This document shows, one piece after another, positions 1-64,000 of a DNA stretch of 64,000 bases. The notes under the pieces were generated by a model. The model saw nothing but the letters and a program-made list of their open reading frames with translations. It did not search any database and was not told the DNA's origin. The translations under genes and the position numbers were made by a program. The DNA is from Scenedesmus sp. PABB004 (lineage: Eukaryota), in the NCBI GenBank assembly GCA_014905635.1, contig JABVCE010000012.1:62001-126000 (forward strand), read 5' to 3'. Every line of letters starts with the position of its first letter. The stretch's first letter is position 1.

Positions 1-492
1 GCCCCAGTGCTGCTGCCGCGCCGGCTGCTGCTGCTGCTGCTGCCGCTGCTGCTGCTCGTCCGGCTGCTGCTGCTGCGCCTGCTGCTGCTGCTGCTCCAGC
101 CGCTGCTCCAGCCGCTGCTGCTCCGCCTGCTGCTCCCCTCCCCCCTCCACCTGGCAGCAAGCTCCCCCGGCCAGCGGTGCGGGCGCCGGCGCCGGCGCAG
201 CGGGGTTGCACGTGTGCGCCGCTGCGCCGCCGGCCTCCCCGCCCTCCGCGCCTGCGCCCGGCGGCGCACCGCGGCCGCCGTGCCGCGCCAGCAGCAGGTC
301 GCTGAGGTCGGTGTAGCGCGCCCGTGCCGCCGCGCGCGCGCCCTCCCAGCTGCGGCCGGCGCCGGCGCCCCCGCGCGGCGCTGCGCCGCAGCCCGGGCCG
401 GAGCACCCCGCGCCGCGCGGCGCCGCGCCCCACGCAAGCAGGGCCAGGCCCAGCAGCAGCAGCCGCGGCAGGGCGCGCCCCGGGGCGCGCAT
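1..492 (-). CDS. 5' part of a putative secreted/membrane protein running off the left edge
   Basis: Minus-strand ATG at 492 reads MRAPGRALPRLLLLGLALLAWGAAP (signal-peptide-like), followed by low-complexity CAG-rich sequence; no recognisable domain. Confidence 0.35.
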   Translation of the reverse strand, partial: MRAPGRALPRLLLLGLALLAWGAAPRGAGCSGPGCGAAPRGGAGAGRSWEGARAAARARYTDLSDLLLARHGGRGAPPGAGAEGGEAGGAAAHTCNPAAPAPAPAPLAGGACCQVEGGGEQQAEQQRLEQRLEQQQQQAQQQQPDEQQQRQQQQQQPARQQHWG

Positions 493-2069
493 GCTGCCCG
501 CCCGCTCGCACGGGGCGGCTGTCGATCGACGACGGGACAGCACGGCGGCGGTCGGTGCGGCGCGGCGACTTGTCGCGGCGCCCTCTGTTTGGGAGAGGAT
601 CGAGGAGAGTGGTGCGTGGGCAACGGCGCGTCGCTGGGGCGGGGGCGGGGCTCAGAAAACGAACCCAAGCGACTCACGGCAGCGGCGTCGCTTTTTTGTG
701 CCGCCCCCGCGCCGCCGCCGCCGCCCGCAGGGCCGCTCGCCTAGCCCGTGCACTTAGCGGACCGGCCCGGCCGTCGGGGGCAGCAGGTCCGCGCCCCGCC
801 TGGCCAGCGGCGCCGCGGGCGAGGGGCGGGCGGCGGCGACCGGCGGCGGCAGTGCGTGCGGAGGTGTGGGGCCACAGCCGGCCGGATATCATGCTGGGAT
901 GCTGAGGGCGTGGCAGGGGTGCTGAGCGTCACGGCAGCTGTGGGCGGCAGCTGTGGGCGGCACCTGCGCCAGCAGCGGCGCAGAGCAGTGGGCGCCGCCC
1001 GGTGAGCTTGCGCCGCCGAGCTGAGCGTGTCACCTATCGGCATCGATCGGCTTGACACCACAGAGGGCAGGCGCGCTGGCTCCCACCACCACCGGCGGCG
1101 GCAGCAGCGCCGATGCCGGGGGCAGCGGAGCGCACACACGCGGCGAGGTTGCTGCCCGGCGGCAGGCCCCTAACGGGCGTGGCTGCTAGCACAGAGCAGC
1201 TCCGCCGAGGCGAGGGGCGCGACAGCGTCGCCGTGCTGCGATCGGTGTTCGCAGGGCGTCAGATGCGCAGTGATGACCCGGCGCCCGCGGACAGCAGGCG
1301 CCCACGCGCGGGCGCGCCAAGGCATCGATCTCCGCGTACTGGACGCTGTGCGTGCGTCGCAGGGGCGCGCAGCGCCGAGCGCCGCGCGCGAAAACGCGGC
1401 GACCGGCCGATGCGGCGCAGCGCGGCGTCCGGCGCGGGCTTCGTGCGCCGAAAAATGCATGGCGCCCCAAATGAAAACATTTGGAGCGCACGCCGTAGCT
1501 GTTGCGGCGGCAGCGAGGGAGGGGTCGTATTTGTCCGCAAAGGCGACCGCATGTTACGTCCGCTGCTGTTGCGCGGGCGAGCTCGAGGTGCTTCTCCTGA
1601 CCGCTTCTCCGCAGCCCGCACTCGCACCCGGACCGGCACGCCCAGGCGCACGCTGCGCGCCGCGACCGCGTCGCAGTCGCCCCTCCAGCGGCCGCCCCGG
1701 TGAGCGGATGGTCCGGCGCCCGAGGGCGGCGGCTGCGCGGGCAGGCCATGCGGTCGTGGCCGGCGCGGGAGCTGCCCGCGCGCAGGCAGCGCGGCGCGCG
1801 GGCGTGGGCGGGCGCGCGACGCCAGGGCGGGCGCCCGGCGCCGCCTGAGCGCTGGGCCGCCCTGCAGCGCGGGGTCGGCCTGATCGCGGTCAGGGGGCGG
1901 CGTGTGCGGCAGTGCGGGCTCGGCAGCGCCGCGCCAGAAGCTGACGGCGCGAACTCGCCGCCCTGCCGGCCTCGCGTTCGTGCCGCCCCGCGCTGACCCG
2001 CCCGCGCGCTCCCCGACCGCAGGTCGCGCACGCCTGCCGCGTACGGGCCTCGCTGCGGCGCGAGCGAGC

Positions 2070-5000
2070 ATGGCACCCGCCGCGCGGCTCGCGCTCGCCC
2101 TGGCGGCGGCGCTGCTGCCGCTGAGCGCGGTGGCGCAGAGCTGCAGCACCAACTGCGACCTGTACAAGCGCAACAATGGCTGCGTCACGTACGCCTGCAG
2201 CTGCGACGCAAATGGCAACTACAACCTGCGCTGGAAGCTCACGGCAAGCCTGCGATGGCGGGGGCGACGAGGGCCTGGCTGCACGCGCGCGGGCACGACG
2301 ACCCACCGTGCCCGCCCCCGCCCGCGCGCGCGCAGGGCACCGGCACCGGCTGCAAGTCGTCCATCTCGTGGGCCTGCTGCAACCAGGGCGTCGCGGGCTT
2401 TCAGCCGGCCATCAACAACCGCTGCACGAATGCCAAGTGCGACACCGGCTCCGCGTCCAACAACTACTGCGACAGCGTGTCGGGCATGAACTACACCATC
2501 CCTGCCGGCAGCAACCGCGCCATCTGGTACCTCCACGACGGCCAGTTTGACGGCAACGTGGAATGGCCCTACCAAGGTGCGCGCGCGGGCACGCCACGTG
2601 CGCTGGAGCCGCACCGCGCCGTGCCACGCCGAGCCCCCGGCTGTCCCCGCGTGCGCAGGCAACTCCAACGCGCCGTGCGGCGGCGGCTCCGGCGGCGCCA
2701 AATGCCAGTCCAACGTGTGTGAGCTGCGGGTGAAGCTGCAGGGCGGCGACGGCACCGCCAAGTGCCCGCCCTGCGACGGCAGCAACCCGGCCCCGCCGCC
2801 CACACCCGCGGTGAGCGCCGCGCCCGGCGGCGTGGCCGGCCAGCGCCGCGCCCGCCGCGCGCGGCGCCGACGCCGCGCCGGCCCTGCTCACCGCTGGGCG
2901 CGCTGCTGCCACGCCACGCCGCGCGCGCGCGCAGAAGTGTAGCACGTACTCGTGCACCGCCGGCACCCGCATCGACGGCAACATCGACTGCGACGCCAGC
3001 GGCTGCACCAACGCAAAGTGCTGCCAGGGCACCACGCCTCCCACGGCACGTGGCTGCGGCGCCGGCCGCCGCGCGCGCGCGCGCGGGCGCCGGCAGGCCG
3101 CACGGCGCTGCGCCGCTGCCGCCGCGGCCGCCTGCCTGCGCGCTGGCGGCCGCGCCCTGCTCACCGCCGGGCGCGCTGCCGTGCCGCCTCGCTCGCGCAG
3201 ACGTGCACGACTGGGTTTGCCTGCATTGACCCCCGCAAGCCCAAGGCCGGCACCGTTGAGTGCCCCACCGGCACCTGCACCGACGCCATCTGCTGCGAGG
3301 GCCCGCCCCCGGTGAGCGCGCGCCGACGCGGCGGTGACGAGATCCGCGCTGCGGCGCAGCGCCACGCCTCTGCCCGCCGCACGGGCCCTGCTTGTCACCA
3401 GCGGGGGCGGCACGCTGCCTGCCGCGCCGCGCGCAGACGTGCGCCTCGTACGTGTGCCCCAGTGGCTTCTCCAAGAAGACGACCCCCACCGCGTGCGCGG
3501 CCGGCGGCTGCCTGTCCAGCAACTGCTGCGAGGCAACCACTCCCGGCGGCACCACTCCCACGGTGGGCTGGCGGGGTGGTCGCGGGGGCACGGGCACGGG
3601 GGAGGGGGGCGTCGGACACCGCAGCTTGGCGGCGGGGGCGATGGCGCCACCACCGCTGCCCGCGTGCCGGCGGCTGCGCAGCTGCGCGGACACGCTGCTG
3701 CGCGAGCACGCCGCGCGGGCCGCGGCCTGCTGACCGCTGCGCGCGCGGCTGCCCCGCCCTCGCGCGCAGACGTGCGGGACGGACTCGCCGTCGTCGTACA
3801 GCTGCATTGCGCCCCGCACGCTCAAGGTCGGCGCCTTTGAGTGCGGCGCCAGCAGCAGCGCCTGCACTGACGCCCTCTGCTGCGAGGGCTCAACCCCTCC
3901 GGTGAGCGCGCGCCGGCGTGGGCGCGACCGAGCCGTGCAGCACGCGCTTCGTCGTCGCAGCGCAGCCCCTGGCCGCCGGACGCGCCCAGCTGCTCACCAG
4001 CGGGGGCGTGCTGCCTGCTGCACCGCGCGCAGACGTGCGCCTCGTACACGTGCCCGGGCGGCTCCTCCAACGCGGCGACCCCTTCCCCGTGCGCGGCCAG
4101 CGGCTGCGTGTTTGACAACTGCTGCAACCTGACCCCCGCCTCCGTGGTGAGTGGGCCGGGCGCGGCAACAGAGGCCTCAACCTTGCATCAGCCGCGCGCA
4201 TGCTGCGCCCCGTCCCGCGCGTGCAGCGCCCTGTCGGCCCGCGCTTGCTGTCGCACGGCCACCTTCCTCACCGCTCGGCGCTCTGCCCCCCCCCCCTTTC
4301 CCTCCCCCGTGCGCAGCTGACGTGCGACACCTACCCCTGCGCCCCTGGCACGGGCACCAACCGGGGCAGCAGCGTCACCTGCGCCCCCGGCGGCTGCGAC
4401 GGCACGACCTGCTGCGACCCCGCCGCCGCCCCTCCCCCTCCCCCCAAGGTGCGTGGCTGCAGCGCTGGCCGACGGACGGCGGCGCGTGCAGGCTGCTGAT
4501 CTGTGTGGCCGCGAGCCGCGGCGCGATGTATGCAGCCGCGCGGGCAGCGCCACCCCCGCCGCCGCGCGGCCGCCCAACTCGACGCTGCGCGCGCCGCTGC
4601 CGCCCCGGCGTGTGCGCAGCTGACGTGCGCCAACTACACGTGCGGCCCCAACGACGGCAACAGCAAGGGCAGCGGCGTCCCCTGCGCCGACGCCGGCTGC
4701 ACCGCCTCTGACTGCTGCACCGGCGCTCCCGCTCCCAAGGTGTGTGGCTGGAGCGCTGGCTGCTGATCTGTGGCGGCAAGCCGCGGCGTGGCGCAGCCAC
4801 GCGGGCAGTGCCTCCCCCGTCCCGCCGCGGGGCCGCCCGGCTCGACGCTGTGCGCGCCGCTGCCGCCCCCATGTGTCCGCAGACGTGCGGCACGTACACC
4901 TGCACCTCGGGCGCGAGCAAGGGCCCCAACGTCCCCTGCTCCGGCAGCAGCTGCACCGCCTCGGAGTGCTGCGACCCTGCCATCCCCATCACGGTGCGCG

Positions 5001-8000
5001 GCGGCGGCGCTGGCGCAGCGCACATGCCGGCGCGCATCGCAGGCCGGGCAGCCGCGTGATGCGGCTGCGCCCCCTTCACCGCACCTCTTGCGCCGCCGCG
5101 CGGCCGCCGTGGTTCACCGCCGCGTCCGCCCGCCGCCGCCGCCGCCCGGCGCCGGGCGCAGACGTGCGACGCCGCCAACTACGTCTGCCCTGACGGCTAC
5201 CAGCGCAAGGCTGGCAACATCACGTGCCCCGGCACGTGCGGCAACGGGCTCTGCTGCGAGCTCATCATCCCTCCCCCGGTGCGCGGCTGCACAGCTGTGG
5301 CCGGCGCGCGGCGCCAGGCACCGCCGGCGCGCGGCCGCGGCCAGCGCCCGCCCCGCCGCCGCGTCGCGCGTGCGCTGCCGGCTGCTCACCGCCGGGCGCG
5401 CTGGTGCACCCTGCCCCTCGCGCGCGCGCAGAAGTGCGACACATACACTTGCACTCCCCCCGGCTCCAGCCCCAAGCCCAGCCCCAGCACGCGCTCGTGC
5501 AGCACCGGCGTCTGTGACTTTGACACCTGCTGCGCGTTCAACCCCCCCACGGTGAGAGAGAGAGAAAAGGCGCATGGGCCGGGGCGCGGCACGCGCTCGC
5601 CCGCGCGTGCGCGCGGCCACGCGCCCCGCCGCGCCCTTGTTCACCCGCTTGCCCCGCTCCGCCGCTGCCGCTCCGCGCGCGCTCCGCAGTTCTGCTCCGC
5701 CGCGGTCGGCTGCAGCGGCGCGACGCCGACGCTCCGCGACGGCACGCAGTGCGAGCCCGCCGGCTGCACCAAGTCGACGTGCTGCGGCGCCGCCGCCATC
5801 CTGCCGACGTCGCTGCCCACGTGCGGCGACTACTACGGCGTGACTTACCCGCTCTGCCCCTCCGGCAGCGCGTACAACCCCGCCGCCGCCGACATGGTCG
5901 CCGACAGCCCTAGCACCTGCTGCTCGCCCACGTGCGGCAACTTCCAGGCGTCCATCGCCCCGGTGCGCTACCCCTGCGACGCCCTGTCCGACTACACCGG
6001 CCCGGACAGCAAGACCAGCCCCTCGGCGGACGCGTGCTGCACGCCCAAGCCCAAGCTGCCGCCGGCGGTCGCGACGAACGACGTGCGCATCACCAAGACC
6101 GGCCCGTCCGTGCCGGTCAACGTGAGCTCCTTGCTTGACTTTACGTTCACGGTCGAGGTGGTCAGCAGCGGCGCCGGCGGCGTGCCGAGCGTCGACTTCA
6201 GCGACACCCTGCCCGACGGCTTTGTCTTCTCTGACGTCCCCCCCGCCCAGGGTGCGCGCGCGGCGCGGCGGGGGTGCCTCGGGCGCCACGCCGCGCGCGG
6301 CCGCGGCGTGGCGCGGGCGCCCGCGCGGCGCGCCCACGCCCGCCCCGCCGCGCCGCCGCCGCCGCGCCGCAGGCTGCACGTACACCGGCCCTCGCTTCGT
6401 GGCCTGCACGCTGACCAACCTGGGGCCCAACAGCAAGACCACGTTCAATATCAACGTGCGCGCGGTGATGGCGGGCACCTGGCGCAACACGGCCGTCGTG
6501 CTCGGCGATGACGAGCGCACCGGCGGCAACAACAAGGACAGCGCGGACGTGGTTGTGCTGGTGCGCCGCCGCCGCCGCCGCCGGCAGCGCGCGCCGCGCC
6601 GCGCCGTGGCGGCGGCCTGGCACCCGCCCTTCCTCGTCCGTCCGGTCTCCAGAGAAGCGCCCTGCCCTGACCGCCCTGCGGCCCCGGCGTCCCGCCCCGC
6701 ACCGCGCCCGCGCGCAGGGCTCCTGCTGCAGCACGGTAGTTGGCCAGCCCGCGTGCACGTACGTGCGCGGCACGCAGCAGTGCCCCGACTCGTTCGTCCC
6801 TGACAAGGACTGCACCCAGGGCGCGTGCGCGGTGCTGTCGCAGCCCGGCGCGCCGCCGCCGCCCGACCGCCCGGCGACGTGCGCCGACACCGTGCCCGGG
6901 TCCGACCCGCCGATCAAGTTCGGCACCTGCCCCAAGTTCACGACCTACGACCCCTCCAAGGCCGGCGTGTCGCCGCCGAGCCCAGGCAACTGCTGCACCA
7001 AGACCTGCGGCAACTTCCTGGGCCTCGAGCCGCCGCTGCCGTTCCCCTGCAGCATCATCACCGACTACGACGCGACCAAGAACAGCGCCGGCAGCCCCAG
7101 CCAGGCGACCTGCTGCAAGGAGAAGACGCTGAGCCCCGAGTCGACCAACGACCTCAAGCTCACCAAGACCGGGCCCACCGCGCCGGTCAACGTGGGCGAC
7201 GAGTTTGACTTTAACGTCAAGATCGAGATCCTCAGCTCCGCGCTCGAGGGCGTGGCCAACGTGCGCTTCAGCGACACCATGCCCGAGGGCTTTAAGTTTG
7301 CCGCCGCCGCGCCCGACGGTGCGCGCCGCCGCTGACTGCCGCTGACTGCCGCGCCCGCCGCAAACCGCTCCCGCGCCGCGCCGCCGCGCGCCGCGCCGTC
7401 GCGAGGGCCCGGTCGCTGACCGGCTGTCCCTGCGCCGCGTGCCGCCCGCGCGCGCGCCCAACCCCACACAGGCTGCAAGTACACCTCGGACCGCTCGATC
7501 GAGTGCAACTTTGGCACGCTGACCACGACGAAGGAGTTCAAGCTGCGCGTGCGCGCGATGCTCGCGGGCGTGTGGACCAACAACGCGGCCGTGTCGAGCG
7601 ACAAGGAGGTGCCCGACAGCAACAACGAGGACGGTCACACCGTCCTCATCCTGGTGCGCCGCGCCGCGCCGCGTTCCCCGCTGCGCCGCCCTCGCCGCCG
7701 CGCCGCTCTCCCTGCCGCCGCGCCCGCCGCCGCGGCGCGTGGCCCCCGCCGCTGGCTCACCCGCGCCCCGCCCGCCGCCCGCGCCCCGCCCGCCGCCCGC
7801 GCCGCGCCGCGCCGCTCGCCAGGGCGCGTGCTGCGACGCGAGCCTGGGCCAGCCCTACTTCTGCTCCTTTTTGAACGCCAGCTCCTGCTTCGGCACATTC
7901 CTGAAGGACCGCCCCTGCAGCCTGGCGGCCTGCCCCTCGCTGCCCTTCCCCGGCGGGCCCGCGACCTGCGCCAACACCGCGCCGGGGAGCGGCGCGCTCG

Positions 8001-9658
8001 TCGCGTACAAGTGCAAGCGCGGCACCGTGCCCAAGCCCTCCCCCGGCAGCGCGGCGCCGAGCGACACCGCGTGCTGCCTGCCGACGTGCAGCAACACCGA
8101 CGTCACGTCCACCAAGCCCAAGAAGTACGCCTGCGACGCCGGGCTGGAGGCAAGCGACAACCCGCTCGCGACGCCGCCCAACCGCGTCACCTGCTGCATC
8201 GACCCCGCCAACCCCAACGACGTCCCCGACGTCTCCATCGTCAAGACCACGCGCGGCCCCAAGAGCGTGCCCGTCGGCGGCAACCTTACCTTTGTCCTCA
8301 CCGTGCGCGCCGTTTCGGGCCTCTCCGGCCCGGACAACGTCGCCGTCGTCGACGCGCTGCCGGTGGGCCTCGTCCCGCTGATCGTGGAGCCCGTCAGCCT
8401 CGGTGCGCCGCGCCCGCGCCGCGCCCGCGGCGCCCGCGGCGCCCCCTTGGCCTGCGCCGCGCGCGCCGCGCCGCGCCGCGCCGCCCGCGCCGACCTGCCC
8501 CCGCGCCGCCGCCCGCGCCGCCGCCCGCCAGGCTGCACCATCTCCGGCCAGGAGGTGCTGTGCAACATCAAGCACATGGACTACGGCGAGGAGGTGGTCA
8601 TCACCATCACCGCCGCCGCGCGGCAGGCCGGTGACTTTGTCAACACCGCGGTCGTCAAGCTGCCCGACGACAGCGACCCGAACAACGACAACGGCAAGAC
8701 GCCCGTCACCGTCACGGGCGCCTGCTGCGTCGGCGCGCGCGCGCGCGCCACGACGCGCGCCGCGTGCGGCCGCGCCGGGGGCGTGTTCTTTGCCGACAAG
8801 GGCGTGCGCCAGGTGGTCTGCCGCCAGGCCACGGGCTCCTGCTGCATGGCCGACGGCAGCTGCAGCCTCGTACCGTCCAGCGCGTGCGCGACCATGAACG
8901 GCACGTGGTCCGCGGGCGGCAGCTGCACCTTCGTCAGCTGCCCCCAGCCCCGGGGCGCGTGCTGCCGCACCTCCAGCGGCACCTGCGACCAGACCGTCAA
9001 GGTGCAGTGCCTGGGCGTCTGGACGCAGGGCGCCGCGTGCAGCGACGCGATCTGCAACCCGGTGAGCGCGCGCGCCGCGCGGGGCCACGTGCACGGCCGC
9101 CCGGCGGCGCGGGGGGCACCGGCGCGCGGAACCGCCACCACGCTGCCGCCCACCCGCGCGCGCGCCCGACGCCGCCGGCCCGCCGCCTGCCGCCCGCCGC
9201 AGGTGTGCGGCGCGCCGTTTGCGGCCTGCGAGCCCGGCGTGCCGGACAAGGGGTGCTGCGCCGGCAGCACCTGCAAGCCCGTGGCCCAGGCTTACAAGAA
9301 GTGCCCCGTCACGCACACGTGCCAGCCGGACACGCAGTGCGCCGCGGAGGGCCAGTTGTGCGCATGCAAGGGCGGCGCCGCGTGCTGCGCGGGGCTGCAG
9401 TGCAGCTACAACTGGTACACCAAGCAGGGCACCTGCCAGCCGCCCAAGACCAGCTGCAGCTCCTCGGGCGCCTCGTGCAGCAGCGACAAGGACTGCTGCC
9501 GCGGCCACCACTGCAGCGGCGGCAAGTCCAAGCCGCTGGAGCAGGGCGACTGCAGCAAGTCCTGCGGCACCGACTCGGCGTGCGAGCGCAAGCGCAAGTG
9601 GTGCTGCGCCGCGCTCAAGCGCGCCGTCAAGGCGACCTCGTCGGAGAAGCTCGCCTGA
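2070..9658 (+). CDS. Large multi-exon secreted cysteine-rich modular protein (six-Cys repeats, 3 DUF11-like domains, GxCC repeats, knottin-like C-terminus)
   Basis: Signal peptide MAPAARLALALAAALLPLSAVAQ; about 11 small exons each encoding C-x-C-x-C-x-C-x-CC plus a Pro-rich tail; three DVxITKTGP...FTxTV...FSDTLPxGF...C..GTL...NTAxV...NN domains typical of DUF11; GSCC/GACC repeats; stop at 9658. Confidence 0.8.
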
Positions 9659-11324
9659 GCTGAGGCGCCTCGCGCGCTCGGGGATGAGGGTTAAGGGAAA
9701 TAAGCAGAGGCGCGGGGGCGGCAGCAGCAGCAGTGCTCTGCGCTGACCGCCCCGCCCCGCGCGGCGCCGGTGGAGCGGCGAGGGGACAATGGGGCGCGGC
9801 GCCCGCGGGCGCGCGACGCGCCACCAGCGCGGCATGACTGCACACGAATGAGGCTCGAGGGGACGGGACGGGGCAGGGCTCCCATGCTGGCTCGCTCGGC
9901 TTTTGGAGCCGCGGCGCGCCCACGCGTGCGGGATGCACGCTGCACGGCAGGAGCGGGCGGCGTTGCGCCAACGGCACGCGCCCTCGCCCGCCCTTGGCGG
10001 CCGGGCGTCACTGGTGAATGTCTGCCACGTGCGTTGCGACGCAACGCACTGCGGGGGTGCGCACACAACTTTGCGCAATTTAAAGCAAGAAAGCAGCACG
10101 TCGGGGAGTGCGGCCTGCGGGCCGGGCGTTTGCGGCTCTGCCGGGCGCGCGGCACAGCCGGAACAGTGTGGGCGGACAGGCCGGCGTTGTCTTGGCGACC
10201 GCGGGGCTGGCCTGCGCGCCACCTGCGTCGCCTCGGGCTGGCAGGCCTGGCGGCGGTGCACGGCCAACACATACACTGCATTCGGGCCGGCGGTTCAGAC
10301 GGGCATCGGCCCGTGGTGTGCCCGGCGTGGCTGCGAGTGCTGGCCTGGCCTGTTGCTGGCTGTTGCAGGCTGCGCCAGGACAAGTGTTGCCTGACACAAC
10401 ATAACACACACACACAAAACACCCCAACCAACGCATGACGTGGCGGTGGGGTTGGGGTTTGCAGCGGCGCGGCCGCTGCGGGCTGGACGTGTCCTAAACC
10501 CTGCCTAAACCTTGCCTGGCTGCTCGTGTTGCCCTGCAGTACGGCTGCTCGTGCGGCTGCTGCTTGCTTGTGCAGCTGGCAGCGTGCAGCCGAGCGGGTG
10601 CGTGCGGTCGCGGCGCGCCGGCCAACATAACGTTTTGTTCTGCGCTCACGGCGACGCGTGCAACAACGCGGCCAGCGCAGGAGAGGGGGCGTAGGGGTTG
10701 TTTACCGGTCTGCGGCTGCTGCGTGCAGGCGGGGCCGGCTTGCCGGCCACCTCGCGCGCACTGCTGCAGGCTGGCTGGCGCATGCAGAGTGGAGGTGCGC
10801 CGCCACTCCACAACCGGGGTGGAGGCTGGCTGGCTGGCGCACGCAGAGTAGGGGTGCGCCTCCAAACCACATGAGGCGGCGGGTCTTTCGTGTCTGGGGG
10901 CAGGGGGCAGACTGCTGCTTCGGTCGCGTCACTGTTGCTGTTGCTGTTGCTCTCTCAACAAGGGGGAGGCGGGTCGTTGGCGCGGCTGCTGGCGTGGGGC
11001 CTTCTGGCTCACGCGGCGCCGCCCACTTGCCGGCCCATCGGGGCTGGCTGGCTGCGGTCAGCTCCCAAGGGCACGAGCGATGATACGTGTGTGCGCCATT
11101 GATTGATCACCACGCCACCCGCACCAAAGCATGCCAAGCGCGCAACACCTCAACAACTCGCGCCGGCCCCGCGCTGCCACGCGGCCCCGCCACGTGTGCA
11201 CTGTGCGGGCGCCTCGCTGCGTCGCATGCTGCCCACCAATAACGGCGTAACGTTTGCTTAGCTCTATGACCGCGGCGCTCGCATGGCGCCGCTCTGTGTA
11301 ACACTGCGGGGGAATACACAGCGA

Positions 11325-11329
11325 TTACA
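11325..11329 (-). terminator. TGTAA polyadenylation signal for WDR18
   Basis: TTACA on + (TGTAA on -), about 17 nt after the WDR18 stop; TGTAA is the established chlorophyte poly(A) signal. Confidence 0.55.
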
Positions 11330-11345
11330 GCCGCCGCGCCGCGCC

Positions 11346-13334
11346 CTAGGGCGCCCGCAGGACCTGCTCCGCCGCATACTGGTGCAGCTCGCCGTGCAGC
11401 GCCTGCCACTGCTGCGCAACCTGCCGCGCCTCATGCAGCTGCTGCCGCAGCTGCTCCACGGTGCGCTGCAGCTGCGCCGCGTCCGCCTCGTCGCCGGCGC
11501 CCGTGCCCTCCAGCTGCAGCGGCGCCGCGAGCGCGTCGCCCCCGCCGCCGCCCCCGCCGCCCGCGGCCGCCTGCCGCAGCGCGTCCAGCGGGCTGGCAGC
11601 GTCCGGCAGCAGCCCCGCCTCAGCGGAGATGCCCGCCGCGCCGCTGCCCAGCAGCGCGCCGGTGAGCACCACCGGCGGACCCTCCCACGGCTTGACGGCG
11701 GCGCCGGCGGCGCCCACAAACTTGGCAAACGGCGCCAGCGGCGTCATGCGCTTGGGGCCCTGCCGCCCCCCGAGCCGGCGTGGTGCTGGCCGGCCAGGTG
11801 TGCCGGCCACGCCACGAGCAGCGCCGCGCTGACCGGCAGGCGCGCAGGGCTGGGGATGGTGCGTAGGCACTGCCGGCTGCGCAGGTCCCACACCCGCGCG
11901 CTGCCGTCCTCGCTGCCTGCGACGCGCGCGCGCCGGCGGCGGAGGCGGCGCGGGCAGGTGGGCGCGGCGCGCCGGGGCGCGGCCGTGCGGGGCGGCGAGC
12001 GGCGGGGCGGCGGGCGGCCCCTCACCCGACACCAGCTGCTCGCCGTCGGGTGTGATGGCCAGGCTGCTGATGGCCTTGGTGTGTCCCTCGTAGCAGCAGC
12101 TGCCCGGGCCGCCCAGCACGCCGGCGGGCCCGCGGCCGCTGCTGCCAGCCGCCGCTGCGGCCGGCGCCGCGCCGCCCGCCGGCGGCTGCCCCGTGAGCGA
12201 GGCCTCCCAGATGCTTCCGTCGGCGCAGCCCGCCAGCAGCACGTGCTCCCCCGCGTCCAGCGCCACCGCCGTCACGGCCGCTGGCAGCGCGACACTGCGC
12301 AGCAGCTGCCCCGTCGCCAGCGCCCACAGCTTCACGGTGCGGTCGAGCGACGCCGTCGCCAGGAGCGCGCTGCCCTCGCCGGCGCCGACGTGCAGCGCCG
12401 TCACAGGCAGCGTGTGCTCCGACCTGCACGGCGGCCGGCGGCGGCGGCGGCGCAGGCTCGGCACCCCTGCAGGACCGCCACGGGTGTGCGCACGGCGGCA
12501 GCGGGCCCGGCCCGCGCCGCGGGGGCCGCGGCCCGCCCGCGCCGCTCACCACGTGTGCAGCGGCGCCACGCGCGCCGCGCCCGCGGCCGCCGCCGCCGCC
12601 GCGCCGGGGGCGCCGCGGAGCTCGTCCAGCAGCTCGGCGAGCAGCCACGCGCACACGAGCGTGTCGTCGCCGCCGCTGACGAGGACGCCGCCGGCGTCGT
12701 CAAAGCGCAGCGCGCTCACCGCCTTGTAGTGCGCCGGCCAGCTGCGCAGCAGCCGCCCCGTGGCCGCCTCCCAGACGTACAGCGCGCCGCTCGCGCCGCC
12801 GGCCGCGACGTAGCCGCCGTCGGGGCTGCCCGCGAGCGCGGTGACCGGCTCCTGCGTGAAGCAGCGCTGCAGCACCTGGTCCTGCGCGGCGCAACGGGGC
12901 GGCGCGAGGCGGCGGCGGGCCGGCTGGGCGCGCCGGGGGCGCGCCGGCCGGGGGCGCGCCGGCGCCGCCGCCGCCGCCGCGCTGGCCCGCTTCCTCGCGC
13001 GGTGCTGCGTGCGCTGCGCGCGGCGCGCCTTGTGCCAGGCCCAGACGTGGATCGCGTCCTTGCCGCTCTGCGCCGCCATCACGTAGTCGCTGCCCAGCAG
13101 GCTCAGTCGCCCCCGCCCGCTCGCGTTGCCCTTGTACTGCCCGAGCTGCGTCGCCGTGGCCAGGTCCCTGGGGCGCATCGCCGGCGCGGCGCGCGGCAGC
13201 AGGGTGCGTGGGCGCCGCCGCGTCGGCGGCGCGCTGCATGCGCGGGCGCGCAAGGCGGGGGTCGCTCCGCACCATGCGGTGATGCTGGACTCGCTGGCGC
13301 AGGCCAGGAGCACCACCTGCTGCTGCGCCGCCAT
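11346..13334 (-). CDS. WDR18: WD40 protein WDR18/Ipi3/RID3 (Rix1 complex, pre-60S maturation), multi-exon
   Basis: Spliced exons: MAAQQQVVLLACASESSITAW..., GGYVAAGGASGALYVWEAATGRLLRSWPAHYKAVSAL, VLVSGGDD, EHTLPVTAL...TASLDRTVKLW, GHTKAISSL...SGSEDGSARVWD, and a C-terminal coiled coil. Confidence 0.88.
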
Positions 13335-13924
13335 GGCCGCCGGCGGCTGCCGGCGCTGCTGCCGGCGCCGGCGCGGCGGCTGCGCGTGCGGTCGTGCGCG
13401 GGCGCGGTCGTGCGGCGCGGCCCCGCCGCGACGCGAGGCGGGAGCCGGGAGCGCGTGGGCGCGCGGCGGCGGTGGGAGCAGCAGCGGCGGCGTCGGCGGC
13501 GGCGACGGCAGCGATACGGCGGAAGTGGCGCACGCTCAGAGGGAGCGCAGGCGTGATAAGGTGAGCACGGCGTAGCGCCTGGCAGCGACTGGGCCGGCTG
13601 CGCCGCCGCGGTGCAGTCGACTGAAGCGCAGCGCCCGCACGACGGCGCGCGCGAACAGCTGCCGACTGATCCGGCGCGCACGCGGGACGCCGCAGCGCGC
13701 TTGCCAGAGCTCGCCCGGTGCCCGCCGCACCAGCACGCGGCGGCCGCGAGAGCAGCAGCAGCAGCCCGCGCCGCACACCCTCGCCGGGCACGATGCCGCC
13801 GCCGGTGGCGGCCGCCCGTGTCTGCGCCCCCCTACGGACCCCCCCTGCGCGCCGCGCGTGAGCACGGCCAGCAGCGGCTTGCCGGCGGCGAGCAGCGGCG
13901 GCCGCCGACGGTGCTGCCTGCGCG

Positions 13925-14949
13925 ATGCTCGCGCGCGTCGCTGCCCTGGCGGCGCTCGGAGGCTTCCTGTTCGGGTGCGCCCTGCGGTCAGGCCGCGTGG
14001 GAGGAGCAGCAGCGCCGCCCGTCGCCGGCGCGCCCCACCCGCAACCGCCGCGCCGCCTGCTGCCGACGCGCCGCACACGCAACCACCGCGCCGCGCCGCC
14101 CGCCGCAGCTACGACCTGGGCTTGATCGGCGGCGCGCTGCTGGGCGCGTCGCAGGCGCTCGGCATCACGTCCAACGCGGCCAAGGAGGCCATCGTGGGCG
14201 CCGCCAAGCTCGGCGCCGTCCCTGGCTGCTTCCTGGGTGGACTCCTCATGCTGAGATACGGGCGGCGCCCCGCCATCGCGGCGCAGGCCGCCTTCTTTGT
14301 CGCCGGGCCGCTCCTCATGGCGGCCGCGGCGGGGCCGGGGTGCGCGGCGCGGCCAGCGGCGGCCGGCGGCAGGCGGCGGCGCGTTTACGGGCGGGGGCGG
14401 GCTGCGCAGCGCGGCCAGCGGCCGGCGGCGGCGCGGCCGCTCGCCGCCCGCTCAGCGCCCGCCACCCGGCCGCCGGCGGGGCCTCCCCGCGCGCAGCGCG
14501 CTGATCGCGGGTCGGCTGCTGGTCGGCGTCGGCATCGGCGCGTCGGCGATCGTGGTGCCCGCGTACCTCGCTGAGATCGCGCCCGCCGCCAAGCGCGGCG
14601 CCGTGGTCCAGACTTACGAGGTGCGGCGCGCCGCGGCGCGCTGCGACGTGTGGCGCCGGGCTGGCTGGCGGCGGGCGCGTCCAGGAGGGGGGTCCGCCGC
14701 GAGCGCGCGTCCGCGCCGCGCGCGCGCAGGTCATGCTGACGCTGGGCATGCTGAGCGCGGGCGTGGTGGACTGGGCGCTCATGTCCGCGGTGGGGCCGAG
14801 CGCGTGGCGCTGGATGGTCGGCCTGCCGGCGGCGCCGGGCGCGGCGCTGCTGGCGTCGCTGGCGGTGCTGCCCGAGAGCCCGCGCTGGCTGGTGCTGCGG
14901 GGGCAGCTCGACCTTGCGCTCTCCACGCTGCACAGCATCGTCGCCAGCA

Positions 14950-14983
<34 letters not shown>

Positions 14984-16945
14984 CGCCGACAGCCAGGTGG
15001 GGTGCGCGGCGGGCGCGTGTGGGGCGCGCGCCGCGCGGCGTGCGACCGACGCGCGTGCGGCCGCCGCTGGGCCGCGCTCGCAGGTGCTGGCCAGGGCTGA
15101 GGATGAGCTGCTGCTGCTCTGGTCCAGCGTGCAGAAGGAGCAGGCGGCCGGGCTGAGCCTGCGCCAGCAGGCCGCGGTCGCCGCCAACGGCGGGGCCGCC
15201 AACGGTGCGGCGCACGAGCACGCGCCGGCCGACGGCGCCGCGCAGGCACCCGCCGGCGTCTTCACGGTTGGCGACGAGGCCGACGACGGCGAGGAGGGCG
15301 GCGCGGGGCCCGGGCAGGCGGTGCAGCAGCACCCGCAGCAGCAGGCGCAGCTGCAGCCGCAGCAGGAGCAGCATGAGTGGACTGACGGCCAGGAGGAGCA
15401 GCTGCTGAGCGGCGGCGCGCCGCGCAGCGCGCAGGCCCCGGGCGGCGGCGCGGGCGGCGGCCTGTCGGCGTGGGTGCGCGGCTGGCTGCGGGCGCCGCGC
15501 GGCGCGCGGCGCCCCGGGGCGGGGCCGCCGCTGCACGAGGAGGTCGAGCCGGGGCAGGAGCCGAGCCTGTGGGCAGCAGCGGTGGGCATGGCGGGGGACG
15601 TGATCGCCGTGGCGCGCGGCCCCGAGCGCAAGGCGTTTGGCATCGCCGCCGCGCTCGCGATCTTTGATCAGGTGACCCGCGGCGGCGGCGGCGGCGCCGC
15701 TCGGGGGGCGAGGGGCGCGCGCGCCGCCGAGGCGCGCGCCGGCGCTGGTCAGACCTGCCCGCGCGCGCGCCCGCGCCGCCCGGGCCCGCGGCAGGCCACG
15801 GCCAGCACTGCCGTCATCAACTACGCGCCCGAGGTGGTGTCGACGCTGCTGGGCGTCGAGCAGTCCGGCGCGGTGCTCTACCCCTCCGCCATCGGCCTCG
15901 CCAAGGCGCTCGGCGTGCTCGCCGCGCTGGCGCTCGTGGACCGGCTCGGCCGCCGCCCGCTGCTCATCTGGGGCGGCGCGGGCGCGGGGTGGCGCTCGCG
16001 GGCGCGGCCGTCGCGCTCGCGGGCGGCAGCGTGGCCGCCTTCCTCGCCTTCCTCGCGCTCTTCATGCTCGCGTTCAGCGCCAGCTGGGCGGGGCTCTACT
16101 GGGTGCGCCCCCGCCGCCGCCCCCGCCGCGCGGGGGACGCGCGGCGCGGCGCGCGGGGGCGCGCGGCGCGCGGCGCGGGCGTTGCAAACGCGTGGCACGA
16201 GCTCTCGCGCCACGCGTGGCACGAGCTCTCGCGCCACGCGTTTGCAACGCCCGCGCCGCGCCGCGCGTTTGCAACGCCCGCCGCGCGCCGCACGCCGACG
16301 CCGCCTGCGCGCGCGCGCCGCCTGCGCGCGCGCCAGGTGGTGGTGTCTGAGCTGTTCAGCATGGCGGCCAAGGCCCCCGCGACGTCGGCGGCGACGGCGC
16401 TGCTCTTCCTCACCGGCGCGGCGGTCAACCTGATATTCCTCAGCCTCGTGGCCGCGCTGCGCTGGGGCGCGTTCCTGGGCTTTGCGGGCGTCGCGCTCGC
16501 GTCGGCGGCGTACGTCCACGCGGTGCTGCCCGAGACGCGCGGGCGGAGTCTGATGGATGTACAGGCCATGCTCAAGGCGGCGCCTGCGGCGCGCGGCGCC
16601 GGCGGCGCCGGCGGCGCCGGCGGCGCGGTGGGCGAGGCCGAGCGGCGCTGGCGCTGGGACTGGGGCCGCGCCGCGTCGCCCGGCGCGGCGGCCGCGGCGG
16701 CCGTCGCGGCCGCGCGGCGCGGCGGCGCCGGCGGCCGAGAAGGCGGAGGCGCCAACGCGTCCGGCGCGGCGGCGCGCCTGCTGCACCGGGGGCGCAGTGC
16801 GGACCTCGAGCACTCGCCCCCCTCGGCGGAGGCCTACTGGCAGCGCTGGCTGGAGCGGCAGACGGCCGCGGCCGCCGCGCCGGGCGTGGGGCTGCCGCTC
16901 GGCCTGGAGCTCGCGCGACCGGCGCGGCCGCCGCCTGAGCCCTGA
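13925..16945 (+). CDS. MFS sugar porter (inositol/vacuolar glucose transporter-like), multi-exon; apparent 1-nt frameshift near 15988
   Basis: Sugar-porter motifs ALGGFLFGYDLGLIGGA, YGRRPAI, GRLLVGVGIG...PAYLAEIAP, PESPRWL, VDRLGRRPLLIWG, VVVSELF and LPETRGRSL. Confidence 0.88.
16169..16260. repeat. Intronic inverted repeat (about 28-bp arms) with a tandemly duplicated 24-bp loop
   Basis: CGCGGCGCGGGCGTTGCAAACGCGTGGC ... GCCACGCGTTTGCAACGCCCGCGCCGCG; the loop unit ACGCGTGGCACGAGCTCTCGCGCC occurs twice. Confidence 0.85.
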
Positions 16946-16971
16946 GCCCTCTGGGTGCAGCGGCACGCCGC

Positions 16972-16976
16972 TGTAA
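16972..16976 (+). terminator. TGTAA polyadenylation signal for the sugar transporter
   Basis: TGTAA 27 nt downstream of the stop at 16945. Confidence 0.55.
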
Positions 16977-17264
16977 ACGCGCCCAGTTCGACTGTCGCCG
17001 CAGCGACCGATGGTGGCCGCCGCCGGACGTCGAGCGCGCGCCGAGCGCAGCGGGGCGACCGCCGGCGCTGCCGCCGTGCCGGGGCCGGCCGCGGAAGCAG
17101 CTGAGCACGCGCGGGTCGCTCAACGCGTGTCCCGACCAGTCCATTGAACCTTCTGTGCCCCGGCATCGACCTCTCGGGGCCCCGCTGCGCCGCAGCGGCC
17201 GGAGCTGCTAGCGGCGCCGCTGCTGCCGCCCGCCCGTGCTCGCCCTGCGGCGCGGCCCGCGGCC

Positions 17265-18877
17265 ATGGCGGACCTCCTGGACGTGCTCGGCCTCCAGCGG
17301 CCTTCGGCGGACTGCGTGGCGTGCTTTGAGATCTACGACGTCGCCGCGCTCGACGGTGCGCGGCGCGGCCGCCGCTGCCGTCTCGCCGCCGCGCGCCGCG
17401 CAGGGCTCACGCCGCCGCGCCGCGCCGCGCCGCCCCCGGGCAGGCGGCTCGGAGGCCACCCTGGACGCCCTGGCCGCGCGCTGCACGGCGCTGCTGGAGC
17501 CGCACCTCGCCGGCTACGTCTGGCAGCACGAGCCGCCGCGCCTGCAATCGAGCCTGCGCGCGCCGCCGCCGTGGGCGCTCAAGCAGCGCGGTGAGGGCTC
17601 TCACGCCGCCCCTCTCGCCCGTGTCCGTCCGGCGCGCGGCGCCCAGCCCCCGCCGCGGGCGCGCGCCTGCGCCCGCGCGCCGGCGCACATTGCCGCCCCG
17701 CGCGGCTCGCAGGCAACGCCGCGGCGGCCGGCCGCGCTGCGCCGGCGGGGCCGCCGTGCGTGTGGGGCACCGTGCGGTACGACGGCAACGTGGAGGACGA
17801 GTGGTGGCTGGTGTGGCTGCTGCGCGACCTCACTGCGCGCGCGCCGGGCCTCGCCGCGCGCGTGTGGGACGATGACGGCGAGTTCCTGCTCATAGAGGTG
17901 AGTGAGCTCAGCCCCACTCGGCCGAGCGCCGAGCTGAGCCGAGCGCCGAGCCGGGCCGAGCGCCGCGGGCGCGGCCGGCGGCGCCGCCGGCGGGGCACGC
18001 GCCCGCGCGCCACCGTGGCCGCTGCATCGCGCCGCCGCCGCGTCGCGCCGCAGGCGGCGTACGCGCTGCCGCGCTGGCTCAAGCCGGAGGTGTCGGCGAA
18101 CCGCGTGTGGCTGCGCGGCGGCGCGGTGCACGTCGTGCCGCCGCCCTCGCCCAAGGCGCCCAGCCTGCCCGCGTCGCCGGGCGTGGCCGACGCGCTCGCG
18201 CTGCTCGGCTTCGGCCAGCTCGCGACGCGCAGCGCGCGGTGCGGCGGGCGGCGGCGCTGCTGGGGCGGGGCAGGCGCAGCCGCGCCCGCCCCGCCGAGCC
18301 GCAGCGAGCCGCGCGACCCCACGGGCTCCCCGCTGCGGCACCGCCCGCTCCCCGCGCCCCGCAGCATCGACGCCGCCATCGAGGCGCGCCTCGCCGGCTA
18401 CCCGGCGGCGGCGGTCGCGGCCGCGCGGCAGGCGACGACCGCGTGGCTACCGCGCCGCGCGGCGGCGCTGCTGCGCGCCGAGCCGCAGCTCGTGGCGGGC
18501 GCGGTGGGCGCCTTCATGACCCGGTGAGGCCCCATGGGGCCGCGCGCGGTGCGTGCTGGCCGGCGCGCGCCGGCCTCAACCCGTCCACGCCCGCGCCCGC
18601 GCGCCCGCCGCAGGACGCGGGAGGAGGCGCAGGCGGCCGCGCGCGGCGCGGCCTTCCCGCCGGCAGACATGACGACCGCGCTGGTGACGCTCAATCGCTG
18701 CATGTACGCGCAGCTGCTGCAGGCCGACTTTGCGCCGCCGCGCGCGTGGCCCGCGCCGCCGCGCGACTGGCTGCGCGGCGATGCGGCGCGGCAGGCCAAG
18801 GCCCTGGGCATGGGCGCCAAGCTGGCGGCAGGGCTGGAGATACAGTGTGCCCGCTTGGGCCTGGACGAGGCTGGGCC

Positions 18878-18943
<66 letters not shown>

Positions 18944-20603
18944 ACAGCAGCAGGAACAGCAGGAGCGGCCAGGCGACGGCGGCGTGGCGCCGCCCTCGCC
19001 GGCGCAGCTGGCGTGCAACCCGGCGTGGCGCGAGTACGTGGCGCGCCTGCGGGCCTCGGGCTACTTTGCCGGCGAGCTGGAGGGCTCGGCGCGCCACCGC
19101 GAGCTCAGCGCCGCCGCGGCGGCGGCGTTCGTGGCGAGCCCGGCTTTCGCGGCCGGCGCGGCCGCGGCCGCGGCGCCGGCCGCCCGCCTGCGCGCGCTGC
19201 TCGCGGCCGTCGACGGCGGCGCGGCCGCGGCGGGCGGCGGGCGCGGCGCGGCAGCGCCGGGCCTGTCGCCGGCCGCGGCTGTGCTGGACGCGGACGACCT
19301 GCCTGAGGACGGCGACGCCTGGATGGCTGACACGGTCGCCGCGGCGCAGCAGCAGCTGGAGGCGCACGCGGCGCTCGCGGCGGCGCACGAGGCGCGCCGC
19401 GCGCAGCGCCGCGCCGGCGCTGGCGCCGACGGCGGCGGCGCAGCGGCGGCGGCGGCGGCGGCCGAGGTGGATGCGGAGGAGCTGGTCTCGGGCTTCCGGG
19501 GCTTTGTTGACCACGCGGCAGGCCCAGAGGGCGCAGAGGTGCCTGGCGCGGCACGGAGGGCCGGCGGCGGCGGCGGCGGCAAGGCGCACGACGCGCGGCG
19601 CAGCGGCGCCGCTGCTGCGCGCAGCGGCAGGGCTGGCGGCGGCGGCGGCGGCGGCGTCGAGCTGGACCCGCAGGCGTTCCTGCAAGAGTTGGGGGCCCTG
19701 CTGGGCGAGCCCGGCGCTGGCGGCGGCGGCCGCGGCCGGCCAGGCGCGGCGGCCGCCGGGCAGCGCGGCGCGCCGCCGGGCGGCGACGCGGTGCTAGCGC
19801 AGCTGCAGGCGCTGCAGGCGCAGCTCGCGGCGTGCCTGGCCGACGACGCGGACGGCGCCGCCGCGGCGGGCGCCGCGGCCGCGCTGCGCGGCGGTCGCGC
19901 CGGGCCGGCCGGCGGCGGGAGCGACGACGACTCTGACGACGAGGGCGCCTCCTCCTCTGAAGAGGGGTCCAGCTTCTACGGCTCGGACGACGGCGAGGCG
20001 TCGTTGGAAGAGGAGGGCCCCGGCGACGGCCCGGCGCAGCTGGACATGCCGCCGCCCGTGTCGGCCAGGACGCAGCAGCGGCAGGCGGCGGCGCCGCCGC
20101 AGGCGCAGCAGGCGCAGCAGTGGCAGTTGCCGCCCAGCTTCCAGGCGCAGCGGCTGCGCCAGGACGAGGCGTGGGAGGTGCGCACCGCCACCGACAGCGA
20201 CGACGACGACGCGCTGTCGCTCGGCGGCGGCAGCGACGGCGGCTCTGGCAGCGATGGCGGCTCCGGCACCGACGGCGGCGCCGGCCGCGGCGGCCGCGGC
20301 TTTGTGGACGCGTACGCCGCGGCCCTGGAGGCGGAGCTCGCCGGCACGACGCTCGGCGCGACCTTCGAGCGCGCCGCGGCGCCGCCCGGCGGCGCGGGCG
20401 CGGGCGGCGCTCCCGGCGCGGGCGGCGCTGCGGGCGGCGCTGCCGGCGGCGGCGGTGGCCTCGCGCCGCTGGACGTTGACCTGAACCTCATACGGAGCCT
20501 CGTGTCCTCCTACACGGCGCAGGGCGGGCTGCCGGGGCCGGCGAGCAACCTGGCGGGCCTGCTGGGCGTCGCGCTGCCGACCGAGGTCGCGGAGGAGGAG
20601 TGA
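17265..20603 (+). CDS. ECD: Ecdysoneless/SGT1-domain (hSGT1/ECD) homolog, multi-exon, with polyQ
   Basis: YVWQHEP, WGTVRYDGNVEDEWWLVWLLRDLT, VWDDDGEFLLIEAAYALPRWLKPE..NRVWLRGG, GYFAGELEGS and the C-terminal PLDVDLNLIRSLVSSYTAQGGLPGPASNL. Confidence 0.9.
18879..18962 (+). repeat. (CAG)n coding microsatellite (polyQ) in ECD
   Basis: About 20 contiguous CAG codons followed by GAA/CAG variants. Confidence 0.95.
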
Positions 20604-20802
20604 GCGGCGCCGCGGTTTGGGGCGCGCGCGTGTGACGCGGTCGACGATCGCTCCGCCCATGGGCGCCGCGGCTGACCGCCCCACACTGCAGCTGTCGCCG
20701 CGAGCCAGCCCCGCGCCCGCGCCGCCCTTCGCTGCCACAGCCGCCGCTGCTGCTGCCGCCGCACCAGCCGGCTCGCCGCAGCGAGGGTCGCGAGCCGCCG
20801 CC

Positions 20803-21581
20803 ATGGCGCTCCTGGCCGCTGGCAGGGCGCTGTGCCAAGCCTGGGGCCCCGCAGCGCTCGGGGCGGCCGGCGCGGCCTGCGCGGTGCACGGCATCCGCGC
20901 CTTCTCCGCGGCCGCCGCGGGCACGCGCCTCTACGTGGGCAACCTCAACTTCGGGACCAAGGCGGAGCAGCTGGCGCGGCACTTCCAGGGCTTTGGTGCG
21001 CCCCGCGGCAGCGGCGGGCGGCGGCAGCAGCGGCGGCCACGGCGCGGCGCGCAGGCGCTCGGGCGGCGGCTGCAGCTGCTGGTGCAGCAGGAGGCGCAGG
21101 CGGGCGGTTGGGCAGCAGCAGCGAGGTGCTGCTGGGGCGGGGCGCGCGGCGGCGGCCTGAGCGCCGCCGCGCCGTCTCGCCTGCGCGCAGGCGAGGTCGC
21201 GGACGTGGTGATCCCGCTGGACAGCCTCGGCCGCTCCCGGGGCTACGCCTTCGTCGAGATGGCGAGCGCAGACGGTGGGCCGCGCGCGGCTGCCGGCGCC
21301 CGCCCGGCGGCGCTGCGGCCCGCACCGCCGCGCCGCGGCCCACGCCGCCGCGCCGCGGCCCACGCCGCCGCCGCCCTTCTGCGGCCGTAGGCGCGGCCGC
21401 GGCGACGAGCAGCCTCAACCAGACTGAGTTCATGGGGCGGCAGATCTTTGTGAACGAGGCCCGGCCGCGCGAGGACCGCGGCGACCGGCCTCGGCGGGCG
21501 CCGCGCGAGCGGCGGCCGCGCTATGACGGCGGCGGCGGCGAGCGCGGGCCGCGCGCCGACGGCGGCGGCGACCAGCTGTAG
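20803..21581 (+). CDS. Single-RRM RNA-binding protein, probably organelle-targeted (3 exons)
   Basis: Presequence-like N-terminus ending IRAFSAAA; RNP2 LYVGNLNF; RNP1 SRGYAFVEM; LNQTEFMGRQIFVNEARPR; R/G/D-rich tail. Confidence 0.85.
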
Positions 21582-21842
21582 GGGGCGGCGCGGGCGGCGC
21601 GCGCCGGCGTTGTTTTTGTGGTCGGCGCTCATGCCGCGCCACCGTCGGGCGCTGCCCGGCGGCGCGGGTGGGTCGGAGCGGGGGCGGTGTGCCAGCGCCG
21701 GCCCTGTGCGGCGGCTGGGGCGCGAGCGTGGCGTGTGCCGGCCGTCCGCTGGCCCCCAGGCCAGCGCCCCGGATCGACTGCAACTGGTGCTTCCTCACAC
21801 TCTCTCCCTCTCTCCCTCTCTCTCCAACCGCGCGACGGCCCC

Positions 21843-24800
21843 TCACCCGTTTGTGCCGTGGCGCGCCACCTCACCCTGCTCGCTGGCAGCTGCCCCCGGC
21901 GGCGCGCCCGCCGCCAGCGCCAGCCGCAACGACCTGCGCGTGCGGTGCGTGCCAGGCGCGGGGCCAGCTGCCGCAGCCGCTACCGCCCCCTGCTGCTGCT
22001 GCGGCTGCTGCTCCTCATCCTCCTCCTGCGACGGCTGCTGCACCACGGCCCGCCGCCGTGGCCGGGGCTCCTCTCCTGGCCTGCGCTGCGGCGCCAGCAG
22101 CTTGCGGGGCCTGCGTGCTCCGGCCGGCTCCGGCGTCGACGCCCCCGCCGGGCTCGCGGCCGCCGCCGCCGCCCCGCTCGGCTGCGGCTGCGGCTGCGGC
22201 TGCGGCTGCGGCTGCGGCTGCGGCTGCGGCTGCGGCTGCGGCTGTGGGGGCGGGCGCGGCTGTGGCTGCGGGTGCGGCTGCGGCTGCGGCTGCGGGTGCG
22301 GGTGCGGGTCCTGCTGCTGCTCCAGCGCGCCGCCAAAGAGGGGCCCGAGCACGCCCTCACACGCCCGCAGCCGGTCCAGCAGCAGGCGCTCCGCCGCCGC
22401 CGGCTGCTCGGGCACGGCCTGCTGCCAGGCGCCCCGCTCGACATAGCTCCGCAGTGCCGCCACCTGCAGCTCAATGCTGCGGAGCGCGGCGGCCGCCGCC
22501 GGCGGCACAGCCTGCTGGCCGGCGCCGTCGACGCCGCCAGTGCGCAGCTGCTCCGGCGCCTCCCCCGCCGTGCCGGGCGCGGCGGCCTTGCGCGCCGCGG
22601 CCGCCTTGCGCGCGGCGGCGCCGCGGACAGCTGCAACCGCGGCGGCAGGCGGGCTGCCCGACGCAGCGGCCAGCGCGAGGCCCACGCACACGGGCGCAGC
22701 GCCAGCGGCCGCACGCCGCTCCGGCGCCTGGTGCTGCGCCGGCCCGGCCGCGGCTGCCGCGCCGCCACCGCCGGCAGGCGGCGGCGGCTGCTGGCTGCCG
22801 CCGTCCAACAGCTCGTCCAGCGCGCCGCTCGCAAGGAGGCTCTCCAGCTGCCTGTGCTCCTCCGCCTCCTCACTAGCGCTCCGCGCGGCGACGGGCGGCT
22901 CCGGCACGTGCGGCGCCGCGGCAAACGCGGCCACCACGGGTGCCATGCCGCCGCGGCCGCCCCACGCGCCGCCCGGCGGCGCTGCTGCCACCACCTCCGC
23001 GGCGCAGCTGCCGGCCTCCCCGCCCGCGGCAGGCGCCAGGTGCTGCGCCGCCACCTGCTGCGCCAGCTGCTCGACCTCCTGCTGCTGCCGCCGCGCGGCG
23101 GCGGCTTGCCCACGCCTGCGCAGCAAGGCGCTGAATGCAGCGCGCTCAGAGGCAGCGGTGCGGCGCCAGCCGTCGGCCTGCGCCGCGACAGCGCCCAGGT
23201 TGCACCAGCCGACCCCAGCGCGCCTGCCAGCTGCGGGCGTCTGCGCTGCGGCCAGCGGCACGGGCGCCGGCGCTGGCGCGCTCGCCGCCCCGGCCGGGAC
23301 AGCGTGCTCGCCGGCGCTGGCGGCAGCGCTCGCGCCCGTCTGCTGCGCGGCCGGCGCCGCCGCTGGGCGCTGCACCGCGAGCCTGCTGCGCTTGCCCAGC
23401 GTCGCCGAACGCGACCTGCCCAGCCGCGCGCGTGACGCCGGCGCGGCCGCTTCGGCCGCCGCGGCGCCGGCTGCCGGCGCCGACGCGGCCCTCACCACCG
23501 CCGGCACCGGCGCCAGCGCAGGCGCCGGCGCCTGCGCGGCCGGGGCCGCCGCACCGCCCGCGCACAGCGCGCCCGCGACGGCCGCGGCCGGCGCCGGCGC
23601 CGGCGCGCGGGGCTCGCCGGCGGCGCCCGCCTGCACGGTGGCGAGCGGCGCCGCGCCGCCCGGCGGCGCGGCGGTCGCACCGCCAGCGTCCGGCGCACCG
23701 CGAGCGCCTGCCGCCGCGGCGGGCGGGGCGCCCATTGACAGGAAGCGCCGGGGGAAGAGCTTGCGACCCGCCCGGCCGACCAGCACGCCGCCGGTGACAT
23801 AGTTGCCCGTCTGCAGCGCCGCAGCGGGCGCCGGCAGCGCAGGCGCGGGCGCGGGCGCAGCGTTGCCCGGCTGCTCCGCCGCGCACGCGGCGCCGGGGGC
23901 CAGTGCCTCAACGGCCTGCACCCGCCGCCGCCGCCGCTGCGCCTTCTTTTTGAGCGGCCGGCCCAGGCGCTGCCGCCGCAGGCTCGCCAGCAGCGCGCTC
24001 GCGCGCGCGGCCGCCGCGTCCGCCGCCGCCTCCTCGCCGGCCGCCGCGAGCGCAGCGGCGTCGCGCTCCTCAGCCAGCGCCTGCTCCAGCAGCGGCGCGA
24101 GCGGCTGGTGCAGCGCGCCGCGGTCGATTGCGCCGTGCTGCTGCTCCAGCGCCGCCAGCATGGCGCCGAGGGGCCAGGCCCTCGCGGCGGCCTGGCGCCG
24201 CGCCTGCGCAGCGGCCTGCTGCCGCTGCCGCGCCGCGCCCACCAGGCGCTGCGCCGCCGCGCGCTTGCTGCTGCCCGGCCGCGCCCCGCTGCCGCCCCAG
24301 CCGGCCGCCAGCGACAGCGTCGCACTGCCAGACAGCGTGGCGCCGCCCAGGCCTAGCCGCGAGCGCGCGCCCAGGGGCGGGCCGAGCCGCATGCTGCCCA
24401 GCATGGGCGGGGCGCAGCGCCCCAGGCGCCGCCTGCTCGCCCACAGCGCGTCCAGGCCCACGGCAACGCTGCTGCCGCCGCCGTCGAGCGCGGAGCCGCC
24501 GGCACCCAGCGTGGGGCTGGCGCGCGGCCACAGCGACGCCAGGTCCCAGCTGGGCTCGGCGCCGGTCGCGCCCACCGTGTCGGCAGCCGCCGCGGCCTGC
24601 AGCTGCCGCCGCAGGCCGCGCACCGCGCCGGCCGCGCTGTCTGGCAGCGCCTCCCACACGGCCCCCAGGCGCAGCCCGTTGGCTTGCTCTGCGGCGGCGC
24701 GGCGCGGCGCGGGCGGCGGCGTGGTGGTGAGGCAGCGACGGACCGCGCACGCCACGCGGACGGGGGCGCCCATCCCGCAACCGCGCTGCGCAGCGGGCGC

Positions 24801-24871
24801 CACGGGGCGGCAAGCCCGCCACGCACCCAGCTTGAGCAGCATGGCCAGCACGAGCGCGCCGGGCGACAGCC

Positions 24872-24907
<36 letters not shown>

Positions 24908-26257
24908 GCAGCGGCGGCGCCGCCTGGCGCAGGTGCCGCAGCAGCGCCGCGACGCCCGCCGGCTGCAGCGCGAGGCGCTCCAGCAGCGGGTGCGCCAGCC
25001 ATGCGGCGCGCAGCATCGCGCCGTCCGCGAGCGGCGGCGGCGCCTCGTCGGGGTCGACACGATCGATGAACCATCGCTCAAGCTGCAGCGGCGTCTGCGC
25101 CGCCCAGGGGAGGTGCACGCTGCGGACCATCGCGTGCGTCACGCCCAGCAGCGGCAGCGCCGCCCAGCGCGGCGCCTGCAGCGGCGGCCCGCCGCCGCCG
25201 CGGCCGGCCGAGGGCGCGGCGCCCGCGCACGCGCCCCAGCCGCGCGGCGGCGCGCTCGGTGGCGCCTGCTGCTGCGCGTCCAGGGCCCCAGAGAGCGGGT
25301 CCGGCAGCGCCTCGCTGCGGATGGCGGCGGCGAGCGCCGCCGTCGACCGGATGAAGCGCTGCGCGGGTGGGCGGGGCGGCGGGTCGGGCGTCGTCGCAGG
25401 TGGCGGGCGGCCTCGCGGCCGCGGCAAGGCCGCGACGGCGGCGGCGACGGCGGCGGCGGCGGCGGGCTCACCCGGTAGAGGCCGCGAACCTCGGGGTCGG
25501 CGTCGCGCCAAAAGAGGTCATCGGGCGGCTGCGCGGCCGGCGCGCCGCCGTCGCCCGGCGCGACGTAGCGGGACCAGAGCAGGCGCAGCAGGTGCAGCGC
25601 AGCGTGCAGCCACGGCCGGTTGATCGGGATGTGCAGCAGCCAGCTGCGGCCGCGCGTCCAGACCACAAACACGCAGCTCTCGAGCCCTGCGGGGCGCGCG
25701 GGCGGGCCGTCGCGCTCGCAGGGGGGCCCGGCCGCCGTGCGCCGCGCCGCGCCGGCTCCGGGCGGCGCGCGGCCCCGCGCGCGTGGCAGCCGCACCCGTG
25801 CAGAGCATGTTGAGCTGCGCCTGGGCGTAGTGGTGGGCCTTCATGCTCTTGTAGGGCCTGTAACCCGCCGCGCCGCGCACGCCAAACGCCCAGGAGCGCC
25901 CGCCGACGGGGAAGAAGGGCGTCGGGCACTTGGCCTCCACCACGGACGCCTGCGGCGGCGCCGGCGGCAGCGCGCACCGCGGGCGCGCGTGGGCGCGGGT
26001 GCCTGCGAGCGCGCGGCGCCCTGCCGCCGCCGCCGCCGCCGCCGCTGCCGCCGCACCTCGAATTCCGCGTCCAGCCAGGCGTAGGGCGGCGCGCGGCTGC
26101 GGTGCGCGAGGCCGAGCGCCTCGGCGGCGCCCTCGCCCCCCGCGCCGGGGGCGCGCGGCACCGCGAGCAGCCCGTCCACGGAGCAGCCCACGGGCAGCGC
26201 CGCAAAGAGCGACGCGTCGAGCGGGCCGAGGCTGCCGATGGCGCCGTAGGCCTCGCC

Positions 26258-26288
<31 letters not shown>

Positions 26289-27162
26289 CCGTCAGCGCCG
26301 CCGTCAGCGCCGCCGGCCGGCGGCGCGATGCCGGCCGGCTGCAGGATGGGTCCGTAAAAGGCCGGCGCGCCGGCGACGAGCTCCGGCGTGAGCGCGACGA
26401 AGCCCGAGTCGAGCAGCACGCTGCCCGGGGGCGCGTATGCCAGCAGCGTGTGCAGCGCGGCGGCCTCGTGCCTGCGCGGTGGTGGTGGTGGTGGTGGTGG
26501 TGGTGGTGGCGGTGGCAGGCGCGTCAGCCCCGCATGCGCGTGCGCGCACGCACGCTGCCGCCGAGCGCCGCCGAGCACCGCGCCGCCGCGCCGCGGCCCC
26601 GCCGCCGGCGTGCCCCGACCTGTTGCCCCACTCGCAGCAGAGCGCTCCAAACGCGCCCATGTCGCCGGCGGCCTTGGCGCCGCGCAGGCGGCCGACCGCG
26701 GCGCGCAGGCGCTCGCCGCCCGCCGCCGCGGGGACGGCGTGGCACACGCCGACGGCTACGAGCAGCTGGTTGACGGGCCGGCACCCAAAGCCGAGCACGT
26801 CGCCGAGCGTGGAGCCGGTGACGTGGCGCGAGCGCGCCTGCAGCCACGCAGCGGAGCCCTGCGGCAGCACCGCCACCTCCTCAGCGCTCAGCGCGGCCTG
26901 CAGCTCGAGCGAGTTTGAAAACGGCTCGCCGCCGCCCCGCGCCGGCGGCGGGACGGGAAAGTACCTGGGCATGCGAAGAGGGGCCCGCGCGGGCGGCGGG
27001 GGCGTGCGTGGGCGCCGCAGCGCATGCATGCGCGTCGCCGAGCGCAGCGGCAAGCAGCGGCGCGCACCGTCCGGGCGCCGCGGCGGCCAGCTGCTCGCGC
27101 GTAACCGCGGCGAGGTCGAGGTTGGGCAGCAGACCCTCATAGGCGGCCAGGGGCTCCGCCAT
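21843..27162 (-). CDS. YqaJ/lambda-exonuclease-like (PD-(D/E)xK) nuclease with a long low-complexity C-terminal extension, multi-exon
   Basis: PQGSAAWLQARSRHVTGS, CEWGNRHEAAA, GCSVDGLL, VVEAKCP and HHYAQAQLNMLCTGLESCVFVVWT match YqaJ motifs; the 3' extent of the gene is uncertain. Confidence 0.75.
22180..22308. repeat. (GGCTGC)n hexamer repeat (poly-PQ on the minus strand)
   Basis: Tandem GGCTGC/GGGTGC units. Confidence 0.9.
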
Positions 27163-27670
27163 GCTGCTCCGCCCGCGCCCGGGCTCGCCTCGAGCGCGGG
27201 GACGAGCCGCGCAGCTCCCCGCCCGGGAGCTCACACCGGGACTGCTCCACGCGCCGTCGCACCCATCGGCCCGCCCCAGCGCCTCGAGCTGCGGCGGCAG
27301 CAGCAGCAGCAGCAGCAGCAGCAGCGGCGGCAGCAGCGCCGCGGACAGCGGAGAGGCCCGGGCGCGGTCGTGTGCGGTCCCCGTGGGCGGTGCGGGGGCC
27401 GTGGAGGGCGGGGAGCTAAGGGCGGTGCCCGCTCGACCGCGCGCTGTGCGCCGTCACATGACGAGTGCGCCGCGTGCTGCGTGCGCTCCGCGCGCTGTGC
27501 CAGGTTTCCAACAAAACAAAGAACAAGCTACTGTCCCAACGGCGGCTGCATCTCAGCAGCGCGCGCCGCCGTGCCGCGTCAGGGCGTCGCAGCCCGGCGA
27601 ACGCAAACAAGTTGACCGCGCTTTTGACCGTTCGCCGCAGTCGGTCGATAGAACACCCCGCCCCCCGCGA

Positions 27671-27697
27671 CGATGGATGCACCGGGTGCATCCATCG
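27671..27697. repeat. Perfect intergenic hairpin/palindrome
   Basis: CGATGGATGCAC-CGG-GTGCATCCATCG. Confidence 0.8.
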
Positions 27698-27778
27698 CAC
27701 CCCGCCCGCCCAGCCTAGCCTAGCAGCTACTGGTGAGGTGGTTGGTTGTGGCGGCGCGGCCGGGCACCGCGCGCGCGC

Positions 27779-30700
27779 TCACGCGCGGCCCGAGCCGGGG
27801 CGCAGCCGCCAGTCGGGCTTGCAGATCTTGTAGCTGCCCAGCCCGGGCGCCTTGCTCGGCTCGCAGCGGTGCAGCTCGGGGCAGTGGATGTCCTCCGCGC
27901 AGTAGCAGGTCTTGTCGAGCGCGCAGCGGGGGTAGTAGGAGTAGGGCTGCCCGGCCTTCATCTGAGTGAACAGCTCCGGCTCAAACACGCCGGCCGGGTC
28001 CCACTTGGTCTGCAGCGCCATCGCCGCGCCCCACGAGTCGGCGAAGCGCTCCGGGATGGGGCAGCGCGGGTGCTGGAAGGTGCGCGGGTAGTTCTTGCCC
28101 CAGTGCGGCCGCGCGTTGTACCTGCGCGCGGGCGCGCGGGCCGGTCGTGCGACGGCCGGCTTGGCTCGGCGCCCCGCGCACACGCACAGCACGCTGCATG
28201 CAGCATGTGGCCCACAGCACACACAGCACACAAAAACCAAATCACTCACTTGCAGAGCGTCATCTCCTCCAGCAGGTCCGTCACAAAGCCGTAGCGCATG
28301 GGGAAGCGGTCCATCACCGACCGGCTCTTCAGCCACGTGGACTGCGGCAGCGCGGCGCGGCGAGCAGGGGCCGCTTGGGCGGCAGCGGCGCCGGCCGCGG
28401 GGCCCCCGGGGCGCGCACCCGTGCGCCAGGTGCGCCGCGCCTCCGCGCTCCACGCGCACCCCCGCCCTGGTTGGTCAAACGCCAAGCCCCAGCGGCCTCA
28501 CCTGGACGTACACGGGGCGCGTCATGTTGTAGTGCATGCTCAGGTAGTCGGGGCCGCCGTGCCCGAAGCGCAGCCACACGTAGCCGGGGCCGAGGCAGCG
28601 CCCGTGGTCGGTGTCGGTCTCCCACAGGTCGTTGTCAAAGATCGCCTTGACGTCGGAGACCCAGTCGGCGAAGCGGTCCCACTCGATCGACATGTGCACG
28701 TCCTCGGCGGTGCCGTTGTAGGTGACGCCGTTCCACGCGCAGTCGTCCCAGCTGCGGGCGGAGCGGGCGGAGGGAGGAGGCCGCGGCGGGGCGGGGCGGT
28801 TTGTGTTCGGGCGTGTGAGCGGGTTCGTGGGTGGGTGGGTGTGGGCGTGTGACGATGGGCAAGGGGAGAGGGAGGGGGCGGTGCGGCGCGCAGGCGGCGC
28901 GTGTGCGCGTGAAAAGAGTCGTCATGACACACGCTCAAACCCACCACTCGGTCGCGGCGAGCTTATTGGTGTGGCCGACGGTGTAGAGCACGTCGCTGCC
29001 GTCGGCGTTGCTCGCCCAGGTCTTGGCGACTGAGTTGGCCGCGACGGTCGGGCAGAGCACCGACTCCTGCGCAGGCGCGGGCTCACGTCAGCGCGTGCCT
29101 CGGCCCGCGCCAGCCAACCCGCGATGTGTGTGCTGTGTGCTGTGTGTGTGTGCTGTGTGCTAATGCCGCTGAGCGCCGCAGCAGCCAGGTGCCAGGCGGC
29201 CAGGCGCCAGGCGGCCAGCGGCCAGCGCTCGACCCAACCCCGCAAACAAACAAACGCGCGCCTGTGTGCCGACAAACTGCAGCGTGTCGTCAAAGATGTC
29301 CTCCTGTATGAGCTGGAAGAGGTGGGCCATGTTGGTGCGGCCCTTGTAGTTGGGCAGCAGGCTCATGTACGCCTCGCTCGCTGGGACGTCGGTGCTCACC
29401 GGCTTGAGCATGTACGCGCTGCGCGGGCGTGACGCGGCGCGGCGCGGCGCGTGGGCGGTGGCGCGGGGCCAGGCGCGGCCGGGGTCGGGGGCGGCGCGGG
29501 CGCGTCGCGGCGCGGCGCGCGGGGCACCGCGCGCGGGCGGCGGCGCGCTGCGCGCGCCTCCGCCGCCAGCGCCCCCGCCACCAGCGCCCCCGCCGCCAGC
29601 GCCCCCGCCAGCCCCGCTTGCTTGCTCGCGCTCGCCTGTACAGGCGCATGTCGGGGCGCCAGAAGACGAGGATGTGGGGCGCGACCTTGAGCATGGCCGC
29701 GATGTCGTTCACGATGGCCGTGTCGTTCGACAGGTAGCGCGTGATGAGCTTGGTGTGGCTCGGCGGCGTCATCTGGAGCTCGATCTCGGTGACGACGCCG
29801 ATCAGGCCCAGCCCGCCGCAGAGGAGGCGCGCCTCGTCGCTGTCGCGGGGGCTCACGTGCACGCCGCCCTCCGCGTCGACCCAGGTGAGCGCGATGAGCA
29901 CGTCGCAGAGGTTGCTCGTCGCGTTGTCGCCGCTGCCGTGCGCAGACGTGGAGATCACGCCGCCGAGCGTGAGCCCCGCGTACGCCGGCAGCGTGCCGAC
30001 CTGGCGCGGCGCGCCGGCGGCGGCGGCGGCGGCGGCGGTCGGGCGGCGGCCGACGGGCGGGCGGTCGGCGGCGGCGCGACGCAGCAGCCCACGAGTGTGT
30101 GTGTGTGTGTGACGCGGGGCGCTCGGCCCACGCGCCGTGCGCAGCGGCGCGTGGCGGCGAGTACCAGCCCGAACGTCGCACCTGCACGCTCATGCCGTTC
30201 CGCGTGGCCTCGTCGGTGAACTCCCGGATCTTCATGCCCGCGCCGACGCGCATGGTGAACTTCTCAGTGTCCGCCGCGAGCGTCGTGTTGAGTCGCTCGT
30301 TGAGCACGCCGACGCTGAGGATGCGCCCCGCGTCGGCGCCCTCCGCGCCGTTGCTGCGCAGCTGCGGCGCGGGGCACACAAAGGTGGTGGTGCTGTGGAA
30401 GAGCCTGCGCGCAGCGGCGGCGGCGGGGCGTGAGCCCGCGCGGACGCCGCAGCGACGCGCGGCCGCGCGGGCGGCGGCCGGCCACCGGGCCGGGCGCGCG
30501 TGCGCGCCCTCGGCCGGCCGCAGGAGGCCGGCAGCAGCTCGGCCCAGCCCGTCCCAGCTCACCTGCGTGACATGCGGACCTTGAGCTTGGCGCCCTGCGC
30601 GTCGGCCATCTGCTTGTAGCTCTTGATGGCGTCAGCCAGCTCCTGCGTGCTGCCCGGCTCCACCAGGTGGTCCGTCTCGCAGGTGACGTAGTGATAGGCA

Positions 30701-30926
30701 GCCGTGTAGCTGTTGTCCCCGCCTGCCGGCGGGGCCGCGCCGCTGTCCTGCGCGGCCGCGTGGCGCGCGACCTGCAGGGCGGCCAAGCAGCGGCGGCGGG
30801 GTCGGGCCGCGGCGCCGTGGGGCCGCGCCCGCGCCCGCGCCCGCGGCCGGTCGCGACGCGCACCTGAAGCACCGCCAACACGACCAGCGCGGCCGCCAGG
30901 CCTCGCCGCGCGCGGCGCGGCGCCAT
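27779..30926 (-). CDS. L-gulonolactone oxidase-like FAD oxidoreductase (plant GulLO type), paralog 1, multi-exon
   Basis: Signal peptide; LKVRMSHRLFHST; VGTLPAYAGLTLGGVISTSAHGSG; GGLGLIGVVTEIELQ; YVWLRFG; ARPHWGKN; DPAGVF; C-terminal CALDKTCYCAEDIHC. Confidence 0.88.
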
Positions 30927-31771
30927 CGCGCGGGCTCGGTGCCAAGCCGGGCGTGGTGAGGTGCGTGCGCGGGCAAGCGCGGTCACGGCGGTGCCCGAGT
31001 GGAGGAGTTTGAGTTCACGAAGCACTGAGGCGGGCGCGCCGGGCGCGGGCTGCTTTGTGCGAGCGCGCGCGGCCGGTCGCGGTCGGCGACGTGCCCCCGG
31101 CTACAGCGGGCCCGGCGCGACCCCGCCGTCAGCGACGCGACGTCACAGCCATCGCGCGAGACCTCCCGCAGCTCGTGCGGCTGCTGCGACGGCGACGACG
31201 GCGGCGGCGACGGCCGGCGGCCGAGCGCGGACCGACCCCGGCGGCGCGCGCGCTGGGCCGGGATCGCGTGGCAGGGTTTCCAGGATGCTGACCTTCAACA
31301 TCAACTCACAGCCACGCCCCCAGGGCGCGCGCTGCTGCCGCCGTCGCCCGAGGTCCGCGCCGGCGCTGGCGGCCGCCGCTGCGCTCCCTGCCGCGGCGTG
31401 GCTTCCAGCGGTCGTTTCAGGCTCGCGCGATCTCAAAGCGTCCCCGCGCGGCTGCGACGTCACTCCTGTCGCGTGGCTGACAGCGCGCGGGAGGCCGGCG
31501 CGGCCCGACGCGAGCAGGCCACCGCGGGTTGTCAGCGGCCTGCCATAGCGCTGAAAACACCCAGTGAGACTTTACGACCAGTTACCGCGAGCGCAAGCAC
31601 ACGCACGGGCCGCGGAGACGCGCCTGACAACTGCTGCCCGCTGTTCACCGCGCTGCGCGGGCCTCGAGCTTCGCGAAGCCGTCAGGCGCGCGCCAACAAC
31701 CTAGCGACGCAGCATCACAAGCTTGCAGCGCCCCTGGAACGCCGGTCGAGCAGCATCCGGGCCTGAAGCCC

Positions 31772-34745
<2,974 letters not shown>

Positions 34746-35423
34746 CGCCCGCGCCGCGGCGCGCAGAGGTGTGTGTGCGTGTGCGGGCAGAGGCAGGCAG
34801 GCGCGCGCGCGGCAGCCGGGGGGGGGGGGCGGAACAGGGCGAGAGAGGGGGGGGGCAACAGGCGGGAGGCCAACAGTCAGGAGGCAGGGGTCAGGCCGGG
34901 CGTCGGCACCCAGGCAGGCAGGCAGGCGGGCGGCTTGGCCAGCCTCGGCGGCGGCCCTCTGCCCCGCGGCGGCAGCGGGATCACTACTAGCACTCGGACG
35001 GTGCGGCCGGCGCGACCGCCCTGCGCGGCGCGCGGCGCAGCGCACAGATGTCGGCGAGGGCTGCGGGGGGCGAGCGAAACTCAACCGGCGGCGGGCCTCA
35101 GCTGAGAGGCCCGCCCCGCCCCCCTGTGGCGGCGCGTGATGGCACTTGATTCGAGGCGTCCTTCCTATTACCGCAGCGGCGCACATGTATATATATCGGT
35201 TTGCCCCTCTCCCCCCGCCGCGCTCTGCACGACGCCAGGCGCCATGCGGCGCAGCGCTTGCCTCCCCGGGGGGTTCACCAGCCGAGTAACGCGCGCCCGA
35301 CAGAGCCCACGGCCCCCTCGCCCCTGCGCTGACGCCGCCGGCTGGTTCCAGGCAATTGGGCGGGTGACGACACCAATGAAACGGCAAAGCCACGCTGCTG
35401 CTGCTCTGGTGCTACCTATACCC

Positions 35424-36842
35424 CTAGGCCGCGCCGTCCTGCTGCTGCTGCTGCGCCGCCAGCCGCTGCTCCGGCGGCGCGCTGGCGACAGCAATGTCCA
35501 GGTGGCGCAGGAACGCGCCGCCGGCCTGCGGCGCGCCGCCGCCCGCGCCAAAAAGTAGCCCGTCGTCCTCGTCGGAGCTGTCGGCGCGGCCGGCCGCCGC
35601 CGCGGGCGCGCCGACGTCGCCCGGGCCGCGGCTGGCGCCCCGCCCGTCGTCCGGCGCGGGGGCACCGCCGCCCACGACGGGGAGGCCCCACTCGTCCTCG
35701 GCCACCTGCTGCCGCTGGCTGGCCGCGAGTGCCAGCCCGCGAGCCGCGCCGGCGCGCCCTCCGCCGCTGCCGCCGCCGCTGCTGTCGCTGCCGCTGCTGC
35801 TGCCGGAGTCGTCGCCGCCCGGCGCGCCGACAGCCCCCGCTGCCGCCTGCTCCGCCGCCGGGCTCGGCGCACCGCCCGCCGCTGCATCGTCCTCATCGGC
35901 GTCCGCTGCCCGGCCGCCGTCGGCCGCCTCACCCGGTGCAGCGCCAAAGGGCGCCGCCGCGGGCGTCAGGAGCACCGACACCACGGTCGCCGCCGCCGCG
36001 AGGTCGCTCCCCAGCCGCCGCAGTGCGCGGCGGCTCGCGCGGGAGGAGCTGAGGCTCGCCGCTAGCGTGTCCCACACGGTACGGCCGGCGGCGGCGCCGG
36101 CGGCGCCGGCCGGCCTCTCCTGCTCCCGCTGCTGCTGCTGCGCCCACTGCGGCGCCGCGCGCGGCGCCGCCGGCCCGCCGTCGCCGCCGTCCGGCTCGTC
36201 GCCGTCCGCCGGCGGCGGCCACAGCGCCCTGAACGCGGCCGCCAGGCCCTCGCCCGCCTTGGCGCCGCCGCCCTCGGCGCCGCCGGCGCCGCCCTTGATC
36301 AGCAGCCGGCCGGGCTGCAGCGCGCGCGCGGCGCGGTTGACGCTGCCCGCGAGCTCCTGCACCTCGCTCGCGGCGCCCTGCACCGCCGCCGCCGTGCCGG
36401 GCAGCGACTCCTGCAGCAGCCGGGACGTCGCCTCGACGTGGTCTGCTGCCGCCTGCATGTCGCGCGCCGCCGCCTCCATCTCCGAGAGCGTCACCGCCGC
36501 CGCGCGCAGCAGCGGGCGCACGTACAGCACGAACGCCGCGGCCGCCGCGCCCAGCGCCGCCGCCGCGGCGAGCGCGAGCGCGGCGAGCAGGCCCGGCCAG
36601 CCCACGGCCGCGGGCGGGGGCGACGTGGGCGCGTGGCCGTGGAGCCGCAGCGTGCTGCCGTCTGCGAGCCGCGCCGCGGCTGGGCGGGCCGCCGCCGCCG
36701 CCGCCACCGCCTCCGCCGCTGCCGCGGCTGCCGCGCAGCAGGGCGCGCGGCGCCGGGTCAGAGTGCCGCTGCCCTTGCAGCTGCTGCGGCGGCGCCTGAG
36801 CGCCTGGCCACCGCAGGCGCCGCTCGGGGCAGCGGCGAGCAT
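35424..36842 (-). CDS. Putative plastid membrane protein with one TM helix plus a helical bundle (DUF948-like), apparently intronless
   Basis: Transit-peptide-like N-terminus, hydrophobic LLAALALAAAAALGAAAAAFVLYVRP, then RAAAVTLSEMEAAARDMQAAADHVE...ESLPGTAAAVQ. Confidence 0.5.
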   Translation of the reverse strand: MLAAAPSGACGGQALRRRRSSCKGSGTLTRRRAPCCAAAAAAAEAVAAAAAARPAAARLADGSTLRLHGHAPTSPPPAAVGWPGLLAALALAAAAALGAAAAAFVLYVRPLLRAAAVTLSEMEAAARDMQAAADHVEATSRLLQESLPGTAAAVQGAASEVQELAGSVNRAARALQPGRLLIKGGAGGAEGGGAKAGEGLAAAFRALWPPPADGDEPDGGDGGPAAPRAAPQWAQQQQREQERPAGAAGAAAGRTVWDTLAASLSSSRASRRALRRLGSDLAAAATVVSVLLTPAAAPFGAAPGEAADGGRAADADEDDAAAGGAPSPAAEQAAAGAVGAPGGDDSGSSSGSDSSGGGSGGGRAGAARGLALAASQRQQVAEDEWGLPVVGGGAPAPDDGRGASRGPGDVGAPAAAAGRADSSDEDDGLLFGAGGGAPQAGGAFLRHLDIAVASAPPEQRLAAQQQQQDGAA

Positions 36843-37218
36843 GGTGAGGCGGCCCTGCGCAGCAGGCGCGGCTCTGTGAAGCAGGCGCGCCGCCGCGCTG
36901 CGCAGGGGGCAGAGCAGCGCGGGCGTGGAGCCGCCGCGCAGCAAACGGAGGGTTTGCCCGCCCGACGAGCGAGCGGGACGCCTGTGACGCTGAGCAATGA
37001 GCGCGCGGCCACTTCGGCCAAGCGGCGGTCGAGCGGCTGCGCGGCGTGGCGGCGGTGAGCCCTCGCCGCCGCCGCGTGAGCCCCGCCGCGGCAGCTCCGG
37101 CTTCTTCTCTGGCCCGCATGCACACACGTCCGTGAGTTGGTCGCCACGCTACGTCGCAGCCGTCCACCGCCGCCAGCCGCTGCTGCCGCTGCCGCTGCTG
37201 CCGCTGCCGCCTCGCCGC

Positions 37219-38241
37219 ATGGCCAGCCTCCTGCTGGGTGCGTGCAGGCCCACCACCCCCGATGCGCCTCCGCGCCGGCCAGCCGCTGCCGCGCAGCGCA
37301 ATTGCTGCGCGGCCAGCCGCCAGGCGCGGCGCGGCCAGCCGCCAGGCGCGGCGCGGCCAGCCGCTGCGCGCAATTGCTCAATTGCTCGCCGCGCGCCGCC
37401 GCCCGCGCCGCTGTGCCCCCGCCGCGCGCCAGGCGGCGGCGCCGCGCAGGTGAGCGGCTGCCTGGAGGACCTCTCCAGCCGGCGCGTCAACATCGTGCAC
37501 GTGCGCCGCCCCGGCGCGGCCGCGCCGGCGGGCGTGCCGGCGGCGCGGCTCGTGTCGGCGCCGCGGCGCGAGGTCGCGGTCGTTGCCGCGTCGCCGGAGC
37601 CCGCCATCGCGCACCTCGTCGCCGGCGTCGTCGACCCCGGCCTCCAGGCGCAGGTCGCGGCCGACCTCGCGGCCGCGGCGGCGGCGTTTGCGCAGCACGT
37701 CGGGGCCGACCACGTGCGCGCCAAGCTCGAGCTCGTCACGGCTCAGAGCTGCCCGCGCTGGCACTCAGACAGCGTGCGGCTGAGACTGCTGGTCACCTAC
37801 GCCGGCGGCGGCGGGACATGGTTTGTTGGCAACGCGCACGTGCGCCGCGCGCCGCGCCGCGCGGGCTGGCCCTGGCCCGGCGGCTGGCCCGGCGGCTGGC
37901 CCGGCGGCGCCGCGGCGCCGGGCGTGCTGGGCGTGGACGAGCGCCACGCGGTGCAGGCGGGCGCGGGCGACCTGCTGTATTTGAAGGGCAACGCCGCGCC
38001 GGGGCTGGCGGGTGCGCGCAACACGCGCGACAGACACGCGTGTCGCGCGGGGGCGGCCGCAGGGCTGCCGCGGGGCTGCCGCCGCCAGCGCGTCAGGCAG
38101 GGCCGGGCCTCACGAGATTGCCGCGCGCCGCCGGCCGCAGGCGCCGGCGCGGTGCATCGGTCGCCCGCGCTCGACGACGCCGACCCGCTGGCGGCGCGGC
38201 TGCTGCTGACGGTCGACGACGCCTGCTGCGGCGCCGGCTGA
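37219..38241 (+). CDS. DUF1826-family protein (putative Fe(II)/2OG-like), with introns
   Basis: AKLELVTAQSCPRWHSDSVRLRLLVTYAGGGGTWFV, GDLLYLKGN and GAVHRSP...RLLLTVD. Confidence 0.8.
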   Translation: MASLLLGACRPTTPDAPPRRPAAAAQRNCCAASRQARRGQPPGAARPAAARNCSIARRAPPPAPLCPRRAPGGGAAQVSGCLEDLSSRRVNIVHVRRPGAAAPAGVPAARLVSAPRREVAVVAASPEPAIAHLVAGVVDPGLQAQVAADLAAAAAAFAQHVGADHVRAKLELVTAQSCPRWHSDSVRLRLLVTYAGGGGTWFVGNAHVRRAPRRAGWPWPGGWPGGWPGGAAAPGVLGVDERHAVQAGAGDLLYLKGNAAPGLAGARNTRDRHACRAGAAAGLPRGCRRQRVRQGRASRDCRAPPAAGAGAVHRSPALDDADPLAARLLLTVDDACCGAG

Positions 38242-38520
38242 GCGCGAGCGCACGGGGTGCGACGAGGCCGTGGGGCTGGCCCGGCGCGAGCGTCACACGA
38301 GCTGCACGGCGGCGGCGCCCTGTGCGCCGCGCGCGCCCGTCGGAGCGCTAGGCCGGCGTGCCACGCCGCGCACGCAGGCTGCACGCGCGCGCCGCGCGGC
38401 TGCGCCGGCACGCACGCACGCGCGCGACCGCGGCGGGCGCCGCGCCGCGCGGCAGCCTGCGCCGCGACCGCTATAGCGTGCTGTGGCGGTCGACGCGGTG
38501 GTCTCCACCATTGGCGCCAG

Positions 38521-38783
38521 TGGCCCACCAGAGGCCCACCAGAGGCCCACCAGAGGCCCACCAGAGGCCCACCAGAGGGCCACCTGAGGCCCACCAGAGG
38601 CCCACCAGAGGCCCACCAGAGGCCCACCAGAGGCCCACCTGAGGCCCACCAGAGGCCCACCAAGGCCCACCAGAGGCCCGCCAGGGGCCCACCTGAGGGC
38701 CCACCAGAGGCCCACCTGAGGCCCACCAGAGGGCCACCTGAGGCCCACCTGAGGGCTCACCAGGGGCCCACCTGAGGCCCACC
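38521..38783. repeat. 11-bp minisatellite (GAGGCCCACCA / GAGGCCCACCT)n
   Basis: More than 20 tandem near-identical 11-mers. Confidence 0.95.
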
Positions 38784-38868
38784 AGTGCTGTCGTCATGTT
38801 CAAGGGCGGACACCGAGGGCGGCGGCGCGCGCCGCGCGCCCGCGCCGCAGCTGGCTCTGCCCCGGCAC

Positions 38869-39315
38869 CTGGCCCGGCGGCGGCGCCGCCGCGGCGCCGG
38901 GCGTGCTGGGCGTGGACGAGAGCCACGCGGTGCAGGCGGGCGCGGGCGACCTGCTGTATTTGAAGGGCAACGCCGCGCCGGGGCTGGCGGGTGCGCAACA
39001 CGCGCGACAAACGCCGCGCACGCAGGCGGCCGCGGGGCTGCCGCGGGGCTGCCGCCGCCAGCACGTCAGGCAGGGCCGGGCCTCACGCGATTGCCGCGCC
39101 GCCGCGCGGCCGCAGGCGCCGGCGCGGTGCATCGGTCGCCCGCGCTCGACGACGCCGACCCGCTGGCGGCGCGGCTGCTGCTGACGGTCGACGACGCCTG
39201 CTGCGGCGCCGGCTGAGCGCGAGCGCACGGGGTGCGACGAGGCCGTGGGGCTGGCCCGGCGCGAGCGTCACACGAGCCGCGCGGCGGCGGCGCCCTGTGC
39301 GCCGCGCGCGCCCGT
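38869..39315 (+). pseudogene. Duplicated 3' part of the DUF1826 gene (last exon segment, intron, last exon, 3' flank)
   Basis: Near-identical to about 37896-38340, including VLGVDE.HAVQAGAGDLLYLKGN, the intron and GAVHRSP...CCGAG*; no in-frame start found. Confidence 0.8.
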
Positions 39316-39444
39316 AACCGGCCGCCCGTCGCCGCCGCCCCCCGACGCGCGCGCCCGCCCGTCCCGCGCCCCGCCCGCCCGCGGTATCTCTCACCGCCCC
39401 GTCGTCGCTGCGCTGCGCCCCGCGCCGCCGCGTGGGCGGGCGCG

Positions 39445-41735
39445 TCACAGCTCCTGCTCCTCCTCCTCCTCTGCCAGGTGCACGCGGTCGATCGCCGCCT
39501 TGATTGCCGCGCGGTCGGCCGCCGGCGGCTGCAGGTCGAGCGCCGCGTGCAGCGCCGCCAGCGCGGCGTCGGGGTCGCCGAGCCGCTTGTGCAGCCGCGC
39601 GGCCATGAAGTGAACCGCCGACTCGCGCGGCACGAGCTCCTGCGGCGGGGCCAGCGGCGGCCGCGTGCGCGCGGGCATGCTGTTCCACAGCGCGCCGCGA
39701 GCGCGCGCCGCTGCGGCCACCACCCCGGCGCCGCGTCGGGGCGGCGGCCGGCGGCGCGCCGCACCTGCAGCGTGCGCAGCTCGTCGAGCGCCTCGGCGTG
39801 CCGCTCGAGCGCGACCAGCACGCCCGCGGCCTCGAAGCGCGCGAGGGGGTTGCGGCTGTCGATCTCGGTCGCCGCCTGCGGCGCACGCGGCGCGGCCACA
39901 TGGGTCGGCGCGGCCGAGGCGAGCCGCGGTCGAGCCACATGCGCGTCGTCGGCGCGCGCGGCCGGCACAGCCGGCGCGGCGCGGCGCGCCCCGCGCACCC
40001 GCAGCTGCGCGAGCGCCTCCTCGTGCCGCCCCATCTTGCGCAGCGCGCCGCCCGCGCAGCAGCGCAGCACGCTCGACCCGGGGTTGATGCCCGCCGCGGC
40101 GGTGAAGTGCACCAGCGCCTCGCGGTGCTTCTCCTGGCGCATGTACACCTGGCCCAGACCGTACCTGCGCACCGCGCGCGGGCACGGCGGCAGGGAGGGC
40201 GCGGCGTTGAGCGGCGAGCGCGCGCGCGAGGGCGCGGCGCAGGCAGCACGCAGGCGCGGGCGACGGCGCGGGCGCCTCACAGCGCGTTGTAGTGCCGCGG
40301 CTCGCAGCGCAGCGCGTGCTGGTACGCCGCCGCGGCGGCGGCGAGGTCGTCGGTCGCCAGGTGCTCGTGCCCCAGCAGGCTGCCCGCGTAGGCCATGCCG
40401 GGGCGCAGCTGCAGCGCGCGCTGGAAGAGGCGCACGGCCGCGTCGTGCTCGCGCTGCAGGCTGAAGCAGTTGCCCGCGACGCACCTGGGCGCCGCGCGGC
40501 GCGGCGCAGGCCGTGGCGCGGCGAGTCGGCAGAGCGGCGGCGGCGGCCGTGTGCGTGGCGCGGAGCGCAGCGTGGCGCGGAGCGCAGCGTGGCGCGGAGC
40601 GCAGCGCGGCGCGGAGCGCGCGGCGCGCGCACCAGGCCTCAGGCGCGTGCCGGTCGACGGCGAGCGCGTGCTGCGCGAGCGCGGCGAGCTCGACGTCGCG
40701 CTTGAGGTGCCACAGCACGGTGCTGTAGATCTCCATGCCCTGCCGGGGTTTAGCGGCGGCGGCGGGGGCGGGGGTTTAGGTGGGCGCGGGTCGGCGCGAG
40801 CCCTGGACGCCCCCCGGGCGGGGGCGCAGCGCCGGCCGGCGAGGAGACGACAGGGCTGGCGGCGCGGGGCGCGCGTGGCGCGCACGCACCTCGAGGCAGA
40901 GCGGGTCTGCGGCGCGCGCCGCCTCAAACACGTCGGCGGCGCGGGCATAGTCCGCCAGCTCGTAGTGGCAGCGGCCGACCAGCAGCAGCACGCCCGCACT
41001 GCCGAGCTGCTCCGCCGGCAGCGCCGCGAGCGCGGCGAGCGCGGCGCGGCACTGGAAGCTGGACAGCAGGTGCAGCGCGCGGCGGAGCGGCACGAACAGC
41101 GACAGCACCTGCGGTCAGCCCCGGGGGCGGCGCGGCGAGCCCAACCGTGAGCCCAACCGTGAGCCCAGACGTGACGCCGGCCGCGAGCGCGTCGGCGCCG
41201 CCGCCCGGCGCGCCGCCGCCGGCGTCCCTCCCACCTGCTCCTGCTGCTGCTGGCTCTTGACCGGCTCCGGGTGCGCCTGCTGCCACAGGAAGCTCGCGTC
41301 GCCGCCGGCGCCGCCGCTCGGCCCCGCGCCGCCGGCGGGCACGTGCGGCGCGTTCTCCCCCGCGCCGTCGTCGCCGCCGCCGCCGCCGGCCGGCCCCGCG
41401 CCGCCGCGCCGCGCGGGGCGCTGCCGCGCGCCGCCCGCGCCCGCGCCGGCGTGCTGCTGGTTGGCGTCGTGCCGCCCCAGCGGCGTGGGCGTCGGCCCCG
41501 GGCACGCGCCCGGCGGCGCGCCGCCGTCGCCCGTCACCGCCGCGAGGCGCGCGCTACGCCTGCGGGCGGCGCGAGCGGAGTGGAGTGGGCGGCGCACGGC
41601 TGGCGCAGCGCCGCCTGGCGCCGCGCCGCAGCGCAGCACCTGGGCGTCGCAGACGAATCGTTCACAAACAGCCGCCCCGCGGCGCGGGACATCTTGCGCC
41701 CCCGGCCCACGCCGTCCGCGGCGGCGCCGCCGCTC

Positions 41736-41774
<39 letters not shown>

Positions 41775-42344
41775 GCCGCCTTTTGCTTGCCGAGCGTGGG
41801 CGTGCGGCTGCCGGCGGGCGGGTTGGGGAAAGCGGCGAAGCCAGGGAACGGGCCGCCTGCAGGGGGCGCGCGGGGCGGTCAGGGCTGGCCGGCGAGCGGG
41901 GCGGGGGCGCGGCGGGGGCGCGGCGTGCGGCGGCCGCGCGGGCGCCCGCCCCCACCTCCATGCGGCAGCGCCGGCGGCGCGGCGGGCGCGCCCGCCGCGG
42001 GGGGCGTGACGAAGCTCAGCATCTGCGGCGTGTGCCCCGCCGCGCGCCGCCCCGGCCCGCCCGGCGTGGCGTCCGCGCGGGGCTGCTCCGCCGCGTCCGC
42101 GTCCGCCGCCGCGCCGCTGGCGCCGTCGATGCTCATGGCCTGAAAGGCCGACGCGCCGCTCGTGGTGCCCGGCGACGGCTGCGCCTGCTCGGGCTGCTGC
42201 TGCTGCTGCGCCGCCTGCTGCTTCTGCTGCAGCGCCGGCGCCTGCTGCTCCTGCTGCTGCTCCTGCGAGAGGCTCTGCCGCAGCGCCGCCAGCTGCGCGC
42301 CATCGCAAAACTCAGCCGCCTTGTCCGGCTGGCCTGCGGGGCGG

Positions 42345-42376
<32 letters not shown>

Positions 42377-43074
42377 CCCCACGTTCAGGCCCCGCCGTGC
42401 CGCCGCCGGCGCGCTGCCGAGGCCCCCGCCGCGCGCCGCGCCCCGCCGCGCGCCCCCCACCGAGGGAGCAGAGCTCTGAGAACGCGACCCACAGCATCGG
42501 GTCGCGCCGCAGCGCGCGCACGTAGCAGTCAGCGGCGCGGCTGGCGCGGCCGGTGAGGCGCGCGACGCGCCCCAGCAGGTACCACCCCGCCGCGCCGCCG
42601 GGCACCTGCGCGGCCGGGGCGGCGGGCGGGCGCTCGCTCGCGCGCACGCCCCGCTGCGACGCGGCCGCGGCCGCGGCGGCCGCGCCGCGCCGCGCGCGCG
42701 CCTGCGCCTCGCCGCGCTCCAGCAGCAGCGCCTCGGCCTCGCTGTGCTGCCGCAGGTCGGCGCAGCACAGCGCCGCGAGGTAGCGGCTCTCCGGCGCCGC
42801 CGCGCCCCGGAGCAGCGCGACCGCGCGGTAGCCCTGCCCGCACTGTCGGTACACCTGCGCCAGCAGGAGCTTGTTGGCCTGCGGCGCGGCACGGCGGGCG
42901 GGCGCGCGGGCGCGTGGGCGACGGCGTTGGGGCGCATGCGCCGCGCGCGCCAGCAGCTCGGGCGCGCACCTCGGTCGGCGCCGCCGCCACGAGGCGCTCG
43001 CCCAGGAAGCGCGCGTTCTCGTGCAGCCCCATGCTCAGGCTGCTCTGCACGCAGGACGCCAGGTGGGCGTCCAT
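39445..43074 (-). CDS. CDC27: Anaphase-promoting complex subunit CDC27/APC3 (TPR), multi-exon
   Basis: LHENARFLGERLVA, GRCHYELADY, GMEIYSTVLWHLK, PEAWCVAGNCFSLQREHD, LLGHEH, RHYNALYGLGQVY and PRESAVHF. Confidence 0.93.
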
Positions 43075-43598
43075 GGCGGCCCGCGGCCGCTGGCCGCCGC
43101 GCGGCGTCGCGCGGCGCGGCCCGCTCGCTGCTGCGCCGCCGCCGGCGGCGCCGCGGGTGCGCGGCGGTTCGGGCGGGTGCGGCCGATCGGCGGCTGGCGG
43201 TGCGGGCGGCGGACGGGGGCGGCCCGGGGCGGGCAGGGCGGCGGCGGCGCGGCGCGGGCTCGAACAGCGCTGCAGTTGATGGCCCCTGGCGGGCGCGGGC
43301 GGCGATGCGAGCCGCGCCGCCGCGATGCCTGGCCCGCGCGTTGAGGCTGTGCCAGCGCGATCGGCCGCCGGGGAGGGGCCTGGGCTGCACAGGCGAGGCT
43401 GCACCCGAGTAACAGAGTCTCGGCTGCTGCTGCTCCCGCTCCCGCGTGGCTTGACCCGCCCGCGACGGCCCTCCGCGCCACACGCGCCCGCCCGACATCC
43501 CAGCCGCGCCGAGCCGCCGCCGGGAGCTCCCGGCGCAGCCAACCACCTCTGCCCCGGCCGCAAACGAGCAGCCCGCGCGCCGCACCCCGCGTTCTGCC

Positions 43599-45238
43599 AT
43601 GGCGCGGCACGCAGGCGCCCTGCTGGCGCTGCTGGGCGCCGCGCTGCTGGCGGGTGCGCCGGGGGGCGGCGATGGGCGTGCTCGGCCGCCCGCCGCGGCG
43701 CCGGGGAGGGCCGCGCCGCCCGGGCGGGGGGCGGGGCTGATGCCGGCCCCTGCCGCGGCCTCACAGGCGCCCTGGGCCAGCCCAGCGAGCTGCTGAACAA
43801 CCTGCCGCCCCCGGGGAGCCTGTCCACGGCGCACTACTTCCCCGAGCACCCCACCAAGCAGTTCCCCGCGGGCGACGTGGTGCGCGGGGGGTGGCCGGGC
43901 CCCCGGGGCGTGCCCTGGGCGCGCGCCGCGGCGCCGCTGAGGCCCCCGCGCGACGCGGGCGGGCGCAGATTACGGCGGTGATCAGTGCCCACAACGACAA
44001 CAGCAAGGCGTACAACCTCACCGCCATCGTGGCGAGCCTGAACAGCCCCATGGACTTTTCGATGTTCATCCAGAACTTCACGCACTCGGTGCGGCGCGGG
44101 GCGGGCGAGGGAGTGCGATGGGCGGCAGCGGCCGCTGCTGCCGCGCCGCCGCCGGGCAGGCGGTTGCTGCCGCCCGCCGCCGGCGGGCACCGGCGAGGCG
44201 GCCGCGACTGCGATCACTTCACTGGCAGCCTTGGAAGCGGCGGCCCGCTTCTGTGGCTGACCGCGGAGCGATCGCAGCCGCAACCGCCCGGCACACGCCG
44301 CCGCGCGCCCTCCCTCCCCCCTGCCCTCGCCCGCGCGCCGGCCCGCCGCCGACCCGCGCCGCCGCCGCCGCCGCCGCCGCGGTCCCGCCCGGCCGCAGGT
44401 GTACTTCAAGGAGCTGCCGGCGGGGCAGGAGATGAGCCTGGAGTACAAGTTCCGCATCGCGCCCCAGGTGCGGCCAGGGGCCACGCGCGCGCGAGCAGGC
44501 AGCCGCGGCGGGCAGACAGCCGGGGCCCCGGCCAGGCGGCCGGGCTGCTGTCGGCCAGGCCGGCGGGCCCGCGGCCGTCGCCGCCCGCCGTCGGCAGCGT
44601 GCCGGCACCGCGCCGGCCCCCGCCCCCCCCGCCTCGCCCACGCGCCGCGCCGCGCGCCTCCCCGCCGCGCCCACCCCGCCCGCCGCGCCCGCGCGCGCCT
44701 GTCGTGTGTCGCGCCAGGTGCCGACGCGCGACTTCTTCGTGGCCATCCACTTGATATACGAGGACATCGGCGGCGGCGGCTTCTTCAGCAACACCGTGTT
44801 CAACGGCACCGTCGAGGCGCGCAGCCGCGCCGCCGCGCCGCGCCGTGCCGCCGCGCCGCGCCGCGCCGCCGCGCGCTCCGCTGCCGCCGCAGCGCCGCCC
44901 GCCGCCGCGCCTGCCGCGCTGGGCCCCTGCCGCGCGCCACACGCGCTCACGCCCCCTGCCGTCCTCGTGTGCGTGTGCGTGCGTGCGTCGTCGTCGGTGC
45001 AGGTGGTTGAGGCGCCCAAGCTGGTTGACACGGAGGGCATCTTCATGTATGTCATGATCCTCGGCACCGCCGGCCTCGTCGGTGAGAGCGACGCGCGGGG
45101 GGGGCGCGCGGGCGCGGCGGGCGGGGCGGGGGAGCGGGCGGGGGAGGGGCGCGGCGCAGGGATGGGAGGGGGGGCGGAGCGCACGCGCGCGCACACACAC
45201 ACACACACACGCACGCACGCACACACACGCACGCACGC

Positions 45239-45314
<76 letters not shown>

Positions 45315-45542
45315 CTAAACACACAAACAACCAACCCCGCCCGCCCCGCAGGCTACTGGGCGTTCTCCAACGCGTCGGACCGCTTCGGCATCAAGAAGGC
45401 CGCCAAGAAGCGCAGCGGGCGCGCGGCCGCGAGCGCGGCGGCGCCGTTTGACGAGGACGAGTGGGTGAAGGGCACGCCGTACGACGTGGACAAGCGCAAG
45501 CGCGCCGCCGCGGGCGCGGGCGGCAAGGCCAAGGCCACGTGA
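43599..45542 (+). CDS. SSR1: Translocon-associated protein alpha (TRAP-alpha/SSR1), multi-exon
   Basis: Signal peptide; [49 protein letters not shown], a TM helix, a basic tail and DEWVKGT. Confidence 0.9.
45190..45312. repeat. (CA)n intronic microsatellite
   Basis: Long CA/CGCA run in the last TRAP-alpha intron. Confidence 0.95.
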
Positions 45543-45935
45543 GGCCGCCGGCGCGGAGGGGCGGGCGGGGCGGGCGGGGCGGAGGGGCGGGCGGGGCGGG
45601 CAGAGGGCGCGGGCGGGCGGGCGGACGGGCGCGTGTGCGGGGCGCCGCGGGGCGGGACGGGGGCGGAGGGCGGGGGCGCGGCAGCGTGCGGCGGTGTGGG
45701 CGGCCGCCGCCTGCGGTGCGCGCGCGCGCGCGCGTGAGCGGCGCAGCCGCGCGCCGTGCACGTGGGCGCTGCTCCGGCGTCTGTGACTAGACGGCGCGCG
45801 CGGGGCGGGGGAGCGGCGCCCCCCGCACTGCCGGCAGCCGCAGCGACGCGGCCCGCCGTTTTTGTGCAGGGCGCCTGCTGCTGGGTTGCGGCTGGGAGGC
45901 CTCAGTAACTGGCGACGCGCGCGCGGTCGCACGGC

Positions 45936-46070
45936 AGCGGGATGAACACCTGTGGCGGCGGCGGTGGTGCGGCTGTGAGCCAGCGGCGGAGGCCGGCCCG
46001 GTGCGGCGGCCGCGCGGGGCCGGGCGGCGCCCAACCTTAGGCGAGAACGTGATTGCTCGGTGCCCCGCGT
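45936..46070 (-). pseudogene. Inverted orphan fragment of the FO synthase gene (exon 1 end, intron 1, exon 2 start)
   Basis: Reverse complement of about 49934-50068 (GCACCGAGCAATCACGTTCTCGCCTAAGGTTGGG...CAGGTGTTCATCCCGCT) with few mismatches. Confidence 0.88.
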
Positions 46071-46074
46071 GCCC

Positions 46075-47812
46075 CTGGGGCGACGCGGTGCAGGGCCCAG
46101 GGCGCAGGCGCCGCCCGGCCGGCTGCCCGCGCCGCCGCCGAGGAGGAGGCCCCCCGCGCGACCCGCCCCGCCGCCCACACAGCCGCCGCCCTCAGCGCCT
46201 CCCTGCCGCACGCACGCACAAGCGCCGGCCGCGGCCCACAGCTCCCGCACACGCACACACGCCGCCCAGCGCACGCCCCCGCCCGCGGCGCGCCCCTGGC
46301 CAGGCGGGGCGACGCGCGTCGGGCGCCTGACGGCCGGGCCGACCCGTCCAGCGCAGCGCCAGGCGAGCCGCGCGCGCGGGCAGGCGGGGAGGAGGCAGCA
46401 GCGGCGGACGAGCCGCGCTGCGCGGCGCCCGCTGAGGGCGGCGGGGGCTGCGGCGGTGCGCGGGTGGCGGGCGTGTGGCGTGTGCCGCCGGGCCTGCGCG
46501 CCCCGGGCGCCGCTGGCAGGCCCGCCGCCGCGCCGCCGCGCCGGGGCGCCGGGGCGGGCGCCGCGCGCTGCTGCTGCGCTCACGCCAGCACAGCGAGCTG
46601 GCCGGCGCGCGCTGCTCCTGAGCCCACGCCGTACATGCTGCAGCCGGCGCCACGCAGCCAGGCCAGGCCCGCCAGGTCACCGCACGCCGCGCGCGCCTCC
46701 GCCAGCTGTTGCTGCTGAACCTGCTGCTCCCACCCGTCATCCTGCGCCGCCCGCCACGCCTGCTGCACCGCCGCCAGCGGCAGCTCGGGGCAGCGCAGCG
46801 AGACGACCGTGGCGCCGCGGAAGCGCTCGCGCGCTGCCTTGCAGACCAGCTTGGCGCTCCATGCCTGCAGGGCCGGCGGCCAGAGGCTCAGGGCGTGGAG
46901 CACGAGCGGCTCGGGCAGGCCTGTCCACGGGCTGCGGGCGGCGCGGCGGGGTGGGGCAGGCGGCGTGGGCGGGCGCGTGCACAGGGGCGGCGGGGCCTGC
47001 TGCGCCTGACTGTGGCTGGGTGCTCAGCGCCCGCCTAACCAGGCAGCAGCACCAGCCACCAGAGGGGCGCCGGCAGCGCCGCGCCCACCTCGGCGCCGCC
47101 CTGTCGCCGTCGGGCGCCTCGCCCGCCGCAGCTGCCGCAGCCGCCCGCGCGCGCGTGGTCGGCCCGGCGCGCCGCTTGCCCTCTGGCAACGACATGGCGC
47201 CGCCCGGAGCCTGCGTACCAGAGAGGAAGCAGCAGGCGGCGGCGGCAGCGGGCGCGAGCGCGCGGGCGGGGAGTGGGCGCGCGACCAGGGGCTGGACCTG
47301 AGGGGCGTGTGCAGCGGCGCAGCCGAGGGCGGGCAGCTCGCGTTGCTGCGCTGGGCACGCGCGCAGGCGCCGCCGCTGCCCTGGGGCGACAACGTGTGCT
47401 CCCGGGCTGCGGCGCGCGGCGACCTGGAGATGCTGCGCTGGGCGCGCGCCCAGGCCGAGCCCGCGCCGTGGGGCTGGACGGCGTGCTGGGTGGCGGCTAT
47501 GCAGGGGCAGCTGGAGGCGCTGCGCTGGCTGCGCGCCAGCGGCTGCCCGTGGCGGCGCAGCATGTGCGAGGCCTGGGCGGCAGACAAAGGCCACGCGGCC
47601 GTGGTCGCGTGGATCCGGGCGCAGCCTGCGGCGGCGGACGACGGGACCGATGACGACTGGTAGGAGGAGGATGGAGGAGGGGGGGCTGGCAGTGAAACGA
47701 GGAGGGCGAGGGCGCCCCTTGGCTGCGGACGGCTGACGGTGGCGTGCGTGGCGGGGCGGCGTGCGTGGCGGGGCGCGCGTTGCACAGATGCGGCCGGCAA
47801 CCGGCTGACCGC
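46075..47812 (+). pseudogene. F-box-like/ankyrin-like cassette copy A, disrupted by an internal inversion of about 46585-47269
   Basis: The upstream block and the 3' repeats (47270-47663) are on +, whereas exon 1 (ATG 47195), the intron and the first half of exon 2 are on -; the inverted block is nearly identical to copy D. Confidence 0.85.
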
Positions 47813-47987
47813 GGCGATCCCTGGACCGGCGGCGCGGCGGCAACGAGCGCGCGCGGCCCGGCAAGGGCGCGGTCAGTCGGTTGCCAGCGCGCCGACGTTT
47901 GGCAGCGCGTGGCCGCCGCAGCGCCCGCAGCCACACACGCGGCCAACCGCGTAGCTGCCGCTCCTAGCCCAGGTCCTCCTCCTCCAA

Positions 47988-48959
47988 TCAAAAGTCGTCG
48001 TAGTCGTCCGGCGACTCAGGCTGCTCCTGGATCCACGACACCACGGCCTCGTGTTCGGCGCCCTCCGCCACGCGCTCGCAGCCGCCGCGCTTCCACGGGC
48101 AGCCGTTGGCGCGCAGCCAGCGCAGCGCCTCCAGCTGGCCGTGCTCAGCCGCCGCCCAGCACGCCCCCCAGTGCCACGGCGCGGGCGGCGACTGGGCGCG
48201 CGCCCAGCGCAGCACCTCCACGTTGCCGCGCTCCGCAGCGTTGTTGCACACGTTGTCGCCCCAGGCAGCGGCGGCGCCTGCGCGCGCGCCCAGCGCAGCA
48301 CCGCGATCTGCCCGCCCTCGGCTGCTGCCTCGCACACGTCCCGCAGGTCCAGCCCCTGGTCGCGTGCCCACTCCAGCACGGCGATCTGGCCGGCGCGCGC
48401 TGCTGCGCAGACCACCATGCCCATCTCGCAGCCGGCGCGGCGCAGCCAGGCCAGGCCCGCCAGGTCGCCGCACGCCGCGCGCGCCTCGGCCAGCAGCCAC
48501 TCCATAACACCCTGCAGCTCCCGCCACGCCTCCTGCACCGCCGCCAGCGGCAGCTCGGGGCAGCTCAGCGAGACGCGCCTGGCGCCGCGGAAGCGCTCGC
48601 GCGCCGCCTTGCAGACCAGCTTGGCGGCCCACGCACGCAGGGCCGGCGGCAGGAAGCTCAGGACGTGGAGCACGAGCGGCTCGGGCAGCACTGGCTGCGC
48701 ACTGCTGGTGGCGTGGCGGGGCGGGGGCCCGCGCAGGGGCACCGGTGAGGCGGCGCGCGGCGCCTGCTGCAGGCAGCTGAGGCTCAGCGCTCGGCGCCCG
48801 CCTGGCCAGGCAGCCCCAGACATGGGGGCACCAGCAGCAGCAGCGCGCCCACCTCGGCGCCGCCCTGTCGCCGTCGGGCGCCTCGCCCGACGCCGCCGCC
48901 AGCGCAGCCCGCGCGCGCGTGGTCGGCCCGGCGCGCCGCTTGCCAGACGGCAGCGACAT
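47988..48959 (-). CDS. F-box-like/ankyrin-like repeat protein, copy B (2 exons; apparent 1-nt frameshift near 48264)
   Basis: Exon 1 MSLPSGKRRAGPTTRAR; exon 2 LPEPLVLHVLSFLPP...AKLVCKA followed by G.LxVLxWARxQ..PW repeats. Confidence 0.75.
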   Translation of the reverse strand: MSLPSGKRRAGPTTRARAALAAASGEAPDGDRAAPRWARCCCWCPHVWGCLARRAPSAEPQLPAAGAARRLTGAPARAPAPPRHQQCAASAARAARAPRPELPAAGPACVGRQAGLQGGARALPRRQARLAELPRAAAGGGAGGVAGAAGCYGVAAGRGARGVRRPGGPGLAAPRRLRDGHGGLRSSARRPDRRAGVGTRPGAGPAGRVRGSSRGRADRGAALGARAGAAAAWGDNVCNNAAERGNVEVLRWARAQSPPAPWHWGACWAAAEHGQLEALRWLRANGCPWKRGGCERVAEGAEHEAVVSWIQEQPESPDDYDDF

Positions 48960-49635
48960 GGCGCCGCCTGGTGCCGCCTGCGGGCCTGCGGGCCAGCAGG
49001 GAGCAGCAGGCGCCGCCGGCAGCGGGCGCGAGCGCGCAGTCCGTCTGACCCGAGCAGCAGCAGCAGCGCGCGGCGCGCCCGCCCCCGCCTCGGCGCCCCG
49101 GCGCGGCGGCGGGCCTGCCGGCGGCGCCCGGGGCGCGCAGGCCCGGTGGATCCCGCCACAAGCCCGCCACCCGCGCACCGCCGCAGCCCCCGCCGCCCCC
49201 AGCGGGCGCCGCGCAGCGCGGGCCGCCCGCCGCTGCCTCCTCCCCGCCCGCCCGCGCGCGGCTCGCCTGGAGCTGCACTGGGCGGGTCAGCTGGCCGTCA
49301 GGCGCCCGACGCGCGTCACCCCGCCTGGCCAGGGGCGCGCCGCGGGCGGGGGCGGGCGCTGGGCGGCGGCAGCGCGTGTGCGTGTGCGAGCTGTGGGCCG
49401 TGGCCGGCGCTCGTGCGTGTGTGTGTGGCAGGGAGGCGGTGAGGGCGGCGGCTGTGTTGGGGAACGGGACGGTGTGCGCGCTGGAGGCCTCCGCGACGGC
49501 GGCGCGGGCAGCCGGCCGGGCGGCGCCTGCGCCCTGCGCCGCCGCCGATCACTGCGCGCCGCCTAGCTCGCCGTGCCGCTGTCGTCTCCACAACGAACAC
49601 CACCGACAGCGCCGCGCAATCGAAGCGTCGCTGGC

Positions 49636-52600
49636 ATGCGCGCGGCGGCAGTGGCGCCGGTCGCAGCAGCGGCGCCGGCCGCCGCGCTCCCGCGCCGCCT
49701 CGCGGCGCCGCGGGGCCCGGCGCGGAGCCACCTTCATGCCGCTCGCGAGCTCCCGGCGCAGCGCCGGCAGCGCCCGGCAGCCGTGCGCGCCGCGCCCGGC
49801 GGCGCCGCTGCTGGCCACAGAGCGCCGGGCGGCGCCGCGCCCGGCGCGGGCGTCGCGCGGGGCGGCAGTCTCCGGGAGCGCCTGCTGCGCGCGCCGCTGC
49901 CCGAGCTGATGGCCGAGGCGGCGGCGCTGCGCGACGCGGGGCACCGAGCAATCACGTTCTCGCCTAAGGTTGGGCGCCGCCCGGCCCCGCGCGGCCGCTG
50001 CACAGGGCCGGCCTCTGCCGCTGGCTCACAGCCGCACCACCGCCGCCGCCACAGGTGTTCATCCCGCTCACGCAGCTCTGCCGCGACGCGTGCGGGTGCG
50101 CGGCGCGGCGGCGGGGACCGGCGGCGGCGGGTCGGCGCCGCGCGGCGCGCGCAGCGCAGCTGCAGGCCAGGCTGACGGCGCGGCCCGCGCGTGCGGGTGA
50201 CGCGCGGCTCGCCGCCGCGGTGGTGGCGGCCGCAGGTACTGCACGTTTGCGCGGCCTCCCGCGCCCGGCGCGCGGTGCTACATGACGCTGCCAGAGGTGC
50301 TGGCCGTTGCGCGGCTCGGCGCGGCCGCGGGCTGCGCCGAGGCCCTGTTCACGCTGGGTGCGGCGCGCGCGCAGCGCCCGCGGCGCGCGCGGCGCTGGCC
50401 TGTGTTCGCCCGCGCGGCGCGGCGCGCGCGCGCCGAAGTCGCGGCCCCGCGCCCTGCGCGGCGCGCAGGCGACAAGCCGGAGCTCGCCTACCCCGAGGCT
50501 GCGGCAGAGCTCGCGGCGATAGGCCACGCGAGCACGCTTGACTACGTGGCGTCCGCGGCGGCGGCGGTGCTGGCCGAGACGGGGCTGCTGCCTCACATCA
50601 ACGCCGGCGTCATGGACGAGGCCGCGCTCACGACGTGCGGCAGCGGCCTCGCCGGCGGCGGCCGCCGGGCGGCCGCGGCTGCGGGGCAGCCGGGGGCGCA
50701 GCGCCGCCGCCGCCGCCGCCGGCAGCGGCAGCAGCGCAACGCCGGCCGCTGCGCCCTAAACCACCCCGCGCCCTAAAACCCTGCAGGCTCAAGGCGGTGA
50801 GCGCGAGCCAGGGGCTCATGCTCGAGGGCACCGCGCCGTCGCTCGCCGCGCCCGGCGGGCCGCACTGGGGCTGCCCCGACAAGGACCCCGCCGCGCGCCT
50901 CGCGACGATTGAGGCCGCCGGCCACGCGCGCGTGCCCTTCACGTCGGGTGCGCGCGGGCCGCCGCCGCCGCCGGCGTGGGCTGCGCGCGCGTGCTCGCGC
51001 ACGCGCGCCGCCGCTGCACGCTCGCGCGCGCGCGCCGCCGAGCCGCCCCGCCCCGCTCCCCGCCTCCCCTGTTCCCAAGGCATCCTCATCGGCCTCGGCG
51101 AGGCGCGCAGCGAGCGCCTTGACGCGCTCGAGGCCCTCGCAGCGAGCCACGCGCGGCACGGGCACATACAGGAGGTCATCATCCAAAACTTTCGGTGCGA
51201 GCCGCGGCGCGCTCAACCCGCGGCGGCGCTTGAGCCCGCGGCGCGCTTGAGCCCGCGGCGGCGCTCGGGCCGCAGCGACGCCCCGCGGCGTGCGAGCCCG
51301 GACGCGCCCGCGGCGCACGTCACCCGTGCTGCGCGGCCGCCGTGCGCAGGGCCAAGCCGCTGACCGCGATGGCTGGCCACCCAGAGCCGCCGCTCGAGGA
51401 GCTGCTGTGGACGGTCGCCGCCGCGCGGCTGCTCTTTGGCGCGCGCATGGCCATCCAGGCGCCGCCAAACCTCACGCCCGGCGACGCCGGCGGCGGCGGC
51501 GCGGCGGCGAGCTGGCGCGCGCTGCTGGACGCGGGCGTCAGCGACTGGGGTGCGCGCGCGCGCACAGCTGCCCAGTCGCGCGCTGCCTGCACCGCGCGCC
51601 GCGCACCGCGCAGCGCCCACGCCCGCCCCGCGTCCCCGCAGGCGGTATTTCGCCAGTGACGCGCGACTTTGTGAACCCGGAGCGGGCCTGGCCCCACCTC
51701 GCACCGCTCGCGGCCGCGACGGCCGACGCGGGCAAGCTGCTGCTGCCGCGGCTGCCGGCGTACCCGAGCTACGTGCTGGACCTGGGCCACGGCAGCGGCG
51801 GCGCGCCCGCGCCGTGGCTCAGCCGCGACGGCGGGCCGCGCAGCGTCGCGGCGGCGGCCCTGCGCGCGAGCGACAGCAGCGGCCTGCTGCGCGGCAGCGC
51901 GTGGGCGGCGGGCGCGGCGGAGGAGGAGGGCGCGCCAGGCGGCGGTGCGGCGGCGGCGCCGCCGCGCGAGCATGGCCAGGGCCAGGAGCAGCACCCGGGC
52001 GAGGCGCAGGCGGCGCTGCTGGAGCAGCTGCGCGCGCCGGCGCGGCACGTCGCGGCGGGCCCCGGCTCCGCCGCGCCCGCGCAGGCGCCGGCGAAGGCGC
52101 CGGCCGTGCCGCCGCCGCGGCAGCGCGCGGCCAAGGCGTGGGACATTCGCGTGGGCCCGCTGGGCGCGCTCGAGGGCGTGCCGGCGCCGCGGCACGTCGC
52201 GCCGGACGTCGCCGCGCTGCTGGCCGAGGTGCTCGCGACCGCGCCGCCGCCGCCGCGCGGCAGCGACGCCGCCGGCGCGGCGCCGCCGCCGCTCCCGCGC
52301 GGCGGCCGCGACTGGACCGCGCGCGAGGTGGAGCTGCTGCTGTGCGCGCGCGGCGCCGACGCGGCGGCGGTCATCGCGGCGGCCGACGCACTGCGCGAGG
52401 CCGTGGCAGGGGAGACCGTGAGCTACGTGGTCAACCGCAACATCAACTACACCAACGTCTGCACGTTTGCCTGCAGCTTCTGCGCCTTCTCAAAGGTGCG
52501 GCTGCGGCGGCGTGCGAGTGTGACCGCGCGCGTGCGGTGCGTCGGCAGCGACGGCGGGCGCCGCAGGCTCACGGCGGCGGCGGCGGCGGCGGCCGCGGCG

Positions 52601-54509
52601 CGGCGCGCCCGCAGGGCAAGGCGGCGGACGGCCTGCGCGGCGCGCCGTACCTGCTGCCGCTGGAGGAGGTCACCCGCCGCGCGGCTGAGGCGTGGGACCG
52701 CGGCGCGACCGAGGTCTGCCTGCAGGGGTGCGCGCCGCGCCCCGCTCGCCCCTCGCGCCCTTCGCGCCGCGCCGCGCCACGCTCAGCCCCGCCGCCACGC
52801 CCGGCCAGCCCGCCGCCCGGCGTCGACCAGCCCGCCCGCCGTGCCCCGCGCCGCTGCGCCGCCGCGCCGCAGCGGCATCCACCCTCACTTCACCGGCGAG
52901 ACCTACCTGGCAATCCTGGCCGCCGCCAAGGCGGGCGCGCCGGGCATCCACGTGCACGCGTTCAGCCCGCTGGAGGTCACGCACGTGCGCGGCGGCGCGG
53001 CGGCGCGGCGCCGCGGGCCGACCTCCGTCGGGGGCCGCGCAGGGGGCCGCGCGGCGCCGACGTGCCGCCGCGCTGCGCACGGGGCTGCGCGCAGGGCGCG
53101 GCGACGCTGGGCCTCCCGGTCGGGGACTACCTGCGCCAGCTCAAGGCCGCCGGCCTGGGCAGCCTGCCCGGCACGGCGGCGGAGGTGCTGGACGCCGAGG
53201 TGATGATGGGGCCCGCCCGCCCGCCCGCCCCGGCGCGCGCGTCGCGCTGCAGCCGCTGGCCCGCCCGCCCCGCCGCCTGACCGCGTGTCGCGCTCCCGCC
53301 GCCGGCCCGCCGACCCGCCGCCTGACCGCGCGTCGCGCTCCCGCCGCTGGCCCGCCGCCCCGCCGCCTGACCGCGCGTCGCGCCCGCCGCCGCGGCCGCA
53401 GGTGCGCGCCGCGCTGTGCCCCGACAAGCTGAGCGCGGAGGCGTGGCTGGAGACGGTCGCGGCCGCGCATGCAGCAGGGCTGCCGACCACCAGCACCATC
53501 ATGTTTGGCCACCTTGACAGCCCGCCCGCCTGGGCGCGCCACCTGCTCGCGCTGCGCGACCTCCAGGCGCGCGCGCGCGCGGCGCGCGGGCGCGGGCGCG
53601 GGCGCGGGCGGGCGGCGCAGAGGGCCTGCCGCCGCACGCCGCGCGCCACGCCCCGCGCGCGAGGTTGAGCCGCGCCCCGGCGCCCGCGCGCCGCACGCCG
53701 CTGACCGCGCCGCGCCGTCCGCCCCGCAGGCGCGCACGGGGGGATCACCGAGTTTGTGCCGCTGCCGTTTGTGCACATGGAGGCGCCCGTCTTCCGCGCC
53801 GGCGGCGCGCGGCGCGGGCCGACGCTGCGCGAGGCGGTGGTCATGCACGCCGCGGCGCGCCTCGTGCTGCACCCGCTCATACCCAACATACAGGCCAGGT
53901 GCGGTCGCTCTGCCACACGCGCCCCCGCACGCGGCCGCCGCGGCCGCCAGCGCCCGCCGCCCGTGCTGCCGCGCCTGCGGCGCCTGCGGCGCCTGCGGCG
54001 CCGTCACAAGCGCCGCGCCACCCCCGCGTCGCTCCGCACCCGCGCCCCAGCTGGGTCAAGATGGGCCCCGCGCGCGCGGCGGCGCTGCTGGCGGCGGGCT
54101 GCAACGACATGGGCGGCAGCATAATGAACGAGAGCATCACGCGCGCGGCGGGTGGGTGTTATTTTTTTGCGTCACTTGTCACTTTGACGGCGGTCACGCT
54201 GCGCTGACCGCCGCGACGGCGGCGGGCCCCGCGCCGCCCCGCCGCCCCCGCGCGGCGGCCGACCGCGACCGCCGCCCCTGCCGCCCCCGCCGCTGCCGCC
54301 GGCGCGCCGCAGGCGCGGCGCACGGGCAGGAGCTGCCGCCGGCCGCGATGGAGGCGGCCATCGCCGCTGCGGGGCGCGTGCCGCGGCAGCGGACCACCCT
54401 GTACGGTGTGCCGCCGCCGGCGCAGGTCGTGGCGAGCTTTGCCGCCGCCGAGCTCGCGCCGCTGCGGACGGGCGCCCGTCCGCTCGCCGGCGAGCGCGCG
54501 CGCGCGTGA
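49636..54509 (+). CDS. fbiC: FO (7,8-didemethyl-8-hydroxy-5-deazariboflavin) synthase, fused CofG-CofH radical SAM enzyme, multi-exon
   Basis: [81 protein letters not shown]; second domain YVVNRNINYTNVCTFACSFCAFSK, GLGSLPGTAAEVLD and GCNDMGGSIMNESITRAAG; apparent 1-nt slip near 53743. Confidence 0.93.
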
Positions 54510-55041
54510 GGCGTGCGCGTGTGAGCCCCGCAGTTGCGCCGCGAGGGGAACCCGCCGCCCACAGCCGCCGCCCTCAGCGCCTCCCTGCAGCACGCGCACG
54601 CACGAGCGCCGGCCGCGGCCCACAGCTCCCGCACGCACACGCGCCGCCGCCGCCCAGCGCCCGCCCCCGCCCGCGGCGCGCCCCTGGCCAGGCGGGGCGA
54701 CGCGCGTCGGGCGCCTGACAGCCGGGCCGGTCCGCGCAGCGCCAGGCGAGCCGTGCGCGCGGGCAGGCGGGGAGCAGGCAGCAGCGGGCGGGCCGCGCTG
54801 CGCGGCGCCCGCTGCGGGCGGCGGGGGCTGCGGCGGTGCGCGGGTGGCGGGCGTGTGGCGTGGGCCGCCGGGCCTGCGCGCCCCGGGCGCCGCTGGCAGG
54901 CCCGTCGCCGCGCCGCCGCGCCACGGGGCGGGGGCCGGCGCCGCGCGCGGCTGCTGCTGCGCTCACGCCGCCCGCGCGCTCGCGCCCCGCTGCCGCCGCC
55001 GCCTGCTGCTCCCTGCTGGCACGCAGTCCCCAGGCGGCGCC

Positions 55042-56039
55042 ATGTCGCCGCCGTCTGGCAAGCGGCGCGCCGGGCCGACCACGCGCGCACGGGCGGCGGC
55101 GGCAGCGGCGGCGGGCGAGTCCGCGCAGGCGGCGGCGAGGTGGGCGCGGCGCTGCTGGCGCCCTCTGGTGGATGGCGCTGCTGCCTGGCCAGGCGGGCAC
55201 TGCGCACCCAGCCACAGTCAGGCGCAGCAGGCGCCGCGCACCGCCTCACCGCCGCCCCTGTGCGCGCGCCCGCCCCGCCGCCTGCCCCACCTCGCCGCGC
55301 CGCTCGCAGCCCGTGGACGGAGCTGCCCGAGCCTCTCGTGCTCCACGCCCTGAGCCTCTGGCCGCCGGCCCTGCAGGCGTGGAGCGCCAAGCTGGTCTGC
55401 AAGGCGGCGCGCGAGCGCTTCCGCGGCGCCACGGTCGTCTCGCTGCGCTGCCCCGAGCTGCCGCTGGCGGCGGTGCAGGCGGCGTGGCGGGCGGTGCAGG
55501 GTGACGCGTGGGAGCAGCAGCAGAAGCGGTGGGAGCTGGCCAGGGCACGCGCGGCGTGCGGCGACCTGGCGGGGCTGGCCTGGCTGCGCCGCGCCGGCTG
55601 CAGCATGGACTGGCGCGTGGGCTCGGCAGCGGCGCTCGCCGGCCAGCTCGCCGTGCTGGAGTGGGCGCGCGACCAGGGGCTGTACCTGGGGGAGGTGTGC
55701 GAGGGAGCAGCCGAGGGCGGGCAGCTGGCGGTGCTGCGCTGGGCGCGCGCGCAGGCGCCGCCGCTGTTCTGGGGCGACTGGGTGTGCCGCTTTGCTGCGC
55801 GGCGCGGCGACCTGGAGATGCTGCGCTGGGCGCGCGCCCAGGCCGAGCCCGCGCCGTGGGGGAACGGCACGTGCCAGGTGGCGGCTGTGCACGGGCACCT
55901 GGAGGTGCTGCGCTGGCTGCGCGCCAACGGCTGCCCGTGGTCGCGCAAATGGTGCGAGCGCCAGGCGGCACGCAAAGGCCACGCGGCCGTGCTGGCGTGG
56001 ATCCGGGCGCAGCCTGCGTCGCCGGACGACGGCCGCTGA
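55042..56039 (+). CDS. F-box-like/ankyrin-like repeat protein, copy C (2 exons, intact)
   Basis: Exon 1 MSPPSGKRRAGPTTRAR..., intron about 55140-55309, exon 2 SPWTELPEPLVLHALSLWPP...; four GxLxxLxWxRxxGxPW-type repeats. Confidence 0.8.
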
Positions 56040-56445
56040 CGTTTAGTTGTAGGACCTGTGCTGGGAGCCAAGCGAGGAGGATGCACGCGCCCCTTGACTG
56101 CGGCCGGCGCCGCCGCGCGCGGCCAGCGACCAGCGCGCCCGCCGCCGGCGCGGTGGCGTGGGGGCGCGCTTTCGCTGGCTGGCTGCTCCCTTGCGCTTCA
56201 GAGCTGCTGTGACGCGTGCGGGGCGGTGCTTGGCAGGGAGCGGCCGCGGGAGCTCACGCAAGTTGTGTGGTGGTTGGCTGCCGGCTCCAGGAATTCCTGG
56301 CCGCCCGAGCTTTTCCGCCCCGCGCCGCTGCCGACCCGCCGCTCTCCAGACCTCGCCAGTGACCAGAGCTCCCCCGCCTCTGCACAAGCCAGGCACGCAC
56401 CTGAGCTCGAGAAGCAGCCTCTCCCCGCAGCCCCAGCTCGCCACC

Positions 56446-57807
56446 ATGCTGGCCTCCCGCAGCTCCGCCCGCGGCGCGACCGCGCGCAGCAGCAGCAGCC
56501 GCGGCGCCTCGCTGGCGCCGCGGGTGCAGCGCGCCCGCGCGCTCTGCGTGCGCGCCACCGCCAACGTGCCGCCCGCGGAGAAGTCGGGCCTCGCCAAGGT
56601 GCGTGTTGGGCACGACGCGCGAGCCGCGCTGCCGCGCGACGCGCGCCGCTGCTCCGGCGCGAGCGCGAGGGCAGCGCCATCCCGCGCTGCCGCCGCCCGG
56701 CCGGCACGGGGCCCGCGCGGCTCCCAGCGCCGGCGCGGAGGCACGGACGTGCTGCGGGCCAGCTCTCCCCGCTTGCGCGGGGCCGGCCGGCAGGCGCCGC
56801 CGCGGGCGCGCCGGGCTGTGGCCAGCGGCGCGCGCGCCGCGGCGCCGCCGCGGCGCCCGCAGCCCGCGCCGCGGCGCCGCCGCGGCGCCCGCAGCCCGCG
56901 CCGCGGCGCCCGCGGCCTCCGCCGCGCCCCCGCGCCCTCCGTCGCCTCCCCCGCTCACCCGCGCTGCCCCCGCGCTGCCCCGCCGGCGCCGCCGCAGTTT
57001 GCCGACTCGATCGGCCTCCCCACCGACGAGGGCCTGTTTGGCTTCAAGCCCTTTGCCGAGGTCTGGTGCGGCCGCCTCGCGATGATGGGCTTTGTCGTGT
57101 CCATCGTCGAGGAGGCGATGACGGGCCAGGGCACGCTCGGGCAGCTCGGCCTCGCGACGCCGTCGCCGGGCCTGCTCGCCGCGCTCGGCGGCGCGGCGGG
57201 CGTCGCGACGCTGCTCGGCACCGCCAACACCGCGGCCAAGCTCGTCACCAAGCGCATGACGCCGCAGGACGTGGCGCGGTACAAGAACTTCCTGGGGCTG
57301 AACAACCCCAACGACTTCATGGCCGCCGCGGCCGACATGAAGGCGCGCGGCGACTTCACGTCGCTCTCCAACAACCCCGACGCCATCGCCGCGGCGCGCG
57401 CGGCGGGGCTGCCCGCCGACGCGGTGCTCGGCGTGTCGGGCGCGGCCGAGGCGGCCGCCGACGCGGCGGCGGAGATGAAGGCCGCGCCGGCGGGCCTGCT
57501 CTCGCTGACCAAGGCCGACGAGGCCGCGCAGGTCGCCGACGCGGCCGCGGCGGCCAAGGCGCCGGCGCCGCCGTCCGGGCCGAGCGTGTCGCTGTCGGCG
57601 CGGCGCGACGTGCTGGAGCAGAGCGTGTTTAGCGCCAACGCGGAGCTCGCGTACGCGCGCGGCGTGGAGCTCACCAACGGCCGCTGGGCGATGCTGGGCT
57701 TCCTGACCGCGGTGCTGGTCGAGGCGGGGACAGGCAAGGGCATCATCCTGCAGATCATCATGTGGCTCAAGCTGGTCGGCCTCCTCGGCGCGGCCTCGGG
57801 CTTCTGA
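56446..57807 (+). CDS. Light-harvesting-like (LHC-like, ELIP/LHL4-type) photoprotective protein, 2 exons
   Basis: Transit peptide ending ALCVRATA; two LHC motifs, FAEVWCGRLAMMGF and VELTNGRWAMLGF, with a central TM helix. Confidence 0.85.
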   Translation: MLASRSSARGATARSSSSRGASLAPRVQRARALCVRATANVPPAEKSGLAKVRVGHDARAALPRDARRCSGASARAAPSRAAAARPARGPRGSQRRRGGTDVLRASSPRLRGAGRQAPPRARRAVASGARAAAPPRRPQPAPRRRRGARSPRRGARGLRRAPAPSVASPAHPRCPRAAPPAPPQFADSIGLPTDEGLFGFKPFAEVWCGRLAMMGFVVSIVEEAMTGQGTLGQLGLATPSPGLLAALGGAAGVATLLGTANTAAKLVTKRMTPQDVARYKNFLGLNNPNDFMAAAADMKARGDFTSLSNNPDAIAAARAAGLPADAVLGVSGAAEAAADAAAEMKAAPAGLLSLTKADEAAQVADAAAAAKAPAPPSGPSVSLSARRDVLEQSVFSANAELAYARGVELTNGRWAMLGFLTAVLVEAGTGKGIILQIIMWLKLVGLLGAASGF

Positions 57808-58699
57808 GCGCCGCAAGGCCTCGGCGCGGCGCGTGGCGCGCGCAGCGACTGCGTGTGTGCCTGAGCGCGAGCGCGGCGAGAGAGCGCGAGAGAGCGCGAG
57901 AGAGAGAGCGCGAGAGAGGCGTGCGCAGCGAGGGGCGGCGGGCTTCAGCAGCCGGGCGGCTGCTGCGGGCGGCGGCGGGGGCTCTGCCGGGGCGGCAGCG
58001 CGCAATAAAAGGCAGCACGAGCGACGGGTGTGTGTGGGCGTGCCGGGCGAATTCGCCGCCGCCCTCTGTGGTCCGAGGGTAACGCCCCGGCGAGGTCGGC
58101 GCGCGCGCCGCACCCGGGGACGGCGGGCGGTGCAGGGCCCAGGGCGCAGGCGCCGCCCGGCCGCCTGCCCGCGCCGCCGACGAGGAGGCCCCCTGCGCGC
58201 GCAGCCCAGCCGCCCAACACAGCCGCCGCCCTCAGCGCCTCCCTGCAGCACGCGCACGCACGAGCGCCGGCCGCGGCCCGCAGCTCCCGCACGCACGCGC
58301 GCCGCCGCCGCGCAGCGCCCGCCCCCGCCCGCGGCGCGCCCCTGGCTAGGCGGGGCGACGCGCGTCGGGCGCCTGACAGCCGGGCCGGTCCGCGCAGCGC
58401 CAGGCGAGCCGCGCGCGCGGGCAGGCGGGGAGCAGGCAGCAGCGGGCGGGCCGCGCTGCGCGGCGCCCGCTGCGGGCGGCGGGGGCTGCGGCGGTGCGCG
58501 GATGGCGGGCGTGTGGCGTGGGCCGCCGGGCCTGCGCGCCCCAGGCGCCGCTGGCAGGCCCGCCGCCGCGCCGCCGCGCCGGGGCGCCGGGGCGGGCGCC
58601 GCGCGCTGCTGCTGCTGCGCTCACGCCGCCCGCGCGCTCGCGCCCGCTGCCGCCGCCGCCTGCTGCTTCCTCTCTGGTACGCAGGCTCCGGGCGGCGCC

Positions 58700-59720
58700 A
58701 TGTCGTTGCCAGAGGGCAAGCGGCGCGCCGGGCCGACCACGCGCGCGCGGGCGGCTGCGGCAGCTGCGGCGGGCGAGGCGCCCGACGGCGACAGGGCGGC
58801 GCCGAGGTGGGCGCGGCGCTGCCGGCGCCCCTCTGGTGGCTGGTGCTGCTGCCTGGTTAGGCGGGCGCTGAGCACCCAGCCACAGTCAGGCGCAGCAGGC
58901 CCCGCCGCCCCTGTGCACGCGCCCGCCCACGCCGCCTGCCCCACCCCGCCGCGCCGCCCGCAGCCCGTGGACAGGCCTGCCCGAGCCGCTCGTGCTCCAC
59001 GCCCTGAGCCTCTGGCCGCCGGCCCTGCAGGCATGGAGCGCCAAGCTGGTCTGCAAGGCAGCGCGCGAGCGCTTCCGCGGCGCCACGGTCGTCTCGCTGC
59101 GCTGCCCCGAGCTGCCGCTGGCGGCGGTGCAGCAGGCGTGGCGGGCGGCGCAGGATGACGGGTGGGAGCAGCAGGTTCAGCAGCAAGAGCTGGCGGAGGC
59201 GCGCGCGGCGTGCGGTGACCTGGCGGGCCTGGCCTGGCTGCGTGGCGCCGGCTGCAGCATGTACGGCGTGGGCTCAGGAGCAGCGCGCGCCGGCCAGCTC
59301 GCTGTGCTGGAGTGGGCGCGCGACCAGGGGCTGGACCTGGGGGGCGTGTGCCTTGGAGCAGCCAGGGGCGGGCAGCTGGCGGTGCTGCGCTGGGCGCGCG
59401 CGCAGGCGCCGCCGCTGCCCTGGGGCTATGGTGCTTATGTGTGCCACTGGGCTGCGGAGCGCGGCGACCTTGAGATGCTGCGCTGGGCGCGCGCCCAGGC
59501 CGAGCCCGCGCCGTGGGACTGGAGGGCGTGCTGGGCGGCGGCGTTGTATGGGCACCTGGAGGCGCTGCGCTGGCTGCGCGCCAGCGGCTGCCCGTGGTCG
59601 CGCAGCGAGTGCGAGCGCGTGGCGGCTCAGTGTGGCCAGATAGTTGTGGCCGCGTGGATTCGAGCGCAGCCCGTGGCGCCGGACGACGAGCCTGACGACG
59701 ACAGCGACAACGACTGGTAG
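58700..59720 (+). CDS. F-box-like/ankyrin-like repeat protein, copy D (2 exons, intact)
   Basis: Exon 1 MSLPEGKRRAGPTTRAR; exon 2 SPWTGLPEPLVLHALSLW...; acidic tail DDEPDDDSDNDW. Confidence 0.8.
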
Positions 59721-60242
59721 GAGGAGGATGAGGGGGGGGGGGGCTGGGAGTGAAACGAGGAGGGCGAGGGCGCCCCTTGACTGCGGCCGGCTGCGCACGG
59801 TGGCGGCGTGCATGGCACGCGCGTTGCGACGCGGCCGGCAACCGGCTGACTGCGCTTCGCGCACCGGTTCGAGGGCGCGCGCGCAGCCGGAGTGGTCGCC
59901 CACGCTCGGCCGGCGCGCAGCTGAGTCAGCTGAGCTTTGTGACCGCCGGCGGTCGGCCGCTACGGCCGCGGCGATCGGGCCCGCCGCCCGCCGGGCCCGC
60001 CTCCATTACCGCTTGGTCGGGCTGCGGATGCCTCACAGCGGCGCGCTTGACGCCGGCCGCGCGCGCTGCCGACCAGCCCCACCGCCGCAACCGCCCTCCC
60101 CGGGGCGACCTCTGCCAACCGTTGAGCACCAGGCTCTGCTGTCGCGCAGGCGACGGCAACAAGCGCGAGGCACGCGGCACAAGCCCTGCTCAATGACGAC
60201 GGCCCGCACGCCCCGCACTCTCCGGCGCCCCCCGCGCGCCTC

Positions 60243-61441
60243 CTAGCCCGGGCTGCCCAGCGCCGGCAGCGGCGCCGCCGGCTCGCCCGCCGCGCGCGTG
60301 GCGTCGCCGGCACCGCGGCCCGCGCCGAACGCGCTGCCGTTGGTGCGCAGGCACGCGCCGTCGGCCAGCTGCGCCGGCGCCGCCGCCGCTGCCGCCGCGC
60401 CGGTCGCCGGGCCCGCGCCCTCGGCGCCGCCCGCCGCCGCCGCTGCCAGGGCGGCGGCGCGGTCGGGCGGGCAGGTGTCGTTGAAGAAAAAACGCTGCCC
60501 CCCGCACCCGGCCGCGAGCTGGCGCACCAGGAGGCCGTAAAACGCCTCGTCCGCGCCGGCAAAGCGCACCGCGACCGCCAGCACTGCGCGGCGCGGCGGC
60601 GGGCGCGCGTCTGCGGCCGCGCGAGGGGGCTGCGCGGCACGGCCGCACCGCCCCCGCCCCCTGCCCCCCGCGCCGCCGCGCCGCACCGCCCGGCTCGCAG
60701 TCGCACAGCAGGTTCTGGTTGAAGCGGCACGCGCTCGCGCAGCACGCGGGCGCCGGCGCCGCGAGGGCCTGGCCGAGGTATGAGATGACCTCGTCACGCC
60801 GCACGCCGCGCGCCGCGAGCAGGGCAGTGTAGTTCTGGGGCCCTGGCCGCGGCGGGCGGCGGCGGCGGGGGGCTCGCGCAAGCGCGCGCGGCGCCGCGGC
60901 GCCACCGGCCGTGCGCCAGCCGCGCCGGCCGTCGGCCCTGGAACCTCACTCGAACCCCTGCACCCTGAGCCCTCAGCCCTGACACCCACCGATGACGTCG
61001 ACGGTGAGGTTGAAGTGGCGCAGCGCCGCCGCGATCTCCACGGCGCACGCGCTGAACAGCCCGCTGCGCGGCGCGGCGCGCGGCGCGCGACGCGCGTTGG
61101 CACGGCGCGCGCGTGTGCCCGCCCAGGCCCTTGCGCGCGCGCGGCCGCGCCGCGCCGCGCCTGCCGGCGACGATGCAGCGCTCCGGCACGCCGACCGCGG
61201 CGGCCGAGGCCGCGCTGCCCGCGTCGAGCGGCAGCTGCGGCGGCGGCGCGGGCGCGGCGCCGCCGCCGTCACGCGGCGCGTCGGGCAGGTCCGGCTGCAG
61301 CAGCGCCGCCTGCGCGGCCGCCGCGGCCGCGGCCGGCCCGGGCCGCTGCGCGGCGAGCGGCTGCCCCGCCACTGCTGCCACGACCGCCACGAGCACCACC
61401 AGCGTCCAGAGCGACCTCCACTGCGCGCGTGGGGCTGGCAT
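60243..61441 (-). CDS. Small putative secreted Cys-containing protein, multi-exon, unknown function
   Basis: Signal peptide MPAPRAQWRSLWTLVVLVAVVAAVAG; exons GVPERCIV, GLFSACAVEI, ACCASACRFNQNLLCDCEP and LAAGCGGQRFFFNDTCP. Confidence 0.55.
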
Positions 61442-61669
61442 GCTGCGCTGACGCTGCGCCGGACCGGCGCCAGGGGCTGCAGCGCCGGCGCGCAGCAGCT
61501 GGCGTGCGGCGCGGGCCGTGCGTCGACCTCGTCCTCGCGGATCCGCGCGTGCGCTTGAGCCCCAGGCCGCGTCCGCAGCAGCCGAGGGCGCGAGCAGGCC
61601 GTGCGGGCGCGGCGGCGGGTGCACACTGCGGCGGCGGGTGCGGGCGCGGCGGAGTCGGCGACCGGCGAC

Positions 61670-61810
61670 CGGCGACGCGTGTGTGTGCGTGTGGGACAGG
61701 GGCGCTGAGGGCGGCGGCTGTGGGCGCGGGGCGGCGCGCGCGGGGAGGCCTCCTCGGCGGCGGCGCGGGCAGCCGGCCAGGCGGCACCTGCGCCCTGCGC
61801 CCTGCGTCGC
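61670..61810 (-). repeat. Solo copy of the upstream block of the ankyrin-like cassette
   Basis: GCGCTGAGGGCGGCGGCTGTG...CCTCCTCGGCGGCGGCGCGGGCAGCCGGCCAGGCGGCACCTGCGCCCTG, homologous to 63490-63613, 49420-49537, 46090-46220 and 58132-58260. Confidence 0.75.
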
Positions 61811-62028
61811 CGCGCGCCGCTGCCGGCGGGCAGCGCAGAGAGGGCGCCGCTGCCAGCGCACGGCGGCCGCATTCGGGTGCACACGGCCCGCAAAGGGTGC
61901 GTCGCGCGGTCAGCCGGTTGCCAGGGCGCCGCCAGCCTGGGGGCGGCGCGCGCGGCCGACCGCGCTCACGCGGCGTGCACCTCCGCCTCCTCGTGCGAGC
62001 CCCCCTCCTCGTCCGAGCTGCAGCCCTC

Positions 62029-63043
62029 CTACTCATCATCTGAGTCCCAGTCAGCGCCATCGTCCGCCGCCGCGGGCTGCTCCTGGATCCACGCGACCAC
62101 GGCCTCGTGGCCCTCGCGTGTCGCCCCGCGCTCGCACATTGTGCGCCACCACGGGCAGCCGTTGGTGCGCAGCCAGCACAGCGCCTCGAGCTGCCCGTTC
62201 CAAGCCGCCAGGTAGCACGTGTGATCGTCCCACGGCGCGGGCTCGGCCTGGGCGCGCGCCCAGCGCAGCATCTCCACGTCGCCGCGCCGCGCAGCAAAGC
62301 GGCACACCCAGTCGCCCCAAGGCAGCGGCGGCGCCTGCGCGCGCGCCCAGCGCAGCACCGCCAGCTGCCCGCCCTCGGCTGCTCCCTCGCACACGTCCCG
62401 CAGGTCCAGCCCCTGGTCGCGCGCCCACTCCGGCACGGCAAGCTGGGCATGGCGCGCTGCTTTAAGGCCCACGCCCGGGTCCATGGCGCAGCCGGCGCCG
62501 CGCAGCCAGGCCAGCCCCGCCACGTCGCCGCACGCCGCACGCGCCCCGGCCAGCTGTTGCTGCTGAACCTGCTGCTCCCACCCGTCACCCTGCACCGACC
62601 GCCAGGCATCCTGCACCGCCGCCAGCGGCAGCTCGGGGCAGCGCAGCGAGACACGCCTGGCGCCGCGGAAGCGCTCGCGCGCCGCCTTGCAGACCAGCTT
62701 GGCGGTCCACGCCTGCAGGGACGGCGGCAGGAAGCTCAGGACGTGGAGCACGAGGGGCTCGGGCAGGTCTGGCTGCGGGCTGAGGGCGGCGCGGTGGGGC
62801 GATGGCGGGCGCGCGCGTGCAGAGGTCGGCGGTGAGGCGGCGCACGGCGCCTGCTGCGCCTGGCTGTGGCTGGGTGCTCAGTGCCCGCATAGCCAGGCAG
62901 CCCCACACAGGGGGGCACCAGCAGCAGCCGCGCGCCCACCTCGCCGCCGCCTCTGCACTGCCGGGCGCCTCGCCCGCCGCAGCTGCCGCCCGCGCGCGCG
63001 TGGTCGGTCCGGCGCGCCGCTTGCCCGCCGGCGCAGCAGACAT
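62029..63043 (-). CDS. F-box-like/ankyrin-like repeat protein, copy E (2 exons, intact)
   Basis: Exon 1 MSAAPAGKRRAGPTTRAR; exon 2 PDLPEPLVLHVLSFLPPSLQAWTAKLVCK...; acidic tail DWDSDDE. Confidence 0.8.
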
Positions 63044-63710
63044 GGCGGGTGCTGGGGCCCTGCGGGCCAGCAGGGAGCAGCAGGCGGCGCCGGCAGCGGG
63101 CGTGAGCGCTCGGGCGGCGTGAGCGCAGCAGCAGCAGCAGAGCGCGGCGCCCGCCTCGGCGCCCAGGCGCGGCGGCGCGGCGGCGGGCCTGCCAGCGGCG
63201 CTCGAGGCGCGCAGGACCGGCAGTCCATGCCACACGCCCGCCCGCCGCGCACCCCCGCAGCCCCCGCCGCCCGCAGCGGGTGCCGTGCAGCGCGGCCAGC
63301 CGCTGCCTGCTCACCGCCTGCCCGCGCGCGCGGCTCGCCTGGCGCTGCACTGGACGGGTCAGCCCGGCCGTCAGGCGCCCGGCGCGCGTCGCCCCGCCTG
63401 GCCAGGGGCGCGCCGCGGGCGCGGGCGGGCGCTGGGCGGCGGCGGCGCGTGTGCGTGCGGGGCTGTGGGCCGCGGCCGGCGCTCGTGCGTGTGTGTGTGG
63501 CAGAGAGGCGCTGAGGGCGGCGGCTGTGTTGGGCGGCGGGCCGGCGCGCGCGGGGCCCTCCTCGGCGGCGGCGCGGGCAGCCGGCCGGGCGGCGCCTGCG
63601 GCCTGGGCCCTGCACCGCCGGCGGCCCGGCCGGGCGCGCCGCGCGGTGCAGCGCGTGCGGTGGATGCGTGTTGCAGCACCCCGCCGCGGCCCCCCCTCTG
63701 CTAGCTCGCC

Positions 63711-63995
63711 TCACACGCCGGCGCCACCGGCCGCCGCGGCCGCCGCCGCGGCCGCGGCCGCGGCCGCTCGCCGCCGCGCGTCGCGCCCGCGCTCGCTGTC
63801 CGTCTTGGCGCACGCCTCGTCGCGCTCGCCCGCGAGGCTGCACGCCGGCACGAAGCAGGGCTGGCCGTAGACGGGGTCGGCCTCGATCGGCGGCGGCGCC
63901 TGGCCAAAGATCATCTCGCAGGACAGGTCCTCAAAGTTGGGGTTCATCGTCAGCGGCATGCCAAAGTCGTTTGTGAAAAAGCTCTGCGTCGGCAC
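63711..63995 (-). CDS. Last exon of a beta-carotene isomerase D27-like (DUF4033) gene running off the right edge
   Basis: VPTQSFFTNDFGMPLTMNPNFEDLSCEMIFGQAPPPIEADPVYGQPC matches the D27-like C-terminus. Confidence 0.8.
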   Translation of the reverse strand: MPTQSFFTNDFGMPLTMNPNFEDLSCEMIFGQAPPPIEADPVYGQPCFVPACSLAGERDEACAKTDSERGRDARRRAAAAAAAAAAAAAGGAGV

Positions 63996-64000
63996 CTGCG

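Follow-up and report, generated by a model that had tools for sequence, protein, structure and literature searches.

Putative SCF substrate receptors in Scenedesmus sp. PABB004: an F-box-like/ankyrin-type gene family best read as lineage-specific and diversifying

The five paralogous units of about 1.6 kb found in the window, by which we mean the whole 64 kb stretch of DNA analysed here, are best read from comparison of their sequences as part of a lineage-specific, diversifying family in Scenedesmus sp. PABB004 that may encode SCF substrate receptors. As an account of the data as a whole we favour a duplicated and diversifying panel of F-box-like/ankyrin receptors specific to this lineage, with a probability of about 0.55. 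In such a panel, the N-terminal module would dock each protein onto Skp1 of the SCF ubiquitin ligase. Judging from the fold and from the sites of variation, target proteins would be bound by the repeat stack on the face formed by its loops and inner helices; such targets may be endogenous regulators or proteins of viruses or parasites. With about eight differing surface residues per repeat per paralogue, the copies could form receptors of differing specificities. The panel would be renewed by local duplication followed by gene conversion or recombination between paralogues, and by faster replacement at surface positions, with individual copies lost by rearrangement (A) or frameshift (B).

The units share 82–99.6% identity, and blastn and tblastn searches of the 64 kb window located no copies elsewhere in it. 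With unit D (58102–59720, forward strand) as the reference, pairwise blastn placed unit C at 54551–56041 on the same strand (88.0% identity over 1515 nt) and units B and E on the reverse strand at 49540–48003 (81.5% over 1582 nt) and 63645–62060 (84.1% over 1621 nt), respectively. The initial annotation had described copies in both orientations, as found here, and all of the scaffold and slot peptides that it quoted are present in the translations. It had also described five paralogous two-exon genes; five copies do lie at the places reported, but intact two-exon genes number at most three of the five. These are gene C (exon 1 55042–55139, intron 55140–55309, exon 2 55310–56039, forward strand), gene D (exon 1 58700–58806, intron 58807–58963, exon 2 58964–59720, forward strand) and gene E (exon 1 63043–62940, intron 62939–62780, exon 2 62779–62029, reverse strand), each of which retains the ATG, splice sites, phase and full open reading frame, giving predicted proteins of about 275–287 amino acids. 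The two-exon model fits because there is an ATG, a conserved donor (GAG|GTGGGC, phase 2, across the family units), an intron of 151–170 nt with indels of lengths not divisible by three, and a CAG acceptor lying 13 nt upstream of CTGCCCGAGCC. Identical splice junctions occur in the public model P0003 (HT031_003968), which is itself a gene prediction and a fusion of B with an inverted piece of A. In C, D and E, exon 1 encodes a short basic peptide (GKRRAGPTTRAR in D) and exon 2 encodes the F-box-like helices, a linker, six short ankyrin-type repeats and an acidic tail. Gene B (47988–48959, reverse strand; exon 1 48959–48853, exon 2 from 48701) is frameshifted by a 1-nt deletion near 48263, following ...RWARAQAPPLP.

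Unit A, originally taken to be a plain two-exon copy (46075–47812), was found by blastn to contain an inverted D-like middle. Its non-coding upstream part (46085–46586, forward strand) aligns to D 58127–58627 over 512 nt (91.2% identity). The segment that follows (46576–47269) lies on the reverse strand and matches D 58626–59319 at 99.6% identity over 694 nt; it carries the proximal upstream region, exon 1 (47195–47089), the intron and the first part of exon 2 (46931–46580), the last comprising the F-box-like module, linker and first repeats and ending at the inversion junction. The remainder of exon 2 (47270–47663, forward strand) encodes repeats 2b–6 and the acidic tail, bears slot residues of A's own and exceeds the Pfam cut-off for both Ank_2 and Ank_4. 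From 47270 to 47813 on the forward strand A is 81.4% identical to D 59309–59854, with 3' UTR-like similarity reaching 47813. Since the inverted segment is nearly identical to D, exon 1, the F-box-like part and slot 1 of A duplicate those of D, and since the middle is inverted, gene A is disrupted in the present assembly.

The family is wider than the five cassettes first reported. It comprises at least 19 units; one 1.24 Mb (1,235,393 bp) contig carries 18, which are interspersed with unrelated genes across about 85 gene models. Nine further long gene models with family units lie on this contig, eight of which are recorded as Scenedesmus sp. PABB004, and the public gene models in the region of the family are chimeric fusions. 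Within the window, a gene of the chlorophyll a/b-binding family (PF00504, E = 5.6e-13) separates C from D, the interval from B to C contains a sub-threshold radical-SAM match, and at the end there is a D27-like gene.

The predicted proteins contain six short ankyrin-type repeats of 27–31 amino acids each, and the assignment to the ankyrin fold was borne out by agreement between Pfam, an AF2 model and Foldseek. Ank_4 exceeds the Pfam cut-off in four of the five window pieces scanned (E = 1.8e-7 for C and 2.3e-5 for E) and in all 13 sequences of the family alignment A1. The AF2 model of D consists of paired helices, with a pLDDT of 85–98 over the repeats and 82 overall, and its top Foldseek matches in the PDB are ankyrin proteins and DARPins (probability 1.00, best E = 1.8e-4). 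Similar repeats had been said to occur in green algae and giant viruses, and they are indeed abundant: 16,214 representative proteins match at E ≤ 1e-3, as do 187 BFVD entries, led by ankyrin and F-box proteins of Pandoravirus and Cedratvirus. A homologue from a transcriptome record, P0029, is 34% identical and has the same architecture.

The N-terminal module, with the consensus LPEPLVLHxLSxLPPxLxxWxAKLVCKAARERF, has three predicted helices (7–15, 19–29 and 31–38), and sequence profiles weakly support reading it as F-box-like. Its F-box Pfam scores of 15–19.6 bits place every window copy below the cut-off of 24.3, and the F-box scan of D and C gave no match at E ≤ 1. Sub-threshold F-box-like matches were obtained for B (E = 0.019) and E (E = 0.0072); PF12937 is matched at E ≤ 1 by nine of the 13 A1 members and, in six of eight family sequences, at E values of 0.0008–0.019, each at the LPEPL... 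start. A profile of 11 N-termini gave 11 matches among PDB sequences, the top eight of which are F-box proteins, with the F-box as the aligned part. The best are MAX2/D3 (E = 0.001), with which LPEPLxLHxLSFL agrees nearly residue by residue, and FBXO42 (E = 0.0024). The initial F-box assignment is weakly supported: the family profile finds solved F-box proteins first, but all window copies fall short of the Pfam cut-off. The pLDDT of the module is 54–71 in the full AF2 model and 65 when it is folded alone, and a fold search with it did not single out F-boxes (best Z 2.8; Skp2 F-box at rank 26 of 36, Z 2.1). The distant relatives P0034 and P0050 combine the same repeats with Pfam-recognised F-box domains, and about 250 columns are aligned in two 'F-box domain containing' proteins of Pandoravirus.

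In the modelled structure, the variable residues of each repeat lie in the loop and along a single face of its first (inner) helix. On helix A they follow i, i+1, i+4, i+5, i+8, i+9 spacing, and the opposite face of this helix (C, AA) and all B helices are invariant. We defined the slots structurally as 38 of 227 alignment columns across 19 paralogous units; they take up 17 of the 20, 24 of the 30 and 29 of the 40 most variable columns, with a mean column entropy of 2.15 bits compared with 0.58 for the scaffold, although the definition was fixed with the alignment already seen, which cross-validation offsets only in part. The slots form patches of 2–4 codons every 5–20 codons amid scaffold in which even third codon positions agree. 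The variation thus falls non-randomly, by column entropy and the AF2 model, on the loop and inner helix of the predicted binding surface, as had been proposed.

Under NG86, slot dN is 0.40–0.80 compared with a scaffold dS of 0.05–0.16 (ratio 3–16), and it exceeds the divergence of introns, upstream regions and other neutral proxies in all ten pairs. Separate GY+F3X4 fits gave ω values of 0.34 for the scaffold and 2.08 for the slots, with tree lengths of 0.75 and 6.27 substitutions per codon, respectively. A maximum-likelihood codon model with shared dS gave ω values of 3.26 for slots and 0.29 for scaffold (2ΔlnL = 37.3, p = 1e-9), with the reservation that its single-tree assumption is violated by recombination between copies; with slot columns picked only from three other paralogues, ω was 3.59 (p = 8e-9). 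Pairwise maximum likelihood, which uses no tree, gave slot ω > 1 in ten of ten pairs (p < 0.05 in eight). When the few synonymous sites of the slots themselves were used, ω was 1.67, which is no significant excess over 1 (p = 0.12), or 1.34 (p = 0.60) for the cross-validated columns; slot pS (0.16–0.30) is about twice that of the scaffold (0.05–0.14). The scaffold ω of 0.29–0.34 is significantly below 1 (p = 7e-7), but it reaches 1.1–1.7 in certain NG86 pairs that include B or C. These sequence comparisons demonstrate accelerated amino-acid replacement at the predicted surface positions. Positive selection there is likely but not proven: the dN/dS above 1 originally envisaged is obtained with dS shared with the scaffold, but loses significance with the slots' own dS.

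The conserved region upstream of D (58211–58699, forward strand), with counterparts 5' of A, B, C and E, is non-coding, has indels whose lengths are not multiples of three and shows 80–97% mean pairwise identity in 30-column windows. It is probably the promoter and 5' UTR; an Rfam search with it returned no match, and compensatory changes were seen at one of 166 predicted pairs. Among the copies, the 470 bp upstream are 86–93% identical, exon 2 82–86% and the intron 73–93%. The scaffold had been called almost fixed, and its peptides are indeed conserved, but this must partly reflect recency or homogenization, since the non-coding upstream DNA is as conserved as exon 2. The nearest paralogue changes along the unit: C and D are 96–99% identical in the upstream region, A and D about 100% across the inverted piece, and C and E 95–96% at 59336–59456. 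Such mosaic similarity in the aligned copies demonstrates gene conversion or recombination between paralogues.

This mosaicism, with the 99.6% identical converted segment, also suits concerted evolution without adaptive diversification, in which conversion homogenizes the copies and the slots are unconstrained surface whose neutral divergence is older or quick. The raised slot pS, the own-dS ω of 1.67 (p = 0.12) and the fact that thousands of proteins with this type of repeat generally vary at these positions point the same way. We nevertheless consider this explanation unlikely, because conversion tracts would repeatedly have to skip the interleaved slots, unless converted slots were selected against, and because slot dN is greater than the divergence of both intron and upstream sequence for each pair, which purely neutral sites should not show. 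Somewhat more doubtful is a fast-evolving family of ankyrin-type binders outside the SCF system, with the N-terminal helices forming a family-specific cap or another interaction module. The F-box scores below the cut-off, the absence of any match for D or C, the non-specific fold search and the low N-terminal pLDDT would fit such a family, but the sub-threshold matches are consistent and correctly positioned, eight of the 11 PDB profile matches, all at the top, are F-box proteins, and P0034 and P0050 have recognised F-box domains.

It is very unlikely, in our view, that the units are a decaying or mis-assembled array of functionless duplicates, whether untranscribed pseudogenes or assembly artefacts of a repeat with 80% G+C. 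A is rearranged, B is frameshifted and the surrounding public models are fused chimeras; however, the scaffold is constrained (ω 0.29–0.34), the gene structures of C, D and E are complete, variation is limited to one structural face and the 34% identical P0029 comes from a transcriptome record. That the 1.6 kb unit is cargo of a locally hopping mobile element, which scattered it in both orientations, is scarcely credible. It would match the way in which the units alternate with unrelated genes along a stretch of about 85 gene models, as well as two orphan fragments of the upstream region, one at 718–882 (blastn) and one at 61628–61811 on the reverse strand (80.4% identical over 189 nt to D 58126–58311), about 220 nt 3' of the E stop codon. 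Against it, the unit is bounded by neither terminal inverted nor long terminal repeats, contains no transposase or integrase-like open reading frame and has ragged ends: the start of C is set back by about 100 nt relative to the other copies, and the 3' ends are not uniform.

The favoured receptor panel resembles several known systems. Nematodes (Thomas, 2006, via PMC8120010) and plants (FBX families, PMC3030570) have expanded families of F-box adaptors whose substrate-binding domains show positive selection. They share with the algal family an N-terminal F-box (or F-box-like) module joined to a variable C-terminal binding domain, clusters of local, inverted or tandem duplicates with birth-and-death and pseudogenes, an adaptor end that is conserved while the recognition end evolves fast, and the hypothesis of changing or foreign targets. 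Their binding domains are FTH/FBA, LRR, kelch or WD40 rather than a short ankyrin-type stack, and the algal family differs further in its chlorophycean host, its small size (roughly 19 units seen) and an F-box below the Pfam threshold. Fungal NOD-like receptors have hypervariable ANK, TPR or WD repeats (PMC4986451). In these too, a small number of hypervariable positions are set in a highly conserved repeat scaffold; the positions are under positive selection in the fungi and lie on the inner helices and hairpin/loop of the concave ANK face, as in the algal models, with recombination and concerted evolution involved. In the fungi, the repeats of a single gene differ from one another, alleles differ as well and repeat number is polymorphic, whereas the algal repeat number is fixed at six and variation is between paralogous genes; the fungal repeats are attached to a NACHT/NB-ARC ATPase and the algal ones to an F-box-like module.

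Pandoravirus, Cedratvirus and Pithovirus encode multicopy ankyrin and F-box proteins (PMC5995976), and viral proteins of this kind in BFVD are the closest structural and sequence matches (E to 7.5e-9, 25–37% identity), better than any PDB chain. Those labelled 'F-box domain containing' are about 280–310 amino acids long and align with the algal protein over the roughly 250 columns noted above. The viral families are large, consist of tandem duplicates and occupy unstable genome regions. Their genes are intronless, whereas the algal genes have a host-like 80% G+C and a spliceosomal-type intron. The chlorovirus proteins A682L and A607R have ankyrin repeats and bind Skp1 (PMC7019647); they share with the algal proteins ankyrin repeats, a Skp1-binding motif (putative in the alga) and a green-alga-related system. 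They are viral effectors with a C-terminal interaction motif, whereas the algal proteins are a host family with an N-terminal putative module. The chlorovirus Skp1 binders show that the SCF/ankyrin interface is contested between algae and their viruses (PMC7019647). DARPins, chains of which are among the top Foldseek matches, likewise have a fixed repeat framework with diversity in loop and first-helix positions; their canonical repeat has 33 residues with TPLH, while the algal repeats, of 27–31 residues, have no TPLH, and the position aligned with its His is variable as well. The algal slots presumably map to the positions that are randomized in DARPins. The fast change at the predicted binding surface of the algal proteins has parallels among ubiquitin-ligase adaptors and repeat-type immune receptors already known to evolve fast.

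A blastn search of the whole window with unit D, the reference copy, indicates that a unit of approximately 1.6 kb is present in five copies (A-E), all of which lie between 46 and 63.7 kb; a tblastn search with the D protein found no further copies in the window, the G+C content of which is approximately 80% throughout. Unit C (54551-56041, forward strand) is 88.0% identical to D, unit E (63645-62060, reverse strand) 84.1% and unit B (49540-48003, reverse strand) 81.5% (blastn). On the basis of a DNA alignment of the copies, intact genes of two exons were built for C (55042-55139 and 55310-56039, forward strand), D (58700-58806 and 58964-59720, forward strand) and E (63043-62940 and 62779-62029, reverse strand). 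The alignment indicates a layout common to every copy, consisting of an ATG followed by GKRRAGPTTRAR, a phase 2 donor (GAG|GTGGGC) which is identical in all copies, 151-170 nt with indels that are not multiples of three, and a CAG acceptor located 13 nt 5' of CTGCCCGAGCC (LPEP...). The exon-1 peptide GKRRAGPTTRAR and the poly-Ala that follows it (58709-58750 in D and the equivalent positions) are kept in the majority of the family, also beyond the window; the stretch is basic and might act as a nuclear localisation signal. The junctions of the public protein model P0003 (HT031_003968) are those of our models, an agreement which reflects gene prediction and not RNA evidence.

The initial annotation described five two-exon genes. 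Provided that the assembly is right, this description holds for C, D and E, but A is rearranged and B is frameshifted. In B, the loss of 1 nt near 48263 puts the sequence following RWARAQAPPLP out of frame. Unit A consists of a forward-strand piece (46085-46586) which is 91.2% identical to the D upstream region, a reverse-strand piece (46576-47269) which corresponds to D 58626-59319 in the opposite orientation with 99.6% identity, and a forward-strand piece (47270-47813) which is 81.4% identical to the 3' half of D. The inversion of 694 bp is exact and balanced, with no base lost at either junction (46576-46586 and 47269/47270). Whereas its flanks are just 91% and 81% identical to D, the inverted piece is nearly indistinguishable from copy D itself, which is located 11 kb away, and was copied very recently from D or from the source of D. 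It could have arisen by recent inverted gene conversion or a template switch, or be an assembly chimera. Because this piece copies D, the N-terminal slots of A are not an independent sample. We note an imperfect 11-nt inverted match (9/11) at the two A breakpoints in the un-inverted arrangement.

The family comprises at least 19 units as counted from public protein models, 18 of which are located on a single contig of 1,235,393 bp, where they are interspersed with unrelated genes along a stretch of approximately 85 gene models. Nine long public models with family units (HT031_003954 to HT031_004038) are on the same contig as P0003, while P0005 is on another contig and a 44%-identical relative, P0069, is on a third. 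The P0003 gene model (46580-48959) fuses B with the inverted piece of A, and C, D and E were not found as separate annotated proteins in protein searches; the fused public annotation makes the family invisible in the current protein set. Fusions of family members with each other or with neighbours were also observed in the public models P0061-P0066, P0076, P0078, P0081 and P0102, which are 554-1510 amino acids in length and are annotated under names including CM1, SLC4A1AP, HET-E1 and btgE. A search of metagenome contigs with a single protein query gave four loci, with ankyrin stretches only 40-44% identical, which do not belong to this family and were left aside.

The repeat part of the proteins matches Ank_4 (PF13637) above its cut-off of 22.7 bits in D (36.5 bits), C (31.7 bits), E (25.2 bits) and A3, the C-terminal piece of A (36.0 bits), the last of which also matches Ank_2 with 37.9 bits (cut-off 27.3). 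An Ank_4 match is present in all 13 sequences of alignment A1. The AlphaFold2 model based on this alignment has six helix pairs, with an overall pLDDT of 82 that rises to 85-98 across residues 80-235, and its best Foldseek matches in the PDB are all ankyrin proteins or DARPins (probability 1.00, best E=1.8e-4, TM approximately 0.5). Both the profile matches and the stack of helix pairs place the proteins in the ankyrin repeat superfamily. The canonical ankyrin repeat has 33 residues and a TPLH motif. The repeats of this family are 27-31 residues long, with Cys-to-Cys spacings of 31, 29 and 27 in D, and follow the pattern xxxxCxxAAxxG(H/Q/D)LxxLxWxRxxxxPxPW; as TPLH is missing they are not canonical, and they are a compact short variant of the ankyrin type. 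This repeat type is very widespread, with 16,214 cluster representatives matching at E<=1e-3.

The N-terminal module is probably a divergent F-box, which we call F-box-like as all of its Pfam scores are below the gathering cut-offs of the two F-box profiles (PF00646 and PF12937), one of which is 24.3 and the other 20.5 bits. The best copy in the window is E, with 16.5 and 14.8 bits against the respective cut-offs, and B scores 15.2 and 13.6 bits; no match to the Pfam F-box profiles was found in D and C at E<=1. In a scan of eight sequences, six (E, B, P0004, P0005, P0006 and P0014) gave F-box-like matches with E-values of 0.0008-0.019 and 15-19.6 bits against the 24.3-bit cut-off, and two (P0029 and P0011) gave none. 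These sub-threshold matches always begin at LPEPL, and PF12937 is matched at E<=1 by nine of the 13 members of alignment A1. When 11 family N-termini were used as a profile against all PDB sequences, 11 matches of borderline significance were obtained at E<=10. The top eight are F-box proteins, in each of which the alignment falls on the F-box, including rice D3/MAX2 (E=0.001), FBXO42 (0.0024), FBXO2 (0.13) and FBXL17 (0.43), and the remaining three are DNA polymerase III chi. Three helices are predicted, with low confidence (pLDDT 54-75), at residues 7-15, 19-29 and 31-38, where an F-box would have them. A VIA-align fold search with the N-terminal 62-residue model gave nothing specific (best Z of 2.8, all Z<3), with the Skp2 F-box (1fs1_C) at rank 26 of 36 (Z of 2.1, r.m.s.d. 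of 3.4 A, 41 aligned). The module is also present in more distant homologues from other data sets (P0011, P0014, P0016 and P0017) and in P0029, which comes from a transcriptome record.

The slots, the hypervariable positions of the repeats, were defined by repeat geometry: in each of repeats 2-6 the conserved Cys has four slot residues on its N-terminal side and two on its C-terminal side, and a further two precede the conserved Gly (40 columns). This definition has the weakness of having been fixed after the alignment was inspected. In an alignment of 19 units, made up of the window copies, three annotated paralogues and eleven segments cut from nine fused public models, the mean column entropy is 2.15 bits in the slots compared with 0.58 bits elsewhere. 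The 38 slot columns scored, out of 227, contain 17 of the 20, 24 of the 30 and 29 of the 40 most variable columns. Mapped onto the predicted secondary structure, the slots fall on the loop and on the first helix of every pair, at a spacing of i, i+1, i+4, i+5, i+8 and i+9; the Cys and Ala-Ala that face the opposite way on this helix are fixed, as is the second helix of every pair. Entropy and predicted secondary structure thus bear out the initial annotation in that the variable residues are not randomly placed, but lie on the loop and inner-helix face of a fixed scaffold. In solved ankyrin complexes the loop and first-helix surface is described as the one which binds ligands (PMC4986451, citing Javadi and Itzhaki).

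The closest paralogue switches along the unit. C and D share 96-99% identity in the upstream region and across the F-box-like part, A and D are approximately 100% identical in the inverted piece, and C and E are 95-96% identical at 59336-59456, with slot 3 exactly shared. This change of closest paralogue indicates that segments have been shuffled by gene conversion or recombination. Approximately 470 nt of apparently noncoding sequence upstream of the genes (58211-58690 in D and the equivalents at A, B, C and E) are conserved at 80-97%, like the coding scaffold; this stretch may be a promoter with 5' UTR common to the copies, or simply point to recent duplication or conversion. The scaffold described as invariant in the initial annotation is indeed conserved, but as the noncoding sequence is conserved equally well, much of this is owed to recent copying or homogenisation.

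The rate tests rest on the DNA of four to five copies; 14 further units are known from public protein models. As a neutral background, identities among copies are 86-93% upstream and 73-93% in the intron. With NG86 over ten pairs, the slot dN is 0.40-0.80 and the scaffold dS is 0.05-0.16 (ratio 3.1-16), dN/dS is 1.4-3.6 in the slots and 0.3-1.7 in the scaffold, and the slot pS is approximately twice the scaffold pS. As the extreme codon bias deflates the NG86 dS, codon models with F3x4 frequencies were fitted as well. The IQ-TREE codon model gives an overall omega of 0.57, with 0.34 in the scaffold and 2.08 in the slots, and tree lengths of 0.75 (scaffold) and 6.27 (slots) substitutions per codon. 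In a maximum-likelihood model with shared branch lengths and synonymous rate, omega is 0.29 for the scaffold and 3.26 for the slots, and omega_slot=1 is rejected (2dlnL=37.3, p=1e-9); when the columns are picked solely from the three paralogues located outside the window (23 columns, of which 13 are slot columns), omega is 3.59 (p=8e-9) with shared dS. The single-tree assumption of this model is violated by the exchange of segments. Tree-free pairwise fits give an omega_slot of 1.7-30, which exceeds 1 in all ten pairs, with p<0.05 in eight of the ten and p=2e-4 (D-C) and p=3e-6 (E-B) for the independent pairs. When the slot codons are allowed their own synonymous rate, omega falls to 1.67, which is not significant (p=0.12), and the cross-validated columns give 1.34 (p=0.60). 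The excess of slot dN/dS above 1 is therefore significant with a shared dS but not with the slots' own dS, and formal omega>1 depends on the synonymous rate being assumed uniform along the gene. Amino-acid replacement is nevertheless strongly accelerated, on one structural face, and is faster than any neutral proxy.

The five units lie close to unrelated features. A chlorophyll a/b-binding-family gene (56158-57807, forward strand; PF00504, E=5.6e-13) and the C-terminus of a D27-like beta-carotene isomerase (63711-63998, reverse strand; PF13225, E=2.8e-15) were identified, as was an ORF with a CxxxCxxC motif and a sub-threshold radical-SAM match (51290-53203, forward strand). Two orphan fragments of the upstream region, neither of which has a gene, are present on the reverse strand at 61628-61811, just downstream of E (80% identity), and at 718-882 (76% identity), and may be remnants of lost copies. 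Tandem repeats are of low complexity only. Simple repeats are a (CA)n microsatellite of approximately 138 bp (45192-45329), a 45-bp repeat of 4.2 copies (53211-53397) and a GAGCGC/GA-rich array (57863-57918) which recurs at approximately 33.9 kb (33882-34024). A structured RNA in the upstream region was considered and rejected, with no Rfam matches in 45500-64000, an RNAalifold covariation term of +11 and one compensatory pair of 166. Templated mutagenesis of the diversity-generating retroelement type was considered as well, but neither a reverse transcriptase nor a template repeat lies nearby.

We favour, with a probability of roughly 55%, the interpretation that these genes are a family specific to this lineage and encode putative SCF substrate receptors, the ankyrin-type binding face of which is being diversified. 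Copies would arise through local duplication, swap segments with one another and be lost through rearrangement or frameshift. The F-box-like module would dock to Skp1 and the variable face would bind targets for ubiquitylation; any antiviral role is putative.

It is unlikely that the pattern reflects concerted evolution, with the slots merely being unconstrained surface residues; the mosaic similarity of the copies, the raised slot pS and the slot omega with its own synonymous rate would suit such an explanation, and the replacement rate above every neutral proxy would not. That the proteins are binders which do not act through SCF is quite unlikely, with sub-threshold Pfam scores on one side and F-box proteins at the head of the PDB profile matches on the other. 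A dead or mis-assembled array, to which the state of A and B would be suited and that of C, D and E would not, seems very improbable. Least credible of all is the cargo of a mobile element: the unit is not flanked by terminal repeats, either inverted or direct, an inverted-repeat scan of 57900-60000 yielded nothing but short G+C-rich pairs, with none at the unit ends, and the sole ORF with family support in the unit is the ankyrin gene. A more far-reaching version of the substrate-receptor interpretation is decidedly speculative. The family would be an intracellular non-self repertoire, an SCF receptor panel on a compact natural 'DARPin-like' scaffold of 27-31-residue ankyrin repeats, which local duplications and gene conversion between paralogues would diversify, together with positive selection on approximately eight surface residues per repeat, and which would tag giant-virus or parasite proteins for degradation. 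The giant viruses have large F-box/ankyrin families with this repeat subtype themselves, and the algal and viral sets would then mirror each other in an arms race for the SCF machinery of the host.

Antiviral immunity of algae is poorly known, and if the substrate-receptor interpretation holds the cluster would be a concrete candidate receptor set for it. The short regular repeat of 27-31 residues, in which diversity is naturally tolerated at defined positions, may also be of interest for protein engineering. A literature search found no description of such an F-box-like plus ankyrin family in green algae, and the papers found on Scenedesmus sp. PABB004, as judged by title or abstract start, contain nothing about this family.

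Predicted viral structures match the algal model better than those in the PDB, with 187 matches at E<=1e-3 (best 7.5e-9, 25-37% identity) to ankyrin proteins of Pandoravirus, Cedratvirus and Pithovirus, and two of the Pandoravirus matches are annotated as 'F-box domain containing' and align over approximately 250 columns. Pandoraviruses are described as having large duplicated families of F-box plus ankyrin proteins (PMC5995976), and the viral matches indicate the same short-repeat subtype as in the algal family. Chlorovirus ankyrin proteins are reported to bind Skp1 via a C-terminal motif (PMC7019647). Expanded F-box adaptor families are described in nematodes, where positive selection acts on the substrate-binding domain (Thomas 2006, as described in PMC8120010), and the plant FBX families behave similarly (PMC3030570); in fungal NLRs the ANK, TPR and WD repeats are reported to be highly conserved (PMC4986451). 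By analogy, the algal pattern matches two described phenomena, expanded F-box families and fungal NLR repeats. If the substrate-receptor interpretation holds, it would extend to green algae the pattern of nematode and plant F-box proteins and fungal NLR repeats, in which a conserved adaptor end is combined with a quickly renewed binding surface, often taken as a sign of conflict with pathogens.
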